From Candidatus Levyibacteriota bacterium (GTDB lineage: Bacteria > Patescibacteriota > Microgenomatia > Levybacterales > UBA12049): a stretch of 64,000 nucleotides of DNA. The DNA lies in the NCBI GenBank assembly GCA_029260905.1, contig JAJDCH010000011.1, positions 512-64,511 of the forward strand. The letters are read 5' to 3'. Both the position numbers and the translations under genes were made by a program. Below, piece after piece: positions 1 through 64,000 of this stretch (positions are counted from its first letter, which is position 1; each line of letters begins with the position of its first letter). The notes below the pieces were generated by a model that searched no databases, was not told the origin of the DNA, and saw only the letters and a program-made list of their open reading frames with translations.

Positions 1-1
1 A

Positions 2-772
2 AGAATTAAAAAATTGTTAAAAACAGATATATTTATTTTTCTACTTATTATTCTTTCAACATGTCTGATCATTATTCCTGAATTCTTCTATCTTAAGGAC
101 ATTTATCCTGCACATTACCGCGCCAACACCATGTTCAAGCTTGTATTCCAATCATTTATCATGCTTTCACTATCAAGCGGTTACATTATCTTTCGCATAG
201 TTTCTAGCCTGAAAATCAAATCTTTTAATATTTATAAAAAAATATTAGCTCTTTGTTATCTACTATCTGCTATATGCATGCTTTCCCTTGTCATGACCTA
301 TCCTTATCTTGCCATCAATTCTTATTATGGGGATCTCAAAACCCAGAAGAGCTTGGACGGTACATCATATCTTCAAATTCTTTATAAAGATGATTATGAA
401 GCAATAAAATGGCTAAATAAAAATATAAAAGGGCAACCAGTTATTCTTGAAGCGCAAGGTGATTCATATACAGATTTTGGCAGAGTATCGACAAACACTG
501 GTCTACCTACAGTTCTTGGATGGACTGTTCATGAATGGCTTTGGAGAGGAACATACGATATCCCATCTCCCAGAATTGAAGAGGTTAAAACACTTTATGA
601 AACTACTGATATTCAATCAACAAAAAAAATAATTAATACTTATAAAATCAAGTACGTTTTCATCGGCTCCCTTGAAACACAAAAATACTTATTACTAAAC
701 GAAGAAAAATTCAAAAATCTTGGAGCACTTGTTTTTCAAAGTGGAGATACAAAAATCTATAAAATCAATTAG
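2..772 (+). CDS. DUF2298-like membrane protein (GT-C-like), 5'-partial
   Basis: Frame open from window start; RANTMFK, SLDG, GLPTVLGW..HEWLWRG motifs. Confidence 0.75.
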   Translation, partial: RIKKLLKTDIFIFLLIILSTCLIIIPEFFYLKDIYPAHYRANTMFKLVFQSFIMLSLSSGYIIFRIVSSLKIKSFNIYKKILALCYLLSAICMLSLVMTYPYLAINSYYGDLKTQKSLDGTSYLQILYKDDYEAIKWLNKNIKGQPVILEAQGDSYTDFGRVSTNTGLPTVLGWTVHEWLWRGTYDIPSPRIEEVKTLYETTDIQSTKKIINTYKIKYVFIGSLETQKYLLLNEEKFKNLGALVFQSGDTKIYKIN

Positions 773-1907
773 CTTTATCTATAACTGGCGTTGGGGTTAT
801 TATTCCGTTTTTTCCTATTGAACAACTACCAGAATCGGTCATACAAGAAATAAACTCATGAATTTCTGAGAAATCACTTTTTCCAACTCTTGGTGAAAGA
901 TAATATTGCTTCTCAAAATTTTCAGTTAGCAAACCGTGTCTTTCCTCTCCGCCTCCTAGATCCAAAACAATACTCTCAATTTTTGCTCCCTCCATTTTCT
1001 GAACAAGTTTTACAAAATCATCATACTCATCATCTTTTACATCTGTCTCAATACTATCCTTAAAAACATCAACAAGATTTACGACTTTTACTGGATTTAA
1101 AAAAGTGCCAACTGAGAACACCTTGTCTCTAAAAGCAGAAATCACTTTTTCCTGACGCTTCGATCTTGCAAAATCAGATCCTTCACCATTTACACCATGA
1201 CGAGAACGAACAAACTTCAAAGCAGTTGTTCCATTCATTCTTTGAATGCCTTTATCAAAATGTAAATGTTCATATCTGCATGGAAATACTTCTAGTTCGT
1301 CTGCGCTGCCTGTTGCAATTTCAGCTGACAGACTAGCAACAGATTCTTCTTCGTGTCCACATAACTCATTTTCATTGCCTTCAAGTGGATACTTATAATC
1401 ATCAAGAGTGTTTTCAACATCAATATCTATCCCACCCACCATGTCAATGGCTTTCACAAAACCATCAAAATCAACCTTTATAGAATAATCAATCTGCTGT
1501 CCCAAAACCTTTGAAACACTTGATTTGGCAAGAATGAGTCCTCCACCTTCTTTTTTCAGCTCTCCATATGTATAGGCTGTGTTGATCTTTGCTTGCAGTT
1601 CTGGAATCCACAAATCACGAGGAATTGACACAAGAGTTACTTTTTTATTTTCTGGATCAATACTTGCAAAAATCATCGTATCTGTCAGATCAGGCCCCTC
1701 ATGCCCACCTCCACCAACACCCATTATCAATACGTTAAATTTACTTTCTTCTGCTTCTTTCAGTTGTATTTCTTTTTTAAATAACAATTCAAAAAGTACA
1801 TTTATGTATTTTCCGCCCTTGAATATAGCAAAGCTAAAAATTGCCAAAAACAAAACTAAAAGAACTATAAATACTCGCTTTCGCGTTTTTGGTTTTCTTG
1901 AATTCAT
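765..1907 (-). CDS. LCP (LytR-CpsA-Psr) family protein
   Basis: N-terminal TM; LTDTMI, SIPRDLW, KIN, FVRSRH..SDFARSKRQ motifs. Confidence 0.93.
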   Translation of the reverse strand: MNSRKPKTRKRVFIVLLVLFLAIFSFAIFKGGKYINVLFELLFKKEIQLKEAEESKFNVLIMGVGGGGHEGPDLTDTMIFASIDPENKKVTLVSIPRDLWIPELQAKINTAYTYGELKKEGGGLILAKSSVSKVLGQQIDYSIKVDFDGFVKAIDMVGGIDIDVENTLDDYKYPLEGNENELCGHEEESVASLSAEIATGSADELEVFPCRYEHLHFDKGIQRMNGTTALKFVRSRHGVNGEGSDFARSKRQEKVISAFRDKVFSVGTFLNPVKVVNLVDVFKDSIETDVKDDEYDDFVKLVQKMEGAKIESIVLDLGGGEERHGLLTENFEKQYYLSPRVGKSDFSEIHEFISCMTDSGSCSIGKNGIITPTPVIDKAN

Positions 1908-1908
1908 A

Positions 1909-2571
1909 TTAGGAGTTTGAAATTATTCTACTAAATTTATCAGGATCTAGACTCGCACCCCCAGGCAGAACACCATCAATCAAAATTTTGCTTGTAAAAC
2001 TATTTACATTTTCGGGCTTTACACTACCACCGTAAATAATAAATTTAACACCTGCTCTTTCCTTTATTTTCTTAGCCACAGACTCTGCATTTTCCGGTGT
2101 GTCAGGATTACCACTTCCAATTGCAAAAATTGGTTCATAGGCAACAACATCCACTCCTTCAGGTATTGGTGTATCTGATCCCTGAACGCAAAAAATTATT
2201 TTCAAACCATGTTCCCTTGCTAATTTTACTTTTTTTTCTAATACCTCATCTGTTTCTGAAAAATTAGCACGTCTTTCCGAATGTCCGATTATTACATAAT
2301 CTGCAAATTCTTTTATTTGTTCTCCATTGATCTCCCCTGTATATGCTCCCTCTTCAAATGGAGATATGTTTTGCGCGCCAATCTTTATCGGCAAATTTTT
2401 TTCTGAAATTAATGATTTCAATTGTAAAAGAAGAGTAAAAGGAGCACAAACAATAATTTCTTTACTCTCATGACCTGAAAAATCAAAATCAGAGATCCCA
2501 TCAATCCACTCATTTACATCAAATAATGTTTTATAAGATTTCCAATTCCCAATAATAAAAAGCTTTTTCAT
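1909..2571 (-). CDS. tpiA: Triosephosphate isomerase
   Basis: GNWK, IGHSERR, AYEPIFAIG, YGGSV, GGASL. Confidence 0.96.
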   Translation of the reverse strand: MKKLFIIGNWKSYKTLFDVNEWIDGISDFDFSGHESKEIIVCAPFTLLLQLKSLISEKNLPIKIGAQNISPFEEGAYTGEINGEQIKEFADYVIIGHSERRANFSETDEVLEKKVKLAREHGLKIIFCVQGSDTPIPEGVDVVAYEPIFAIGSGNPDTPENAESVAKKIKERAGVKFIIYGGSVKPENVNSFTSKILIDGVLPGGASLDPDKFSRIISNS

Positions 2572-2655
2572 ATGTTACAATGAATATTGATTTAAGACTT
2601 CTTTGTTCTTCTCACCTCACAAAGTCTTATGTCTTAAGTCTATTTATTATACCTT

Positions 2656-4533
2656 ATGGAAGATCAACTACTCAAGGATTTAAACAAAGAACAACAAGCC
2701 TCAGTACTCCAAACAGATGGCCCGATGATTATTTTGGCTGGAGCAGGATCAGGAAAAACAAGAGTTCTTACATATAAGGTACTCTACCTTATGCTTGAAA
2801 AACAAATTGCGCCTGAGTCAATTTTGATGATTACATTTACCAATAAGGCTGCCAATGAAATGAAAGAGCGCATGGAAAAAATGCTCTCCAGTAAAGTAAA
2901 ATCCAAGAACCAAGAACCAAGAACCAGTGGTAAGCCTTGGATCGCCACTTTTCATTCAATGTGTGCCAAAATCTTAAGAGTTGAGGGTAAGCATCTTGGT
3001 TTTTCTGAAAAATTTGTTATTTATGATTCACAGGATCAGCTAGATGCGATAAAAGAGGCAATGACCAGGCTTGATATTTCTATAAAGGATTTCAAACCCA
3101 GATCTGTCCTATCAACAATATCTGGTGCCAAAAACGAACTAATAACAGCCAATGAGTATCTTAATTTTGCTAAAGGCCATTTTCAAGAGACTGTCTCTAG
3201 AATATATCCTGTTTACCAATCACTGCTCAAAGAGAATGATGCGCTTGATTTTGACGATCTTATTCTCATGACAATCAAACTTTTTCAGGACAATGAGCAG
3301 GTGTTGAAAAAATATCAGTTAAGACTTGAATATATTCTTGTTGATGAATATCAAGACACCAACAGAGCTCAATATATCCTGACCAAACTTCTTACCAAAA
3401 GATGGAAAAATATTTGTGTAGTTGGTGACTTCTCACAAAGCATTTATTCCTGGCGTGGTGCAGACTATCGAAACTTGATGCGTTTTAAAGAAGACTTTCC
3501 AGGAACCAGAACTTTCTCCCTTTCTCAAAACTACAGATCTACTCAAAAAATACTTGATGGAGCAAGTGCTGTTATATCCAAAAACACCTCTCATCCAGTA
3601 CTTAAACTCTGGACAGAAAATCCAGCAGGTTCTGAAATAGATATCTATGAAGCAGAGAATGAGCAAGACGAGGCGGATTTTATTATAAAACATCTTATTG
3701 ATAAGCATGTTGCAAATCTAAATGACATCGCAGTTCTTTATAGAACCAACGCGCAATCCCGTGTGATAGAAGAAGCATTTCTTCATCATGGCATACCATA
3801 CGTATTAATTGGAGGAACAAGATTCTATGAAAGAAAAGAAATAAAAGACGTTCTTTCATACATAAGAGTTGTTGAGAATCCAAAAGATTCTGTCTCATAC
3901 AAAAGAGTTGAAAAATTAGGCAAAAAAAGATTGCAGAAATTCAAAAACTACCAAGAAGAAACCCAAGATCCAAAATCCAAGATCCAAGATCTCAACACCA
4001 TAGATATACTCGATGGAATTATTAAAGCAACCAACTATCTTGATCTGTATGATGAAAAAATTGAAGAAGACAGGGCAAGACTTGAAAATATCAAAGAGCT
4101 TAGATCTGTTGCCATTGCACATCCTGATCTCACAGATTTTCTTGAAAACGTGGCACTGGTTGAGCAGGAATACAATTCAAAAAAAACCACAGAAGGAGAA
4201 ACCAAAAATGCAATTACACTCATGACGCTTCACGGAGCAAAGGGACTTGAGTTCCCAACAGTCTTCATGATCGGAATGGAAGAAGGACTTTTTCCCCACA
4301 GCAGATCACTCATGGATAAAACACAACTAGAAGAAGAGCGACGCCTTTGCTATGTTGGAATGACGCGTGCTAAAGAAAAACTTCTACTGACCTATGCGAG
4401 AAGAAGACTTTTTTTTGGACAAAGAGCAACCAACATGGTATCCCGTTTTGTCATGGAATTACCAGAACATCTAATAAATCAAGGTTTGGAATCAATTGAT
4501 TTAAAAGAAAAAGACCCTGCTGATCTTTTCTAA
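2656..4533 (+). CDS. pcrA: UvrD/PcrA superfamily-1 DNA helicase
   Basis: AGAGSGKT, TFTNKAA, VDEYQD, QNYRS, HGAKGLEF, EEERRLCYVGMTRA. Confidence 0.95.
   Translation: MEDQLLKDLNKEQQASVLQTDGPMIILAGAGSGKTRVLTYKVLYLMLEKQIAPESILMITFTNKAANEMKERMEKMLSSKVKSKNQEPRTSGKPWIATFHSMCAKILRVEGKHLGFSEKFVIYDSQDQLDAIKEAMTRLDISIKDFKPRSVLSTISGAKNELITANEYLNFAKGHFQETVSRIYPVYQSLLKENDALDFDDLILMTIKLFQDNEQVLKKYQLRLEYILVDEYQDTNRAQYILTKLLTKRWKNICVVGDFSQSIYSWRGADYRNLMRFKEDFPGTRTFSLSQNYRSTQKILDGASAVISKNTSHPVLKLWTENPAGSEIDIYEAENEQDEADFIIKHLIDKHVANLNDIAVLYRTNAQSRVIEEAFLHHGIPYVLIGGTRFYERKEIKDVLSYIRVVENPKDSVSYKRVEKLGKKRLQKFKNYQEETQDPKSKIQDLNTIDILDGIIKATNYLDLYDEKIEEDRARLENIKELRSVAIAHPDLTDFLENVALVEQEYNSKKTTEGETKNAITLMTLHGAKGLEFPTVFMIGMEEGLFPHSRSLMDKTQLEEERRLCYVGMTRAKEKLLLTYARRRLFFGQRATNMVSRFVMELPEHLINQGLESIDLKEKDPADLF
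2903..2926 (+). repeat. Heptamer tandem repeat (CCAAGAA)x3+ inside pcrA
   Basis: ccaagaa ccaagaa ccaagaa cca read directly. Confidence 0.9.
3963..3990 (+). repeat. Heptamer tandem repeat (CCAAGAT)x4 inside pcrA
   Basis: ccaagat ccaaaat ccaagat ccaagat. Confidence 0.9.
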
Positions 4534-4558
4534 TCTCCATTTCTGTTAAAATATACCT

Positions 4559-5542
4559 ATGATCGACTTTAATAAAACCGCGACCCACCCTCTTCAATCA
4601 TTTGAATGGGGAGAATTTAGAAAAAAAACAGGAGTCAAAGTAATAAGAGGTGAAAACTTTCAGCTCACAATTCATAAAATCCCACATACGTCTTTTACAA
4701 TTGGCTATCTACCGAAAGGACATATACCAAACAATGAACTAATTGATGAATTAAAAAAAATTGGCAAACAAGAAAACTGCATTTTTATTCAATTGGAACC
4801 AAATATCTTAAAAAGCAATAAACAAAAAGCAATAAACAAAAAGCTTGCTGAGGCCGCGCATCCTCTTTTTACTAAATACAATTTTGTTTTGGATATTACA
4901 AAATCGGAAGAAGAATTATTAAAAAACATGCATCAAAAAGCAAGATACAATATCCGCGTTGCGCAAAAACACAACGTTGAAGTAATTGAAGACAATTCAG
5001 ATAAAGCATTTGCAGAATATCTCAGACTCACTGATGAAACAACAAAACGACAGGGGTTCTTTGCCCACACGCTTGATTATCATAAAAAACAATGGACAAT
5101 CCTACCCCATAAAACTTCAAAAGATAAACTCAGCTCGCATTTACTAATTGCTAAATATCAACCACCAAGATCCAAGAACCAGAATTCAAGATCCAAGATC
5201 TTAACAGCTTGGATCTTATTTATTTTCAAAGACACGCTTTATTATCCATACGGCGCATCGATTAGTCAGCATCGCGAGGTAATGAGTAGTAGTCTTATGA
5301 TGTGGGAAGCAATAAGATTTGGAAAGAAGTTGGGACTAAAAAAGTTTGATATGTGGGGCGCCCTAGGACCAAATCCAGGCAAAAATGATCCGTGGTATGG
5401 ATTCCACAGTTTCAAAGAAAAATATGGTCCAAAACATATTGAATATATAGGAAGTTATGACATGATAATAAACCCTATTGCTTATCAGTTTTATAAACTT
5501 GCAGATAAAGTTCGATGGCTAATATTAAGATTTAGAAAATAA
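4559..5542 (+). CDS. FemAB/FemX family peptidoglycan bridge aminoacyltransferase
   Basis: HPLQSFEWG, KARYNIR, YYPYGAS, FDMWG, GFHSFKEKYG. Confidence 0.9.
   Translation: MIDFNKTATHPLQSFEWGEFRKKTGVKVIRGENFQLTIHKIPHTSFTIGYLPKGHIPNNELIDELKKIGKQENCIFIQLEPNILKSNKQKAINKKLAEAAHPLFTKYNFVLDITKSEEELLKNMHQKARYNIRVAQKHNVEVIEDNSDKAFAEYLRLTDETTKRQGFFAHTLDYHKKQWTILPHKTSKDKLSSHLLIAKYQPPRSKNQNSRSKILTAWILFIFKDTLYYPYGASISQHREVMSSSLMMWEAIRFGKKLGLKKFDMWGALGPNPGKNDPWYGFHSFKEKYGPKHIEYIGSYDMIINPIAYQFYKLADKVRWLILRFRK
5165..5199 (+). repeat. Heptamer tandem repeat (CCAAGAW-like)x5 inside femAB-like gene
   Basis: ccaagat ccaagaa ccagaat tcaagat ccaagat. Confidence 0.88.
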
Positions 5543-6910
5543 ATGAAGAAATTTCTGCCAATCCTAACACTTGTTCTTTTTTTTCTTTTTTTCAAACTTT
5601 CAAACCTTGGCATCAGGCTTTCAGACAGCAATATCTACTTTTACACAGGATACGAAATACTTCAAGGAAAAATTCTTTATAAGGATCTTTTCTTTACCAA
5701 CTTCCCATTTATTCCTTATCTTTCATCGTTGTACTTTTTGATAATTGGTGGAAATCTGAAATTATTTTTTCTAACCCCTGTAATTGAAGTATCCCTTGTT
5801 TCATTTTTTATCTACAAAATTGTCTTTGAGAAATACAAAAAAATATTTATCGCAACTATATCAGCATCTCTTTATCTTTTCTCTTTCATAATCCTTTCAA
5901 CATCAGATCACCAATCAGGAGTATTTTTTGCATCGCTTGCAGCAGTTTTAGCATATTATTTTTATCAAAAAGAAAAATATTTTCTTAGCGGCATATCTAT
6001 CGCAATTACGCTTTTAACAAAAGCGTACTTTATTCCTGTTGCGCTTTCACTTGGTTTTTTATTTTTAATAGATAAGAAATGGAAAAACTTAATAAGATTT
6101 TTGCTTGGTGGATCATCTGCAGGAATTATCATAATGTTGCCAACATTTTTTTTCGCATTTCCAGATTTTATAGATCAAGTTTTTAAATACTCACTTACAA
6201 GATCGCAGGGGGTTGATAAATTAGCTATTATTTGGTTTTTTATCAGACATGATTTTTCGCTTTTTATTTTACTAATCATAAATATTTTTTTAATTAAAAA
6301 GGAAAAATTCTTCGGTTTATTATCTTTTTTCGGAATTATTTTTTTTATTGTATACAAAGACATTTATTATCTTTATCTTAATTTTCTAATTCCTTTTCTT
6401 TGCATTTCTTATGCTGGATTTCATAAAGCAATTCAAGTAAAATTTGATATCCAAAAAGGAATTATCCCTACAGTTCTTTTGCTTTTTATTTTCTATAATT
6501 TTATCTCTTACACTGATGGGTTTAGAAACCTTCAAAAAATTAATAACATAAATCAAATTACGAATAAAATAAAACAGGAAAAGCCAAACGCGCTCTATGG
6601 TACTAATGATATAACAACTGCACTTGCATACCTTTCAAACACCCCACTTCTTAATAATGTTATTGATACAAATTCCAATATTTATAGACAGAGAATTCTT
6701 GATGCAAAAAAGATGACTACTGATGCCATATCCCAAAAATCAATAATAGTTGCTCATGGAGCTTACTATCCATTGGCGGGAATTGAAGAAGTGGTAATTG
6801 ATGAGATTTTTGACAAAGAACAAATAATAAAAAACTGTAAGCTGATAGAAAGCTATCCTGTTCAGATGGAGGGAATTGAAAACAGACTGAATCTATTTAG
6901 GTGCTACTGA
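5543..6910 (+). CDS. Polytopic membrane protein, probable GT-C glycosyltransferase
   Basis: About 10 hydrophobic segments; SDSNIYFY..G..LYKD first-loop motif typical of PMT/ArnT-like proteins. Confidence 0.65.
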   Translation: MKKFLPILTLVLFFLFFKLSNLGIRLSDSNIYFYTGYEILQGKILYKDLFFTNFPFIPYLSSLYFLIIGGNLKLFFLTPVIEVSLVSFFIYKIVFEKYKKIFIATISASLYLFSFIILSTSDHQSGVFFASLAAVLAYYFYQKEKYFLSGISIAITLLTKAYFIPVALSLGFLFLIDKKWKNLIRFLLGGSSAGIIIMLPTFFFAFPDFIDQVFKYSLTRSQGVDKLAIIWFFIRHDFSLFILLIINIFLIKKEKFFGLLSFFGIIFFIVYKDIYYLYLNFLIPFLCISYAGFHKAIQVKFDIQKGIIPTVLLLFIFYNFISYTDGFRNLQKINNINQITNKIKQEKPNALYGTNDITTALAYLSNTPLLNNVIDTNSNIYRQRILDAKKMTTDAISQKSIIVAHGAYYPLAGIEEVVIDEIFDKEQIIKNCKLIESYPVQMEGIENRLNLFRCY

Positions 6911-6933
6911 CAGATTTTAAAAAAATATTTTGT

Positions 6934-7322
6934 TTACCAATTCTTTCCTTCTAAACGCAATGACCTCGCTCTTGCGTCAGATTTATTAATAACATCAGGA
7001 AATAAATATAATTCCCCTGCAATAATATTAGTAGCTAAATCCTTCAACACCTCATCCCAAGTTTTCCCTTCGATTGCTGAAATATCTATATCTTCGGGTT
7101 TCAAGGCTGTTCCATCCATTAGTGCTCTAAGTAGCTCAAAAAGATCGCCAGAAAATCCTTCTACTACCTCGTTCGCAGCATGAAACTCAGAATAAGGCAC
7201 CAAACCAGGTTCTTCTTGTATAAATTCTGTTTCAAAGAATTTTTTCTTGTCTTATCTATGATACGCTCTCTCAAGGGTTTCTCTTTTTCTGGTGGTTTTA
7301 TATCGTTAGGATTATTTTCCAT
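6934..7322 (-). pseudogene. Hypothetical acidic protein, apparently frameshifted in an A6 run
   Basis: ATG at 7322 (MENNPNDIKPPEKEKPLRERIIDKTRK) joins the 89-aa ORF frame (KFFETEFIQEEPGLVPY...) if one A is added near 7240-7245. Confidence 0.55.
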
Positions 7323-7402
7323 AATATGGAAATACTATGGCATGAGGTGAAAATCTTTGCAACAACGATTTATTAAATATCAACGAACTTCTTTAGCATA
7401 AA

Positions 7403-7930
7403 CTATATTTTAGGTATTTCGTAAACATAAACCTCGCTCTCTTCATCACTTGCAATCATCGGTAGATCTATTTTATAGACAAAGGTTACCACTCTGGTTC
7501 CAGGTTTTAGCTCTTTCAAAAACTTTATCTTTAAGCGAGAAAGAGTTTTGGGAATAAGATATGCAAAGACAACTGTTGCCTCTGATAAATCAACATCAAA
7601 AAAGTTCTTTCTTTTAAATCTTAATTTATCTGAAACTCCGAAAAATCTTGCAAGTATTTTTGAAAACCAAAATCGTGATAAATCAACTTCTATCCCTACC
7701 CCAGTTGCTCCATATTCTCTTGCTGCAATACAAAGCGCTGTTCCATCCCCTGAACCCATATCATAAATAATATCCTTATCATTTATCTTTGCGAGTTCAC
7801 ACATTATTCTTGCCGTTTTTTTATTTGTTCTCCACCACGGAGACCACGGACTATCAACTGGCCAAACCATTGAGAAAAGAAACAAAAGCAAAATAATTGT
7901 AACTGTGACTATTAAAAATACCAACATCAA
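7403..7930 (-). CDS. Class I SAM-dependent methyltransferase with N-terminal TM
   Basis: YDMGSGDG, GIE, ELKPGTRVV. Confidence 0.88.
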   Translation of the reverse strand: MMLVFLIVTVTIILLLFLFSMVWPVDSPWSPWWRTNKKTARIMCELAKINDKDIIYDMGSGDGTALCIAAREYGATGVGIEVDLSRFWFSKILARFFGVSDKLRFKRKNFFDVDLSEATVVFAYLIPKTLSRLKIKFLKELKPGTRVVTFVYKIDLPMIASDEESEVYVYEIPKI

Positions 7931-8529
7931 TTTCCTTTCTCAGCAAGAGAATTTGCAAGTCTATCTGCACGCTCATTATTTACATCACCTGAATGTCCCA
8001 ATACCTTTTCATACATTACCTGCAGATTATTCTCAGCAATCAAATAATCTATCTTTTCAAAAATTTCTCTATTTTCTTTTATCTTATTTACAGATTTTTT
8101 GAGATTATTTATAGAAATCTGACTATCAGAATAAATTTTTATTCTTTTGTGATTTTTTTGTGATGCCCATAAAAGCGCGTGGTAAATTGCATACGCCTCA
8201 GCAGTATTATTTGTTTGTTTTCCAATTACCCGTCCTGCTTCCTCATATTTTCCAGCTACAAATGCCCAGGCAGCTTTAGCATGTTCATAACCATTTCCCG
8301 TGCAGGCTCCATCTGTCCAAATTTCAACTTCCGGAACACCTAAAAAACCTAAATTTTCAAACAAAAATTGATCTTTGTTAATTACCTTAAATTTCTCATC
8401 GTGATAAAGCCTTTTACATTTTGCACAAAAATAGTAAGCTTTATAGTAATAACTTTTCTTTAGTTGCTCAGGACTTTTTTTCGTTGCCTTCTCAATCAAT
8501 ACTCCCCTACAGTACTTACAAATATTCAT
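7927..8529 (-). CDS. rnhA: Ribonuclease HI with N-terminal C4 zinc-ribbon
   Basis: WTDGAC, TNNTAEA, SDSQ, GHSG..NERADRLA; N-terminal CKYC...CAKC. Confidence 0.9.
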   Translation of the reverse strand: MNICKYCRGVLIEKATKKSPEQLKKSYYYKAYYFCAKCKRLYHDEKFKVINKDQFLFENLGFLGVPEVEIWTDGACTGNGYEHAKAAWAFVAGKYEEAGRVIGKQTNNTAEAYAIYHALLWASQKNHKRIKIYSDSQISINNLKKSVNKIKENREIFEKIDYLIAENNLQVMYEKVLGHSGDVNNERADRLANSLAEKGN

Positions 8530-8544
8530 AAATATCTAAGAAGA

Positions 8545-10686
8545 TTATATCATGATTTTTCCATTTTTTACTTTTGGTTCAATTTCAGCACCTGGTTTTA
8601 TCGATCCTTCAATTATTCTTGTTGCTATCTCGTCAACTAACCTTTCATCAATTGCCCTCTTCAGGGGTCTTGCGCCAAAAACAGGATCATATCCAACTTC
8701 GGCAAAATAAATACTCAGATCATCTGTTATCTTCATATTTATACCATTCTCACTCATCCTCTCTTTTACCCGCTCCAATTGTAATTCTGCAATTTTGATA
8801 AGATCTTTGGGAGAAAGATTGTTATATGTAACAATTGAATCAAGCCTATTTAAAAATTCAGGTTTAAAATGCTGATGAAGAATTTCATTTATTTTTTTAT
8901 CAATACTGTCTTTATCGCTTTCCTCTTTCAAAATATCTCCGCCAAGATTACTAGTCATAATTATAATTGTATTTCTAAAATCAACTTTTACACCTTTACT
9001 ATCAGTCAGCATCCCTTCATCAAATATCTGGAGAAAAAGATTAAACACTTGAGGATGAGCCTTCTCTATTTCATCAAAAAGAATAACGGAATATGGCTTT
9101 CTGCGAACTGCCTCTGTTAACTGCCCACCTTCTTCATAGCCAACATATCCGGGAGGCGCACCAATCATTCGCGCAACGCTATGATTTTCCATATATTCAC
9201 TCATATCAATTCTTGTCAGGGCGTGCTCATTATTAAAAAGTATTCTTGCTAAGGTTTTTGCAGTTTCTGTTTTACCAACACCTGTTGGACCAAGAAAAAG
9301 GAAAGAACCAATCGGCTTGTCTCTTGCAGAAAGACCTGATCTTGATCTGCGAACAGCTCTTGCCACCAAATTAACAGCCCTGTCTTGACCTATTACTTGT
9401 TTTTTTAGTTCCTCATCAAGCTTTAAAAGCCTATCTGATTCAGTAGAAAGCACTTTGCTTACAGGTATCCCAGTCCAGCGCGCAACCACTTTTGCTATAT
9501 CTTCAGCATCAACCTCTTCCCTTAAAACCTGTTCGTCTGTTGGAATTTTGCTCCACTCATTCATTAACTCATTCAATCTCTTCTCAATCTCAGGAATTTT
9601 TCCATATTTTATTTCAGCCGCTTTTTGAAGATCAACATTACGCTCTGCTTCCTGAAGCTCTATCCGATATGTATCAATTTTTGCTCTCATGTCTTGCACT
9701 TTTTGAATTATTTCTTTTTGTTTTTTCCATCTCTTTTCAAGCGTACTTGCTTCTGCTTTTAATTTTTCAAGTTCTTTTTCTTGTGTCTCTTTTCTACTCT
9801 TAGAGATTTCACTTTTTTCTTTTTTCAATGCAGCAAGTTCTATCTCAATTTGTGTTATTTTTCTTTTCAATAGATCAAGTTCAGCCGGCATACTTTCTGT
9901 TTCAATTTTTATTGCAGCTGCTGCTTCATCTATAAGATCAATTGCTTTATCTGGTAAAAATCTTTGAGGAATATATTGCGCCGAAAGCTTGGCCGCTTGA
10001 ATAATTGCATTATCAGTTATACGAATCCCGTGGTGCAACTCATACTTTTCTTTAATTCCTCTCAAAATAGAAATAGTATCCTCAATTGTTGGCTCATCTA
10101 TAAGAACAGGCTGAAAACGTCTTGCAAGTGCTGGATCTTTTTCAATATACTTCCTATACTCACCAACTGTTGTCGCGCCTATCATTTTAAGCGCTCCACG
10201 AGCAAGTGCAGGCTTTAGCATATTTGCTGCATCAACAGATCCCTCGCTTGATCCTCCACCAACAAGTGTATGAAGCTCATCAATAAACATAACATATTTT
10301 CCATCTGCATCCTCTACAGCCTTTACAAGACTCTTTAGTCTTTCTTCAAATTCTCCCCTAAATTTTGCACCAGCCAAAAGCTGTGCAAAATCCAAAACAA
10401 GCACTTCCTTTTCTTTAAGAGGTGTTGGCACATTTTTTTCAAAAATTTTTTGAGCAAGTCCTTCAACTATTGCAGTCTTACCCACCCCTGGATCACCGAT
10501 AAGAACTGGATTATTCTTTGTGCGTCTTGAAAGTATCTCCATTATTCGCCTTATCTCAACCTCACGACCAATAACAGGATCAATTTTGCCACTATTTGCA
10601 AGATCAGTTAGATTAATTGTGAATTTTTTAAGCGCTTCATCAGGTGACACAGGCCTTAAAAAATCTATTGCTTGATTGTTGTTCAT
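8545..10686 (-). CDS. clpB: ClpB disaggregase lacking the N-terminal domain
   Basis: Two AAA+ modules ([16 protein letters not shown]), M-domain [15 protein letters not shown]; 713 aa starting at NBD1. Confidence 0.92.
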
Positions 10687-10692
10687 GGGGAT

Positions 10693-10728
10693 ATTTTATA
10701 ATTAGCAGTAGAAGTTGTCAAGTGCTAA
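10693..10728 (-). promoter_or_regulatory. Sigma70 promoter of clpB overlapped by a CIRCE-like (HrcA) inverted repeat
   Basis: Minus strand TTGACA-17-TAAAAT-6-ATG; TTAGCACTT-N9-TACTGCTAA at 10702-10728 versus CIRCE TTAGCACTC-N9-GAGTGCTAA. Confidence 0.82.
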
Positions 10729-10743
10729 ATCGAAAGGTGTTTT

Positions 10744-10827
10744 CTATACTTTTCCTGAAAGTACCACATTAAATGACTCAAAAACGACATTCATTTTTTG
10801 TTCAAAAAAACTTAAAATTTTTTTCAT
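10744..10827 (-). CDS. Small 27-aa ORF MKKILSFFEQKMNVVFESFNVVLSGKV
   Basis: Strong SD AAGGAGGTGA 7 nt upstream; below the ORF-track cutoff. Confidence 0.55.
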   Translation of the reverse strand: MKKILSFFEQKMNVVFESFNVVLSGKV

Positions 10828-10846
10828 AATTTCCTCACCTCCTTTT

Positions 10847-10951
10847 GGTAGGTTGTGTCATTAACTGGGCGTTAACTTAATTTCTCTGTCCTGCCCTTTT
10901 TTGCTCCGGGATAGCAACGTTTCGCTCCAGAATGGCATTTTGAAACCTACC
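10847..10951 (-). ncRNA. Candidate structured leader or ncRNA upstream of the 27-aa ORF
   Basis: GC-enriched; closing stem GGTAGGTT/AACCTACC, internal TGCC..GGCA arm, TTAAC-GCCCA-GTTAA hairpin; no family recognised. Confidence 0.4.
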
Positions 10952-11105
10952 TTCTTTAGTTTTTAACATCTCACTTATCCTATTAAAGCCATAATAGACC
11001 TAAAATATATGAATATAAATAAAATTTTGTAAGGAAAAGGAAAGATTTTCTTGAGGCTATTTTAATCAATTTCAACTTGACAAATACTAACAGTAATAAT
11101 TAAAT

Positions 11106-12839
11106 TTATCCAAAAGTAAAAGCATAGGCCTCAATTCCTGGCGAGAACTCAAGTCTCAATATATGATTTTCAGGATCACCTTTCAAATCTATAAGATTAT
11201 ACAATGTGTTCTTGTCAACTTTTACAATTCCATCCACCACATCCATACCACCATTTTTATCATTCACCAATTTTCCATCAAGATAAACTTTTACTGTTCC
11301 TACCTGTCCAGACTTCTTCAAATGAAGAACTAAAAAAACTTTTTCTGCTGTAAAATTAAACTCTAGAACAGAGTTACCAATAGATGCAGAATATTCCTCG
11401 CTTATGCTCCATTCTCCCCCAAGGCTAAATGAATTATTTGCAATATTTTTTGAAATGGTTAGTGCTTTTTGACCTTTAGTCAATCTCCCATTGGGATAAT
11501 AATACTCCATCCTTTCTGAACCAAGATACGTCTCCGGTGTTATATTTGTATTTGGCTGAGAAATTGAAACATCATTAATTTTCTCATTCACTTTCTGACC
11601 TGACTCTTCCAGAAGTGCTTGAATCACTTTTTCTGTTTCTGCATATGCGCCTTCTCCAAAATGGGTATATCTTATATATCCATCCTTATCGATCAGATAC
11701 TTTGCGGGCCAATAACGGTTGTTGTATGCTCTCCATGTTTCAAAATTGTTATCCTGAACAATCGGATACTTTAACTCAAAGTCATTTATAGCTTCCTGTA
11801 AGTTCTCTGAACTCTTCTCAAATTCAAACTCTGGTGAGTGCACGCCGATTATCACAAGTCCCTTATCAGAATATTTCTCATTCCACATCTTAAGATATGG
11901 AAAAGTCCTTTGACAATTTATACATGTATAAGTCCAGAAATCAACAAGCACTACCTTATCCTTAAGATCACTTATCTTTAAAGGCTTACTATTGAACCAC
12001 TCTCCACCTGGTATTATCTCTGGCGCTTTTAATTTTTGATCACCTAAATCATTGGGAATTTGATCACTTTTTTCATCTCCACTTTTTAATTTTTCAAGCT
12101 CATTTTTTACAAAATCATTATCTTCAAAAGCTGTTAAACCCACTCCGTATTGAGGAAATGTTCTAAGCACGTATGATTGAAAGTCACGATCAATATTAAA
12201 ATTGAGTCCAATCGCTGTTATTATCATCAGAACTCCAAAACCTTTTTGAATTTTATCAGCATTTGGAATAAGCCATGGAACTTTTTGAAGTAAATTTCGC
12301 CCACCATACATGATAGCAAGCATCGGTATCGCAGTACCTAGTGCATATGCGAGAGTAATTATAACTGCTCCAAAACCAACAGTACTTGTCGCAGCAAGCG
12401 TTATGATGGATGCAAGAATTGGACCCACACAAGGTGTCCAAATAAGGCCAATACTAAGACCAATCAAAATACCCCCACCAAAACCCTGTCTGCTATCTTT
12501 TCCATTTCCGCTAATTACTAACCTGCTTGATAACTTAGAAAAAAGCTTCTCCATCAATAATTGAAACTGTGGCAAAAGAAGAGTTACACCAAACAAAAAT
12601 ATTATAACAACTGATACAAATCTCAAGGCATCAGCAGATAAACCAGTCGCTCTGACGATCGCTGATAAGAAAAGTGTAAAAAAGGTAAAGCTGAGTATAA
12701 AACCAGCTACAATTCCAAAAGGTTTTTTCTTTCCGCCACCAACACTACCTGATAGTACTATTGGAAGTATTGGTAATATACACGGAGAAAGAATAGTTAC
12801 AACTCCTCCCAAAAAAGAAAATAAGACAAGTAAAAACAT
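11106..12839 (-). CDS. dipZ: DipZ-like protein (CcdA + thioredoxin + C-terminal domain)
   Basis: SPCILP, WTPCVGP, DFWTYTCINC, HSPEF, ITPETYLG. Confidence 0.9.
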   Translation of the reverse strand: MFLLVLFSFLGGVVTILSPCILPILPIVLSGSVGGGKKKPFGIVAGFILSFTFFTLFLSAIVRATGLSADALRFVSVVIIFLFGVTLLLPQFQLLMEKLFSKLSSRLVISGNGKDSRQGFGGGILIGLSIGLIWTPCVGPILASIITLAATSTVGFGAVIITLAYALGTAIPMLAIMYGGRNLLQKVPWLIPNADKIQKGFGVLMIITAIGLNFNIDRDFQSYVLRTFPQYGVGLTAFEDNDFVKNELEKLKSGDEKSDQIPNDLGDQKLKAPEIIPGGEWFNSKPLKISDLKDKVVLVDFWTYTCINCQRTFPYLKMWNEKYSDKGLVIIGVHSPEFEFEKSSENLQEAINDFELKYPIVQDNNFETWRAYNNRYWPAKYLIDKDGYIRYTHFGEGAYAETEKVIQALLEESGQKVNEKINDVSISQPNTNITPETYLGSERMEYYYPNGRLTKGQKALTISKNIANNSFSLGGEWSISEEYSASIGNSVLEFNFTAEKVFLVLHLKKSGQVGTVKVYLDGKLVNDKNGGMDVVDGIVKVDKNTLYNLIDLKGDPENHILRLEFSPGIEAYAFTFG

Positions 12840-12877
12840 AATTTATTTAACAAAATAACATGCTCTGTTGAGGAATA

Positions 12878-13375
12878 TTATTCTACTCTACTGACGAGCT
12901 CCATTAGACCTCCACCATTCCAGGTTGTGATTTGTTCTCCCTCTTTATTTACTTGTACAAATGTATGCTGATAAGTTACCCCGTATTTTTTAGCTAGCTC
13001 TTTTCCTTCATCATTTGTATCTGAATCATTATAATTTATTCTCAATATAATAATATCTTCTGGTATCTCGTCTGGTTTTTGTGTGAACTCAGCATTTGCT
13101 ACTTTACAGGTTGGACACCAATTCGCGTAAAAATACAATACTCTTTTCTGTTCAACTGATTGATTATATGCATCTTTTGAATACACAACATATCTTGACT
13201 CCTCAGGGTTCGTAGCTATCACTGCTTCTCTACCAACTGAATCTTTTTTATTTTCCACAACATCGGCTTGAGGTAAGTTGATTACATTGTTTTCAGAATA
13301 TTTTTGATTAGCAATAAAAAATCCACCACCTATCAAAATTATTACAATTAAAATTGTTATAGTTTTAGAATTCAT
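12878..13375 (-). CDS. Membrane-anchored thioredoxin family protein
   Basis: N-terminal TM; FYANWCPTC; YGVTYQHT. Confidence 0.88.
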   Translation of the reverse strand: MNSKTITILIVIILIGGGFFIANQKYSENNVINLPQADVVENKKDSVGREAVIATNPEESRYVVYSKDAYNQSVEQKRVLYFYANWCPTCKVANAEFTQKPDEIPEDIIILRINYNDSDTNDEGKELAKKYGVTYQHTFVQVNKEGEQITTWNGGGLMELVSRVE

Positions 13376-13404
13376 AATTTAAGATTAAACGATAAATTGC
13401 TCTA

Positions 13405-13422
13405 TGTCAAGTAGAGTTTACA
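13405..13422. promoter_or_regulatory. Operator TGTCAA-N6-TTTACA over the -35 of the thioredoxin-dipZ promoter
   Basis: TGTCAAGTAGAGTTTACA; minus-strand TTGACA-17-TAATCT. Confidence 0.65.
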
Positions 13423-13433
13423 TCTAGCCTAGT

Positions 13434-13799
13434 TTATCGCTTCAACTTTCCATAAACACTTCCCAAAATTTTAGCAAGAAGCATTACCGAAACGGCGATT
13501 ATCAGAAATGGATCTATCTCATGATTTGTACTCTGCGCGATAATCCCAGTTATCAAAACTGCAATTCCTGCAAAATACGCAAAACGGGAAGCAATAAATT
13601 TATGTAGCTGCTCTCGCTCATCGCCTGGTTTTTCGTTCCATAAAAATCCTGCAAATAATATAAATAGGACTACCAAAAAAGGAACCATAAAAGGACTGAG
13701 AGCTTGGGGCATTAACAGATCTAGAGGATCTATAAAAAACGCCAGTAAACCAACTAGTAATATGGATATTATTATTTCACCTGTAAAATTGTTTTTCAT
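13434..13799 (-). CDS. Small 4-TM membrane protein (DERE motif) paired with XRE regulator
   Basis: Four hydrophobic helices; GDERE; 4-nt overlap with the HTH gene. Confidence 0.7.
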   Translation of the reverse strand: MKNNFTGEIIISILLVGLLAFFIDPLDLLMPQALSPFMVPFLVVLFILFAGFLWNEKPGDEREQLHKFIASRFAYFAGIAVLITGIIAQSTNHEIDPFLIIAVSVMLLAKILGSVYGKLKR

Positions 13800-14002
13800 G
13801 ATTTCAAACTAAATATGTCCTCGATCGGCTTTTTAAAATACTTCGCAATTTTCAGTCCCAACAAAAGAGATGGCGTATAATTTCCCTTCTCTATTGCTAT
13901 CACTGTTTGACGAGATACCTTTATACTTTCAGCAAATTCTTCCTGAGTTATATTTTTTTCTTTTCTAAGAATAGAAACTGTATTATTTATATATTCTGCC
14001 AT
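13796..14002 (-). CDS. XRE-family HTH transcriptional regulator
   Basis: ITQEEFA..VSRQTVIAIEKGNYTPSL. Confidence 0.93.
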   Translation of the reverse strand: MAEYINNTVSILRKEKNITQEEFAESIKVSRQTVIAIEKGNYTPSLLLGLKIAKYFKKPIEDIFSLKS

Positions 14003-14055
14003 ATATTAATCTTTGTCAACATAATCAAGATAATATTAATTTGTTTCATTCTTTT

Positions 14056-14073
14056 TGTCAACTAGGCTTTACA
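14056..14073. promoter_or_regulatory. Operator TGTCAA-N6-TTTACA whose halves are the -35 boxes of two divergent promoters
   Basis: TGTCAACTAGGCTTTACA; plus TTTACA-17-TATACT to DUF3179; minus TTGACA-17-TAATAT to XRE gene. Confidence 0.7.
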
Positions 14074-14102
14074 TTTTTATTTTAATTTAATATACTTTAA
14101 TC

Positions 14103-15119
14103 ATGAAAAATTTCCTTTTCAGAAAGATTATAATCGTCATTTTAATCTTAATCGGAGTGGGGATATTTTTATTTAATCAAATATCTTCTAAATCAACACC
14201 ATCAGGATTTCAACCAGCAAATCCAGGCGAGACGGTTGTAAGAAACGTAGAGCTTCAAAATGATTTTAATGGGGCAAAAGTCAAAAAAGGAGATCTTCTT
14301 CAGGGCTGTACTAGTCAGGACTGCATTCCCAGTATTGATAACCCAAAGTTTGAATCTGTCAACGATGCTGACAGTTGGCTTGAGGACGGTGATGCTTTGT
14401 TTGCGATAGATTACATGGGTGAACAGAAAGCTTATCCTCAACGTATCATGAACTGGCACGAAATTGTAAATGACGAAATCCAGGGTGAGCCAGTTGTAAT
14501 CACTTTTTGTCCACTTTGTGGATCAGCTCTGGCTTTTGAGAGAAAAGTGAATGGTGTAATTACAGAGTTTGGGGTTTCGGGCAAGCTGCATGATAGCGAC
14601 CTTGTTATGTATGATAGATATGAGGGAAATCTCTGGCAGCAAATAACTGGTGAGGGGATAGTAGGTCCAGCCGCAAGACGGGACGAAACTCTCAAGCAAA
14701 TTCATATTTCAACAACAAATTGGGAAACTTGGAAAAAAGAAAACCTTGACGGTCTTGTCTTATCTCAAGAGACTGGATTTTCCAGAAATTATGATGCTTA
14801 TCCATATGGAACATATGAGCAAGATGACGAGCTTTATTTTGGAGTTAAGAATTTAGATAAAAAGCTGCAAATCAAAACAGTTGTTTATGGAGTAAGTATA
14901 GATGATGCTAGAAAAGCATATCCTGAAACTGTCTTTGACAACAATTCTGTAATAACAGATATATTGGGAAATGCCAATATCAAACTTGAAAAAACAAAGA
15001 GTGGTAAAATAATAGTTACAAATCTAGATACTGATGAGGATATTATACCAATCAGATTATTCTGGTTTGCTTGGGCTGCGTTTAACCCTGATACGCTTAT
15101 TTATGAAAATACGAATTAA
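14103..15119 (+). CDS. DUF3179 domain protein
   Basis: DCIPSID.P, WHEIVND, TFCPLCGS, FGVSGKL..SDLVMYD, FWFAW. Confidence 0.88.
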   Translation: MKNFLFRKIIIVILILIGVGIFLFNQISSKSTPSGFQPANPGETVVRNVELQNDFNGAKVKKGDLLQGCTSQDCIPSIDNPKFESVNDADSWLEDGDALFAIDYMGEQKAYPQRIMNWHEIVNDEIQGEPVVITFCPLCGSALAFERKVNGVITEFGVSGKLHDSDLVMYDRYEGNLWQQITGEGIVGPAARRDETLKQIHISTTNWETWKKENLDGLVLSQETGFSRNYDAYPYGTYEQDDELYFGVKNLDKKLQIKTVVYGVSIDDARKAYPETVFDNNSVITDILGNANIKLEKTKSGKIIVTNLDTDEDIIPIRLFWFAWAAFNPDTLIYENTN

Positions 15120-15546
15120 AAAAAATCACTTAAAATTTTCATTTATTTTGGTTGCAATACTTCTAGCTCTCGGGGCTCTCAATTATTCAAACACTCTGAT
15201 TAAGAATCATACACCTGCATCTAAAATAAAAGAACTATCTCCCAATTATTACGAGTACTCTGATAAATCACTTAAGCTTTCACAATCTCGCGGAAAAACT
15301 ATCCTGTTTTTTGCAGCAACCACCTGGTGTAATACCTGTTCAAACCTCGATAAAGAAATAAAAGAAAAAAGTATGGATCTACCAAAAAATATAACCATTC
15401 TAAAGACTGACTATGATAATGATAAAGCTCTAAATAAAAAATACTTCATTACAATTCAACATACTCTAGTGGTGTTAGATAAAAATGGAGAAGAAATCAA
15501 AAGGTGGATTGGGGGTAATTTTGAAGAACTCATTAAAAATATCTAA
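15103..15546 (+). CDS. Membrane-anchored thioredoxin family protein
   Basis: WCNTC, QHT motif; start moved to ATG 15103. Confidence 0.8.
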   Translation: MKIRIKKNHLKFSFILVAILLALGALNYSNTLIKNHTPASKIKELSPNYYEYSDKSLKLSQSRGKTILFFAATTWCNTCSNLDKEIKEKSMDLPKNITILKTDYDNDKALNKKYFITIQHTLVVLDKNGEEIKRWIGGNFEELIKNI

Positions 15547-15555
15547 AATTTATCT

Positions 15556-15774
15556 ATGAAAAAATCTTCTTTCAAAACTGACGCTCAGTTAGCTTGCCCA
15601 AAATGCAATTATGTACAAAAGGTTGAAATGCCGCTTAATGCATGTCAGCATTTTTATAAATGCAAAAATTGTGATACTATGTTAAAACCTAAAACAAAAG
15701 ATTGCTGTGTATTTTGTTCGTATGCTAATTTTTTGTGTCCACCAAAACAAAGAGAGTTAAATATAAATTTATGA
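15556..15774 (+). CDS. GDCCVxC-type Cys-rich protein
   Basis: CPKC..MP..ACQHFYKC..C..LKP..DCCVFCSY...CPP. Confidence 0.85.
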   Translation: MKKSSFKTDAQLACPKCNYVQKVEMPLNACQHFYKCKNCDTMLKPKTKDCCVFCSYANFLCPPKQRELNINL

Positions 15775-16049
15775 AAATTGCAGATTGTCAACATTTACCA
15801 GAAAAATTTGCTCAGCCAAAAACTGATGAGTGTCAGGAAAATCATCCATGTTCTCATGGGCAAAGAGTTTGCTTAACTTGCGGATACGTCGGCTGTTGTG
15901 ACTCATGTCAGATGCATCTGAGAATTCATGCAGAACAAACAAAACATGAAGTGATGGCATCATATCCTGCAGATAGCTCATCATTTATCTGGTGTTATGC
16001 TGATGATGACTATCTAGAACCAGACGAAAAAATTAACTTAAAAGTCTAG
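15771..16049 (+). CDS. UBP-type zinc finger protein
   Basis: CQH..CQE..CLTCGYVGCCDS..H..H..H..WCY.D; ATGA overlap with the upstream gene. Confidence 0.8.
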   Translation: MKIADCQHLPEKFAQPKTDECQENHPCSHGQRVCLTCGYVGCCDSCQMHLRIHAEQTKHEVMASYPADSSSFIWCYADDDYLEPDEKINLKV

Positions 16050-16063
16050 AAAATTATCAGTAG

Positions 16064-16609
16064 TTATCTCAATCTTATATTTTCAAGATTTTGCAATTGT
16101 GAATTAATTTGATTTTCGCTTTCATTACCAAAACTAACAAGAAGCATGTCTCCTTCTCCAACAATCTCTTCTAATGCATCTGGATTTTTATTACCATTAA
16201 TATAGAATTTCAATTCTTCATCTTTCCCCGAACAAAAAGTCTCACCCGTTCCTGTTGTAAGACAGTCTTTTGTTAATTTAAAAGGCAAGGTTTTGAAAAA
16301 ATCATTCCAAGTTAGATCTTTCTTTTTGACATGAACTAGATTGGGATTTGCAGATGTGATATAGACATCTTCTGATAAATCATGGTACATTGCAGATGTA
16401 AATATCCTAAAAGTACCATTGGTATATATTGCAAATGTCGCTTCATGCGAGAGGCTTTCTTGATCTTTAGCTATTTGATTATTAGAGATTTCATTTGTAA
16501 CAGTGCTTTGACTTTCGAGCTTAACATCATATTTATTGGATGAAAATAAATAAACTCCGATTGCAACTATCAAAACAACTACTACTGACAAAACATTTTT
16601 TGTTTTCAT
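16064..16609 (-). CDS. Exported or membrane-anchored hypothetical protein
   Basis: N-terminal TM; leaderless-type TGtTATACT promoter; CL...FC pair. Confidence 0.7.
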   Translation of the reverse strand: MKTKNVLSVVVVLIVAIGVYLFSSNKYDVKLESQSTVTNEISNNQIAKDQESLSHEATFAIYTNGTFRIFTSAMYHDLSEDVYITSANPNLVHVKKKDLTWNDFFKTLPFKLTKDCLTTGTGETFCSGKDEELKFYINGNKNPDALEEIVGEGDMLLVSFGNESENQINSQLQNLENIRLR

Positions 16610-16827
16610 CTTGCAACTTCAAGTATAACAAAATTTGCCACTCTTTTGAGTGACGATAAGTTCTTATCAAAGATATAAAAAGGGATTCTGAACCACTATG
16701 ATTAATACTTTTTTGCAGGTTGCCTCAGTTCTTGTTACTCCCTTTAGTCATCTGCTATGTCTTTTTGACAAGTAATTCTACTTTTAGAATTAATTTTTCA
16801 CTTGTTGTTGGTGCTATAATTTATACG

Positions 16828-17532
16828 ATGAAGAAATTAATTATATTAATGTTTGCAATATTAGGATTTTTTCTCTATTTTAGAGATATCAATGCTTTTA
16901 TCCCCAATAAGTCTTCGCAGCAAATTAGTTATATCCCAATTGGTGATTCATACACAATTGGTCAGGGAGTTGCAAGATCTGAGTCTTGGCCTGAGATTTT
17001 GACAACACATCTTCGAAAAAATGGAATTGAGATAGAACTTACCTCAAACCCTTCTGTATCAGGATATACAACCCAGAATGCAATCAATTTAGAACTTCCT
17101 ATTTTCAAATCAAACAAGCCCACCTTCACAACTGTTCTAATAGGCGCCAATGATTCATTTCAAAAAATTAATCCGCAAATTTTTGAAAACAGATTGAAAA
17201 CTCTTCTTGATGAAATACAAAAAACCTTACCTGATAAAAATAAAATAATTCTTATAACAATTCCTGATTACTCCTCATCACCTGCAGCAATCGAGTTAGA
17301 AAATACTTCCTCAACAAAAATGTTAATTATAAACTACAACAATATCATCAAAAAGGAGGCAGAAAAAAGAAATATTCCCGTTGTCGATCTTTTTCCTTTA
17401 ACAGAAAAATTAAAAGGCAAACCGGAGTTTTTTGTATCTGACGGGCTTCATCCATCAGCCAGACAATACCAGCTCTGGGAAGAACTCATCTACCCTGTTG
17501 CATACGAGATGCTAAAAGACGATAATAATTAA
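16828..17532 (+). CDS. SGNH/GDSL hydrolase
   Basis: GDSYT, GAND, DGLHP; start reset to the ATG 7 nt after TGcTATAAT. Confidence 0.9.
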
Positions 17533-17533
17533 T

Positions 17534-18076
17534 ATGGAAATTGCAACTCTTGCCAATGGATGCTTTTGGTGTACAGAAGCAATTTTCAAAAGATTAAAAG
17601 GTGTTGAATCAGTAGCTTCTGGATATACTGGAGGAGAAAGAAAAAATCCTTCATACGAGCAGGTTTCATCCGGCGCAACGGGTCATGCTGAATGCCTGCA
17701 GATAAAATTTGATCCCAGCATTATTTCTTACCCTACGATTCTTGATGTCTTCTTTGCAACTCATGATCCCACAGAATTAAATCGGCAAGGAAATGATGTC
17801 GGAACACAGTATAGATCTGCAATTTTTTGGCATACTGATAAGCAGAAAAAGGCAGCAGAGAAGAAAATAACTGAGCTAAAAGATTCAGGAAAATATGAAG
17901 ATCCGATTGTTACAGAACTAATGGAATTTTCAGGCTTTTATCCTGCTGAGGAATACCACCAGGATTATTATGATCAGAACCGTAATGTAAATATGTATTG
18001 CAAAATTGTGATCGATCCCAAAATCAAAAAGCTCTTAAGTCAATTTGGAGATAAAGTAAAAGAAGAATATAAATAA
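17534..18076 (+). CDS. msrA: Peptide-methionine (S)-S-oxide reductase
   Basis: [29 protein letters not shown]. Confidence 0.96.
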
Positions 18077-18077
18077 T

Positions 18078-18722
18078 CTATTTACTCTCTCCCTGCGCCT
18101 CTTCTATTAATTTCTTGAGGTTTGTCGGGATTGGATTCTTCTTTAGAAGCTTTGCCATGTAAGTTGTATTGTGGACAAGAAATCGCAAAGTTTTATTGGT
18201 ATATAAATGCTTTTCTCCACCTGCGTCTATATAGGAGGGTCCAGGTCCTGCAGGTCCAACCCAATAAGTATCGACATTGGGTGGAACTACACATCCCAAG
18301 TGAGTTAAGTTAAATAAAGTATTGGCTGCAACATCATGCGCGCCGTCTTCATTACCTGTTACGATACATCCTGCAACTTTGTTATATAATGGAAATTGCC
18401 CAGTCTTTTTGTTTCCTTCTGCATATGTTCCATCCAGTCGTTCAATAACAAGTTGTGCAACGGATGAACGGACACCAAACCAAATTGGAGCAGCGATAAC
18501 AATGATATCGCAAGCTTTAATTTTCACCAAAATCTTTGGCCACTCATCACCTTCGCCTTCATAAGAAGATACACCAAATGGAATATTGAAATCAACAACA
18601 CGGATAACATCTGACTCAACATCCAATTTTTTGTACTCCTTCACAACCTTTTTGATCAGCGCTTCGGTATTTGAAACTTTTGGAGATTTTTTGAGAGTAC
18701 AATTTAAAATTACTGCTTTCAT
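18078..18722 (-). CDS. Flavodoxin-like NAD(P)H-dependent oxidoreductase
   Basis: NCTLKKSP..SNT, PIWFG, VTGNEDGAH. Confidence 0.82.
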   Translation of the reverse strand: MKAVILNCTLKKSPKVSNTEALIKKVVKEYKKLDVESDVIRVVDFNIPFGVSSYEGEGDEWPKILVKIKACDIIVIAAPIWFGVRSSVAQLVIERLDGTYAEGNKKTGQFPLYNKVAGCIVTGNEDGAHDVAANTLFNLTHLGCVVPPNVDTYWVGPAGPGPSYIDAGGEKHLYTNKTLRFLVHNTTYMAKLLKKNPIPTNLKKLIEEAQGESK

Positions 18723-19705
18723 AACAATCCCATTTTCTTTTTTACTTCTTCAACTGTTTCTCTGGCAATTTCAGATGCTTTTTTGTTTCCATCTTTTATG
18801 ATCTGATCAACCACATCAGGATTCTCTTCAAAATATTTTCTTTTTTCTTGAAATGGCTTTAACTCAGCAAAAATAGCATCAGCCAAAACCTGCTTCATGT
18901 CAGAATATCTGATTCTTTTTTCCCGATAATCTATAACAAATTTTACGAAAATTTCTTTGTCGACAAAAAGCTTAAGTAATGTAAATAAATTTCCAACCCC
19001 ACCTGTTTCTGGAATATTGCCACCTTCCAGGCCGCTATCAGTTGGCGCTTTGGCAAGCTTTGATTTTATAGTCGCCAAATCATCTATCAAGTTTATGAAA
19101 CTCCCCTCAATGCTTTTACTCATCTTCCCTTCACCAAGAAGTGATGGGACGTATTGACCTGGTGTTTTAAACCTTTTGGGTTCTGGAAAATAAGTACCAA
19201 AATCCTGATTCATACGACGCGCGATTTCTCTTACTACCTCAATATGTGGCTCTTGATCAAGACCAACAGGTATACTGTCTGCTTTATAAACCAAAATATC
19301 TGCTGCCATCAGAACTGGATAATTAAGTAACGCTATTGTGACATTTTCTGGATGTTGTTTTACCTTTTCTTTAAAAGTTGGAAGATGCTGCATCTTGGCA
19401 ACTGTCATAACGGTTGAAAAAAGATAAGCAAGTTCTATGTGATACGGATTTGAGCTTTGCTGAAAAAGAATACTTTTCCCATGATCAAGTCCTGCTGCTA
19501 GATAATCAATTATAATCTCGCGTCTATTTTTACGCAGCTCCTCCACATCATACGGCGTTGTCAAAGTATGAAGATCGGCAACCATATAAAGAGTTTCATA
19601 ATCAGAGTTATCCTGCAACTCAAGCATGCCTTTTATTGCACCGAGATAATTCCCCAGATGGAGTCTGCCATTTGCTCTTATTCCTGAAAGTACTCTTTTT
19701 TTCAT
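18719..19705 (-). CDS. trpS: Tryptophanyl-tRNA synthetase
   Basis: HLGN, YPVLMAADI, VG.DQ, KMSKS. Confidence 0.96.
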   Translation of the reverse strand: MKKRVLSGIRANGRLHLGNYLGAIKGMLELQDNSDYETLYMVADLHTLTTPYDVEELRKNRREIIIDYLAAGLDHGKSILFQQSSNPYHIELAYLFSTVMTVAKMQHLPTFKEKVKQHPENVTIALLNYPVLMAADILVYKADSIPVGLDQEPHIEVVREIARRMNQDFGTYFPEPKRFKTPGQYVPSLLGEGKMSKSIEGSFINLIDDLATIKSKLAKAPTDSGLEGGNIPETGGVGNLFTLLKLFVDKEIFVKFVIDYREKRIRYSDMKQVLADAIFAELKPFQEKRKYFEENPDVVDQIIKDGNKKASEIARETVEEVKKKMGLL

Positions 19706-19706
19706 A

Positions 19707-20789
19707 TTATAAATTCTGCGCTTTATGTCGCAAATAATGATCCATTATGACTAGTGCCGACATCGCATCAACTATTGGTACAGCTCTTGGCAAAACGCAT
19801 GGGTCATGACGTCCCGCAGCGCTAAGCGTTACCTCTTTTTTATTTTTGCTTACTGTTTGCTGTTCCTTTTTTATCGTTGAAACAGGCTTAAAGGCAACTC
19901 TAAAATGAATCGTCTCGCCATTTGAAATACCTCCTGTTACTCCCCCTGAATTATTTGAACTGGTTCTTATTTTTCCATCTTCAATCTTAAAAGGATCATT
20001 GTGCTGACTACCTCTTAATTTTGTCCCTTCAAATCCTGATCCTATCTCAAATCCCTTAACAGCATTAATGCTAAGCATAGCTTTCCCAAGATCTGCACTG
20101 AGCTTATCAAAAACAGGCTCACCAAGACCAACTGGCACATTTTTGATAACTCCTCTTATAGCCCCTCCTATTGAGTCTCCATCTTCTTTTACATCCTCGA
20201 TAAGCGAGATCATCTCCTCTGCTTTTTCAGGATCAGGACAACGGATGATATTTGCTTCAACATCCTCCATTGAGACATTTTCAAAATCAATATCTGTTCT
20301 GATATTACCAACACTTTCAACATAGCTAATTATTTCAACGCCTAATTTCTTATACAAATATTTTTTTGCAATCACACTTGCAGCAACGCGCGCTAAGGTC
20401 TCTCTTGCAGATGCGCGACCCGATCCTCTCCAATCACGAAAACCATATTTTGCCTCATATGTATAATCTGCATGAGATGGACGATACACATCCTTTAGCT
20501 CTATATAATCATCTGATTCAAATTCCTGATTGAAAGCAATAACAAGAATTGGTGTTCCAGTTGTCTTTCCTTCAAAAACACCTGAAAGGATTTTAACAGT
20601 ATCTGATTCTTTTCTTGGTGTAGTAATCTTACTTTGTCCTGGTCTTCTTCTGTCCTGCTCTTTCTGGATTTCTTCCTCTGTTATCTCAATTCCAGGAGGG
20701 CAACCATCAACAACCACTCCCACGCCACCGCCATGCGATTCTCCAAAAGTTGTTATTCTAAATAAATGTCCAAATGTATTTCCAGCCAT
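19707..20789 (-). CDS. aroC: Chorismate synthase
   Basis: [27 protein letters not shown]. Confidence 0.97.
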
Positions 20790-20806
20790 ATTTTATAAAT
20801 TAAAAA

Positions 20807-21487
20807 TCAGGAATTATGAATTATGGAAAACACCTTTTCCATATCATCTTTTGTAAGTTGTCCTTCTGCCGATTGCTCGTCCAAGGTCTTCGGCACAAAA
20901 ACCATTTCATTTCCATATAGTGTTCCAAAAATTCTTGTCAGCAAACTTTTTTCACCCATTCCCAAAATAATATGCTTAATATTTTTATCCCGCAACTCCA
21001 AACCCAAATCCAAAAGCCTAATTGCGTCTTTTTCTGTTTTACAAAATGTTGATATTTTTACAATGTTTGGACTGTGCTGATCCATTGTATCAATTATTTC
21101 ACTCAATTTCTTGCTTTCTGGAGTTTCCTCATAATTATGATACGAAATAATTTTTTTAATTTTTAAATTATTATCTTTTATGTGCTCCAACTCCTCTTTT
21201 TGTGCTATATCAATATCAAGCATCGCATCGGTGTCTTCCAGAAATGAAACAATCTCAAGCCTTTTCTCAAGATTTATCTGTATTGGCTCCAGATTTTTCC
21301 TCCTGAAAAGAATTATCAATTTTTCTCTCAATTCCTCACTCAATTGACTAATAAAATTAGTATCAATCTTATCAACATAATCAATCCAGACTTCAAAAAA
21401 ATCATACTCGTGTTTGTGTTTTGAAATCATTTCCAACACATCATCTTTTGAATTTTTAATAATTGGCAAACAATAATTTATTTTCAT
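20807..21487 (-). CDS. aroD: Type I 3-dehydroquinate dehydratase
   Basis: ISYHNYEETP, IVKI, LGMGE..TR, SAEGQL; operon context. Confidence 0.88.
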   Translation of the reverse strand: MKINYCLPIIKNSKDDVLEMISKHKHEYDFFEVWIDYVDKIDTNFISQLSEELREKLIILFRRKNLEPIQINLEKRLEIVSFLEDTDAMLDIDIAQKEELEHIKDNNLKIKKIISYHNYEETPESKKLSEIIDTMDQHSPNIVKISTFCKTEKDAIRLLDLGLELRDKNIKHIILGMGEKSLLTRIFGTLYGNEMVFVPKTLDEQSAEGQLTKDDMEKVFSIIHNS

Positions 21488-21490
21488 ATT

Positions 21491-22318
21491 TTATTCTTCT
21501 CTTAATGCTTCAAGGAGTGCGTCTCGCATAATTTTTTCTGGTGCTTCAACTCCCGTATACATCCTGAACTGTTCAATTCCCTGGTGAAGAAGCATCTCAG
21601 AACCATACACGATTTTTGCGCCCTTTTTATTTGCATTTTTCAACAGTTTTGTTTCGTGTGGATTGTAGACTGCATCTAAAACGATATGTTTTTTCTCAAT
21701 CAAATTTTCAGGAAGAAAGAGTTTATCCACTTCAGGACTCATTCCAACAGATGTCATATTCAAAATAATATCTATTTCTTTTATTTTTTCTACATCCGTT
21801 AAAGGAAAGTATTCACAGTCAAAATCCTCAGCAAGTTTTTTTGCTTTTTCTACTGTCCTATTAAAAATGCTTACCCTTGCTCCTTTTTTGATAAGTCCGT
21901 AAACAGCAGCCCTTGCAGCACCACCTGCTCCCAAGACAGCCGCTTTTTTCCCGTTAATTTCTGTCACATTTTTAAGAGAATTTACAACGCCAAGCCAGTC
22001 AGTATTGTACCCTGTTAATCTTCCATTATCGTTCACAACCGTATTTACTGCTCCAATTTCTTTTGCGGTATCATCTATATTATCCAAAAAATTCATTATT
22101 TCCTGTTTGAAAGGAATTATCACACTCACCCCTCTTATCTGCATCGCTTTTACTCCCTTCACAAAATCTTCCAAGTCCTCTATCTTCAGACTTGCTGAGA
22201 GGTAAACAAAGTCAAGTCCCAGTTCCTGATATCCTGCATTATGCATAATAGGTGACATTGATTTCCTGCCTAACCCTCCAATATTCATACATATTTTTGT
22301 GCTTGATGTTATTTTCAT
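21491..22318 (-). CDS. aroE: Shikimate dehydrogenase
   Basis: SMSP.MHN, PFK, GAVNT, GYNTD, GAGGAARA. Confidence 0.95.
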   Translation of the reverse strand: MKITSSTKICMNIGGLGRKSMSPIMHNAGYQELGLDFVYLSASLKIEDLEDFVKGVKAMQIRGVSVIIPFKQEIMNFLDNIDDTAKEIGAVNTVVNDNGRLTGYNTDWLGVVNSLKNVTEINGKKAAVLGAGGAARAAVYGLIKKGARVSIFNRTVEKAKKLAEDFDCEYFPLTDVEKIKEIDIILNMTSVGMSPEVDKLFLPENLIEKKHIVLDAVYNPHETKLLKNANKKGAKIVYGSEMLLHQGIEQFRMYTGVEAPEKIMRDALLEALREE

Positions 22319-22809
22319 TATTTTATTTTTACTACTATATCCTCTACTACTTCATCAACTTTTTTATCATCGGTTGAGATTTCAAAATCTGCATATTTAT
22401 TATACAAAGCTTTACGCAAATCATACAGCGCTTTTGCTTTTTCCTTATTTTCAAAAAGAGGACGCGGAATCTTTGGATTGATTCTTTTTAGAACTGTTTC
22501 AAAACTTGCAGTAAGCGCAACTATCAAAGAGTTCTTTTTCAGATTTTTAACATTCTCATCTCTCATAACCACACCACCACCAGTCGAGATTACACCCTTG
22601 GTTGTGTCTCTCAGATCAGCACAAACTTTAGATTCATATTTCCTAAAAAGCTCTTCACCACCAATTTCAAAAATTTCTTCAATACTCATACCTGCCTTCT
22701 TAACAATCAAATCATCCATCTCGATAACATGCGTATCAAGTCTTTTGACAAGAACTTGTGCTACTGTACTTTTACCAGTTCCCATAAATCCTATCAAAAC
22801 TATTTTCAT
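22318..22809 (-). CDS. aroK: Shikimate kinase
   Basis: GFMGTGKS, FR.YE, STGGG, RPL. Confidence 0.94.
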   Translation of the reverse strand: MKIVLIGFMGTGKSTVAQVLVKRLDTHVIEMDDLIVKKAGMSIEEIFEIGGEELFRKYESKVCADLRDTTKGVISTGGGVVMRDENVKNLKKNSLIVALTASFETVLKRINPKIPRPLFENKEKAKALYDLRKALYNKYADFEISTDDKKVDEVVEDIVVKIK

Positions 22810-24089
22810 ATTTCTTCCTCCTCTATTTTAATTCCTATTTCTTTTAATTTTTTCCAAAAATCAGGAAATGATTTGCTAACAACTTCTGGATTATTTATAG
22901 TTATTCCATCAATTTTTGTACCCGCAACAGCAAAACTCATCGCCATCCGATGATCTCCATATGTATCAATTGCTGCTGATTTTGGGACACCGCCATGGAT
23001 AATAATTGAATCTTCAGTTGTATTTGTTTTAATTCCCATTTTTGCCAATTCTTCCTCAACTGCTTTTACCCTTTCTGTTTCTTTATGTCTTAAAGTCTTA
23101 ATTCCTGTTATTTTTGTATCACCTTTTGCAAACGCAGCAAGCACAGAAAGGGTTTGAGCCTGATCGGGACAATTGTTCATATTTATATTAATTGGTGATA
23201 TTCCCTTGCCTACAATTGTTATCTCTTGTTCTCCAAAATTAATCTCCTGCCCCATCTTCTCAAGAATTTTTAAAAAATTTATATCCGCTTGGACTGATTT
23301 GGGATTAACATTTTTAACTGTAATTTTTGATTTGGTAAGCGCTGCAATTGCAAAAAAATACGACGCGCTTGAAAGATCTGTTTCAACTAAATATGAATTA
23401 GCATCATATTCATTACCCAAAATCAAATATTCTCTATAATTATTATTTAAAACTTCAATTCCAAATTGATTCAAAATATCAATTGTCATATCAACATATG
23501 ACTTTGAAACCTGCTCATTTTTTACATTAATTTTTTCAATCCCTGCAATAGGCGCAATCATAAGAAGCGAACTTAAATACTGGCTACTCAAACTTCCGTT
23601 TATGCTTATTTCTTTTTTACCCAGATCTGCTGATACAACACTTACAGGCGGAAATCCTTTTTCTCCAAGATAATCTATCTTTGCGCCAAGTTCTCTCAAT
23701 GCATCCACCTCATCACCAATCGGTCTCTTATTTAGCCCTTCAAGTCCATAAATCTTTTTAACGCCTGGCACTATTATTGAAAGTGCTAGAATAAATTTCA
23801 GAGTAATTCCAGAAAGACTTGCATTTAAATTATAACTACCTTCCTTGACATCTCTTATATCACCAACAACTTCAACAGAATCTTCTTCTTCAACAATTTT
23901 TATTCCCAGAGATTTCAAGCAAAAAATCATTGCTTTTGTGTCATCACTGATCAGCGGGTTTAAAATCACAACTGGCTTTTTTGTAAGTGTTGCCAAAAGC
24001 AAAGCTCTTATTGTATAGCTTTTTGATGAAGGTATATTAATTGATGAATCAATTGATTCTCTGAGCGGATGTATTGTAATTTTTTTCAT
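22806..24089 (-). CDS. aroA: EPSP synthase
   Basis: PSSKS..R, SSQY.S, LRHKETER, DHRMAM, KSFP. Confidence 0.95.
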   Translation of the reverse strand: MKKITIHPLRESIDSSINIPSSKSYTIRALLLATLTKKPVVILNPLISDDTKAMIFCLKSLGIKIVEEEDSVEVVGDIRDVKEGSYNLNASLSGITLKFILALSIIVPGVKKIYGLEGLNKRPIGDEVDALRELGAKIDYLGEKGFPPVSVVSADLGKKEISINGSLSSQYLSSLLMIAPIAGIEKINVKNEQVSKSYVDMTIDILNQFGIEVLNNNYREYLILGNEYDANSYLVETDLSSASYFFAIAALTKSKITVKNVNPKSVQADINFLKILEKMGQEINFGEQEITIVGKGISPININMNNCPDQAQTLSVLAAFAKGDTKITGIKTLRHKETERVKAVEEELAKMGIKTNTTEDSIIIHGGVPKSAAIDTYGDHRMAMSFAVAGTKIDGITINNPEVVSKSFPDFWKKLKEIGIKIEEEEI

Positions 24090-25165
24090 TTTGCCACATA
24101 GGATAAAGTTTTTTTTAAATTTTCGTCCGAAACATTTCTATCATAGACTCCCACCCCAATATTTTTTAACAATGTAAAATTAATTTTTGTAAATTCATTT
24201 TTTTTATCAGACTTCATTTTTTCAATTAAATTTTCGATCTCAAAACCAGATACACCTGTAGGAAGTCCTGCGTCAATAATCGCTGTTTCAATCTTTTCAA
24301 ACTCCTCCTGAGTTAGCAAGCTCTCGAGCACAGACAACTTGGCCTCAGCCACCATACCTATACTTATCGCTTCACCATGAAGTAAAGGATTTAAGGTCTC
24401 AAGACTCAGTGCCTCAAACGCATGACCTATCGTATGACCAAAATTCAAAAGCTTTCTTAACCCCATTTCATTTTCATCAGAAACAATAATCTCTTTTTTT
24501 ATCTCTATTGATCTATAAATCAGATCAACCAATTCTTCTTTGTCAAAACCTTTTAAAGATTTTGCAGTCACTTTTTCAAAATAATCCTTATCTTTAATAA
24601 GACCGTGTTTTATAATCTCTGAAAAACCTGACAAAAACTCTCTCTCTGGAAGACTGTCCAAAAAATTTACATCTATAATCACACTCATTGGTTGAATAAA
24701 TGTTCCAATTAAATTCTTAATATTCCCAAAATCAATTCCTGTTTTACCACCCACACTTGCATCAACCATTGACAAAAGAGTAGTTGGAATATTTAAGAAA
24801 TCAATTCCCCGCATATATGTACCTGCGGCAAATCCTCCCATATCGGTAATTACTCCCCCTCCCAGATTTATGACAAGTGATTTACGGTCAAATCTGTTCT
24901 CCAGAAGCGTCTTCCAGATTATTTCAATTGACTTAATGTTTTTTGATTTTTCACCTGATGCAAGAATTATGGAAACAGAATCTTTTGGCAAAACCAATAA
25001 TAATCTATCAAGAAAAAGCGACTTTATGTTCTCATCGGTTATTACTGCAATCTTTGAATATTGTGAAAGATCAACAACTGCTGAGAGCTTCTCAATAAGT
25101 CCCTTATCTACAAAAATCCCGTACTGACTTTGTCTGTTCAAAATGGTTATTGTTATTTGTTTCAT
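24086..25165 (-). CDS. aroB: 3-dehydroquinate synthase
   Basis: GGGVITD, PTTLL..VDASVGGKT, LNFGHTIGHA, LLHGEA. Confidence 0.95.
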   Translation of the reverse strand: MKQITITILNRQSQYGIFVDKGLIEKLSAVVDLSQYSKIAVITDENIKSLFLDRLLLVLPKDSVSIILASGEKSKNIKSIEIIWKTLLENRFDRKSLVINLGGGVITDMGGFAAGTYMRGIDFLNIPTTLLSMVDASVGGKTGIDFGNIKNLIGTFIQPMSVIIDVNFLDSLPEREFLSGFSEIIKHGLIKDKDYFEKVTAKSLKGFDKEELVDLIYRSIEIKKEIIVSDENEMGLRKLLNFGHTIGHAFEALSLETLNPLLHGEAISIGMVAEAKLSVLESLLTQEEFEKIETAIIDAGLPTGVSGFEIENLIEKMKSDKKNEFTKINFTLLKNIGVGVYDRNVSDENLKKTLSYVAK

Positions 25166-25166
25166 A

Positions 25167-26096
25167 TTATTCACCAAGCTTTAAGAAATAACTGTTTATT
25201 TTCGAAACACTTAAAAGCTTTTTCCTAGATAGTTTTCTCTTGTAATTTTTTATCTCAGAACCTGTTGGAATTGCAGAAACATTTCCAACCCGCCTACATT
25301 GCATTGCAGCAATAGAGTTGGCAAATCCTGCAGAATCTCTCAAGCTCCACTTCTTTATTATACCGTATGTGAATGCGCCTCTGTATATATCTCCTGCTCC
25401 AGTTGTATCAACTACCGATACCATTCTTGCCGGTATAAGATCGGTGTTTTCTCCATCATAAATAATGCTTCCAAGCTCACCCAAGGTAATGACAAAAGCC
25501 TTGCCACAGATTTTATACAAACAATTGAGACAAGAGCTAAAATCACGCTTGTTACAAAAGTTAGCAATTGAGTCAATTGGAATAATTGGATAGTCAGCAT
25601 GCCTCATCATATCTTTTACAAAGCTAGTTACCTCGGTTGAGGGATCTATTATTATCTTCGCTGATTGCTTTTTGTTTTTTACTATTTCATAAAAAGCCTT
25701 TCTCTCATGTCTGTCGATAATAATAAAATCAAATTGCTCAATAAATTTCTTTTCCATCTTTTCAATTGCTCTATGCTTTACTGGTCCTCTTATTTTTTTT
25801 CTTTGCCCTGAAATCGGATCAATTAAAATTGTGTTTACTTTAGTGTTATTTTGAAGATTATTAATCGTTTTTATTTTTTCCTCCTTCAAGGTATTAATTA
25901 TCATCTCTCCCTCAGAATCATTTCCAACACTAGTTAGAAATGTACAATCTATCCCAAGTCGTGAAAGTAGAATCATTGATGTCAAAACAGGACCACCGAT
26001 ATTTCTTTTTTCTGTCTGCTCTTTTGCGCCTACAAAAAAGATATTATCTATAACTGATTCTCCAATTCCAAGTATTTTCATATTTGTTTTTGACAT
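25167..26096 (-). CDS. PfkB/ribokinase family carbohydrate kinase, first gene of the aro operon
   Basis: GGP..T...LSRLG, VGND..G, ITLGELG, DTTGAGD. Confidence 0.88.
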   Translation of the reverse strand: MSKTNMKILGIGESVIDNIFFVGAKEQTEKRNIGGPVLTSMILLSRLGIDCTFLTSVGNDSEGEMIINTLKEEKIKTINNLQNNTKVNTILIDPISGQRKKIRGPVKHRAIEKMEKKFIEQFDFIIIDRHERKAFYEIVKNKKQSAKIIIDPSTEVTSFVKDMMRHADYPIIPIDSIANFCNKRDFSSCLNCLYKICGKAFVITLGELGSIIYDGENTDLIPARMVSVVDTTGAGDIYRGAFTYGIIKKWSLRDSAGFANSIAAMQCRRVGNVSAIPTGSEIKNYKRKLSRKKLLSVSKINSYFLKLGE

Positions 26097-26124
26097 AAAA
26101 AAACCTCCCTATTTATGGGAGGTT
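26097..26124 (-). terminator. Attenuator terminator; its 3' arm contains the pfkB SD
   Basis: AACCTCCC-ataaata-GGGAGGTT followed by a U run immediately before the ATG. Confidence 0.85.
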
Positions 26125-26160
26125 ATACTTTATAGCGCTTTAACACGCCAAACTACCTCC

Positions 26161-26211
26161 CTAGGAAGTAAAGTAAAACCAAATCTTGACTAGTTGCTGA
26201 ATATTTTTCAT
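26161..26211 (-). CDS. Aromatic amino acid leader peptide MKNIQQLVKIWFYFTS
   Basis: 16 codons with tandem TGG TTT TAC TTT; stop overlaps the antiterminator GGGAGGT. Confidence 0.85.
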   Translation of the reverse strand: MKNIQQLVKIWFYFTS

Positions 26212-26222
26212 ATGACTTTCAG

Positions 26223-26251
26223 ATTATAAACCTACCTGCCTCAAAAATCAA
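26223..26251 (-). promoter_or_regulatory. Sigma70 promoter of the leader-pfkB-aro operon
   Basis: TTGATT-17-TATAAT. Confidence 0.8.
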
Positions 26252-26259
26252 GACTACGC

Positions 26260-27048
26260 TTAGAAAACCATTTCTTTCAAAAATTTCGAAACATTTTTTT
26301 CAATCTCATTCTCTTTTGAATCTCTAATAACATCAATTATTGCTGATCCAATTACAGCAATTTCGGCTTTACCTAAAAGTGAGCCAATTTGTTCTTTGCT
26401 TGAAATCCCAAAGCCGACTGCAATCGGAATTGAGAAAAACTTTTTTATTCTTTCCAGATTTTTACTCAATTGAGAATCTAGATTCTCTTTTACACCAGTG
26501 GTGCCACGACGTGACGTGACGTAAACAAAACCCTCTGCCTTTTCTGCATTAAGCTTCACCCGATGATCAGGTGAGAAAGATGAAATAACCTGAATATTGT
26601 AAAGCTTGTACTTTTGACAATATTCAAGCAGATGTTCATCTCCTTCTTCATCAACTGGCATATCAGGAACAATTATCCCAGATGCACCAGCCTCTTTTGC
26701 ATCTTTGCAAAATTTTTCAACTCCGTATTTAAATACAATATTGTAATAACACATAAAAAGAAGTGGGATTTTAATTTCCTTAGCAAGCTTTTTCATAACA
26801 ATGAAACTATCTTTTACTTTTATGCCTCGTGCTAAAGAATCCTCACATGCTTTCATTATCGTTGGTCCATCAGCCAGCGGATCAGAAAAAGGAATCTGCA
26901 ACTCCACCATGTCAGCTCCTGCTTCTTCCAAAATTTTAACTATCTCAATTGTTTTCTCAACCGATGGAAAACCAACAACAGTATGCGCCATTATCCCAAT
27001 CCTGCTATCATTTTTGATTTGTGCCAATTTTTGATCAATCAAATTCAT
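26260..27048 (-). CDS. trpA: Tryptophan synthase alpha chain
   Basis: ELQIPFSDPLADGPTI, GTTG, VGFGIS. Confidence 0.96.
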   Translation of the reverse strand: MNLIDQKLAQIKNDSRIGIMAHTVVGFPSVEKTIEIVKILEEAGADMVELQIPFSDPLADGPTIMKACEDSLARGIKVKDSFIVMKKLAKEIKIPLLFMCYYNIVFKYGVEKFCKDAKEAGASGIIVPDMPVDEEGDEHLLEYCQKYKLYNIQVISSFSPDHRVKLNAEKAEGFVYVTSRRGTTGVKENLDSQLSKNLERIKKFFSIPIAVGFGISSKEQIGSLLGKAEIAVIGSAIIDVIRDSKENEIEKNVSKFLKEMVF

Positions 27049-27055
27049 ACAACTC

Positions 27056-28279
27056 CTAACTCCCTATTCCTAATTCACTGATATATTCTTTTAGGAACTC
27101 GTAAAACTTTTTATCATTAAATGCCTTTGCAAGTATAAACAAATCCTTGTCTCCTCTTCCAGATAAATTTACAACAATTACCTTTTCTTTACTAAGAGTT
27201 GGTGCCAATTTTAGTGCATAAGAAACAGCATGTGCTGATTCAAGCGCAGTAATTATTCCCTCGGTTTTTGATAAAACATCAACTGCCTCAACTGCCTCCA
27301 TATCAGTTACACTGACAAAACCAACTCTTTTTTTATCATGTAAAAGACTTAGCTCTGGACCAATGCCTGGATAATCAAGACCTGCTGAAATACTGTGAGT
27401 CTTTTGGAGTTGTCCATCGCTGTCTTGAAGAAAATAAGATTTATAACCTTCAACTACTCCAACACTGCCTGTTGGAAAACGCGTTGCATTATCACCTATT
27501 TTTTTTCCTCTTCCACCTGCCTCAACGCCGATAAGTTTTACTGATTTATCTTTTATAAAATTAGTAAAAGCACCCATCGCATTGCTTCCACCACCTACAC
27601 AGGCAACTACATAATCAGGCAGTAAGCCCTCTGTTTCCCTGAGTTGTTTTCTTATCTCACTCCCAACAATTGACTGAAAATCCCTATTCATTGTTGGAAA
27701 AGGATGCGGACCAACAACTGATCCAAGAAGATAATGCGTATCCTCCACATTCTCAATCCAGTCCTTAATCGCCGCATTTACTGCATCTTTTAATGTCTTA
27801 CTACCAAAACCAACAGGCGCCACTTTTGCGCCAAGTCTTTCCATCAAAAAAACATTTGGTCTTTGTCTTTTTATATCTTCTTCTCCCATATAAACTGTGC
27901 ATGCAAATCCAAGTTTTGCAGCAACTGTTGCAGTTGCCACCCCATGCTGACCTGCACCAGTTTCAGCAATAAGTCTTTTTTTACCAAGTCTTTTTGCGAT
28001 AAGTGCTTGTCCTAGACAATGAGTTATTTTATGCGCGCCTGTATGATTAAGTCCTTCATTTTTCAGATAAATCTTGGCACCCCCTAATTTTTCAGTCAGG
28101 TTTTTGGCAAAAATAAGAGGTGTCGGACGACCAGAGTAATTTTTCAAAAGATCTTCAAACTCCTTTTCAAATTTTTTATCCTTTTTTGCATCAATATACG
28201 CATTCTCCAACTCCTCAAGAGCTGGAATTAACATCTCCGGTACATACGCTCCTCCATATTTTCCAAAATGACTTTTCAT
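27056..28279 (-). CDS. trpB: Tryptophan synthase beta chain
   Basis: [30 protein letters not shown]. Confidence 0.97.
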
Positions 28280-28896
28280 AAATCTGCCCCCTTTGCATTT
28301 CTTATAAAACTTTTTATCTTTTTCAAGTCCTGTATCCCATCTGTTTCAACTCCCGATGCAACATCAACAATTTGTGGATATACTTTTTTTATAACATCTG
28401 CCACGTTTTCAGGACTGAGTCCTCCGGCTGATATCAGGGGAAACTCTTTTGCAAGTATCGCAACCTTTTCAAGATTTAACATAGGTCCTTCACTTTGCTT
28501 TATTCTATCAACCAGATAATACTCAACATCATACTTACTCATCTTAGCTCTAGCTTCTTCAAGATCAAAATTCCCCGGAAATCTGAAAGCTTTAATGACT
28601 TTTATCTTTATCTGATTTGTATATTCCGGTGTTTCATCGCCATGCAACTGTGCATAATCAAGATTGCAGTCTTTTATTATTTTCTGGACTATATCAAGAG
28701 GCATGTTTTGAAAAACACCAACCAGTTTTATTTTTCCTTTCATTTTTTTCCCTATTTCTATTGCAGTTCCCATATCAACTGTATGTGTTTTTATTAAGGG
28801 CATAAAAACCATTCCCAGAAATTCAGCCCCTTCAGAAGCTGCTAACTCCGCCACTTCAAGGCTTCTGGTTGCACATATTTTTACTTTTACATTCAT
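28276..28896 (-). CDS. trpF: Phosphoribosylanthranilate isomerase
   Basis: [25 protein letters not shown]. Confidence 0.93.
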
Positions 28897-29702
28897 ATAT
28901 TTCTTAAACCATCAATAAACTCTCTTACATTTTCTGCCTGCATTAGACTTGTCCCAACCAACACCCCCGTTGCTCCAGCTTTTTTGTATTTCTCAACTTC
29001 ATGTTTGGAATTAATACCCGAGAATCCAAGTTTTATAAAATTGTTAGGAATTTTATTCAAGAGATTGCATGCATTGTCAACATTAATTTCAAATGTAGAT
29101 AAATCACGCGCGTTAACAGCAATAATTGACGTATTGGTAGAGAGCGCTTTTCTAAAATCCTCATCGCTTTGAATTTCAACAACTGGTTCAACGCCTAACC
29201 TCCGACAAAGATTTACATATTTATTTAGAACTTGTCCTTCAACGAGCCTTGCAATAAGTAAAATTGCATCCGAGCCAACACTTTTTGCTTCATAAATTTG
29301 ATACTCATCAATTACAAAGTCTTTTTGAAGAACAGGAAGTGTTGCCACTTTTAAAAGTTCAGGGATATCTGCTACTTCACCTTTAAAAAAACTTCTCTCA
29401 GTTATAAAACTAATCCCATCTGCTCCAGCCTCTTCATATTTTTTTGCTCTTTCAAGAAGACCAGATCTATCACTAAGAGTTGGATTTGAAGGTGATGCAA
29501 ATTTTATCTCGGCAATAAGCGCTATGCCACCCTTTTTAGGATTTTCTATTGCGACCTTGAATTTATCTGTCAGCTTAAACCTATCAAATCGGTTTATCAA
29601 TTCCCCAACCGATACATGCTTTTTCTTCTCCCTTATAACTTGTCTCGTATTCTCAACAATTTGAGACAAAATCTTATTTAAATTCTGCTTATTGCTAAAC
29701 AT
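28893..29702 (-). CDS. trpC: Indole-3-glycerol phosphate synthase
   Basis: IAEIKFASPS, LQKDFVIDEYQI, VNARDL. Confidence 0.93.
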   Translation of the reverse strand: MFSNKQNLNKILSQIVENTRQVIREKKKHVSVGELINRFDRFKLTDKFKVAIENPKKGGIALIAEIKFASPSNPTLSDRSGLLERAKKYEEAGADGISFITERSFFKGEVADIPELLKVATLPVLQKDFVIDEYQIYEAKSVGSDAILLIARLVEGQVLNKYVNLCRRLGVEPVVEIQSDEDFRKALSTNTSIIAVNARDLSTFEINVDNACNLLNKIPNNFIKLGFSGINSKHEVEKYKKAGATGVLVGTSLMQAENVREFIDGLRNI

Positions 29703-30705
29703 TTTGTGTCTCCTTTACTAAATCGCTAAGTATATTTTTTGCACTTCCACTATCAATTGATTCTTTAGCTAGTCTTATTCCATCTGAGATATTTCTTGCT
29801 TTTCCGGATACATACAGCGCAGCAGCGCTATTAAGAACTACGATATCCCGTCTTGGTCCTTTTACGCCATCTAAAACATCTGTTATGAATTTTGCATTTT
29901 CTGATAAATCCCCTTCAGCAATATCTGTTTTGGTAGACATTTCAAATCCAAAATCTTTTGGATCAATTTCAAAATTACTCATAACTCCTTTTTTAAATTC
30001 AAAAACATCAGTTTTACTAGATAAACTTATCTCATCCATTCCATCTCTACTTGCAACAATCAGCAGATGTTCATAGCCCAAACTTTTTGCTACTTTAATA
30101 AGTTTCTCTGCAATATCTTTACTTAGTACACCAATTATTTGTTTTTTAACAGTTGTTGGATTTAAAAAAGGTCCAAGAAAATTAAAAACAGTTCTTATTT
30201 TTAGGTCTTTTCTAACAACTACTACGTTTTTTGTCGCTGGATGAAAAAGCGGCGCAAAAAGAAAAACCATTTTTACTTTTTGCAAAACTTTTTTCGCTGC
30301 ATCTGCTGATAAGTTAATATTTACGCCCAGTTCCTCCAAAACATCAGCGCTTCCACACTTACTACTTGCTGCTCTATTACCATGCTTAGCAACCGGCACT
30401 CCTGCGCCTGCTACTACAAAAGCTACGGCAGTTGAAATGTTAAAACTTCCTGATTTGTCTCCCCCAGTTCCACAAACATCGATTGCGCCGTCAAACTCAA
30501 TCTTAACCATTTTTTCCTGCATGGCTTTTACAAGACTTGAAATCTCAGATACTGTCTCACCCTTTATCGAAAGCGCAGTCAGAATAGCACCAGCCTGCAC
30601 TGGTGTTATACTTCCGTCTATTACTCCTTCAAGAAAAAAATTTATCTCCCCGCCTGTAAGATCTTTTTTTTCTATTAACTTATTTAATATCAAAATTGCA
30701 TCCAT
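29695..30705 (-). CDS. trpD: Anthranilate phosphoribosyltransferase
   Basis: DVCGTGGD, NISTA, KHGNR..SSKCGSAD. Confidence 0.96.
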   Translation of the reverse strand: MDAILILNKLIEKKDLTGGEINFFLEGVIDGSITPVQAGAILTALSIKGETVSEISSLVKAMQEKMVKIEFDGAIDVCGTGGDKSGSFNISTAVAFVVAGAGVPVAKHGNRAASSKCGSADVLEELGVNINLSADAAKKVLQKVKMVFLFAPLFHPATKNVVVVRKDLKIRTVFNFLGPFLNPTTVKKQIIGVLSKDIAEKLIKVAKSLGYEHLLIVASRDGMDEISLSSKTDVFEFKKGVMSNFEIDPKDFGFEMSTKTDIAEGDLSENAKFITDVLDGVKGPRRDIVVLNSAAALYVSGKARNISDGIRLAKESIDSGSAKNILSDLVKETQNV

Positions 30706-30707
30706 AA

Positions 30708-31304
30708 TTATTTATTTAAAAAATTACTCAATATCTGCTTACCTGTTTCTGTTGCAAATGACTCTGGATGGAATTGAATCCCCTCAATCGGATATTCTTT
30801 GTGTCTTAATCCCATTATCTCACCTGTATCAATTGATGATGCACTAATCTTTAAACAATCAGGAAGAAATTTTTCATCTGCTATTAATGAGTGATATCGC
30901 ATCACATCTATACCTTGCGGGATGTTTTTAAAAACACCTTTTTCATCATGCTTTATACTACTTGTCTTGCCATGCATTGGCACTTTTGCTTTAACCACTT
31001 TTCCTCCAAAATAATAAGCAATTCCCTGCATCCCTAAGCACACTCCAAGAATAGGAATAGTTTTTCCAAGATTTATCAAAACCTCAGCGCAAACACCGAA
31101 ATAAGTTTGATCTGATGGATCTCCAGGTCCGGGTGATATTATTATTTTATCGTAATTACTATTTCTTATCTCATCCAAACTGATCTCATCATTTCTGAAA
31201 ACATCAAGGGTAAAATAACTACCTTTTGCTTTCAATACCTCGCCAACATACTGATAAAGGTTAAATGTAAATGAATCGTAATTATCAATTATCAAAACTT
31301 TCAT
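30708..31304 (-). CDS. trpG: Anthranilate synthase component II
   Basis: IDNYDSFT, SPGPG, GVCLG, QFHPES. Confidence 0.95.
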   Translation of the reverse strand: MKVLIIDNYDSFTFNLYQYVGEVLKAKGSYFTLDVFRNDEISLDEIRNSNYDKIIISPGPGDPSDQTYFGVCAEVLINLGKTIPILGVCLGMQGIAYYFGGKVVKAKVPMHGKTSSIKHDEKGVFKNIPQGIDVMRYHSLIADEKFLPDCLKISASSIDTGEIMGLRHKEYPIEGIQFHPESFATETGKQILSNFLNK

Positions 31305-31322
31305 AGTCTTACTTTTTAAACT

Positions 31323-32675
31323 TTACAAGCTCTCAATTGTTTCTTGTATTGCTTTCAATTTGTTTTCTATCTCTTTGTATTCTCTCTTTGCAATCGAGTC
31401 ATAAACAATGCCACTTGATGTCTGAGTATATGCATAATCTCCTGATACAAAAAGAGTCCGTATCGCAATTGCAAAAGTGCAATCTCCATTAAATCCAAAA
31501 TGTCCGATTCCCCCTCCATAGGGACCTCGCGCTCCAGCTTCCAACCGATCTATTATTTTCATAGCCTCTATTTTTGGCGCGCCAGTTAATGTACCTGCGG
31601 GAAAATTGGATGCAAGAGCCGAGAACATATCTTCATCTTTCTTGATAACACCTGTAATCTCGCTTGATATGTGCTGAACATGACTAAATTTTTTAACACT
31701 CATTAGATCCCGTATCTTAACACTGCCAAATTTTGCAACACGCCCTATGTCATTTCTATGCAGATCAACAAGCATATTATGCTCAGCCCTCTCCTTCTCA
31801 TCACTTAAAAGCTCTCTTGCCAATTTTTTATCTTCCATACCGTCTTTACCTCGTTTTATTGTTCCAGCAAGTGGACGTGTCACCATTTCTCCATCTCTTA
31901 AGGAAAATAAAAGCTCAGGACTTGAACCGATTATTTTTTTTTCTAGGAATTTTACGTAATACATAAATGGAGACGGGTTGCTTTTACGCAAATCTTCATA
32001 AACACTCAAAACATCTCCATTTATTTGATATTCTGACTTCATACCAACAACACATTGAAAAGTGTTACCTTTGCCAATCTCTTCTTTTATTTTTCCGACC
32101 ATCTCTTCATGTTTTTGCACATCAAGCGAATTTTTTATAAATTTTGCAGCTATTTTTTTCTCCTCAAGCTTTTCATCAATTATTTTTTTTATTTTTTCTG
32201 ACCGATCATAATCGTAATAAAAATAAAAAAGCTCATTTGTCTCTTTATCAAAAATAAGTCCGTCTGTATAAACCCCAAACATAAACTGATCAAATTTATC
32301 ATTTATCTTCAAATTCAGGGATGACTCAAAATAATTTGCTGCTTCATAACTTATGTATCCTATCAAACCACCTGCATATTCTCTGGTAATTGTCTGCTCT
32401 GGCATCATCTCTCTTAATGATTCGTAAGGATTGTCAACAGAGAAAATCTCATCATCAATTTTTAAGTTTTTATCTCGAGCAGAAATAATACGCTCAGGAT
32501 CAAAACCAATTATCGAATAGCGGGAAAACTTACCATCCTCACCGAGTGATTCAAAAATAAAACAAGTCTCATATGATTTTTCTATCTTCTGAAAAAGTTC
32601 ATAGAAATCCAAATCTTCAGCAATTTTTTTATAAACCGGTTTTTTTGATAATTTAATTTTTGGTAATTTTTTCAT
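31323..32675 (-). CDS. trpE: Anthranilate synthase component I
   Basis: NPSPFM, SSPE, PLAGT, EHNMLVDL.RND, FPAGTLTGAPK; operon context. Confidence 0.92.
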   Translation of the reverse strand: MKKLPKIKLSKKPVYKKIAEDLDFYELFQKIEKSYETCFIFESLGEDGKFSRYSIIGFDPERIISARDKNLKIDDEIFSVDNPYESLREMMPEQTITREYAGGLIGYISYEAANYFESSLNLKINDKFDQFMFGVYTDGLIFDKETNELFYFYYDYDRSEKIKKIIDEKLEEKKIAAKFIKNSLDVQKHEEMVGKIKEEIGKGNTFQCVVGMKSEYQINGDVLSVYEDLRKSNPSPFMYYVKFLEKKIIGSSPELLFSLRDGEMVTRPLAGTIKRGKDGMEDKKLARELLSDEKERAEHNMLVDLHRNDIGRVAKFGSVKIRDLMSVKKFSHVQHISSEITGVIKKDEDMFSALASNFPAGTLTGAPKIEAMKIIDRLEAGARGPYGGGIGHFGFNGDCTFAIAIRTLFVSGDYAYTQTSSGIVYDSIAKREYKEIENKLKAIQETIESL

Positions 32676-32699
32676 ATTTATGAATATCAAGGCTTGAAC

Positions 32700-32966
32700 T
32701 TATTTTATATAGTCAAATCTGCCTTTTTGAATTTCCTTTGATCCTCTTGTTACTGTCGCAACTCCAACCTTCAACCTTTTTGCAATCTTCTGATGCGGGA
32801 CACCACGCTTTAACATCTTTATGATTTGCAATCTATTTGGAATTTCATCTATCTCTTTCGAGCTTAAGATTCCAAATAAGAAATCTCGAAGCTCATCTTT
32901 ATCTTTCATCATAGAGATAGTATCTATCAACTCATTAAGATGTTTTCTATTATCTTTCATATCCAT
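32700..32966 (-). CDS. trpR: Trp repressor (TrpR/YerC-YecD family)
   Basis: RLQIIKML..G.PHQKIA..L.VGVATVTRGS; heads the trp operon. Confidence 0.88.
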   Translation of the reverse strand: MDMKDNRKHLNELIDTISMMKDKDELRDFLFGILSSKEIDEIPNRLQIIKMLKRGVPHQKIAKRLKVGVATVTRGSKEIQKGRFDYIK

Positions 32967-32968
32967 TC

Positions 32969-32997
32969 ATTATACTAGTATACTGATATACAGTCAA
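32969..32997 (-). promoter_or_regulatory. trpR-trp operon promoter with TrpR-operator-like palindrome
   Basis: TTGACT-17-TATAAT; overlapping TATACTAGTATA with the CTAG core seen in TrpR operators. Confidence 0.8.
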
Positions 32998-33004
32998 GTG
33001 GTAT

Positions 33005-33778
33005 TTATTTGAGGATGAACAAGAAGAATAAAATAGCAAGAATTATACGGTAAATTCCAAATGGTATAAACGTATGATGTTTTACAAATCTGATCAGAAA
33101 TTTAACAGCAATCATCGCAAAAACAAAAGATCCAATAAATCCAATTGATAAAACTCCCCACTCCTGTCCAGTAAATGAAAGATTGGTTTTTAAAAGATCA
33201 AGTCCTGTTGCAGCAGCCATTGTAGGTATTGCTAAGAGAAAGGAAAATTCGACTGCGGTTTTTCGCTTGGTTCCAACTATCATTGCTCCTATTATTGTTG
33301 CTGCAGCTCGCGATACACCAGGTACGATTGATAAGGTCTGAAAGATTCCAATCAATATTGCATTTTTCGTGGTTATTTTTTCTATTTCAGATACCTCCAG
33401 ATTTTTTTTCCCAAACCAATACTCTACTCCAATCATGATCACTCCACCAATCGCTAATGCCCATAAGGTCACAAATTCATTTCCGATCAGATAACTCTTT
33501 ATAAATTTATACAAAACAAGACCAACAATCGCTGTTGGGATAAACGCAGCAGCAATAGGCCTCCATGTTTTTTTATTCCCCCAAATTGTTTTCCAGTAAA
33601 GAAAAACAACTGCCAAAATTGCGCCAAGCTGGATAATTATTTCAAAGCTTTTGACAAAATCTGTCTGAGGAATATTTAATAATTTTGCGGTAAGGACTAA
33701 ATGTCCTGTTGATGAAATGGGAAGAAATTCGCTAACTCCTTCAACAATTGAAAAAATAAAGGCCTGAAAAAAATCCAT
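33005..33778 (-). CDS. uppP: Undecaprenyl-diphosphate phosphatase
   Basis: EGVSEFLPISSTGH, IQLGA, PGVSR. Confidence 0.94.
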   Translation of the reverse strand: MDFFQAFIFSIVEGVSEFLPISSTGHLVLTAKLLNIPQTDFVKSFEIIIQLGAILAVVFLYWKTIWGNKKTWRPIAAAFIPTAIVGLVLYKFIKSYLIGNEFVTLWALAIGGVIMIGVEYWFGKKNLEVSEIEKITTKNAILIGIFQTLSIVPGVSRAAATIIGAMIVGTKRKTAVEFSFLLAIPTMAAATGLDLLKTNLSFTGQEWGVLSIGFIGSFVFAMIAVKFLIRFVKHHTFIPFGIYRIILAILFFLFILK

Positions 33779-33798
33779 ATAAATATTATATCCTAAAT

Positions 33799-34329
33799 TT
33801 ATTGATCATCTGGTACAAACCTTAACGCAGCTGAATTTATGCAATACCTTTTTCCAGTGGGCTCTGGTCCATCTTCAAAGACATGTCCCAAGTGTCCTTT
33901 GCATTTATCAAGAATCTCTACTCTTTCATAACCCAGGTCAAAATCCGACTGAAGCACCAATGCATCATCACTTATCGGCGCCCAAAAACTAGGCCAGCCG
34001 GTTCCACTATCATATTTTTGCTCTGATCTAAAAACAGGTTCATCACACCCTATGCTTACATAAGTTCCCTTTCTTGTTTCATGATTTAATTCCCCTGTGA
34101 ATGGAGTTTCTGTACCTTTTTCTCTGAGGATAGAGTATTGTTCTGGAGTTAAAATTTTTTTCCAGTCCTGATCTGTTTTAAATCTACTCTTGTCAAATTC
34201 TCCTGATATAATTCTTGCTTCATCTGTCTGTGGTTTCTCAGAAGTTGTACTGGCATTTTTGCTATCTATTGAAAGAACGGTTAACAAAACCAAAAAGACA
34301 ACTCCGATTATGATTAATTTCTTGCTCAC
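33799..34329 (-). CDS. msrB: Peptide-methionine (R)-S-oxide reductase with N-terminal anchor
   Basis: [33 protein letters not shown]. Confidence 0.94.
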
Positions 34330-34358
34330 AAACAGATTATATCAAAACAAATTAGTAA

Positions 34359-34655
34359 TTAATTCTTCTTGGCCTTAACTGTTTTCTTTTTAACTTCTTT
34401 TACTGCTTTTTTAACTCCCTTTTTTATTTTTGGCATTTCTTTTTCTGCGCTCTTTTTCGCTTTGCCATATTTTTTAGTTAAATCAGCATGAAGCTTTCTT
34501 GCCTTTTTGGAAGCACTTGCAAAACCCTTAGCAGCTTTTTGTCTATTCTCTTTTTTGGATAATACCGCTGCTGCAGCTCCTGCGACACCAACTGCTACAG
34601 CTGCTGCTCCAAGCACTGCTCTGCCTACTCTTTTGCTCTTCTTTTTCTTTAACAT
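34359..34655 (-). CDS. Lys/Ala-rich small protein with a GAAA-type hydrophobic segment
   Basis: SD AAAGGGGGTG upstream; low-complexity basic tail. Confidence 0.7.
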   Translation of the reverse strand: MLKKKKSKRVGRAVLGAAAVAVGVAGAAAAVLSKKENRQKAAKGFASASKKARKLHADLTKKYGKAKKSAEKEMPKIKKGVKKAVKEVKKKTVKAKKN

Positions 34656-34733
34656 ATTAATCACCCCCTTTTGTTGTTCTGCTTAATTATAAAGGATTTT
34701 GATAAATTATGAATAAGAAATTTGTAAGAGGAA

Positions 34734-35351
34734 TTAGAAGCCTAGATTCTCTTCAATTAAAATAAACTTTATTTGTCTTTTGGTTATTGGGCTTTCATTT
34801 TTAAAAATCACAATTTTATTCAAACTTGTATTTATTCCGTACAGCTCCTGCATGTGTTTGTCCTCAAGCGGTACGACGTGCTTCTCAAGTCTTTCCATTG
34901 CGGTATTAAAATCAGCAACTATCTTTTTGGTGCTTACAACAAAAATTAAATTTGCTGATGTCGAAACAATATGAGGCAACTGACTACCAGTATTGCTGGC
35001 AACCAAAAATTCACCATTTACAATTAATGCATGAACGCTTCCCAGGTAAAAATCTGAAGTTACGGATTGCTTTCGAAGCGCTGCTCTTTTTATTGGATCT
35101 GATTCAGCTGTTACAGCTTTATGGAGATTGTTCCATTTATGTTTTGAATTTGCCACATAATCAACATATCCGATCTGTTCAAGTGTCACAGATGCGCCAT
35201 TCATCACAGATTTACCATCTGGAATTATGGATTTTATTTTAGAAAGCGCTTCTTCTTTAGAAGTAACGACTGATACTTCATAACCTTTTGCTCTTAACCC
35301 CTCAATTGTTTTGTCTAATAAACTTTTATCTGCTAGTTTGTCAAATTGCAT
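34734..35351 (-). CDS. LUD-domain (LutC-like) protein
   Basis: GASVTL.QIG, LGSVHA, SNTGSQ, KKIV. Confidence 0.8.
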   Translation of the reverse strand: MQFDKLADKSLLDKTIEGLRAKGYEVSVVTSKEEALSKIKSIIPDGKSVMNGASVTLEQIGYVDYVANSKHKWNNLHKAVTAESDPIKRAALRKQSVTSDFYLGSVHALIVNGEFLVASNTGSQLPHIVSTSANLIFVVSTKKIVADFNTAMERLEKHVVPLEDKHMQELYGINTSLNKIVIFKNESPITKRQIKFILIEENLGF

Positions 35352-35413
35352 ATTAGATGTATAATACATATTAAGTATGGATTTAACAAGTAAATACTTT
35401 TTATATACTTAGT

Positions 35414-35725
35414 ATGAAAGATGTTAGCATGTGTCAGTTGGATAAAACTTTAAGCGTAATTGGAGGAAAATGGAAAATGGTCATTCTCTGGCATTTATCC
35501 CACAGTGTGTTGAGGTTTTCTGAGCTTGAGAAAAAAATTCCAGGAATTACCCAAAAAATGCTTTCTCAATCCCTTCGCGAACTTGAAAAAAATAAATTAA
35601 TTTCAAGAAAGGCATATCCTGTCATCCCTCCAAAAGTAGAATACGCGATTACCGCCCATGGCGTATCGCTTGGAGAAGTACTCAAAAAGCTGAATAAATG
35701 GAGTCAGACTCATCTTAAAAAATAA
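35414..35725 (+). CDS. HxlR-family winged-helix regulator
   Basis: IGGKWK..ILWHL..RFSEL..ITQKML..LRELE..PPKVEY. Confidence 0.93.
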   Translation: MKDVSMCQLDKTLSVIGGKWKMVILWHLSHSVLRFSELEKKIPGITQKMLSQSLRELEKNKLISRKAYPVIPPKVEYAITAHGVSLGEVLKKLNKWSQTHLKK

Positions 35726-35887
35726 GCTCCCATACGTGCTAGAACTTGAGTTGTAATGAACAAAGCAAAGCAAAACCGAAGTGTTCGAGGCTAGACAATG
35801 TTAGAACCTGTTTTATGAAACTATGCTAAATGAGCTTGGGGAAAAACAGGCTAAATCTATTTTGGTTGACCACAAAGTGTAATTGGT

Positions 35888-36388
35888 TTATTCACCGGCT
35901 TTTCTGATTGCTTCAAGATCAAGCTTTTTCATTGGCATGAATACAGCGGTTACCGCCTCAGCTTTTTCAGGATCGCGCATCATTTCATCCAGAATCCTTG
36001 GGACTATCTGCCATGTGACACCAAATTTGTCTGTACACCATCCACATTGTTCAGCTTCGGGAACAGCTGAAAGTTTTTCCCAGAAGAAATCAATTTCTTC
36101 TTGTGTCTCACACTCCACAATATAAGATGTTCCGCCGTTAAGTTTGAACTGGTCCATAGGGCCTCCATTAAGAGCCATGAAACTTATTCCATCAAGCTCG
36201 CACTCAGCTGTCAGAACGGACCCCTCTGGTCTACCTGAAACTTCCTCAGATGCCTTGGGGGATTTTGTAATATCTCCAAGTTTTGCGCTGTGATCACCTG
36301 GTGCCGCATTGAAAGTATCTATGTAGTAATTTACTGCCTCTTCACCATTGTTGTTAGCAAACCAGATACATGTAATTAGTTTACTCAT
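35888..36388 (-). CDS. VOC family protein (PhnB-like)
   Basis: ALNGGP, QEEID.FW, CGW..DKFGVTWQI. Confidence 0.9.
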   Translation of the reverse strand: MSKLITCIWFANNNGEEAVNYYIDTFNAAPGDHSAKLGDITKSPKASEEVSGRPEGSVLTAECELDGISFMALNGGPMDQFKLNGGTSYIVECETQEEIDFFWEKLSAVPEAEQCGWCTDKFGVTWQIVPRILDEMMRDPEKAEAVTAVFMPMKKLDLEAIRKAGE

Positions 36389-36459
36389 TTAATATATTTT
36401 AACACATTGTAAGAACCTATTTTGTATTAGTTTTGTAAGCATATCCCTTGTTTGTGCTG

Positions 36460-36576
36460 CTCTCCGTAGTTGACATGTTTAAGAACCGAGAAATAGAGTT
36501 TGGCTTTACTTTACAAAATATACAGACTGTTTTTGAAGCTCTAAATATAACCCTTGGAAATGACTTATCAGTTTAG
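36460..36576 (+). other. Stranded 38-codon open frame, putative native C-terminus of the serine recombinase
   Basis: LSVVDMFKNREIEFGFTLQNIQTVFEALNITLGNDLSV*; in frame with the recombinase across TGCTC; decayed homolog at 48098-48200. Confidence 0.65.
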
Positions 36577-37461
36577 CTCAAAGAAATCCTCGTCCAATTC
36601 TTTGACTTCAAAATTAGACTTAATTTGAACACCTACATTAAATTTAATCATTAAATCGACTAGCTTATTTCCATCGATAAGGATGAGAGTATGATTTCGA
36701 TCGCTAGTAGCTTTGGCAACTGCTGCAGGATCGAACATAGATGTAGTAACAAATATTCCTTTCCGAACATCTCCACTCATTGCTCCTATAAAATTTCTAA
36801 TTTCTGGTTCTCGTACTTTATTCCCATCTTTATATCTTTTAGCTTGAATGTATATTTTTTCTATTCCTAATTGATCTTGATTGATAATACCATCAATACC
36901 CCCATCCCCTGATTTTGGTGTAGATTCAAAATCTCCATAGCCCATTTTTTGGAATAACAGTAAAACAATTTTTTGGAAATAATAAGGATCTACTGAATAC
37001 AGCTTTTCCTGAAGCTCGGCCTCAAGTTTTTCTAATAATTCTTGTACACCCGTTTCAATTAAGTCTTGAGGTGTGTACTTGCTTGTCAGTGGATCACTTT
37101 GATTACTCTTCCTTTTTCTAGGTTCATGAGCTATATAGTCTGGGTCTTGTTTTAAATCATCTAAGGATAGTTCCGTTACTCCTGATTCTAAAAACCGTTT
37201 ACCTTTATCACTAATTTTGACTAAACCTCTGCTTGGTTGATCTACATATTTTCCTACTTTTAGATATGTCTTACCCCAAGCCACCCTGTCGTGGAAAAGG
37301 CTACCACCTGTTGCTTTTGTCTGAGCCAATTCATCTGGTGTCAAATTAAAATACTTAGCGTCTAGAAGCAAAGTCGGTAGATCTGAGGTATTAACTATTC
37401 GATCATCGGCCAGCACTTTTAGTATAGGTAAAAAGGTTTCGTAAAACTTTGGTAATGCCAT
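36568..37461 (-). CDS. mrr: Mrr-family type IV restriction endonuclease
   Basis: Mrr_N (DRVAWGKTYL..G) and Mrr_cat (SGDGGIDGII..IYIQAKRY..GIFVTTS). Confidence 0.93.
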   Translation of the reverse strand: MALPKFYETFLPILKVLADDRIVNTSDLPTLLLDAKYFNLTPDELAQTKATGGSLFHDRVAWGKTYLKVGKYVDQPSRGLVKISDKGKRFLESGVTELSLDDLKQDPDYIAHEPRKRKSNQSDPLTSKYTPQDLIETGVQELLEKLEAELQEKLYSVDPYYFQKIVLLLFQKMGYGDFESTPKSGDGGIDGIINQDQLGIEKIYIQAKRYKDGNKVREPEIRNFIGAMSGDVRKGIFVTTSMFDPAAVAKATSDRNHTLILIDGNKLVDLMIKFNVGVQIKSNFEVKELDEDFFELN

Positions 37462-37546
37462 AAAACATCTAATTTCTATTTGCATTATACATGAATGTTA
37501 AACAATGTTAAAATAGGCTAGAAATAGTTTAAAAATGTAATGAAAT

Positions 37547-38308
37547 ATGCAAAATAATAAAGATGATCTGGGGCTGGTAATATCTGAACTAAATCAATAT
37601 CTACATGTGGGATATACCCTAAAACTAACTTATTTAAAGAAACATGATGTAGACGGACAGAAAGAAGCATTCGATGTTGACGAGTTAAAGAAAGAATATA
37701 ACGAAAAGATAAATATTTGGTTTAAAGAAATAGCAGACCACTTACAGAAGCTAGACTTTCAATACCTCTTTCATTTTGTTCAACCAAAAGACGATGCTAT
37801 GTCTTACTCTCATCCTCTTGGTAATCTTACTCACGCTTTAGAAAAACACCTCTTTGCTTTAGAAGATGTTATTGTTCGTCTTGAGGAAAGAAAGAATTTA
37901 GCAGTAAGACAAGAGATAGCTGATAAAGAATACCAAGTGGACACTCTTTATAAGATTACTTACAGTGAACATTTAAGAGAAATAAAGCTCAACAACATTG
38001 TATTAGCTAACCTCCAATCTGACTCTAAGAATGTTAATTTTTTTGAGTATGTATTCTCAAATCCCAATATACCCTTAGCAGTAAGCGACATTGAGGAAGC
38101 TACAGCAATGCCCTTAGCTTCTAACATTCAGGATATTCTGCGTGATTTAGGCTTCAAGGGAAACATAAGAAAAGTATTCTTCCCTATAGCTACGAAAGCA
38201 AAAGTAATGTTCATGAACCCAATTTCAAAGCAGTATGCTATTAAAAATGATCTCCCGATAATTAAATTGCTAAAAGACAACGAGATAGAACGAGAAGCAA
38301 CGAACTAG
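37547..38308 (+). CDS. Hypothetical protein, possible C-terminal winged-helix domain
   Basis: 253-aa ORF in the element; C-terminal pattern loosely like an OmpR-type wHTH (inference). Confidence 0.6.
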   Translation: MQNNKDDLGLVISELNQYLHVGYTLKLTYLKKHDVDGQKEAFDVDELKKEYNEKINIWFKEIADHLQKLDFQYLFHFVQPKDDAMSYSHPLGNLTHALEKHLFALEDVIVRLEERKNLAVRQEIADKEYQVDTLYKITYSEHLREIKLNNIVLANLQSDSKNVNFFEYVFSNPNIPLAVSDIEEATAMPLASNIQDILRDLGFKGNIRKVFFPIATKAKVMFMNPISKQYAIKNDLPIIKLLKDNEIEREATN

Positions 38309-38317
38309 AACGGGAAG
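38278..38317 (+). repeat. Four phased 10-bp repeats with core AACG(A/G)
   Basis: caacgagata gaacgagaag caacgaacta gaacgggaag. Confidence 0.7.
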
Positions 38318-38375
38318 TTGCCACCCACAACCGTAAAAGCCATTTCTCCCTCCATATTTCTCCTATTCTGTTTGC

Positions 38376-38525
38376 GTGGATATAAATACGCAAGCTATTC
38401 AAAATAATCTGAATGAGCCACCCTCTAATGATGAGGAATTGGATAGGATTTCTCAATTTTTTTTACTTCTAATTGAAATTGATAAAAAGCAAAAACAGAA
38501 AGGTAAAACAGATGAAAATAAGTGA
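38376..38525 (+). CDS. Small 49-aa ORF (GTG start) upstream of spoVG-like gene
   Basis: MDINTQAIQNNLNEPPSNDEELDRISQFFLLLIEIDKKQKQKGKTDENK; overlaps the next start. Confidence 0.5.
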   Translation: MDINTQAIQNNLNEPPSNDEELDRISQFFLLLIEIDKKQKQKGKTDENK

Positions 38526-38802
38526 AATACAAATTATTCCTATCAAACCTCAAAACGGATTAGTTGCCTTTGTCAGCTTCGTATTGGAAGAAAATCTGTA
38601 TCTAGGTTCAATCGGTATTCTCACAAAACCCGAAGGAGGATATAGGCTCGTTTATCCCACTAAAAAAGTAGGAGTGCGAAGCATGAATATATTCCATCCA
38701 ATAAATAAAGATTTCTCTCAATCTATAGAAAAGGAGGTCATCAGTAAATTTGAAGATGTAATGAAAAAATATGATAGATACGATAAAGCTGACATTAGAT
38801 AA
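38512..38802 (+). CDS. SpoVG-like nucleic-acid-binding protein
   Basis: MKISEIQI..GLVAFVSF..YP.K..IFHPI pattern. Confidence 0.75.
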   Translation: MKISEIQIIPIKPQNGLVAFVSFVLEENLYLGSIGILTKPEGGYRLVYPTKKVGVRSMNIFHPINKDFSQSIEKEVISKFEDVMKKYDRYDKADIR

Positions 38803-39910
38803 AAGTATGGTTTCTATATTGAACAAAGACTTATTCCAGAAAGAAACTCAAAATGCCTCAAGGGGCTACTTTACTCTTGTGCAAAATCCAACAAAAGCTG
38901 AATTAAGGAACGGAATTTATAAGCCAAGATTAACCCTAACCAAAAGATTTAATACTTCGGGTAGATCTGAGTTGACCTTGTCTGTGGAACTCTCACTGCC
39001 AAAATTACTTTATGGAAACAACTTTGATGAGGTAAATGATGATGACTTTCCGATTGTCATAGACAAACTTAGTAATGTACTAAAAACAATGGGTGTAAGG
39101 GTGTTTAAGGAAATTCTCACATCAGCTCCTGTATCAGCTGTGCACTATTCAAAAAATATTCCCCTTACCGATGGCTCTACTCCTCATTACTTAATAAAGA
39201 AGATCAAAGAAGCAAACATTTCCTTAGCTCTTGATGTAAATCAAACTGATTACCGCAATGACGGACACAGTTATAAGTGGCACAGCAACTCTTACGAGGT
39301 GGCTTTTTATGACAAGATTAAAGATCTCGAAATGGCTGTCAAAAGCGATAAAAGATCTATAGAAAAAGATAATCGTTTACAACTCCACCTTTTCAACCAA
39401 ATAACTAAAAAACAAAAAACAGAAGTCTTACGGATGGAAGTAAGACTCAATAATAGACAAAAATTGAAGCAATTATTTAAGACTCTTAATATTGATAGTG
39501 AGCTCATTTTTAAGAGCTTGTTCAGTAAAGATATTTCTCAGTGCATACTCCTGCACTACTTAAGCGAAATAGAAAAACAGCGACCAAAGATACTAGACTA
39601 TTCCCCTTCCAACCCAACTTCTCTTCTAGCTGAAATTATTATCAGTAATCCCAATCTTGGAGCACAGAAAGTATTGCAGCTATTTGGATTAAAACAAGCT
39701 CTTGATACTATTCCTCCTCGTGAATTAAGAGTTATGCTTGGTAAATCTAGCAATAGAAGTTGGTACAGGTTAATCTCACAAACCAAAAACGTTGCACTCC
39801 CCAGTGTTAATAGCCCTTTTGAAGCTATAAGAAAAAACTTGATGGACTTTGAACTAGTAAAACTAGTTGATTTACAAGTCAAAATGTTAAATAATGATAA
39901 ATATAACTAA
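38771..39910 (+). CDS. Putative replication initiator (gene II/X, Rep_trans-like)
   Basis: MIDTI, ELSLPKLLYGNN, AFYDK, VLRMEVRL motifs. Confidence 0.65.
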   Translation: MIDTIKLTLDKSMVSILNKDLFQKETQNASRGYFTLVQNPTKAELRNGIYKPRLTLTKRFNTSGRSELTLSVELSLPKLLYGNNFDEVNDDDFPIVIDKLSNVLKTMGVRVFKEILTSAPVSAVHYSKNIPLTDGSTPHYLIKKIKEANISLALDVNQTDYRNDGHSYKWHSNSYEVAFYDKIKDLEMAVKSDKRSIEKDNRLQLHLFNQITKKQKTEVLRMEVRLNNRQKLKQLFKTLNIDSELIFKSLFSKDISQCILLHYLSEIEKQRPKILDYSPSNPTSLLAEIIISNPNLGAQKVLQLFGLKQALDTIPPRELRVMLGKSSNRSWYRLISQTKNVALPSVNSPFEAIRKNLMDFELVKLVDLQVKMLNNDKYN

Positions 39911-39911
39911 T

Positions 39912-40085
39912 ATGCCAGATGAGCAATATCACTCCATAGAAGAAGTCGCAAAGTTATTAAATGTGGCTTACTTAACGGTTTATCGTTGGGTAAAAAGTGG
40001 AAAGCTTCACGCTATTAAAGCTGGAAAGCAGTATCGAATAAATAAGGATGATCTAAATTCCTTTACTAGGATTAACAAAAAATAA
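39912..40085 (+). CDS. Excisionase-like HTH protein
   Basis: SIEEVAKLLNV..TVYRWVKSGKL.A.KAGKQYRI. Confidence 0.88.
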   Translation: MPDEQYHSIEEVAKLLNVAYLTVYRWVKSGKLHAIKAGKQYRINKDDLNSFTRINKK

Positions 40086-40086
40086 C

Positions 40087-41907
40087 ATGGCAAACGAAAG
40101 AAAAACAGAAAACATCGTTAGAGAACATTTTAATCGATACAAAGAGCAATTAATTATTGAGGAGCAGTCTTCCGATGTTCCTAAGATAGATAAGTTGCTG
40201 CGACTTGCTTCAAAAAAAGGGAATGGTAAAGGATTCCCAGAGTTTATTATCAGATTTAAGAACAACCCCGATCTAATAATCGTAATAGAATGTAAAGCTG
40301 ACTTCCTAAAACACGAAAGCGAAAATAGAGATAGATATAGTGAATACGCTGTAGATGGTGTCTTACTTTATGCATCATATTTAGCAAAAGAATTTGACGT
40401 TTTAGCAATAGCGGTAAGCGGTGAATCCTTAAACCAATTAAAAGTGTCCCATTTCCTTCAACTGAAAAGTGATAACAAACCAACTCAAAAATTTGGAGTA
40501 CAACTACTTCCTGCAAATGATTACCTTGAGGGATATATCAAGAGTCCTGAGAAATTTCGTCAGGATTACGAAAAGTTACTCACCTTTTCTAAGGAACTAA
40601 ACGAGAAATTGCATGGCTATAAAATTTTAGAAAGTGATAGAAGCCTATTAATTAGCTGTATATTAATTGCACTTGAAAATACTGCATTTATTAAAACTTA
40701 CAAGGATTACTCAAGGGCTGAGGACTTAGCAAGATATCTAGTTGATACGGTAGAGATGGAGTTCAAAAACTCCAATATTCAAGATAAAAAACTCTCAATC
40801 GTTAAGGCTCGGTTTGAATTTATTAAAACTGATACTTCTCTTTCAACAGTTGATGGTGTTCTAAAAGAAATAATTACAGATATTAATGACAACATCAATT
40901 CATTTGTTAGGACTCATAGATACTTCGACGTATTGGGTCAGCTTTACGTTGAGTTTCTAAGATATGCAAACAGTGATAAAGGTCTAGGTATCGTACTTAC
41001 CCCTCCTCATATAACCGAATTTATGGCTGAACTCGCAGAGGTAAATAGAAGCAGCGTTGTATATGACAACTGTACAGGCACTGGAGGATTTCTTGTAAGT
41101 GCAATGAATTTAATGATTAAAGACGCCAAAGACGATTTAGACTTAATTAAAAACATAAAACAACATCAACTGATTGGCGTTGAGTATCAAGCTCACATTT
41201 TTGCTCTTGCTTGTTCAAATATGTTTATTCATCAAGACGGTAAGTCAAGCATACTTAATGGAAGTTGTTTTGACAAAACAATAATTGAACAAGTTAAGGC
41301 TTATAAACCAACAGTTGGTTTATTAAACCCTCCTTACAAAGCAGATAAGAAGAATGACGTTGAAGAACTAGAGTTCATAGTTAATAACTTGGAATGTTTA
41401 GAACAAGGTGGTCGATGTGTTGCAATCGTGCCTATGTCATCGGCATTAGCACAGAAAGGGAAAATTTTACAACTAAAGAAAAAGCTATTGGATAATCATA
41501 CTTTAGAAGCAGTACTCTCCATGCCAGACGAGCTTTTCTTTAACTCGAATGTGGGTGTTATCTCTTGTATTATGGTCTTTACAGCAAAAAGACCTCACCC
41601 ATCTAATAAGAAAACTTTTTTCGGTTATTTCAAAGATGACGGGTTTGAAAAGAGAAAAATGAAGGGAAGAATTGATATTAAAGGTAAATGGAAGTCAATT
41701 AAAGATAGTTGGATTGAAGCATATGTGAATAGGCAAGATATTGCAGGTTCAAGCGTCAATCAAGCAGTTAGAGCCGAAGATGAATGGTGTGCAGAAGCCT
41801 ATATGGAAACTGATTACACTGTTTTAACTAAGAAAGATTTTATTAAATCGGTAAAGGAATTTGTTTATTTTAAAGAGCTATTTACTTATGAAACTAAAGA
41901 AAATTAA
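40087..41907 (+). CDS. BcgI-like (type IIB) fused endonuclease / N6-adenine methyltransferase subunit
   Basis: N-terminal PE..IECK nuclease; DNCTGTGGF; NPPY; DEWC. Confidence 0.85.
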   Translation: MANERKTENIVREHFNRYKEQLIIEEQSSDVPKIDKLLRLASKKGNGKGFPEFIIRFKNNPDLIIVIECKADFLKHESENRDRYSEYAVDGVLLYASYLAKEFDVLAIAVSGESLNQLKVSHFLQLKSDNKPTQKFGVQLLPANDYLEGYIKSPEKFRQDYEKLLTFSKELNEKLHGYKILESDRSLLISCILIALENTAFIKTYKDYSRAEDLARYLVDTVEMEFKNSNIQDKKLSIVKARFEFIKTDTSLSTVDGVLKEIITDINDNINSFVRTHRYFDVLGQLYVEFLRYANSDKGLGIVLTPPHITEFMAELAEVNRSSVVYDNCTGTGGFLVSAMNLMIKDAKDDLDLIKNIKQHQLIGVEYQAHIFALACSNMFIHQDGKSSILNGSCFDKTIIEQVKAYKPTVGLLNPPYKADKKNDVEELEFIVNNLECLEQGGRCVAIVPMSSALAQKGKILQLKKKLLDNHTLEAVLSMPDELFFNSNVGVISCIMVFTAKRPHPSNKKTFFGYFKDDGFEKRKMKGRIDIKGKWKSIKDSWIEAYVNRQDIAGSSVNQAVRAEDEWCAEAYMETDYTVLTKKDFIKSVKEFVYFKELFTYETKEN

Positions 41908-42850
41908 CGAGTTATTTGATATTCAATATGGCAATAGTCTTGAGCTAGTAAATCTAACTGAGTGTGAGGCTGAAGATTTACACTCAGTAAACTTTGTGTC
42001 AAGAACTGAAAAGAATAACGGTGTTTCTGGAATAGTTGAGCAGCTACCTGACCTTGAACCTTTCGAGGCTGGACTCATTACAGTTGCTGGGAGTGGAAAC
42101 TCGGTTTTATCATCATTTATCCAAACTAAGCCATTCTATACAGGATTTCATGTATTTATTCTTCGTCCTCTATCTCCTATGTCTATGATAGATAAACTTT
42201 TCTACTGCTATACCATCAGATTAAATCAATATAAATATAGTTTTGGTCGTCAAGCGAATAAGACATTAAAAGATTTGTTAATTCCAAGCGAAGTACCCGA
42301 TGATTGGAAGAAGCTGGACATTAATAGTTTGAATAATCTCAACAACCAGAGCTTTGATCACAATGATATTAACCTAAATTCTTCTAACTGGGAGTATTTT
42401 AATTTAACGGACTTATTTGAAATTTCAGCTTCAAGAGATGAGTTAATAAATGATCTGAACCTTGGAGGCACAACGCCTTATATAACTTCATCAGACAAAA
42501 TGAATGGAATAACTTCAACAGTTGAAGACGAACCAACAAATCCCGCTGGAACGATAACTGCTAATCGAGGCGGCTCCGTAGGATATTTTTATTACCAACC
42601 CTTCCCTTATAAATCAACTCCAGTTGACGTAAGAATATTAACACCTAAGTTTCAAATAAATGTATATATTGGTTTATTTCTTAAAACCATACTTCAGTTA
42701 GAAAAATACAGATTTAATTACAGTAGGAAGATGGGTAGTGATCGACTAGCTGAATTTAGAATAAAATTACCAACCGAAAACGGTCAACCAAGCTGGTCAT
42801 TTATGGAACAATATATTAAGAGCTTGCCCTATTCAAGTAATTTAAACTAA
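41888..42850 (+). CDS. R-M specificity subunit (two TRDs, BcgIB-like)
   Basis: Internal duplication (LFDI..G/LFEI; KYSFGRQ/RFNYSRK); FMEQYIKSLPYS tail. Confidence 0.82.
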   Translation: MKLKKINELFDIQYGNSLELVNLTECEAEDLHSVNFVSRTEKNNGVSGIVEQLPDLEPFEAGLITVAGSGNSVLSSFIQTKPFYTGFHVFILRPLSPMSMIDKLFYCYTIRLNQYKYSFGRQANKTLKDLLIPSEVPDDWKKLDINSLNNLNNQSFDHNDINLNSSNWEYFNLTDLFEISASRDELINDLNLGGTTPYITSSDKMNGITSTVEDEPTNPAGTITANRGGSVGYFYYQPFPYKSTPVDVRILTPKFQINVYIGLFLKTILQLEKYRFNYSRKMGSDRLAEFRIKLPTENGQPSWSFMEQYIKSLPYSSNLN

Positions 42851-42852
42851 AT

Positions 42853-44334
42853 ATGAAAGCTATCGTAATCGCACGAGTTAGTACAGAAGAACAAAAAGAG
42901 GCTGGTAACTCCCTACCCGCACAAATTGCTAGGCAGAAGAAGTACTTTCAGAGTAAAGGATACCTGATAGAAAAAGAGTTTAGCTTTGATGAAAGTGCCT
43001 ACAAGAATAAAAGAGATGATTTTGACAATATATTGGACTATGTCCTTTCCCAGAAGGAAAAAATCGCAGTAGGATTTGATAAGGTTGATAGGCTATCCCG
43101 TAACATCTTTGATAAGCGTGTTTCTTTTCTTTACGAAAAGGCATTAAGAGATGAGATTGAAATACATTTTGTATCTGATGGTCAGGTTATAACAAGCCAT
43201 TTATCTGCAGTTGAAAAGTTTAATTTTAGTATAAGTCTTGGTCTAGCAAAGTATTATTCTGACGCCATAAGCGATAATGTTAAGCGTGCTCAAGAACAAA
43301 TGCTACGAAATGGGATCTATCCTAGCCGTCCCTCTTTTGGATATAAACGAGCTCCAATAACTAAAGATAAAACAGAAATTGTAGTTGATGAATATGCTTC
43401 TGTAATAGTAAGAAAAGCATATGAGCTTTATGCGACAGGTAGTTTTTCATTGGATTTGTTACGAAAAAAACTCAAAGAAGACTACGGAGTTAATTGGTCG
43501 CATGGCTGGACTGATAAAATTCTAAAAGATCACTTCTACTACGGTGTAATGACTTGGAATAAAAAGCAGTATAACCATAGGTATACTCCTATTATCACAA
43601 AAGCATTATTTGACCAAGTACAACAAATTAAGGCGGGTTTTAATAAGAAACGCTTCAAATATGCTGGATTGCCTTATGTTTTTCGTGGCTTATTACGCTG
43701 TGGGCATTGTGGGCTGTCTATTACACCAGAAAAGCAGAAAGGACATGTCTACTACCATTGTACGCAGTATAACGGCAAACACGGAGCAGAATGGCTACGA
43801 GAAGAAGAAATTACTAATCAGATAGGAAGGGTATTTAAGAATCTACAGTTGCCAGAAGATACATTAAGGAAAGTCGTTGAAACATTAAACTCTACTCATC
43901 AAAACAAAATGGACTTTCAAAATAAGCAGTTTGATAAATTAACCAAAGAAAGGACTGTAACAACCAATATGATTGATAATCTTTATCTTGATAAGTTAAA
44001 GGGGCGTATTACTGATGATGAGTATGACAGGTTTTATCAGTCATTCCGTGAACAATTAAGTGATATAGATACTCGGTTGGCATTACTTCAAGAAGCAGAA
44101 GATAACTACTACATTACGGCTAAATACATATTGGATTTGGCAAATCGGGCGTATGATCTGTTTGTAAGTTCTGAACTTGAAGAAAAACGGCAGTTAATCA
44201 AACTTGTACTTAAGAACCTTAAATTAGAGGGAAAAACTGTTCAATTTGAGGCTGTTAAACCCTTTGATACACTACTATCGTATCAAGATTATCTACCTAT
44301 GCTCCCCCGCGAGGATTCGAACCTCGGACCTTGA
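42853..44334 (+). CDS. Large serine recombinase (integrase); last codons are antisense tRNA
   Basis: ARVST, DRLSR, recombinase domain, CGHC..YYHC zinc ribbon, coiled coil; ends MLPREDSNLGP*. Confidence 0.95.
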   Translation: MKAIVIARVSTEEQKEAGNSLPAQIARQKKYFQSKGYLIEKEFSFDESAYKNKRDDFDNILDYVLSQKEKIAVGFDKVDRLSRNIFDKRVSFLYEKALRDEIEIHFVSDGQVITSHLSAVEKFNFSISLGLAKYYSDAISDNVKRAQEQMLRNGIYPSRPSFGYKRAPITKDKTEIVVDEYASVIVRKAYELYATGSFSLDLLRKKLKEDYGVNWSHGWTDKILKDHFYYGVMTWNKKQYNHRYTPIITKALFDQVQQIKAGFNKKRFKYAGLPYVFRGLLRCGHCGLSITPEKQKGHVYYHCTQYNGKHGAEWLREEEITNQIGRVFKNLQLPEDTLRKVVETLNSTHQNKMDFQNKQFDKLTKERTVTTNMIDNLYLDKLKGRITDDEYDRFYQSFREQLSDIDTRLALLQEAEDNYYITAKYILDLANRAYDLFVSSELEEKRQLIKLVLKNLKLEGKTVQFEAVKPFDTLLSYQDYLPMLPREDSNLGP

Positions 44335-44373
44335 AGTTAACAGCTTCCTGCTCTACCGCTGAGCTACAGGGGA
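44302..44373 (-). tRNA. tRNA-Asn(GTT), CCA not encoded
   Basis: Cloverleaf with acceptor TCCCCTG/CGGGGGA, anticodon loop CTGTTAA, T-loop GTTCGAATC. Confidence 0.97.
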
Positions 44374-44432
44374 ATATTTCCGTATCTTCATCAGAATACA
44401 CGGTAATGGCTATTTTAGCATTTAATCCTCCT

Positions 44433-44466
44433 CAAATCCAGCTAGAAAATTAACGTAAAACCTAGT
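44433..44466 (+). repeat. 34-bp direct repeat, copy 1
   Basis: CAAATCCAGCTAGAAAATTAACGTAAAACCTAGT, identical at 47353-47386. Confidence 0.95.
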
Positions 44467-44552
44467 CGCGGAGCCAAGTTCATTTTTGAAATCCTTAAAG
44501 ATTCTTAATATAACTAACTTCTGAATTATCTTCTTACATTACCCTATTTTGC

Positions 44553-44584
44553 TTAAGAAAACCTTAAGGAAAGTACGATATACT
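44553..44584 (+). promoter_or_regulatory. TTAAG-N6-TTAAG response-regulator box plus -10
   Basis: Followed 10 nt later by TATACT; same geometry at 46284 and 46509. Confidence 0.7.
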
Positions 44585-44591
44585 TCATATC

Positions 44592-45263
44592 ATGAGAATA
44601 CTTATTGTAGAAGACGAAATAAAACTGGCAAATGCTACTAAAAGAGCATTAGAGATACAAAAATATGCGGTAGATGTAGCATATACTGGGACAACTGGAC
44701 TAGACATGGCAATTGGAGAAGACTACGATTTAATTATTCTTGATGTGATGTTGCCTGGAACAGATGGTATCGAAGTATGCAGACAGATACGCACCGCGGG
44801 TAAGCATGTACCCATACTAATGTTAACTGCAAAAGGACAAGTAACAGACAAGGTTATTGGTCTTGATGTAGGTGCTGATGACTATGTTGTGAAGCCATTT
44901 TCATTTGAAGAGTTATTTGCACGAGTACGGGCACTTATACGTCGTCCAAAAAATACTACAGATACTATTCTTAAAATCCAAGATCTTACACTTGATCCTC
45001 AATCTTTCAAGATTACTCGAGCAGGAAAAGATATTGAACTTTCCACAAAGGAATTTTCCCTTCTTGAATATTTACTAAGAAATAAAAACAGAGTTTTATC
45101 GCGGGAACAAATTGTAGCTCATGTTTGGGATTATGACGCTGATGTACTTCCAACTACAATTGAGGTTCATATAAAACACCTGCGAGACAAGATTGATGCT
45201 CAGCATAATATACGAGTAATTAAAACTGTTCGAGGTAGAGGGTATACGATTAGAGATGAATAA
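44592..45263 (+). CDS. OmpR-family response regulator
   Basis: ILIVEDE, LDVMLP, LTA, GADDY..KPF, TVRGRGY. Confidence 0.96.
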   Translation: MRILIVEDEIKLANATKRALEIQKYAVDVAYTGTTGLDMAIGEDYDLIILDVMLPGTDGIEVCRQIRTAGKHVPILMLTAKGQVTDKVIGLDVGADDYVVKPFSFEELFARVRALIRRPKNTTDTILKIQDLTLDPQSFKITRAGKDIELSTKEFSLLEYLLRNKNRVLSREQIVAHVWDYDADVLPTTIEVHIKHLRDKIDAQHNIRVIKTVRGRGYTIRDE

Positions 45264-45266
45264 ATT

Positions 45267-46280
45267 ATGTTTGAAAAGGCACGATTAAAATTAACCACTT
45301 GGTATCTACTAATAATTACGCTTATTACCGTTTTGTTCAGCATTGCCTTCTACCAGGCATCAACACGGGAGGTTGAACGATTAATTAATAGAATAGAATT
45401 TAGACAAGAGTTTCCTGGTATGTCTATTCCAGACAGACCTCCTCGTGGTGCTCCAACTCAACCAAATCTTGAAGAGTTAGAACAATCAAAAAGACAGTTA
45501 CTCTTTATACTAATTGTGATAAATTCGGGGGTAATAGTAGTTGCTGGAGTAGCAAGTTATTTCCTTGCTGGTAGAACACTACGTCCTATCAAGCTTATGC
45601 TAGATGAGCAAGATCAATTTATTTCAAACGCATCTCATGAATTAAGAACTCCAATTGCTACCATGAGAGCAGAAATGGAAGGAAGTTTGCTAGAAAAACA
45701 TATATCTGATAAAAATGCTAGGAGTTTAATTTTTAGCAACCTACAAGAGCTTGGTTCTTTGCAAAATTTAACCAACAATCTTTTGAAGCTTGCCCAAGTT
45801 CATAACTCTAGTTTTGATAACAATATGCACAAACTTTCTCTTCTTGAGATTATTAAATCTGCTAAAAATAAAGTTGCTATATTGGCTAGTAAAAAACAAA
45901 TCAAGATACTAATTAGGTTAGAAGAGTATTTTATTATTGGAGATAAAGCAAATCTTACAGAAGTGTTTGTAACACTGTTGGATAACGCTATTAAATATAG
46001 TCCAACAAAAAGTAACATTAAAATTATTTCAGAAAAACAGAATAAAGTTGTAAAGATATCAATCGTAGATCAAGGAGAGGGTATCTCTAACCGAGATCTG
46101 CCACATGTGTTTAGGAGATTTTTTCGGTCTGATAAGTCTCGTTCCAAGACAGAGGGTTATGGACTCGGACTTTCTATTGCACAAAGAATTGTTGAGACAC
46201 ATAAAGGGTTACTCACGGTAAAAAGTATTGAAAAAAAAGGTACAACATTTATTGTTCAGCTTCCCTTGATTAACTTCTAG
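45267..46280 (+). CDS. Sensor histidine kinase
   Basis: Two TMs, SHELRTP, LDNAIKYS, D.GEGI, GYGLGLSI. Confidence 0.96.
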   Translation: MFEKARLKLTTWYLLIITLITVLFSIAFYQASTREVERLINRIEFRQEFPGMSIPDRPPRGAPTQPNLEELEQSKRQLLFILIVINSGVIVVAGVASYFLAGRTLRPIKLMLDEQDQFISNASHELRTPIATMRAEMEGSLLEKHISDKNARSLIFSNLQELGSLQNLTNNLLKLAQVHNSSFDNNMHKLSLLEIIKSAKNKVAILASKKQIKILIRLEEYFIIGDKANLTEVFVTLLDNAIKYSPTKSNIKIISEKQNKVVKISIVDQGEGISNRDLPHVFRRFFRSDKSRSKTEGYGLGLSIAQRIVETHKGLLTVKSIEKKGTTFIVQLPLINF

Positions 46281-46283
46281 AAT

Positions 46284-46315
46284 TTAAGTAATTGTTAAGA
46301 ATGATTCATTAAATT
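46284..46315 (+). promoter_or_regulatory. TTAAG-N6-TTAAG box plus -10 (TAAATT)
   Basis: Same spacing as the other two boxes. Confidence 0.55.
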
Positions 46316-46338
46316 AAGGTCATAGAAAGATTCTATCT

Positions 46339-46512
46339 ATGACAAATCCTACAAATATCATTGTTTTCTACAAGAGCGAATTAATAATTTTATCAATCCT
46401 GAGTTTTAAGAAAGTAAATACTTCAATAAGAGTTTTTTATAACTATTTTCTTGATATTCTTGTCGACAAAACCATATCTATTATAGAAGAGGATGGGAGA
46501 GAAGAAAATTAA
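46339..46512 (+). CDS. Small 57-aa ORF
   Basis: MTNPTNIIVFYKSELIILSILSFKKVNTSIRVFYNYFLDILVDKTISIIEEDGREEN fills the gap behind a regulator box. Confidence 0.45.
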   Translation: MTNPTNIIVFYKSELIILSILSFKKVNTSIRVFYNYFLDILVDKTISIIEEDGREEN

Positions 46513-46540
46513 GCACATCTTAAGACACATTATTTATAGT
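46509..46540 (+). promoter_or_regulatory. TTAAG-N6-TTAAG box plus -10 (TATAGT)
   Basis: Upstream of the exported protein with SD GAAAGGAGGTG. Confidence 0.7.
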
Positions 46541-46568
46541 AGGAAAGTGAGAAAGGAGGTGAAACAAA

Positions 46569-47105
46569 ATGAATAAAAAAACAATCGCAACATTCGCAGT
46601 CGTAACAGTACTAGGGCTTGGGATATTGGGATCATCGAGTGCATTTGCACAAAGTGCATCGAATAGTCAAAGCCCAATGTCCTCACTTGTGCAAAGAGTT
46701 GCAGAAAAGTTTGGTCTAAACCAAACAGACGTGCAAGCAGTCTTTGACGAAGCGCATGAGGAAAAGAAAGCCGAGAAGCAGGCTAATTTTGAGACTAAGC
46801 TCTCCCAGTATGTAGCAGACGGGAAGATAACTGAAGATCAAAAACAGCTTATTCTTCAGAAGCGTACCGAGCTAGATGCTCAACGTGAAACGAACAAAGA
46901 AAGTATGCAAAATCTTTCTGGTGATGAACGTAGAGCAAAAATGGAAGAAGAAAGATCTGCGCTTGAAGCTTGGGCAACGGAAAATGGTATTGACATCCAA
47001 TATCTGATGCCACAAGGAGGACGCGGCCATGGAGGCTTCAGAGGTCCCGGAGAACGACCAGCAGATGCACCAGAGGCAACTGTTGCTCCAACAACTACTC
47101 AATAA
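46569..47105 (+). CDS. Exported helical protein
   Basis: Signal peptide ending AFA; V.DGKITEDQ motif; strong SD. Confidence 0.8.
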   Translation: MNKKTIATFAVVTVLGLGILGSSSAFAQSASNSQSPMSSLVQRVAEKFGLNQTDVQAVFDEAHEEKKAEKQANFETKLSQYVADGKITEDQKQLILQKRTELDAQRETNKESMQNLSGDERRAKMEEERSALEAWATENGIDIQYLMPQGGRGHGGFRGPGERPADAPEATVAPTTTQ

Positions 47106-47124
47106 AAGGTAGTAGTGAAACCTT

Positions 47125-47160
47125 AAAACAGCTCCCAGTTACCTCTGGGAGCTGTTTTTA
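47125..47160 (+). terminator. Intrinsic terminator
   Basis: AAAACAGCTCCCAG-ttacct-CTGGGAGCTGTTTT. Confidence 0.9.
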
Positions 47161-47352
47161 ATTATGAAACTAGATTGTTTTGGACTATAAATTGGAGCAC
47201 TACGTAATTTCTTTGTCTCATTCCATCTTTGCCTCAAGACTCCAATGTTTATCAGGTTCTTCAAACGATACCGAGCCATCGATTCCCATACAATTGCAAC
47301 TAAATATAGCTAACAAAAGAGACCAGAGATAAGCGAGCTAGATTTTTCAAAC

Positions 47353-47386
47353 CAAATCCAGCTAGAAAATTAACGTAAAACCTAGT
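47353..47386 (+). repeat. 34-bp direct repeat, copy 2
   Basis: Identical to 44433-44466. Confidence 0.95.
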
Positions 47387-47408
47387 AAAGCAAAAGGATA
47401 TTAGATTG

Positions 47409-48041
47409 TTAGTAGACGCGTTTTTTACAAGATGCAGAACCAAGCCATGTATGAGGGTTGCCATCCCAACACCATCCCAGATTAGGCTGCTTTTTTGCAT
47501 TAATCCAGATTGCAGGTACTCGTTGGTCACCCTCGTGTCGTGAGGCAAGTAAGGAAAAACAGTTATTCTTAATCAAAAATTCTGGATAGTGTGTAACTAT
47601 TGCAATACCTTCATCAATAGCAAGAGGCGAGCGACCCTTTTCTACTATTTTATTCATGGCTATGCTTGGGGGTTGATTGATATTGTCCTTACCTCTATCA
47701 ATATCTATAAGCAAGTAGGCTTTGGTGTTAGGAATGTTGACGTTTGAGATAGTGTTAAAGTCACTTGGTGTATGAGGGAACAATTTTATAATTCCAGTTT
47801 TACCATCCTTCTCAACCAATGACATAGCTTTATTGGTTGGGATTAAGTCGCTTTTAACGACAATTACAAAAGGTAAATATCCCTTATCAAAATCACCTTC
47901 TGGTAAATCAAGCTTCTCAACCTCTGCCCTTAATGGTTCAAGAAGATTAATAAATTCACTTTTTGAAATACCAGCTAATTTGTGGTATTCCTTTTGAACG
48001 AGATTTTGAAGTTGGTTATTAAATTCTTGTGTTAATTTCAT
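47409..48041 (-). CDS. DUF5701-like protein
   Basis: GRSPL.IDEGIA, NNCFSLLASR..DQRVPAIW..P.LGWCWDGNPHTWLGSASC. Confidence 0.75.
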   Translation of the reverse strand: MKLTQEFNNQLQNLVQKEYHKLAGISKSEFINLLEPLRAEVEKLDLPEGDFDKGYLPFVIVVKSDLIPTNKAMSLVEKDGKTGIIKLFPHTPSDFNTISNVNIPNTKAYLLIDIDRGKDNINQPPSIAMNKIVEKGRSPLAIDEGIAIVTHYPEFLIKNNCFSLLASRHEGDQRVPAIWINAKKQPNLGWCWDGNPHTWLGSASCKKRVY

Positions 48042-48097
48042 ATCATCCTTTATTGTACAAAATCTACTTAGATCTACAAAGACATAAGGCTAACAAA

Positions 48098-48200
48098 TTA
48101 AGCACAAGCGGTTTGGATACCAAAGGCTTCAAATACTGCCTGGTGTTCTGTAGAGTAAAACCAAACCCTATCGGTTCTTAAATGGGTTTACCAAGGAGAA
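48098..48200 (-). pseudogene. Decayed homolog of the stranded recombinase tail
   Basis: Hand alignment to 36460-36540 gives about 70% identity with two small deletions and mostly synonymous changes. Confidence 0.7.
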
Positions 48201-48259
48201 ATTGGGTAGTCTTTTTATGATATATTGTAAGTAGTATTCATACTTGATAAAATTGATTT

Positions 48260-48673
48260 ATGAAAAATACTTATATCAATATCCCCATCAGAAATGTAGC
48301 AGATACTGACAAGTTTTTCAGGGCGCTTGGAATGGAAAAAAATGAACAATTTGCAAGCGATGACACCACCAACGCACGAATTAATGATAATACTGTTTTG
48401 ATGCTTTTAGAAGACAAACGATTTGCAAGCTTTATCAAGCAAGAACCCAAAAAACTAGAGGGTGGCTTTATCGTCTCCCTGGAGTTTGAAAGTAAAGAAG
48501 AGGTTGATGCCATGTTTAAAAAAGCTATTGAAGCTGGAGCGACAGATACCACGAATTCAGACACAGCAGTTAATTTTATGTATGTTAAATCCATTAAGGA
48601 TATAAACGGGCATTACTGGGAGTTTTTTGTTATGTTGGGTCAAATGCCAACAGCTGAGCACCCCGCAACTTAA
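48260..48673 (+). CDS. VOC/glyoxalase family protein
   Basis: INIP..FF.ALG, EEVD, MY..DINGHYWE. Confidence 0.85.
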   Translation: MKNTYINIPIRNVADTDKFFRALGMEKNEQFASDDTTNARINDNTVLMLLEDKRFASFIKQEPKKLEGGFIVSLEFESKEEVDAMFKKAIEAGATDTTNSDTAVNFMYVKSIKDINGHYWEFFVMLGQMPTAEHPAT

Positions 48674-48717
48674 ACCTAAACCATAGATTTATCCTGAAAT
48701 TAGTGTATAATACAGAT

Positions 48718-48849
48718 ATGGCAAAAAGAGATACAGGAGTTGGGAAAAAAAGAAATAAATTAAAAAGACCTCACAAAACAGCAAAGCGCTTGATGGCCAA
48801 AAAAGTCATGCTTGAAGCTAAAAAACCTGCAAAACGCCGCGCAAAATAA
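48718..48849 (+). CDS. Small highly basic 43-aa protein
   Basis: MAKRDTGVGKKRNKLKRPHKTAKRLMAKKVMLEAKKPAKRRAK; TATAAT 6 nt upstream; 19 K/R. Confidence 0.75.
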   Translation: MAKRDTGVGKKRNKLKRPHKTAKRLMAKKVMLEAKKPAKRRAK

Positions 48850-48870
48850 AACTCCTGATATAATGACTAG

Positions 48871-49266
48871 ATGAATGCAATAGTCGCATCAGACAAAGTT
48901 TACGTAGCAAAATCAAAAATTCCTGATTCTGGTCGTGGAGTGTTTGCGAGAGTTGATATCAAAAAGAAAGATATTATCGAAATCTGTCCTCTGATAGAGA
49001 TACCAGTAAATGATTTTGCAAACATAAATCAAAGCTTTCTGGTCACATACTTTTTTTCTTTTGGTAAAGCCAAAAATAAACTGGCAATAGCCCTTGGTTT
49101 TGGCGCAATTTATAATCATACCTATACCCCCAATGCTACATATAAAAAAATTCCTCGAGAAAGCATTATGAAATTTATCGCGCTTAAACACATCAAAAAA
49201 CACCAAGAAATAACCGTAAATTATAATAACGGTGATCCTGATGACAAAACTCCTCTCTGGTTTTAA
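48871..49266 (+). CDS. SET-domain protein-lysine methyltransferase
   Basis: GRGVFA, YNHTYTPN, EITVNY. Confidence 0.9.
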   Translation: MNAIVASDKVYVAKSKIPDSGRGVFARVDIKKKDIIEICPLIEIPVNDFANINQSFLVTYFFSFGKAKNKLAIALGFGAIYNHTYTPNATYKKIPRESIMKFIALKHIKKHQEITVNYNNGDPDDKTPLWF

Positions 49267-49315
49267 AAAGTCATTTTCTTCCAAAAAACTTACATTTCTG
49301 ATATAAAATATATTT

Positions 49316-50212
49316 ATGTCAAATAAAAAAGTTATCATCCCCCATCTGTGGTTTGATACGCAGGCCGTTGAAGCAGCTGATTTTTATATATCGACATTTG
49401 GTAAAGGATCAAAAATTACCAACAAGTCAGAACTTCACAACACCCCATCAGGAGATGTGGATACAGTGAGTTTCAATCTCTTGGGAATGGACTTTATGGC
49501 AATTTCAGCTGGTCCATTTTTTAAACTCAATCCATCAATCTCATTTATTGTTGGCTGCGAAACCAAAGAAGAGGTAAACAGACTTTGGGAAAAACTATCA
49601 GAAGGCGGAAGAGTACTGATGCCTCTTGGTAAGTATCCATTTAGTGAACGCTTTGGATGGATCCAAGATAAGTTTGGCCTTTCATGGCAACTAATTTTTA
49701 CACATCCTGAGGGTGATGAAAGACCCAAAATTGTTCCAGCGCTTCTTTTTGTAAATGAAGTATCCGGAAAAGCAGATGATGCGATCAAATTTTATTTATC
49801 TGTTTTTAAAGATTCCAAGATGGGTAGCAAGATGACATATGGACCAAATCAAAAACCAGAAAAGGAAGGAAACATCATGTTTGCCGATTTTCAGCTTCTT
49901 GATACATGGATTGCTGCTATGGATAGCTCTCTAGACCACAAATTCAACTTTGGTGAGGCAATCTCATTTATCGTTAATTGTGACACACAGGAGGAAATTG
50001 ACTACTATTGGGAAAAATTATCAGCAGTTCCAGAATCTGAGCAATGTGGCTGGCTCAAGGATAAGTATGGTGTCAGCTGGCAGATAATTCCAGAGATTCT
50101 TGAGAAGATGCTTGAGAAAGGCAGCAAAGAGCAAGTTAAACGTGCTACGGAGGCCTTTCTCAAAATGAAAAAATTTGATATTAAAGAGCTAGAAAAAGCC
50201 TATAAAGGATAA
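49316..50212 (+). CDS. VOC family protein (tandem PhnB-like domains)
   Basis: Two copies of GW..DK.G.SWQ. Confidence 0.9.
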   Translation: MSNKKVIIPHLWFDTQAVEAADFYISTFGKGSKITNKSELHNTPSGDVDTVSFNLLGMDFMAISAGPFFKLNPSISFIVGCETKEEVNRLWEKLSEGGRVLMPLGKYPFSERFGWIQDKFGLSWQLIFTHPEGDERPKIVPALLFVNEVSGKADDAIKFYLSVFKDSKMGSKMTYGPNQKPEKEGNIMFADFQLLDTWIAAMDSSLDHKFNFGEAISFIVNCDTQEEIDYYWEKLSAVPESEQCGWLKDKYGVSWQIIPEILEKMLEKGSKEQVKRATEAFLKMKKFDIKELEKAYKG

Positions 50213-50214
50213 GT

Positions 50215-50601
50215 ATGTTTAAAAACACACCTGCATTTAGCGGATTTTCAGTTGATAACCTTGAGAAAGCGAGAAAATTTTATGGTGAAACACTTGGTAT
50301 AGAGATCGAGAAAGATGAAATGGGACTACAGCTCAATCTAAAAGGAGCAGGTAAAATATTTGTTTACGAAAAAGAAAACCACATCCCTGCAACTTTCACA
50401 ATTCTTAATTTCGTAGTTTCGGACATAAACAAAGCAGTTGAAGAATTGTTGAAAAAAGGCATAACGTTTGAACACTACACAGGCGATATGGCAACGGATG
50501 AAAAAGGAATTCTTCGAGGAATTGCAGCCAACATGGGTCCTGATATTGCCTGGTTTCGAGATCCAGCTGGTAATTTTCTTTCAGTGCTTCAAGAAAAATA
50601 A
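50215..50601 (+). CDS. VOC/glyoxalase family protein
   Basis: FSGFSV..FYGETLG, FTILNF, AWFRDPAGN. Confidence 0.9.
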   Translation: MFKNTPAFSGFSVDNLEKARKFYGETLGIEIEKDEMGLQLNLKGAGKIFVYEKENHIPATFTILNFVVSDINKAVEELLKKGITFEHYTGDMATDEKGILRGIAANMGPDIAWFRDPAGNFLSVLQEK

Positions 50602-50647
50602 TCTCATTTAATCTCTCCAGTTTCTGTGCTAGAGTATATACATACCT

Positions 50648-51169
50648 ATGATTGATCAAGTGAATACTCCAAACCAAACACCCATCCAGACAGATAATCA
50701 GGAAGGTGAAAAAATGCAGGAAGTAGAAAAGGCCGCTGAAAAAATCTCAGAAGAGCTGCATGTTGAACTTCCCGCCAAGGGACTTCTCTTTCCAATAAGA
50801 ATAATCGCGCTTTTTGCACTTTTGGGAGGACTTGGGATAATAGGTAGTGGTTTTGCTGATATCCTTGATGCGACAAAAAACAATGTTTGGATATATATAT
50901 TTCGAACCCTAGTTGGATTATTAGCACTGGCTGCAGCATATGGAATAATCGAGCATCAACGTTGGGCTTTGTGGCTTTTTGGACTGATTGTTTTTATGGG
51001 TCTTGTTATAAATCCAATTATCACTCTCTTTCCTCTGGCTGCACTTGTTTATTTATTTACAAAACGAGGACTTTTTGAACCTTCAAGATTTGATAGACTT
51101 CTTGACTTAGTCTGGCAGGCAATTAGAGAAAAGGTTCAAAAACAAAAACCAACAGATAATTTATCGTAG
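50648..51169 (+). CDS. Hypothetical membrane protein
   Basis: Three to four hydrophobic segments. Confidence 0.7.
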   Translation: MIDQVNTPNQTPIQTDNQEGEKMQEVEKAAEKISEELHVELPAKGLLFPIRIIALFALLGGLGIIGSGFADILDATKNNVWIYIFRTLVGLLALAAAYGIIEHQRWALWLFGLIVFMGLVINPIITLFPLAALVYLFTKRGLFEPSRFDRLLDLVWQAIREKVQKQKPTDNLS

Positions 51170-51208
51170 CTCTTACTTGTTGAGAGTCTTGGTATACTGT
51201 ATTTAGTT

Positions 51209-51406
51209 ATGCAATTTCTAGGTCTTACATTTCAAGTTACTGGCGAGGTCATGATAGGGCTTACTGCCATCATGGTACATAGACGTGTCTGGAAAGAACA
51301 CAAAATAGATCCTGCAGTTTATAATGAAATGCGAAGAGAGCAGACAGTGGGGATACTGGGAATTTCTTTTCTGATAATCGGATATTTCTTGCAGGTTCTC
51401 TTTTAG
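51209..51406 (+). CDS. Small 2-TM membrane protein
   Basis: GEVMI..VH.R..EHKID..E; TATACT upstream. Confidence 0.7.
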   Translation: MQFLGLTFQVTGEVMIGLTAIMVHRRVWKEHKIDPAVYNEMRREQTVGILGISFLIIGYFLQVLF

Positions 51407-51408
51407 TC

Positions 51409-51612
51409 TTATTTTTTTACTTTTCTTCTTGATTCAGATTTATATTGCAGCTGAGCTGTTAACTCTTCAATTACAGATGCCAATAATCCATATACAATGA
51501 GTGCGAAAAGTGCTGAGAATTCTATCACAAATCCTCCTTCTATAGCAGGTGAGGGGAACATGCCTGTAACATGCGCACGAAGAGGTGCGCTTGTTTCATA
51601 AACCCATTTCAG
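51409..51612 (-). pseudogene. 5'-truncated YggT-like membrane protein remnant
   Basis: WVYETSAPL....GMFPSPAIEGGFVIEFSALFALIVY; upstream in-frame stop at the MFS start, no proper start codon. Confidence 0.6.
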
Positions 51613-51630
51613 TTCTGCTATAATTTTTCA

Positions 51631-52920
51631 ATGAAAACATTCTACAATCTTCTAGGAGTTGGACTTATCGCTGCAACGACAAATAATTTTGCTTGGTTCG
51701 CACTTACCTATTTTGCCTACCTTGAAACAAAGTCCGTAATTTCTACATCTATGATTGGTGGTATTTATCTTGTCGCTACAGCCTTTTCTGGTTTTTGGTT
51801 TGGTTCAATTATAGATAACCATAAAAAGAAAAGCACAATGATTGGATCATCTATCGCAAGTCTCATTTTTTTTACATTAGGTTTTTTAATTTTCTTGATG
51901 TCTCCAGCAAGTGCATTCCAGAGCGTAACAAGTCCTATCCTTTGGATTTTTGCACTTCTAGTCTTAGCAGGTACAATCTCAGGAAATATCTATAATATTG
52001 CAATACCTACACTTGTTGCTGTTCTTGTTCCAGAAAAAAATAGAGACAAAGCAAACGGGCTATTTGGAACGATTATTGGAGTTGCTTTCGCTATTACCTC
52101 AATTGCATCAGGGCTCGTTCTTGGATTCATGGGAATGTATTGGATCTTTGTAATTGCTATCATGTTTACAATTGTTGCTCTTATTTATCTCATTTTTATT
52201 TCAATTAATGAAAAAAGGATAATACATACAGAGGAGACACCAAAAAGAATTGATATAAAAGGAACAATAAAAGTAGTTAAAAATATCCCAGGTCTTTTTG
52301 CCCTTATCTTCTTCACAACCTTTAACAATCTTCTTGGTGGAGTGTTCATGGCGTTGATGGATGCTTATGGATTGTCTTTAGTATCAGTTCAAGTCTGGGG
52401 TCTTCTATGGGGATTTTTAAGTTTTGGATTCATATTTGGGGGACTTTTCATCGCCAGACGAGGACTTGGTAAGCATCTTCTCAGAAATCTCTTTAGAATA
52501 AATATCGTCACATGGACAGTTTGTATTTTCTTTACAATCCAGCCCTCAATCATTCTTTTGACGATCGGTACGTTTATTTGGATGAGTCTTATACCATTTA
52601 TTGAAGCCACAGAACAAACTATAATTCAAAAAGTAGTACCGCGTGAACGACTTGGTCGTGTCTTTGGTTTTGCACAAAGCATTGAACAAGCAGCATCCCC
52701 ATTAACAGCATTTATAATTGGCCCTATTGCACAATTTATTTTTATCCCCTTCATGACAACTGGTGTAGGAGTTAAATTAATTGGTAGCTGGTTTGGTATA
52801 GGAACTGGGCGAGGAATCGCACTGGTATTTATAGCCGCAGGAATAGTAGGACTTATTGTTACGTTAATTGCTATGCGTTCTACTTCTTACAAAATTCTTG
52901 CAGAAAGATACAGAAAATAA
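51631..52920 (+). CDS. MFS transporter
   Basis: About 12 TMs; G..D..KK, RDKANG, GRVFG; start reset after TGcTATAAT. Confidence 0.9.
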   Translation: MKTFYNLLGVGLIAATTNNFAWFALTYFAYLETKSVISTSMIGGIYLVATAFSGFWFGSIIDNHKKKSTMIGSSIASLIFFTLGFLIFLMSPASAFQSVTSPILWIFALLVLAGTISGNIYNIAIPTLVAVLVPEKNRDKANGLFGTIIGVAFAITSIASGLVLGFMGMYWIFVIAIMFTIVALIYLIFISINEKRIIHTEETPKRIDIKGTIKVVKNIPGLFALIFFTTFNNLLGGVFMALMDAYGLSLVSVQVWGLLWGFLSFGFIFGGLFIARRGLGKHLLRNLFRINIVTWTVCIFFTIQPSIILLTIGTFIWMSLIPFIEATEQTIIQKVVPRERLGRVFGFAQSIEQAASPLTAFIIGPIAQFIFIPFMTTGVGVKLIGSWFGIGTGRGIALVFIAAGIVGLIVTLIAMRSTSYKILAERYRK

Positions 52921-52950
52921 CTTTTTGTTTGCTATAATCTATCTACATTT

Positions 52951-53853
52951 ATGAAACGTGATACAAAACAATTAGTTATTTTTTCCATTCTTTCCCTTCT
53001 TCTCCTTAGTCCCCTTGCCTATCTTGCTGGAACACAAAGCAGTACAAAAAATGACCAGTCTATAATAAATTCAATTAAAAACGCTTATGCTGCAAAGCCT
53101 AGCCCCTCCCCAATCCCTCCAACTCCCACTCAAAAAGTCTATGAATTCAGCAAATACACTCCTCCTCAGAAAACAAAAAAGTCTGAATACAAAATTTTTA
53201 TGCTTGGTGACTCTATGACAGATGCTCTCGGTCCACATGGAGGGGAATTTAGCGAAAATATAAATTTGCTTTATAAAAAAAATGGCATAGGGATAATAAT
53301 TGATAATTATGCATCACCATCAAGCAACATCTTATCTCTTGATCAAAATATGAGAAAAGAAATAAGATCTTGGGATGTTGATTTTAAACCAATGCTTGAT
53401 CAGGATTTTGATTTAGTACTCATTGAATCATTTGGCTATAATCCCCTCTCGCAATTTGGAATAACTGATGGAATAAAAGAACAAAATACAGCTCTTGGAA
53501 AAACACTCACAACTATAATAAATAATAATCCAGAAGCCTCAATTGTTTTTGTCGCAACCATTGCACCAGATAAACAAACTTACAACGCAGCCAACAATCC
53601 TGGCTCCACAATACAAGAGAGAACCGAACAAGCTGATGAAAGAATTATTTACCTAAAAAACCATATAAGTTATGCAAAATTTCACAACATTCCAGTTGTA
53701 AATATTTTTGAAAAATCTCTTAGCAATCAGGGCGATGGGAACACCAAATACATAAATCCTGATGATAATATCCATCCATCAGCTGTGGGAATTGAACTCA
53801 TCAGCAAAGAACTCGCAGATTTTATCTACAACAACCAAATACTCCCTTACTGA
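52951..53853 (+). CDS. Exported SGNH/GDSL hydrolase
   Basis: LGDSMT, GYN, DNIHPS; Pro-rich linker. Confidence 0.8.
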   Translation: MKRDTKQLVIFSILSLLLLSPLAYLAGTQSSTKNDQSIINSIKNAYAAKPSPSPIPPTPTQKVYEFSKYTPPQKTKKSEYKIFMLGDSMTDALGPHGGEFSENINLLYKKNGIGIIIDNYASPSSNILSLDQNMRKEIRSWDVDFKPMLDQDFDLVLIESFGYNPLSQFGITDGIKEQNTALGKTLTTIINNNPEASIVFVATIAPDKQTYNAANNPGSTIQERTEQADERIIYLKNHISYAKFHNIPVVNIFEKSLSNQGDGNTKYINPDDNIHPSAVGIELISKELADFIYNNQILPY

Positions 53854-53898
53854 TAAGTCTGTTTTATTTTTTTTCCATATATACTAAACTAATTACAT

Positions 53899-55236
53899 AT
53901 GGGCTTAAAACCAATACTGACTAATCCCTCAACAGCAATCATTATCGCAACTGCACCAACTGGCCTTGGACATCTGAGAGTTACTGATGCTCTATATCAC
54001 GGCTTGCCCAAGGGTTCATCTCCTGTTCTACTTGGTGCTAAAGCGGATGCAGAAAGCGCTCTCTATAGATTTATAAGTATTCATCCACTGACCAGAAGAT
54101 TTATGGAGTTTTCCCAAAATCCTCCATTTGAAAAAATTGTAACCAAAGTTGGCACATTTATCATGCATAAACGCACAAAAAATATCTACAGACAAATTAA
54201 AACAATTTTGGGAGGAAGATTTGTTGTACCAAAAACAATTGTGCTTGTCGCTGCCCATGCTATACAAGGTCATCAAATTGCTGCAATAAAAGAAACACTC
54301 GAAAAAGAGATGAATGCTAAGGTTTTTCTTGCTATCCAAATCACTGATGATAGTCCTCAAACAGTATGGTATGTTGACGGAGCAGATGTGATATTCGCCC
54401 CAAGCGAATACACCAAAACCCATTTGGTTTCATTCGCAAAAAAAGACGAGTTGAAAGAAGTGCCAATAGAAGTAACAGCATATCCTGTTAGCCCTCTTCT
54501 TGCAGAAAATTTAACAGATCATGCTTTTGAAAATAAAGTATCCCAAACAGATCCTGAATCATCATCCAAAATTCATATGACAATTCCTGTTCCGGGCGCA
54601 GCAGTTGGAACCTCTTTTATGTCTGATTTTATCAAATCGCTAAACAAACATTCACCAAGATTTCTATTTCATGTAGTATCAAGAAAGGCGCCTTTTACTG
54701 AAAGCTTTCTAAACTTGATGTATGATCTTGAATACGTACAAGTCAAGGCATCTTATCATGACAGGGAAACGGTTGCTTCATATGAGGAAATTTTTAAGGA
54801 TGAAATAATATCTTTGGAGCTAACCAAGCCAAGCGAACAATCATTTAAAGCACTCATAGATCCCAGAAAACGAGGAGGTTGTATAATACTTTTTTCAAAT
54901 CCAGTTGGGAGACAAGAATATGACAATCTCAACTTCCTAAAAAACCACAATCTTATGCCAAGAAGCGCTGATTCAAAACTTCTCTGGAAAATGTCCAGCG
55001 AGAATCAACCCCTTACAGATGAGGTACTAATCAAAAAATCTCATAATTGGAGAGCGCTACTCCTTCCTGATGATCCTAATAAAGCATCCTCATTTACCCT
55101 TTGGTGCTTAAGAGAAAAGCTCTTCTCAAACATGATGACATATTCCCAGAAAACAGAAAGCATTGAATTAAAATCAACTGGAGTTGAACAGTTTTGGAAA
55201 AAAATTGAGGAGTATTTAAGCAATCCTACTATCTAA
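53899..55236 (+). CDS. Hypothetical protein, GT-B/GT28-like glycosyltransferase
   Basis: GLGH near the N-terminus, ITDD, TKP, PVGRQEYDN resembling UgtP/MGDG-synthase motifs (inference). Confidence 0.5.
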   Translation: MGLKPILTNPSTAIIIATAPTGLGHLRVTDALYHGLPKGSSPVLLGAKADAESALYRFISIHPLTRRFMEFSQNPPFEKIVTKVGTFIMHKRTKNIYRQIKTILGGRFVVPKTIVLVAAHAIQGHQIAAIKETLEKEMNAKVFLAIQITDDSPQTVWYVDGADVIFAPSEYTKTHLVSFAKKDELKEVPIEVTAYPVSPLLAENLTDHAFENKVSQTDPESSSKIHMTIPVPGAAVGTSFMSDFIKSLNKHSPRFLFHVVSRKAPFTESFLNLMYDLEYVQVKASYHDRETVASYEEIFKDEIISLELTKPSEQSFKALIDPRKRGGCIILFSNPVGRQEYDNLNFLKNHNLMPRSADSKLLWKMSSENQPLTDEVLIKKSHNWRALLLPDDPNKASSFTLWCLREKLFSNMMTYSQKTESIELKSTGVEQFWKKIEEYLSNPTI

Positions 55237-55447
55237 AATGCATACTTTTATCATGTAAATTTTTGCTCCAAGTAGGTTTTTTTGTTATCTTTATAGAATT
55301 ATCTGGTGGGGCTAAAGCAATGATATAGGTTATATCTTTTTTAAAATATTCAAATGCGCTTGCTGATTTTTTAAAAAAATAACCATGTTTATCATAAAAA
55401 GAGGAATCAATGCAAAAACAAATTGAAAAGAATAGAATTCCAAACAA
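55229..55447 (-). CDS. Small membrane protein (uncertain)
   Basis: Fills the gap 55237-55510; the two overlapping minus-strand ORFs may be one frameshifted gene. Confidence 0.3.
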   Translation of the reverse strand: MFGILFFSICFCIDSSFYDKHGYFFKKSASAFEYFKKDITYIIALAPPDNSIKITKKPTWSKNLHDKSMHFR

Positions 55448-55510
55448 AACTCCAAACTACCCAACGCACCATAATACCTTATATCACTTACTCTTGCTAT
55501 AATAAATGAG

Positions 55511-56383
55511 GTGAACATCTATGCACTTCTTATCTTTGGAATGATTCTTTGGGGAATGTATCCCATCTTTACACATCACTTTGTTGAAAGCGTTGATCCA
55601 TTTTTTCTTGTAGCTATCACTACACTTTTTTCATCTATTCCATTCATGGTAAAGATTGCTTTTCAAAAAAAACTAAGAACAATATTCTCTCAAAAAACAC
55701 TTTTACAACTTATCCCAGTTGCGTTATTTGCAGGAGTAGGACATTTATTTCTGTTTGTCGGAACAAGTATAACAACAGGTATAAATACAGGAATTCTCCT
55801 TCAAATTGAACCTGCATATGCTCTTCTAATTGGGATTATTTTATTTCATGAAAAATTTAAAAAACAAAGGTTTTTTGCAACCCTAATAATGGTTATAGGC
55901 GCAATGTTTATTGTTTACAAAGGAACTGCAATGCCAAACACAGGAGATGTTTTGGTTCTCCTTACTACTCTCATGTATCAACTCTCTCACTCTTTTGCAA
56001 AAAAATTACTTAATAAAAAAATTGATTCAGCCATTATTCTCTGCGGGAGACAGTTAATTGCAGGAATTATTCTGATTAGCATTTTTGGCACTACAAATAG
56101 TTCTTTCATTAAATTTATTCAAACACCATCATATATTTGGATTGGATTTTACTTAGGTTTTTACCTTGCAGCTGTAACCTTCATCTGGTATGCAGCACTT
56201 AGAAAAATGCCGCTTTCTGTAGCATCCTCATTTCTTCCTCTTACTGCAGTTGTTGCATTTCTTGGATCAGTATTTTTCCTTAAAGAAAATATAAATTCGA
56301 ATCAAATAATTGGATTTGTTTTTATAATCTCCGGCATGATCTGGCTTGGAAAGATAAATAGATCTAAAGTCACAAAATCTTAA
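55511..56383 (+). CDS. EamA/DMT family transporter
   Basis: Ten TMs, duplicated EamA pattern (ILWG; QIEP..FHEK; FFLKE). Confidence 0.9.
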   Translation: MNIYALLIFGMILWGMYPIFTHHFVESVDPFFLVAITTLFSSIPFMVKIAFQKKLRTIFSQKTLLQLIPVALFAGVGHLFLFVGTSITTGINTGILLQIEPAYALLIGIILFHEKFKKQRFFATLIMVIGAMFIVYKGTAMPNTGDVLVLLTTLMYQLSHSFAKKLLNKKIDSAIILCGRQLIAGIILISIFGTTNSSFIKFIQTPSYIWIGFYLGFYLAAVTFIWYAALRKMPLSVASSFLPLTAVVAFLGSVFFLKENINSNQIIGFVFIISGMIWLGKINRSKVTKS

Positions 56384-56402
56384 GGTTTGTTATAATCAAA
56401 TT

Positions 56403-57029
56403 ATGAGAAATGTTTTTCCTGCAGTTTTATTTTTTTTCGCAATCACATTTGCGCTTTTTATATTCAATGGTCAACAGAAAACCAGTAATCAATCATCAAA
56501 AAGTCCTACACAAAATAAAATATCTCCAACACCCCTTCCCCCAACTCCTTTCAACTGCAAAAACCCGCTTCCACAAATAATAGAAGGGCCTTACTACAAA
56601 ACAGGCACTCCTGAAAAAAATAATTTTCAAAATGATGTAGCTACTGGTGAAAAGATAACTCTTGCTGGATATGTATCAGATGAAAATTGTCAACCAATTC
56701 AAGACGCTATCCTTGATTTTTGGCAGACAGATACAAATGGTGAGTATGATAATACTGGTTATAATCTAAGAGGATATCAAAAAACAGATAGCTATGGAAA
56801 ATACGAACTAAAAACAATTATCCCAGGAGCTTACGAAAACAGAACACCTCATATTCATGTAAAAATAAGACCATCTCCTGTTTCTCCTGAAACAACATCT
56901 CAGCTTTATTTCCCTGGAAGCGTAAATCAAAACAATGATCCTATTTTTTCTGAGGCAACGATGGTAAAAATAATTGAAAGCAATGGAGCAAAAACCGCTT
57001 ACTATAATTTCGTAGTGAAAACAAATTAA
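56403..57029 (+). CDS. Intradiol ring-cleavage dioxygenase-like protein with N-terminal anchor
   Basis: EGPYY, WQTD..GEY, LRG, PGAY..RTPHIH, SQLYF. Confidence 0.85.
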   Translation: MRNVFPAVLFFFAITFALFIFNGQQKTSNQSSKSPTQNKISPTPLPPTPFNCKNPLPQIIEGPYYKTGTPEKNNFQNDVATGEKITLAGYVSDENCQPIQDAILDFWQTDTNGEYDNTGYNLRGYQKTDSYGKYELKTIIPGAYENRTPHIHVKIRPSPVSPETTSQLYFPGSVNQNNDPIFSEATMVKIIESNGAKTAYYNFVVKTN

Positions 57030-57043
57030 TAATTTGCTAAACT

Positions 57044-57634
57044 ATGTTTATGGCGAAAATAAAAAATCAAAAAATATTTTCTCCTCGTTTTGCGCTTTAT
57101 CTTTTCATTATTATTGTCTTTGCCTTTTTTCTTGGTTGGCAAAACACCATCTCATCTCCTGAATATGCTGCATATCAAATGTTTAAAGCAGTCAGGGAAA
57201 AAGACTATCAAAAATTTGAAAAATACGCCGATGTTGACTCAATTGCTGAAAAGGGTGTTGATGAATTTGCAAAAAAATTTCCTGAAAAGTCTCCCCTCAA
57301 ATTAAATTTAAATGTTTTAAACATAGTAGGACTGAATCTTTCCCATGAGATAGACATTGCTGCCATGAAACCTGCTGCTGTTGAAAATGTAAAAAATGGT
57401 ATAAGGGAAGCTGTTGAAGAGGGTTATATAAAAGGGGCAAGCTATAGTGAAGACAGCCTTGTTAAAGCAATGCAAGAAATAAAATCAGAAAAAGAAGATG
57501 GTTTTGTAAGAATTACTGTGCCAATTGATGAAAAACCCTTTTATATGAATATGAGAAAAATTAATGGTCATTGGGAAGTCTTTGAAATAGACATCAACTC
57601 CCCCAGTATAAAAGCTGCTTATCCAGAAAAATAA
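57044..57634 (+). CDS. Membrane-anchored hypothetical protein (DUF2939-like)
   Basis: TM then SPEYA....A...D...F..Y.D. Confidence 0.6.
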   Translation: MFMAKIKNQKIFSPRFALYLFIIIVFAFFLGWQNTISSPEYAAYQMFKAVREKDYQKFEKYADVDSIAEKGVDEFAKKFPEKSPLKLNLNVLNIVGLNLSHEIDIAAMKPAAVENVKNGIREAVEEGYIKGASYSEDSLVKAMQEIKSEKEDGFVRITVPIDEKPFYMNMRKINGHWEVFEIDINSPSIKAAYPEK

Positions 57635-57636
57635 AA

Positions 57637-58353
57637 TTATTTTGGTTGAAAATTAGTAAACTCTTGAACACAACTATCTCCTTTGCACGCAACACAACTA
57701 TATGTATAATCACCAACTATTGCAGCATGATGTATTGGATCACCAACCCACCAATTAAAAGCTTCCTGCTCTGTTCTCATTGAGATAATATTTTCATTAA
57801 ACCAATAAGAGAAATTATGAGAATTTTTACCAGCGTGCATACGACCCTCAGCTATTTCTAGCCCTATCTGAGGAGCACGAGCAACTGCAAGAGAGCAAAC
57901 CCTAGCATCTTTTTGAAAAATAGATAATCCTTTTGACACGCGGTATGAATTGCTTAGGTTAAATAACACATCAGCATTAAGCCCCTCACTAATTGATAAA
58001 TTCTCAGCACCAACTTTGGTTGTTGAAATTGAGGTGAGATCTGAACTTTCAGTTGATTCAACTTCTGGAGTTGGAGTAATTATAACTGGAGACTCAATTA
58101 TTAATGTTTTTGAAACAGAGGTTACAACTACTCTGTCTTTCTTTTCAGAATTTAGTTTCTCAAAATTTATTTTCTGAGGTTTTTGTTTTATCTTACTTAA
58201 AGAAAGCTGATCAGAGAAAAAAATTCCTGGATATGACAGGTATCGAGAAGCTTTATATTCAGAAGCCGAAACAGAGCTTGCAAAACTAAAAAATAAAAAT
58301 CCAGTTAAGAGACAACTGATTGTCTTTTTTATCATGGAATTTACCATAAGCAA
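57637..58353 (-). CDS. Exported CAP/SCP domain protein
   Basis: N.YR..GL, H, ENI, W...PIH..AI. Confidence 0.75.
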   Translation of the reverse strand: MLMVNSMIKKTISCLLTGFLFFSFASSVSASEYKASRYLSYPGIFFSDQLSLSKIKQKPQKINFEKLNSEKKDRVVVTSVSKTLIIESPVIITPTPEVESTESSDLTSISTTKVGAENLSISEGLNADVLFNLSNSYRVSKGLSIFQKDARVCSLAVARAPQIGLEIAEGRMHAGKNSHNFSYWFNENIISMRTEQEAFNWWVGDPIHHAAIVGDYTYSCVACKGDSCVQEFTNFQPK

Positions 58354-58410
58354 TGTATTTTACCTTTTTTTGACATAAATTAGCAAATCTATGTCTGTTA
58401 TAATAACTTT

Positions 58411-58986
58411 ATGTCAAAGCTTTTTATCCCAATTCTTCTTGGCACCACTAGACCCAAAAGACAATCAATAAAAGCTGCAAAACTTATAGAAAAAATCGGT
58501 AATACAATATCTGAAATAAAGGTTCAGCTTGTTGATCCAAATGATTATAATTTCCCCTTTGATGGAAATGATCCTGAAAATAAAAATCCAGAATACTCCA
58601 AGCTCACACTTAATGCAGATGCATTTTTTATCGTCACACCTGAGTACAACCATAGCTTTCCTGGAACCTTAAAAAGAATGCTTGACTCAGAACTTGCAAA
58701 TTATATTCATAAGCCAGTTGCTTTTGCTGGTGTTTCAAATGGAATTTTTGGCGGTGCTAGAGCAATTGAAGCACTCATCAGAACAGTAAGAGAAATGGGT
58801 ATGATTTCAACTTTTTCAGATGTTTATTTCCCACAAATCCAAAACACATTTGATGAAAATGGTAAACTTCTTGATGAAGGATACATAAAAAGAATTGAGA
58901 GAGCTTATATCGAACTTATCTGGATGGCAAAGAGCTTAAAGTGGGGACGGGAAAACCTGGAAAGCATTTATCATAAGAAGAAATAA
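58411..58986 (+). CDS. NADPH-dependent FMN reductase
   Basis: GTTRPKR.S, VTPEYNHSFPG.LK..LD, GGARA. Confidence 0.92.
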   Translation: MSKLFIPILLGTTRPKRQSIKAAKLIEKIGNTISEIKVQLVDPNDYNFPFDGNDPENKNPEYSKLTLNADAFFIVTPEYNHSFPGTLKRMLDSELANYIHKPVAFAGVSNGIFGGARAIEALIRTVREMGMISTFSDVYFPQIQNTFDENGKLLDEGYIKRIERAYIELIWMAKSLKWGRENLESIYHKKK

Positions 58987-59049
58987 TTCTTTCATTATTA
59001 TTACCTTATACTTAAGTTGCTTTTACTTTTTTGTTCTAATATTAATTTT

Positions 59050-59178
59050 ATGTCAGATATTACCTATACATGTACTGCGTGTAATCAAGAATTTTCAGAT
59101 GAATCATCTTTAAAAAATCATATGGTTCAGGATCACACAACAAAGACAGAGACAGTTGTTGAGGGCGAGGCAAAGTAG
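59050..59178 (+). CDS. Small 42-aa C2H2 zinc-finger protein
   Basis: MSDITYTCTACNQEFSDESSLKNHMVQDH...; exact Y-x-C-x2-C-x3-F-x5-L-x2-H-x4-H. Confidence 0.8.
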   Translation: MSDITYTCTACNQEFSDESSLKNHMVQDHTTKTETVVEGEAK

Positions 59179-59190
59179 TATAATAAATTT

Positions 59191-59523
59191 ATGGAAATGC
59201 TAATCAGCTGGTTTGTGAGCGCTCTTACTATTTTTGTAACCGCATATATTCTGCCTGGTGTGAGAATTGATGGATTTTTGTCTGCTCTTGCTGTAGCTGT
59301 GGTTCTCGGGGTTATAAATCTTTTGATAAAACCAATAATTCTTCTTCTTACACTTCCAATTACAGTTGTCACACTTGGCCTTTTTACTTTTGTGATAAAT
59401 GCTCTTTTGATACTTTTGGCATCAGCAATAGTACCAGGATTTACAGTCGATACCTTCTGGTGGGCACTTCTCTTTAGCATAGTTTTATCACTCATCAACT
59501 CCTTCATTGGAAAATCAAATTAA
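59191..59523 (+). CDS. YvlD / holin-family 4-TM membrane protein
   Basis: N..IKP..LTLP...TLGLF.FVINA. Confidence 0.9.
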   Translation: MEMLISWFVSALTIFVTAYILPGVRIDGFLSALAVAVVLGVINLLIKPIILLLTLPITVVTLGLFTFVINALLILLASAIVPGFTVDTFWWALLFSIVLSLINSFIGKSN

Positions 59524-59560
59524 CCCTTACCTCAAAGTCTTTTCTTGCTATAATATTTTT

Positions 59561-60814
59561 GTGATTAGGAGACCAAAATCAATCCAGACGATTTATCTCT
59601 ACCTTGTCCTGGGAAATACTTTGGCTGCATCTTTTATCTGGGGAATAAACACTATTTTTCTTCTTGATGCAGGACTTAGTAACTTTCAAGCATTTGCAGC
59701 CAATGCTTTTTTTACACTTGGACAAGTCATATTTGAAGTACCAACAGGTGTAATTGCTGATACTTACGGAAGAAGAATATCTTATTTACTCGGCGCCCTG
59801 ACTCTTGCTGCATCAACCGCACTTTATCTTTTTATGTGGCAAATTCAGGGCCCATTCTGGGGATGGGCAGGATCATCTATTCTTCTTGGTCTTGGATTTA
59901 CATTTTTTTCAGGCGCGCTTGAAGCATGGTTGGTTGATGCTCTTCATGCAACAAATTTCAAAGGATCACTTGATGGAGTATTTGCCAAAGGACAAATAGT
60001 TGGTGGTGTTGCGATGCTGACTGGATCTATTGCTGGTGGATTTATCGCACAAATTACAAACCTTGGTGTACCATATATTTTAAGAGCTGGTATTCTCATA
60101 ATTAATTTCTTAACAGCCTTTTTCCTCATGCGCGATCTTGGTTTTACTCCACAAAAAACCAAAACACCACTAAAAGAAATGAGAAAAATATTAACCCATT
60201 CAATTGATCATGGTCTCAGAAATAGACCTGTGAGATGGGTAATGCTTGCTTCACCTTTTATAACTGGTGTTAGTTTTTATGTTTTCTATGCTCTCCAACC
60301 ATTTTTGCTTGAACTGTACGGAGATGAAAAAGCATACGGAGTTGCAGGCCTTGCAGCAGCGCTTGTAGCAAGCGCGCAGATTGCTGGTGGATTTCTTGCT
60401 CCCAAAATCAGAAAATTATTTTCCAAAAGAACATCAACTCTTTTATCAGGTATACTTATTTCCTCAATAATCTTGTTCCTTGTTGTATTTGTAGATGATT
60501 TCTATACAACACTTTTTCTTGTCTTTACTTGGGGACTTACTTTTGCTGCAATTTCACCAATCAGACAGGCATATCTGAATGGACTGATTCCATCAAATCA
60601 ACGGGCAACAGTTTTATCATTTGATTCACTTATGGGATCAACTGGTGGAATCTTCATTCAGCCTGCACTTGGAAGAGCAGCTGACATCTGGAACTACTCC
60701 ACATCTTATGCATTATCAGCTGGAATTCAGGCACTTGCGTTTCCATTTATCTATCTTTCCAGAAAAGAAAATGCTCCGGCTGATATTATTGAAGAGGAGA
60801 AAAAAATAAATTAA
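59561..60814 (+). CDS. MFS transporter
   Basis: [24 protein letters not shown]; start reset to GTG after TGcTATAAT. Confidence 0.9.
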
Positions 60815-61893
60815 ACCAGGTAGTCTTTGAGCTTGTTGCCACGACTTGGATGGCGAAGTTTTCGAAGAGCCTTTGCTTCAATCTGTCTAATTCGCTCACG
60901 TGTAACTTGAAACATTCGTCCTACTTCTTCTAAAGTCTTTGGACGTCCATCGTCCAGTCCAAAACGCTCTTTCAAAACTCTTCTTTCTCGATCTGAAAGA
61001 GTTCCCAAAACCTGATCAACTTGCTCTTTCAAAAGCTCGCGGGATGCGCTGTCAAAAAGGGTTGGCGCTGAAGAATCTGAGATAAAATCCCCCAATCGGG
61101 AATCTTCTTCGTCTCCAACTGGCGCCTCGAGCGATGCGGGGTTTTGTGAAATTTTAATTATTTCAAGTGCCTTATCAGGTTCTATCCCTAATACTTTTGC
61201 AACCTCTTCAGGTGTTGGCTCACGCCCAAGCTCCTGCATCAGCTTTCGCTGACTTCGAAGGAATCTATTAATATTCTCAACCATGTGAACAGGGATACGG
61301 ATCGTTCTTGCCTGATCCGCAATTGCACGAGTAACACTTTGTCTAATCCACCAAGTTGCATATGTACTGAATTTGTAACCCCTTCTCCAATCATATTTTT
61401 CAACTGCACGAATAAGTCCTTGATTTCCTTCTTGAATAAGATCAAGAAGTGTAAGTCCACGTCCGATATATTTCTTGGCAATTGAAACAACAAGCCTAAG
61501 ATTGGAGTTAATAAGTGTTTTTTTCGCATCCATACTTCCTTTTTCAACTCTTTTAGCAAGCTCTATCTCCTGTTCAAATTTAAGAAGTGGGATACGCCCA
61601 ATTTCCTTGAGATACATTCTTACAGGATCGCTGACTGACCCTTCTGTCAAAACAGTCAATGCTTCAAGTTCTTTTTCTAGATCTTCGATTGGCTTTCCAT
61701 TTTCCTGTTGCTGGCTGACTGATTCAAAAACATCAATATTTCCCTTCATCAACTTGTCATAAAGTTGATCAAGTTCTTCGATATGCTCTTCTGGTTTGGC
61801 GTAGATTCCAAGTATTTCGTCTTGAGTGATGTAGCCTCGTTTCTTGGCGCCGATTACTACTTCTGTAAGTATAGGAGTTAACTTCTGGGACAT
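60811..61893 (-). CDS. rpoD: Primary sigma factor
   Basis: [44 protein letters not shown]. Confidence 0.97.
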
Positions 61894-61923
61894 AGGTATC
61901 TATTTTACCACAAATCAGCAAAA

Positions 61924-63732
61924 CTATGAACCCCTAAGTTCTGCAGCTAGAGCTGAATACTCTTTCTGCAGGCTTTCAATCTCTTTTGAAACTCTTGACC
62001 CACCTGTGCCCTTTGCATCAGCCACGCTCAATGCTGCTTCCTCTTTTTTAATCTCTTCTGCTATATATCTCATTTTTTCCTGAATATAAAATGTGCGCAG
62101 AAGTTTTGCAATTTTTTCTACCTCTTTAATTATTTTTTCAGCATCAGTAAAAACAGGTAATGGGTAAAGAATTGATTTGTCAAAAGTGGTAAGTAGCTCT
62201 TGAGGAAGCGTATTGGCAAACTTCTTGCTATCAAATATTTTTTCTTTTCCAAAAAAACTTGATAATTTGTCCATTATTTTCCCCACTGCGCGGTTCTTAT
62301 TCAAATTACCTGAAAAGACATCTCTTGCTTTTTGAAAAAAAGACGCATCCTTGCTGTTTTGAACAATAAGTGCCAATAAATACTCTTCCGTTATTTCCTC
62401 TTTGGGTCTTTTTAACTTTAAAATCTCAGTTGTAGCAGTTGTTTTTTCTTTTTTCTCAACTCTTTCCATTTCTCGTACTATACTTTCATATGAAGTATCA
62501 AGCTCAGTTGATATTTTTTTAAGATAATGTTCTCTTATTATTTCATTTCTGATTTGCGCGATAAACGGAAGCAGGGTATCTGCTACTTTTTTCTTGCCCA
62601 CAGCTATTTTAACATCAACACTTGATATTGTTTTCTCAAGCAAATAATCATATATTGAAATATCATTTTTAACTGCTTTTTTAAAGGCTCCAGGGTCAGA
62701 TCTAAGAGCCTCATCTGCATCCTTGCCACCTGGCACCTCAATTACCGTTGGCATAAGACCCTTTTTCTCAACTACACTCAGGCTTCTCTTGACTGCTTCT
62801 TGACCTGCTTTGTCTGTATCAAAACAAAAAGTAACTTTTTCAGCGTAACGACCAAGTAAATTAACCTGTGAATCAGTAAGAGCTGTTCCTTTTACTGCAA
62901 TCACATTTGAAATACCATTTTCAAAACAAGTCATCACATCAAACTCTCCCTCAAGTATTATTACCTGATTAGTTCTTCTTATCGCGTCTTTTGTGTTGTT
63001 AATGCCAAAAATATGATCTCCCTTATGATAAATAAGTGTCTCTCTGGTATTAATATATTTTGAAGTTTTTATATCGTTATCAAGAATTCGTCCAGAAAAA
63101 CCCACTATATTATCTCGATGATCAACAAGCGGAAAGATAAGTCTGCCACGAAAAAAATCAGAAACACTTGATCCTCTTGAATATCCAAGACCTGCATCTA
63201 GCATGTCCTGTTTGGAATACTTTTTTTTATTTATCAAATATGAAGTAAGCGCAGAGCCGCTGCTTGGCGCAAAACCAAGCATAAATGCTTCAATCAATTT
63301 TTCATTTATTCCTCTTTTCTTGAGATAATCTAGAGCCTTTTTACCAGCATCGTGTTTGGTCAATACATAATGATAATATTGTTTTGCAAGAATATTTATC
63401 TCATACAATTTTTCTTTTTTGTATGTATCCCCCGATGATCCCTGATTTCTTTCTTTCAGCTCAACTCCTGCTCTTTTGGCAAGTGTGCGAAGGGCCTCTG
63501 GAAAATCCATTTTCTCATATTCCATCAAGAACTGATAAACATCCCCACCCTTGTTACATGTTCCAAAACAATGCCAGATTTGTCTTTCGGGAGATATCAC
63601 AAATGAGGCTGTTTTTTCCGTATGAAATGGGCAATTGGCTTTGAAATTTCTCCCTGCTTTATTCAAAGTAACAAACTCTGAAATAAAAGAAACAATATCT
63701 ATTTTTTCTCTAATTTCTCCAACCTGATCCAT
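61924..63732 (-). CDS. dnaG: DNA primase
   Basis: CPFH.EKT..HCFG.C zinc finger, KYIN, EGEFD, FDTDKAG Toprim. Confidence 0.97.
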   Translation of the reverse strand: MDQVGEIREKIDIVSFISEFVTLNKAGRNFKANCPFHTEKTASFVISPERQIWHCFGTCNKGGDVYQFLMEYEKMDFPEALRTLAKRAGVELKERNQGSSGDTYKKEKLYEINILAKQYYHYVLTKHDAGKKALDYLKKRGINEKLIEAFMLGFAPSSGSALTSYLINKKKYSKQDMLDAGLGYSRGSSVSDFFRGRLIFPLVDHRDNIVGFSGRILDNDIKTSKYINTRETLIYHKGDHIFGINNTKDAIRRTNQVIILEGEFDVMTCFENGISNVIAVKGTALTDSQVNLLGRYAEKVTFCFDTDKAGQEAVKRSLSVVEKKGLMPTVIEVPGGKDADEALRSDPGAFKKAVKNDISIYDYLLEKTISSVDVKIAVGKKKVADTLLPFIAQIRNEIIREHYLKKISTELDTSYESIVREMERVEKKEKTTATTEILKLKRPKEEITEEYLLALIVQNSKDASFFQKARDVFSGNLNKNRAVGKIMDKLSSFFGKEKIFDSKKFANTLPQELLTTFDKSILYPLPVFTDAEKIIKEVEKIAKLLRTFYIQEKMRYIAEEIKKEEAALSVADAKGTGGSRVSKEIESLQKEYSALAAELRGS

Positions 63733-63807
63733 GTTGAGGAAAGTATATACCACACAGGCAAAGTTTACAATTATCGACTAAAACGTGCTAAAATAGGCAA
63801 AAGGCTT

Positions 63808-64000
63808 ATGGATAAAAAAGGGATAATGATCGAAGAATTAAAAATCTTTTCAAAAAATGACAAAAGGGACATTGAGAGATTAGCAGGGAAACTAAATGTT
63901 AATTCAATTCCCTTAACTGATGAGGATTTAAAAAGCATGCTTTCATCCCCCAATACTCATTTATTCATCATCCGCGAACTAAAAAACAAAAAAATTATCG
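63808..64000 (+). CDS. GNAT-like acetyltransferase, 3'-partial
   Basis: MDKKGIMIEEL...LTDEDLKSMLSSPNTHLFIIR open to the window end; TGcTAAAAT upstream. Confidence 0.5.
   Translation, partial: MDKKGIMIEELKIFSKNDKRDIERLAGKLNVNSIPLTDEDLKSMLSSPNTHLFIIRELKNKKII

Follow-up and report, generated by a model that had tools for sequence, protein, structure and literature searches.

The window, the whole stretch of 64,000 nucleotides analysed here, carries a shikimate operon on the minus strand in the order pfkB-aroB-aroA-aroK-aroE-aroD-aroC-trpS, followed by an FMN reductase gene. The first gene (pfkB1, here pfkB; 25167..26096) encodes a YihV-like protein of 309 amino acids in the PfkB/ribokinase superfamily, predicted from Pfam (PF00294), hhalign, Foldseek and gene context to be a sedoheptulose-7-phosphate (S7P) 1-kinase. 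Its stop codon ends at 25167 and the first ATG of aroB (3-dehydroquinate synthase; TIGR01357, 362 bits, cut-off 305) stands at 25165, which confirms the initial annotation of a PfkB kinase gene that heads the operon and ends 1 nt before aroB. This ATG is the probable start; the longest aroB open reading frame (24086..25177) begins with a TTG at 25177 and overlaps pfkB by 11 nt.

The genes that follow are aroA (EPSP synthase, 22806..24089; PF00275, 370.5 bits), aroK (shikimate kinase, 22318..22809; PF01202, 140.6 bits), aroE (shikimate dehydrogenase, 21491..22318), aroD (type I dehydroquinase, 20807..21487; PF01487, 115.4 bits) and aroC (chorismate synthase, 19707..20789; PF01264, 465 bits). 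All five match well over their respective Pfam cut-offs and, together with aroB, account for steps 2 to 7 of the pathway, as had been annotated. The tryptophanyl-tRNA synthetase gene trpS (18719..19705; PF00579, 192 bits) lies 1 nt after aroC on the same strand and overlaps by 4 nt a gene of the NADPH-dependent FMN reductase family (18078..18722; PF03358, 60 bits), whose product may provide reduced FMN for chorismate synthase.

A leader peptide and attenuator upstream of pfkB

The 163-nt gap between trpA and pfkB contains a promoter-like site, a 16-codon open reading frame and a terminator-like hairpin with a T-run, all on the minus strand. The promoter-like site (TTGATT-17-TATAAT, 26223..26251; 10 of 12 positions in a consensus scan) lies just past the trpA stop codon and is a candidate, because the scan finds no excess over shuffled sequences in this region. 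The open reading frame (26161..26211) translates to the leader peptide MKNIQQLVKIWFYFTS, with consecutive Trp, Phe, Tyr and Phe codons. Folding places the terminator-like hairpin at 26097..26124, with eight pairs of which five are G-C, and the GGGAGG of its 3′ arm doubles as the Shine-Dalgarno sequence, or ribosome-binding site, of pfkB.

The 176-nt leader has a folding z of -2.48. When it is masked through a ribosome stall at the Trp codon, the upstream segment GGGAGGUAG is predicted to pair with the 5′ arm of the terminator as an antiterminator. Longer masks, reaching the Phe, Tyr or second Phe codon or the stop codon, let the terminator re-form in the prediction, and the alternative pairing is predicted solely under a mask ending before CCUAGGGAGG. 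The gap thus combines tandem regulatory codons, a hairpin with a U-run and a predicted antiterminator pairing, the hallmarks of an attenuator. A riboswitch or T-box was also considered and rejected, with no Rfam family at or above its gathering score across the operon.

Leaders rich in Tyr, Phe and Trp (..YFWFYFTS/P..) precede pfkB in 20 of the 22 orthologue loci examined. G225 has an equivalent aromatic leader. In G002, whose aroC is the most similar among the aro+ relatives (83% identity) and which has no kinase orthologue, the leader is kept directly before aroB. None was found before the unlinked class I-alpha DAHP synthase gene of the genome under study (G000). The earlier description of pfkB as attenuator-controlled is therefore borne out by promoter-like site, leader, terminator and conservation, and the conserved W-F-Y-F leader and terminator before pfkB tie the gene to aromatic amino-acid demand.

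In the trp, pheA and pheST attenuators of Escherichia coli, a short open reading frame carries the regulatory codons in tandem, and a terminator and an alternative fold come after it; the pfkB leader is built in the same way. Unlike them, it combines Trp, Phe and Tyr codons, it stands before the genes of the common (shikimate) pathway in an ultra-small (CPR) bacterium, and the 3′ arm of its terminator also serves pfkB as ribosome-binding site.

DAHP synthase and the conserved neighbourhood of the kinase

The window holds no DAHP synthase gene, as had been noted. The enzyme is encoded on another contig of G000: an intact class I-alpha DAHP synthase gene lies on contig 6 (TIGR00034, 510 bits, cut-off 173) and gives the sole PF00793 match genome-wide (295 bits). 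Class II DAHP synthase (PF01474) has no match in G000, and a DeoC-family aldolase, which would include archaeal ADH synthase, is absent from all five genomes searched for it. The canonical enzyme on contig 6 rules out a missing DAHP synthase, and with it the initial proposal that the kinase provides an undescribed entry route in place of this step; an aro operon without a DAHP synthase gene does not mean that the step is missing.

In position, pfkB does stand where a DAHP synthase is expected, since relatives have DAHP synthase between pfkB and aroB. Of the 23 genome loci, two run into a contig end and the other 21 all have DAHP synthase beside pfkB. At 20 metagenome loci, pfkB is followed by DAHP synthase (15), an aldolase (1), a contig end (3) or another context (1), so that DAHP synthase lies between or beside pfkB and aroB in 36 of the 43 orthologue loci. 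The initial annotation had proposed to compare pfkB-aroB linkage with DAHP synthase absence, and the outcome is the reverse: relatives with the kinase have a DAHP synthase next to it. It had also named two findings that together would speak against its proposal, a DAHP synthase elsewhere and the lack of a conserved pfkB-aro linkage; the former was made on contig 6, whereas the linkage proved strongly conserved. A full-text search of one collection returned no paper that links a PfkB kinase to DAHP synthase or aro operons.

At two loci a class II fructose-bisphosphate (FBP) aldolase gene immediately follows the kinase gene. In L021, pfkB, the aldolase gene (205 bits), a type I-beta DAHP synthase gene and aroB succeed one another with 4-nt overlaps, and this aldolase is the only FBP aldolase match found in that genome. 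The aldolase directly after pfkB in L118 (229 bits) is 53% identical to it.

These neighbourhoods bear on an option raised at the outset, namely that the kinase phosphorylates 3-deoxy-D-arabino-heptulosonate (DAH) at C7 to yield DAHP, thereby salvaging scavenged or dephosphorylated DAH. Several features would suit such an activity. The pfkB gene is translationally coupled to aroB and DAHP synthase is unlinked in G000; PfkB members include the KDG kinases, to which the protein has weak NCBIfam matches (47 and 34 bits); the basic pocket described below could equally take a carboxylate; and the 54%-identical homologue of L104 is placed in an unrelated cluster near an AroB-related sugar-phosphate cyclase, with no DAHP synthase. 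However, DAHP would be made directly wherever DAHP synthase lies beside or between pfkB and aroB, and the aldolase between kinase and DAHP synthase would be left without a reason, as would the anticorrelation with transaldolase set out below. By both sequence and fold the protein is closer to YihV and the ribokinases than to the KDG kinases, and the kinase is retained in genomes that have no AroB to AroC. Taken together, a DAH kinase is very improbable.

Among the 25 kinase-bearing genomes, eight have a pfkB-DAHPS-CM-aminotransferase-tyrA/pheA arrangement but no chorismate synthase was found in them; one, G015, is also without AroA. This subgroup would have lost aroB to aroC while retaining the kinase together with DAHP synthase, chorismate mutase and TyrA/PheA, and its pathway may be split between symbiont and host.

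Family and substrate pocket of the kinase

The PF00294 match of the kinase (121.6 bits, cut-off 25.8) spans residues 8-278 of 309. Across 20 orthologues, neither the N-terminal GG dipeptide (G34-G35) nor the C-terminal GXGD motif (G233-A234-G235-D236), which contains the catalytic Asp, varies. The AF2 model (pLDDT 89.8) has an alpha/beta domain and a beta-sheet lid, and Foldseek aligns it with YihV and ribokinases at TM 0.75-0.80, the best matches being 7agk and 7ag6. No relative of solved structure is closer than YihV (PDB 7AG6, 7AGK), whether by sequence (E 7e-19; hhalign probability 99.5%; 24% identity) or by fold (TM 0.78-0.80). As reported for YihV, a ketose with a distal anion is phosphorylated at C1 ahead of aldolase cleavage to DHAP, and the sulfonate is recognised by a K27-R138-N109 triad (PMC8006165).

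The YihV sugar ligand D13 and catalytic D244 are kept in the kinase as D17 and D236. The sulfonate triad is not: in the alignment, invariant R103 and H130, the latter next to R129, take the positions of the ligands N109 and R138, and the hairpin bearing K27 is shorter, so that K27 is not alignable. Where YihV has S-S, the kinase family has invariant T85-K86, which aligns (MAFFT) with the phosphate-binding TR motif of E. coli Pfk-2 (T89-R90) and FruK (T90-R91), Lys replacing Arg; Pfk-2 R105 likewise aligns with invariant K101, these lid-region alignments to YihV and Pfk-2 being at about 20% identity. Six invariant basic residues (K86, R99, K101, R103, R129 and H130) surround the predicted sugar site.

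Pfk-2 and FruK share the superfamily and the GXGD catalytic motif with the kinase. Hhalign covers just the C-terminal 64 residues of the kinase against Pfk-2, and the profiles of the Pfk-2/1-PFK/tagatose-6-P kinase subfamily score far below their cut-offs (TIGR03168, 37 bits against 216; TIGR03828, 42.6 against 292).

A further set of substrates comprises neutral sugars, with erythrose or erythrulose converted to E4P, or else ribose, a nucleoside or sulfofructose in loose or regulatory connection with the pathway. An erythrose kinase, which the initial annotation had also put forward, would likewise account for the transaldolase complement; the best NCBIfam match is to ribokinase (TIGR02152), and JGI automatic naming labels part of the family 'sulfofructose kinase'. 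The ribokinase score, however, is 100 bits, far under the cut-off of 299.65, and no NCBIfam equivalog lies over its cut-off for the kinase. The invariant basic residues argue for an anionic substrate, and an operon aldolase would go unexplained. Against sulfofructose stands the loss of the YihV triad, together with gene context: unlike YihV, the kinase is found at loci without sulfoglycolysis genes, the orthologue loci carrying DAHP synthase and aro genes, and the operon contains no sulfoquinovose genes (SQ isomerase, SFP aldolase or SLA reductase), its neighbours being aro, trp and trpS. A ribose-1-phosphate kinase that supplies a salvage route (R15P) through RuBisCO to PEP was rejected, as RuBisCO was found in none of five genomes. 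We consider this group of substrates improbable.

Transaldolase and the supply of erythrose-4-phosphate

G000, with a completeness of 94.9%, gives no match to the transaldolase family PF00923. Genomes with aroC number 33 (13 of 61 relatives and 21 in a 301-genome class sample, G000 counted once). Within this set the kinase orthologue occurs in none of the 22 genomes with transaldolase and in five of the 11 without, counts that come from related, hence non-independent, genomes and from incomplete MAGs. Of the 25 kinase-bearing genomes, one has a transaldolase. We also considered whether transaldolase fills the kinase's position in the operon of aro+ genomes that lack the kinase; in the seven where both genes were located (G003, G010, G013, G019, G032, G038 and G040), it lies on other contigs than aroC.

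Transketolase is present in all 61 genomes; Rpe, RpiB and an FBP aldolase of class I or II are each present in five of five, G000 included for the aldolase. In G000, contig 13 carries a split transketolase gene and a class I FBP aldolase gene, and contig 16 carries Rpe and RpiB.

From context and alignment, we lean towards the reading that the pfkB product is an ATP-dependent S7P 1-kinase that acts with FBP aldolase to supply erythrose-4-phosphate (E4P) to DAHP synthase. Transketolase would make S7P, the kinase would convert S7P and ATP to sedoheptulose-1,7-bisphosphate (SBP), phosphorylating C1, and the FBP aldolase of the genome would split SBP into DHAP and E4P, the sugar substrate of DAHP synthase. 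As a demand-regulated 'step 0' of aromatic amino-acid synthesis, the kinase would then stand in for the missing transaldolase, not for DAHP synthase. Three findings favour this option over the other two in the initial annotation: the aldolase between kinase and DAHP synthase at two loci, the transaldolase complement, and a basic pocket like that of phosphosugar kinases. A DAH kinase or an erythrose kinase fits them less well.

Entamoeba and cellulolytic clostridia are established cases of a transaldolase bypass through SBP, carried out by phosphofructokinase (PFK) and FBP aldolase (PMC7029132; PMC12203962). The kinase genomes resemble Entamoeba histolytica and these clostridia in having transketolase and FBP aldolase without transaldolase, and in the proposed sequence from S7P through SBP to E4P and DHAP. 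The bypass kinases known there are members of the PfkA (Rossmann-like) superfamily; most depend on PPi and work reversibly, and their role is pentose/hexose interconversion in general. In contrast, the PfkB kinase is from the non-homologous ribokinase superfamily and presumably acts with ATP and in one direction; its gene is part of an aro operon under aromatic attenuation, with DAHP synthase as neighbour, and its role in a bypass is predicted.

The same pocket and neighbours could serve a general fructose-6-phosphate (F6P) 1-kinase of the Pfk-2 type, which would complete glycolysis where a PfkA-type enzyme is lacking; its location among the aro genes would then help to supply PEP or trioses or have historical reasons, and bifunctionality towards F6P and S7P is conceivable. 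PF00365 PFK was found in none of the 61 genomes, yet FBP aldolase is present; adjacency of kinase and aldolase is also expected of a PFK-aldolase pair; the TR-like motif and basic residues suit any ketose phosphate; and known S7P-active PFKs use F6P too (PMC7029132). The orthologue, however, turned up nowhere but next to DAHP synthase or aro genes and behind an aromatic leader, and Phe/Tyr/Trp attenuation is not expected of a housekeeping PFK. Orthologues are present in four of 60 relatives, and many aro-less relatives with FBP aldolase and no PFK have none. The complementarity with transaldolase in aro+ genomes is not predicted by such a function, and a second PfkB paralogue adjoins the class I aldolase gene in G000. 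We regard a general F6P kinase as unlikely.

Some observations sit uneasily with S7P as the substrate. Six of the 11 transaldolase-less aroC+ genomes (G002, G008, G271, G309, G311 and G369) have no kinase orthologue, and in the kinase genomes without chorismate synthase DAHP has no known consumer, which the model leaves unexplained. The L104 homologue lies in its unrelated cluster, and the second PfkB beside the class I aldolase of G000 could be the kinase that feeds that aldolase. No FBP aldolase, class I or II, was found in G070, and G074 and G225 gave weak matches, in searches whose class II part covered all but nine of the kinase-bearing genomes. Nor is the kinase strictly needed, because transketolase (from F6P and GAP) or phosphoketolase (from F6P), the latter matched in G000 with 457 bits, could yield E4P.

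Extended to the family, the evidence is evenly balanced on whether a dedicated S7P 1-kinase of the ribokinase superfamily and FBP aldolase form an E4P module that replaces transaldolase, is co-transcribed with DAHP synthase and is induced by Phe/Tyr/Trp shortage, and whose aroB-aroC-less subgroup may exchange DAHP with a host. Metabolic reconstructions of genome-reduced CPR bacteria that have neither transaldolase nor a classical phosphofructokinase have a gap at pentose-phosphate balance and the source of E4P, and the full-text search of the same scope returned no paper on transaldolase or shikimate supply in CPR. Metabolic engineers overexpress transketolase to improve precursor supply for aromatics; if S7P is the substrate, the operon would be a natural counterpart, with precursor supply built into an aromatic amino-acid operon. 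In that case the enzyme would also be the first S7P kinase in the ribokinase superfamily, and the 'sulfofructose kinase' label on part of the family, which has at least 151 homologues at E below 1e-20, would be corrected.

The aromatic operon and its leader

A long co-directional gene run occupies the minus strand of the window, from the trp genes through to an FMN reductase gene (32966 down to 18078). The trpR-like, trpE, G, D, C, F, B and A genes (32966-26260, minus strand) are separated by a gap of 163 nt from the gene for the PfkB kinase (26096-25167, minus strand; 309 aa; PF00294, 121.6 bits). On the same strand follow aroB (TIGR01357, 362 bits) and then, in this order, aroA, aroK, aroE, type I aroD and aroC, with trpS and the FMN reductase gene closing the run at 18078. 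All features claimed in the initial annotation are present: the pfkB stop codon ends at 25167 and the first aroB ATG lies at 25165, which agrees with the spacing of 1 nt, and DAHP synthase is absent from the window. Aminoacyl-tRNA synthetase genes are found at the ends of these aromatic operons, namely trpS after aroC in the window (18719-19705, minus strand) and pheS after tyrA/pheA in a locus from a related genome (L033, 12927-13964). The NADPH-dependent FMN reductase family gene (18078-18722, minus strand), at the operon tail, overlaps the trpS end by 4 nt and could be a source of the reduced FMN needed by chorismate synthase.

The 163-nt gap contains a promoter-like site (26251-26223), a leader open reading frame of 16 codons, MKNIQQLVKIWFYFTS (26211-26161), and a G+C-rich hairpin with a T-run (26124-26097), all on the minus strand. 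The leader stop codon lies within a first hairpin, and the 3′ arm of the G+C-rich hairpin, GGGAGG, is the pfkB ribosome-binding site. In minimum-energy folds, a mask mimicking ribosome stalling at the Trp codon frees GGGAGGUAG, which pairs with the terminator's 5′ arm. The terminator hairpin forms again under longer leader masks, so this simple folding model is consistent with attenuation, though not precise. A comparison with Rfam gave no family at or above its gathering score anywhere in the operon. The main support for the attenuator, and a strong argument, is conservation of the leader: leader peptides 21-25 residues long, containing runs such as YFWFYFTS, are found upstream of pfkB in 20 of 22 orthologue loci examined, an aromatic leader likewise precedes pfkB in genome G225, and in the relative G002, where pfkB is absent, the leader lies directly 5′ of aroB.

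Pairing of the kinase with DAHP synthase

The initial annotation had also proposed that the kinase replaces a missing DAHP synthase, and this is wrong. The assembly carrying the window (G000; 954 kb, 17 contigs, 94.9% complete) gives a single PF00793 match (295 bits, contig 6), and the open reading frame there encodes an intact class I-alpha DAHP synthase of full length (TIGR00034, 510 bits, cut-off 173, covering profile positions 2-342 of 342); a genome profile search found no class II enzyme. Therefore, no pathway step is missing and the kinase is no stand-in for DAHP synthase.

At least 151 kinase homologues were found at E < 1e-20 (45-56% identity), none of them named more specifically than by a generic term or, automatically, as 'sulfofructose kinase'. 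In collections with one genome per species, orthologues are present in 4 of 60 close relatives (46-51% identity) and at 23 loci in genome contigs (41-54% identity, the next matches falling to 29% or less), four of these loci being the same contigs as in the close relatives. The suggested check for co-occurrence of pfkB and aro genes did reveal a conserved linkage, but the partner is DAHP synthase, which adjoins pfkB in 21 of the 23 loci; the remaining two stop at a contig edge. The genes usually run in the order leader-pfkB-DAHPS-aroB-A-K-E-D-C-chorismate mutase-aminotransferase-tyrA/pheA. Twenty further loci came from metagenomes, some probably from the same organisms, and here pfkB is followed by DAHP synthase (15), an aldolase (1), the contig end (3) or an unrelated context (1). 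A literature search found no paper on a PfkB kinase linked to DAHP synthase or aro operons.

The partner is of two kinds, an ordinary class I-beta enzyme (252-262 aa, 95 bits) and a divergent protein, about 320 aa long, that falls under the Pfam cut-off and retains GPC, K-S-R-T/S, HRG and DP(S/T)H motifs. The latter family, always 3′ of pfkB in many relatives outside the window, is probably a divergent class I-beta subfamily; examples are L011:8419-9375 and L014:8245-9210 (DAHP_synth_1 20 and 23 bits, both below cut-off) and L013:9054-10028 (no score). Since pfkB elsewhere pairs with an adjacent DAHP synthase, the window is the atypical locus: the I-beta synthase is gone, the unlinked I-alpha enzyme performs the step, and pfkB now abuts aroB.

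Predicted substrate and proposed erythrose-4-phosphate supply

No NCBIfam equivalog comes near its cut-off for the kinase (best, ribokinase, 100 bits against 299.65). Among solved proteins, the nearest is E. coli sulfofructose kinase YihV (phmmer E 7e-19), which aligns over the full length in hhalign (99.5%, 24% identity) and gives the best Foldseek matches to the kinase model (TM 0.78-0.80; pLDDT 89.8); the hhalign alignment with E. coli Pfk-2 is limited to 64 C-terminal residues. As described in passages of PMC8006165, YihV phosphorylates C1 of 6-deoxy-6-sulfofructose and an aldolase cleaves the product to DHAP and an aldehyde; K27 (in trans), N109 and R138 bind the sulfonate, D13 and S95 the sugar, and D244 is catalytic. 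The same source describes the TR motif as a recognition element for the 6-phosphate, and its Pfk-2 passage names only Arg88 and an 'RRS triad' (PMC8006165). Aligned residues invariant in the kinase family are D17 (YihV D13), R103 (N109), D236 (D244), H130 beside invariant R129 (R138; Pfk-2 S139), T85-K86 (the TR motif; Pfk-2 T89-R90, FruK T90-R91) and K101 (Pfk-2 R105), while N88 (YihV S95) is N or H. We take the Pfk-2 triad to be R90-R105-S139. Because of the aligned basic residues, the predicted sugar site is more positive than that of YihV where relatives hold the distal sulfonate or phosphate. This charge fits a ketose phosphate, but alone does not tell sedoheptulose-7-phosphate (S7P) from F6P or a sugar acid.

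In locus L021, the order is trpA, leader, pfkB (7989-8945), class II FBP aldolase (8942-9784, 205 bits), DAHP synthase I-beta (9781-10569) and aroB (starting at 10566), with 4-nt overlaps between successive genes from pfkB to aroB; this aldolase is the sole FBP aldolase match found in its genome. In a different organism (L118), pfkB has 3′ of it, before the contig end, a class II aldolase gene (229 bits) whose product shares 53% identity with that of L021. An order of kinase, ketose-bisphosphate aldolase and DAHP synthase would be expected of an aldolase that yields erythrose-4-phosphate (E4P), and the kinase product would therefore be sedoheptulose-1,7-bisphosphate (SBP).

On the most economical reading, transketolase would form S7P, the predicted kinase would convert it to SBP, an aldolase would split SBP into DHAP and E4P, and DAHP synthase would use up the E4P, the whole module being turned on by Phe, Tyr or Trp shortage. 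Replacement of DAHP synthase falls, and another proposal of the initial annotation, E4P supply through S7P, SBP and an aldolase, is retained as the best-supported mechanism, which we hold slightly more probable than its negation. Two papers already describe this SBP bypass of transaldolase (PMC7029132; PMC12203962); in contrast, the kinase here is from a different superfamily, and its regulatory and genomic setting is new.

Distribution and unexplained cases

Among G000 and 60 relatives, transketolase is present in all 61 genomes, PfkA-type PFK in none, and transaldolase and chorismate synthase in 13 each. Transaldolase is itself enriched among the genomes of this clade that have chorismate synthase: with G000 excluded, it occurs in 7 of 12 aroC-positive and 6 of 48 aroC-negative genomes, and it looks as if E4P supply were the main reason for its retention. 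Sampling 301 genomes across the class adds 20 aroC-positive genomes, 15 with transaldolase. In the resulting pool of 33, kinase orthologues occur in none of the 22 genomes with transaldolase and in 5 of the 11 without (G000, G005, G017, G026 and G225, spread over two GTDB families); transaldolase is found in 1 of 19 further kinase-bearing genomes reached through their loci, and in 1 of 25 overall. As the genomes are related and incomplete, these counts are suggestive rather than statistical evidence. All five kinase-bearing genomes that were studied closely have an FBP aldolase (of class I in G000, G015 and G017, of class II in G005 and G026), Rpe and RpiB. Of 20 more, 6 have a class I aldolase, and a class II search of five class-I-negative kinase-bearing genomes gave two clear matches, two weak ones and none in G070.

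Several results stand against this reading or are unexplained by it. Transketolase alone can make E4P, and phosphoketolase, present in G000 (contig 10, 66228-67295; XFP_N 457 bits, 934-aa frame), G005, G017 and G002, is a possible second E4P source and transaldolase-independent pentose route; the kinase is therefore not strictly essential. Six transaldolase-less aro-positive genomes have no kinase, and G002, which among the aro-positive relatives shows the highest aroC identity (83%), has lost both pfkB and the I-beta synthase and carries an I-alpha-like synthase at another site.

Eight kinase-bearing genomes (G015, G069-G074 and G079) have leader-pfkB-DAHPS-chorismate mutase-aminotransferase-tyrA/pheA and no chorismate synthase match (loci L024, L027, L028, L031, L033, L035 and L040, from G015, G069-G072, G074 and G079); AroA was not found in G015, whose sole PF00275 match is MurA-like. 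In these genomes, aromatic synthesis is present in its first and last parts but has no shikimate core, and the role of DAHP there is left unexplained by our reading. Among metagenome homologues of the kinase, the best (54% identity; contig locus L104, 1-10933) sits in a different cluster, together with a sugar-phosphate cyclase related to AroB (TIGR04425, 369 bits), two TPP enzymes resembling acetolactate synthase, an SDR, an aminotransferase of the aromatic type and a DmpFG-like aldolase/dehydrogenase; no DAHP synthase was found in it.

Finally, a second PfkB paralogue of G000 (contig 13, 18270-19253, minus strand; L100:13271-14254; 327 aa), 24% identical to the aro-linked kinase and without an equivalog match, also belongs among these results. 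It is convergent with the class I FBP aldolase gene, in a cluster with a split transketolase, a glycerate-2-kinase-like gene and an FAD-linked oxidase. The transketolase is divided into N- and C-terminal genes (contig 13, 11483-13778; L100:6484-8779), between which lies a gene for a '23S rRNA intervening sequence protein' of 117 aa (PF05635).

Follow-up and report, generated by a model that had tools for sequence, protein, structure and literature searches.

A mobile element at a tRNA-Asn tip whose serine-integrase gene contains the element's joining site, and a conserved integrase tail that the free circle would encode

The window, the whole 64-kb stretch of DNA that was analyzed, contains a 7.8-kb mobile element at the 3′ tip of a tRNA-Asn gene, and the joining site of this element lies inside its own large serine recombinase (LSR) gene. 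Sequence comparison places the crossover within the integrase reading frame and in frame with a distal tail of 37 residues (Table 1). Because the crossover site lies within the integrase gene, the inserted copy lacks this tail, which the free circle would encode. On balance, we lean toward a reading in which the tail, predicted to clamp on the base of the LSR coiled coil, the arm that governs direction, likely sets the enzyme for integration.

Table 1. Positions in the window of the element's genes, junctions and target, and of a nearby relic
Feature	Position	Strand	Basis
LSR gene, integrated form, 493 aa	42853..44334	+	Pfam Resolvase, Recombinase, Zn_ribbon_recom; PHROG 95 integrase
tRNA-Asn(gtt), target	44301..44373	-	ARAGORN
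tRNA-proximal junction core TGCTC	44300..44304	+	Sequence; family identity peak and attP dyad center
Distal junction core TGCTC	36458..36462	+	In-frame register common to 38/51 related elements; fading homology to relative G001
Orphan 37-codon C-terminal recombinase tail and stop	36463..36576	+	dN/dS 0.09; fused homologues; predicted docking
Mrr type IV restriction enzyme (cargo)	36568..37485	-	Pfam, PADLOC; 1/61 elements
253-aa gene without assigned function, semi-core	37547..38308	+	No Pfam match; 11/61 elements
SpoVG-family DNA-binding protein (core)	38473..38802	+	Pfam PF04026; 37/61 elements
Likely rolling-circle replication initiator, Phage_CRI/G2P-like (core)	38771..39910	+	Atlas feature matches; 60/61 elements
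Excisionase-family HTH protein, candidate directionality factor	39894..40085	+	HTH_17, TIGR01764; 34/61 elements
Type IIG restriction-methyltransferase and specificity subunit (cargo)	40087..42850	+	PADLOC, Pfam
Relic tail, frameshifted, from a different family member since lost	48098..48199	-	Alignment; nhmmer E 3e-9

As the first-pass annotation had noted, the LSR reading frame runs into the antisense strand of the tRNA gene, from which residues 485-493 of the integrated form are read. That annotation had also paired this junction with a distal TGCTC in the same codon phase, and the pairing held: the distal frame opens at 36457 and comprises 38 codons from 36460 to a stop at 36574-36576, with the orphan tail lying 7,842 bp upstream of the tRNA-side junction. 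Excision at the TGCTC core would give a 7,842-bp circle encoding a 521-aa protein and, as had been proposed, would leave the tRNA intact, its body through C74 being retained in both the integrated and excised states. This tRNA is the sole tRNA-Asn called in the genome by ARAGORN. The crossover dinucleotide is probably TC, at 44303-44304 on the tRNA side (tRNA nt 72/71) and at 36461-36462 on the distal side, and the first ∼25 bp of the tail double as an attP arm.

The repeat finder returned no long direct repeat marking the element ends, and the 5-nt core alone is at chance level (10 occurrences over the 10 kb to the left of the tRNA). The boundary therefore rests on relatives. Of 51 related elements, 38 had the best shared word in frame and 5 had a tie, against 2.4% in frame and 6.5% tied among displaced controls (n = 10,200), which bears out the earlier proposal of an attP inside the integrase gene with an in-frame left boundary; the in-frame diagonal was not best in 8 of the 51, and 22 of 67 loci having 10 kb upstream had no tail. 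In the attP sites reconstructed for the 51 elements, the best dyad was centered on TC (0.50 versus 0.14-0.36 at 15 other centers), and attB showed no dyad at this center; in the present element alone, the att dyad holds at 5 of 12 positions. Homology to G001, a relative of the same genus, fades at ∼36416-36445, the distal boundary. Across the family, the targets are tRNAs Asn, Asp, Glu, Arg and Gln, and the junction cores at the tRNA 3′ tips are 3-10 nt long.

The LSR comprises an N-terminal serine catalytic domain, a recombinase domain and a zinc ribbon with a coiled coil, all above Pfam cut-offs and all on one side of the crossover, and the structure model of a relative's LSR matched the SPβ integrase (E = 1.5e-17). 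This domain set and fold and, probably, a dyad attP with a 2-bp center are shared with the canonical large serine integrases (SPβ SprA, Bxb1, LI/A118 and φC31), whose genes, unlike the LSR gene here, are intact in both states. The LI integrase structure aligned only up to profile position 464 of 511, and the crossover, near 484, lies beyond. The LSR was the only recombinase found in the element and, by tblastn, in the genome. Candidate equivalogs SCCmec Ccr and XisF were rejected, the NCBIfam cut-offs not being reached (52.6 of 900 for CcrB and 90.4 of 375 for XisF). The tRNA-derived endings are not conserved, and 54 of 115 LSRs stop within 5 residues. The first-pass annotation had integration swap in an alternative C terminus; the variability of integrated C termini instead indicates truncation, in which a module is removed, and not a designed second tail.

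The 37-residue tail is protein-coding, as had been supposed, and it is conserved and under purifying selection. Over codons 12-30, which lie beyond the binding arm, dN/dS was 0.09 and none of 69 tails contained a stop, as compared with dN/dS values of 0.34-2.6 and 35-68 stops in the other five frames; dS was near saturation (pS 0.69), and the location of tails by protein profile favors open frames. DNA-binding constraint was rejected as the sole cause of conservation at codons 12-30 and may be its cause at codons 4-11.

The expected linkage of tail homologues to recombinases was observed: orphan tails lie in phase opposite tRNA-adjacent LSRs, the tail is fused to the LSR reading frame at 12 of 160 loci, and fusions also occur in proteins P0001 and P0110. 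One related contig, L069, is a circular or circle-like form encoding the longer, tailed protein. This whole contig of 9,230 bp carries a 75-nt terminal repeat, the same core genes, a tailed LSR and no tRNA, an assembly that a collapsed head-to-tail repeat would reproduce identically. Over 42 nt, the L069 junction shares 90% identity with the orphan tail of locus L064, whose LSR is 88% identical to that of L069; identity of the L069 LSR to the LSR of the present element is 54%, and the L069 tail belongs to a divergent type. In tandem arrays, the tail of the present element is borne by LSRs sharing only 22-35% identity with its LSR, and 18 of 120 LSRs of this subfamily bear unrelated tails, so a tight cognate fit may be unnecessary. 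The correlation between LSRs and tails (Mantel 0.48, 48 elements) is confounded by kinship and is not taken as proof of co-evolution.

In complex predictions, the tail docked at the base of the LSR coiled coil with a value of 0.61, versus 0.02 for the best of three controls; the mark applied is reached by 116 of 157 solved pairs and 2 of 215 mismatched pairs. At least 94% of contacts agreed between runs, partner pLDDT was at least 76, and the tail was predicted to pack on the coiled-coil base and the zinc-ribbon helices, a site likened to the RDF site by domain position and not by superposition. The predicted interface includes Leu17, Ile20 and Val24 of the tail and LSR residues 422, 425 and 429. 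The docking result may stem from a contiguous fold, or from solved integrase-RDF complexes that the predictor had memorized. In a single-chain model of a natural fused protein, tail pLDDT was only 50-56 and the tail was not placed.

The favored reading amounts to a putative functional switch, to which the structure prediction points, that likely matches enzyme activity to the state of the element. The tailed, circle-encoded enzyme would favor attP × attB. The tailless chromosomal enzyme, with its core domains kept and the coiled-coil-base surface free, would be poor at integration and would excise only when a separate factor, likely the HTH or SpoVG protein of the element, binds the freed surface. 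More tentatively, the directionality module of a widespread family of tRNA-tip serine integrases might be a C-terminal tail added or removed by recombination, the circle enzyme being tailed and integration-locked and the chromosomal enzyme tailless with its RDF site open; in tandem arrays, the newcomer's tail would pass to the previous resident's integrase. Large serine recombinases are unidirectional, an RDF reversing the reaction, and serine integrases normally owe their direction to a separate factor. A tail that recombination adds and takes away would, if this reading is true, be a self-contained direction switch and would answer the question left by dsiB (2011) and the rumA ICEs (2016).

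Every domain of solved LSRs is present in the truncated form, 34 of 61 elements retain an excisionase-like gene, and the circle-like contig exists. These points count against a different scheme, resembling that of Mx8, which we judge unlikely: the tail would complete the fold, the tailless chromosomal enzyme would be weak or unstable in both directions, and the element would be locked in until an incoming circle, or a tandem neighbor with a gained tail, supplied a tailed enzyme. In its favor, truncation would expose the large, hydrophobic interface predicted (∼75 contacts), stacked orphan tails without an LSR are frequently decayed, the altered integrase of Mx8 is less active (PMC4701971), and McMurdie et al. 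proposed that only a circular copy of dsiB, or one next to an adjoining island, is functional (PMC3146451).

It is still less probable that no switch exists, the overlap keeping integrase and attP together, a Trp codon supplying the tRNA CCA, and the tail helping the enzyme somewhat while both forms perform both reactions alike. Of 115 LSRs, 106 do have TGG (CCA on the tRNA strand) at the junction, as do 46 of 51 element sides versus 20 of 51 host sides, and foreign tails are tolerated in arrays; the junction codon of the element in the window, however, is ATG. Such a scheme also sits poorly with purifying selection on a 20-codon stretch readable only in the circular or tandem state, and with a reading frame that was preserved through 11 changes of target (83 LSRs, five tRNA types). 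A separate peptide made from the orphan tail in the integrated state and acting on the integrase in trans is very improbable: an in-frame ATG at 36475 and the predicted docking of tail and LSR as separate chains would suit it, but just 21 of 69 tails have Met at that position (26 have Ala), a promoter-like match at 36470-36499 overlaps the tail instead of preceding it, and the natural forms are covalent fusions.

Att sites inside a serine-integrase gene have already been published for Dehalococcoides dsiB and the rumA ICEs, and a comparable layout is found in Mx8, a myxophage with a tRNA target. These three, and not SSV1, an analogy offered in the first-pass annotation, are the closest precedents. 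Dehalococcoides ssrA islands encode an LSR of ∼540 aa, DsiB, and the 3′ end of its gene invariably overlaps an att site located at a tDNA 3′ end (McMurdie 2011, PMC3146451); the islands form tandem arrays, and the authors suggested that the gene is whole only in the circular form or next to a neighboring island (PMC3146451). These islands target tmRNA and carry, besides DsiB, the recombinase DsiA and a six-gene module (PMC3146451), whereas the present family has tRNA targets, a Rep-SpoVG-HTH core and no DsiA; membership of the element among these islands was rejected on its tRNA-Asn target and single recombinase. The available passages of that paper report neither a conserved tail nor a circle, a docking site or a test of selection (PMC3146451). 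In streptococcal ICEs and vanG elements in rumA, the att site lies inside the serine-integrase gene and the C terminus differs between states, a functional difference between the forms being proposed only (PMC4701971, PMC4120198). Those elements are conjugative, reside in a protein gene and form in-frame fusions to RumA ends, whereas the elements described here are small and non-conjugative and sit at tRNA tips, their antisense ending being variable.

For Mx8 IntP/IntX, attP lies inside int, and integration replaces the C terminus with a short peptide and lowers activity (PMC4701971; PMC4383910); this phage enzyme is a tyrosine recombinase in which 112 residues are replaced by 13, whereas the LSR is a serine enzyme. 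SSV1-type suicidal integrases also have an att site within the gene (PMC8371274), but are archaeal tyrosine recombinases split into N-terminal and catalytic C-terminal halves, whereas only a 37-residue tail is lost here; identity with them was rejected, the LSR being a serine enzyme with all core domains on one side. The small serine recombinase of φRSM uses a tRNA 3′ end in reverse orientation with a core beginning TGG (PMC3816273), and is a resolvase-type enzyme of a filamentous phage with attP between ORF14 and ORF15 and a 13-nt core (PMC3816273).

Neither virion nor conjugation genes were found among the genes of the element (Pfam, PHROG), and five pattern matches in viral contigs included no relative; a prophage or conjugative element was accordingly rejected. 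The putative replication initiator had no match in Pfam, PHROG or NCBIfam, and its Atlas feature matches (0.96-0.97), to clusters in which 25-31% of members carry PF05144, are a lead only; the free form may replicate by rolling circle. The HTH gene was not found in most elements of Dependentiae-labelled records. The family carries restriction systems in small-genome bacteria, and its short junction cores fall below what tRNA-fragment island finders expect. Annotated C termini of its integrated LSRs are antisense tRNA, and an integrase recovered from an integrated copy is truncated and may prove inactive when assayed.

Contigs of four DNA runs from one study contained no joint of any kind over 32000-51000, which is uninformative either way. 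Plasmid and phage collections yielded distant LSRs only (at most 33% identity among the matches listed), and the two best phage records were rejected as circles, being linear fragments ending in tRNA-Leu and tRNA-Glu. In G001 the tRNA lies in a different context with a partial tRNA copy, so this genome cannot confirm the predicted empty site. The literature search returned no account of this tRNA-targeting family or test of the tail; DsiB alignments in the supplements of PMC3146451 may bear on the novelty of the tail. The available part of the tycheposon preprint (10.1101/2020.12.28.424599) contains nothing on an att-inside-integrase layout.

The first-pass annotation had described a second, synonymously diverged tail copy, at 48098-48200, as an argument for coding. 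The copy, at 48098-48199, is real: its alignment score was 91.5, and 3,000 random pieces of the genome scored no higher than 66.5. The description as a clean synonymous duplicate was rejected: the copy lies on the minus strand, is frameshifted by 4-nt and 1-nt deletions, and is nearer to the L119 tail (score 122.5) than to that of the present element (87.5). As a decayed relic of another family member it supports coding weakly, and the coding support for the tail comes from the 69 tails elsewhere.

The large serine recombinase (LSR) gene of the 7.8-kb element at the 3′ tip of tRNA-Asn belongs to a 954-kb genome in 17 contigs, and the nearest named relatives of its product are in records of Patescibacteria and Dependentiae. 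As the first-pass annotation had read it, the gene runs into the antisense tRNA, which its final codons overlap. The word TGCTC lies at both junctions in equal codon phase, and the frame continuing from the distal core, an orphan C-terminal tail of 37 codons, ends at its own stop. Joining at TGCTC is predicted to yield a circle of 7,842 bp encoding a protein of 521 aa, with the 37 residues of the tail taking the place of 9. Because TGCTC occurs 10 times within 10 kb left of tRNA-Asn, the match alone does not prove the boundary. A 41-nt stretch elsewhere in the genome (contig C14) shows 78% similarity to the DNA that adjoins the distal junction on its left.

Features of the element and its surroundings (window positions unless stated)
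Feature	Position	Strand	Remark
LSR gene	42853-44334	+	493 aa; Resolvase, Recombinase and zinc-ribbon domains
tRNA-Asn	44301-44373		antisense to last LSR codons
tRNA-proximal TGCTC	44300-44304		
Distal TGCTC	36458-36462		
Orphan tail	36463-36576	+	stop at 36574-36576
Left of distal junction	36401-36441		resembles C14:2681-2721
Second tail copy	48098-48199	-	
VOC/glyoxalase-family cluster	35888-36388, 48260-48673, 49316-50601		both sides of element
34-bp direct repeat	44433-44466, 47353-47386		exact
Region with inverted tRNA-Asn and VOC gene	~35730-44441		compared with G001:C1:128362-135215

The boundary was assessed across related loci, namely the best 79 of 132 from genomes and the best 80 of 248 from metagenomes. 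Antisense tRNAs called by ARAGORN adjoin 94 of 128 distinct LSR ends (Asn 34, Asp 18, Glu 17, Arg 16, Gln 9); 21 others lie at a tRNA-like T-loop and 13 at something else. In these loci, which were not dereplicated, a tail profile detected 67 orphan tails upstream on the LSR strand and 2 on the opposite one, but not a single one downstream on the strand of the LSR; a tail was found in 45 of the 67 loci having ∼10 kb upstream. The 62 LSR-tail pairs reduced to 57 unique pairs, of which 51 had a junction of the tRNA type (excluding L044 and L062 as rearranged). In 38 of the 51, the in-frame diagonal alone held the longest word common to both junctions; it was tied in 5, and the word lay elsewhere in 8, compared with 2.4% alone and 6.5% tied among 10,200 displaced controls, which upholds the proposed in-frame left boundary. 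Identity between junctions was highest (0.86-0.96) at positions 3-6 of the Trp-Leu codons. The best dyad of the reconstructed attP fell between positions 5 and 6, thereby placing the putative crossover at TC (tRNA nucleotides 72/71); attB had no dyad in the same family analysis. In 106 of 115 LSRs the codon at the junction reads TGG (CCA in reverse complement); the window element has ATG. The reading frame was preserved through 11 target changes among 83 LSRs. As judged from these alignments, the LSR gene is shown to be cut by its own crossover. Two phage-collection records hold LSRs of 28-30% identity that read into antisense tRNA-Leu (L183:2302-2389) and tRNA-Glu (L184:9082-9156).

Selection on the tail was examined in 78 gap-free tails (69 after 90% dereplication) over codons 12-30, beyond the 25-bp binding arm. 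A dN/dS of 0.09 was obtained (345 pairs; rough, as dS is near saturation) with stops in 0 of 69 tails, compared with 0.34-2.6 and 35-68 stops in the other five frames. Detection by protein profile biases toward open frames; a DNA profile gave 86 matches, including 7 that the protein profile had not picked up, at least 2 of which are visibly broken. By these codon statistics, the tail is shown to be selected as protein. The endings of integrated LSRs were not conserved (of 115, a stop follows within 5 residues in 54 and after 6-20 in 42, and 19 are longer), so that integration is best understood as removing a module. Thus, of the C-terminal swap originally proposed, loss of the tail stands, but no conserved second ending is gained. 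Other tail families have only the first helix in common, W-L-x-x-x-[D/N/S]-x-[F/L/I]-R (homologues P0013, P0020, P0026, P0029, P0040, P0053, P0063 and P0094), and the same frame convention therefore spans more LSR subfamilies.

The tail terminates an LSR reading frame in 12 of 160 loci, counting one duplicate. Most of these are tandem arrays in which an outer LSR, 22-35% identical to that of the window, has acquired its tail from the more recent element next to the tRNA. In a set of 120 close protein homologues, a stop follows within 5 residues in 53, a tRNA-derived peptide forms the end of 48, 1 carries this tail and 18 end otherwise, many in what look like unrelated tails. A single locus of the 160, L069, is an entire contig of 9,230 bp whose terminal repeat of 75 nt falls within a gene; it holds the core genes of the window element, no tRNA and a tailed 531-aa LSR 54% identical to that of the window. 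Beyond the crossover, its DNA matches the orphan tail of L064 at 90% identity over 42 nt; that orphan tail lies 8 kb upstream of an LSR that stops just before the junction and is 88% identical to the L069 protein. On this evidence L069 is the circle predicted for a relative, with the caveat that the same contig would result from a tandem repeat collapsed in assembly. For the window element itself, no joint of any kind was seen over 32000-51000 in the contigs of four DNA runs from a single study, a result that speaks neither way. Nine loci (L002, L026, L029, L060, L064, L113, L138, L169 and L173) have several orphan tails stacked at one end, recording successive insertions that have since lost their integrases. 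A rearranged array (L044:1569-13720) has three LSR copies in mixed orientation, one with a fused tail, near tRNA-Val and tRNA-Asn.

In a model, the natural fused protein of L169 folds like an LSR, with SPbeta integrase as its best match (E 1.5e-17), and its tail forms a helix-loop-helix at pLDDT 50-56. The LI integrase structure could be aligned only up to profile position 464, short of the crossover, and the tailless form therefore retains the canonical domains. Two-chain prediction of window LSR residues 268-484 with their own tail scored 0.61, compared with 0.02 for the best of three controls, with at least 94% contact agreement between runs and partner pLDDT of at least 76; of the reference pairs, 116 of 157 solved ones passed the docking mark, as did 2 of 215 mismatched ones, figures that are only rough for the alignments used here. 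Predicted contacts (residues 333-348, 418-451 and 468-477) comprise both coiled-coil base strands and the following zinc-ribbon helices, and the tail is thus predicted to pack against the coiled-coil base.

The layout is real and well supported, and a function may be proposed. Since a circle entering a host would have to integrate using the tailed enzyme, the tail should favor or permit attP × attB; the tailless chromosomal enzyme would need a cofactor bound on the freed surface for excision. We lean modestly toward this scheme. That tail loss brings general damping or instability is less probable, and it is distinctly unlikely that the two forms differ in no functional way. Action of the tail as a peptide in trans is very improbable.

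Mycobacteriophage BPs, in which attP reportedly lies within the repressor gene, had been suggested as an analogy. According to McMurdie et al. (PMC3146451), dsiB always overlaps its own att site, and only the circular form or an adjacent neighbor might provide the whole gene; Ambroset et al. (PMC4701971) make the same point for rumA ICE serine integrases, citing Mx8, and PMC4120198 is a further source for that layout. The SSV1-type enzymes also invoked differ in kind from the window LSR (PMC8371274). The Islander paper (PMC4383910) stated that no serine integrase was known to use a tRNA as its target; phiRSM is an exception, but its recombinase is small, unlike the LSR here (PMC3816273). In the literature searched, largely outside the subscription journals, no paper on a tRNA-tip LSR family or test of such a tail was found. 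The att-inside-integrase layout itself is already known.

The genes carried between the two junctions are mrr, an uncharacterized gene, SpoVG, the gene of a 379-aa Rep-like protein, an HTH gene of the excisionase type and those of a type IIG restriction system. An Atlas lead hints that the 379-aa protein may resemble rolling-circle initiators. Of the 61 related elements for which both ends could be seen, 60 carry the Rep-like gene, 37 SpoVG, 34 HTH, 6 the methyltransferase and 1 mrr; Rep and LSR are accordingly taken as core and the defense genes as cargo. Cargo directly upstream of the LSR in L009 (9109-9993) includes an Erm-family 23S rRNA methyltransferase (NCBIfam NF000499, 213.3 against a cut-off of 212), with similar genes in L115, L118 and L122.

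The second tail copy, cited earlier as support for coding, is real, but it lies on the minus strand, carries 4-nt and 1-nt deletions and is nearer another family member's tail. Relative to the same-genus genome G001, tRNA-Asn and a VOC gene are inverted with respect to their neighbors; before such an inversion, this tail would presumably have pointed like a distal array tail. G001 has a partial tRNA-Asn copy and different genes at the tRNA 3′ side, and gene order around the tRNA differs by more than one event. The VOC/glyoxalase-family cluster flanks the element, and the 34-bp repeat brackets a two-component system block on the 5′ side of the tRNA.
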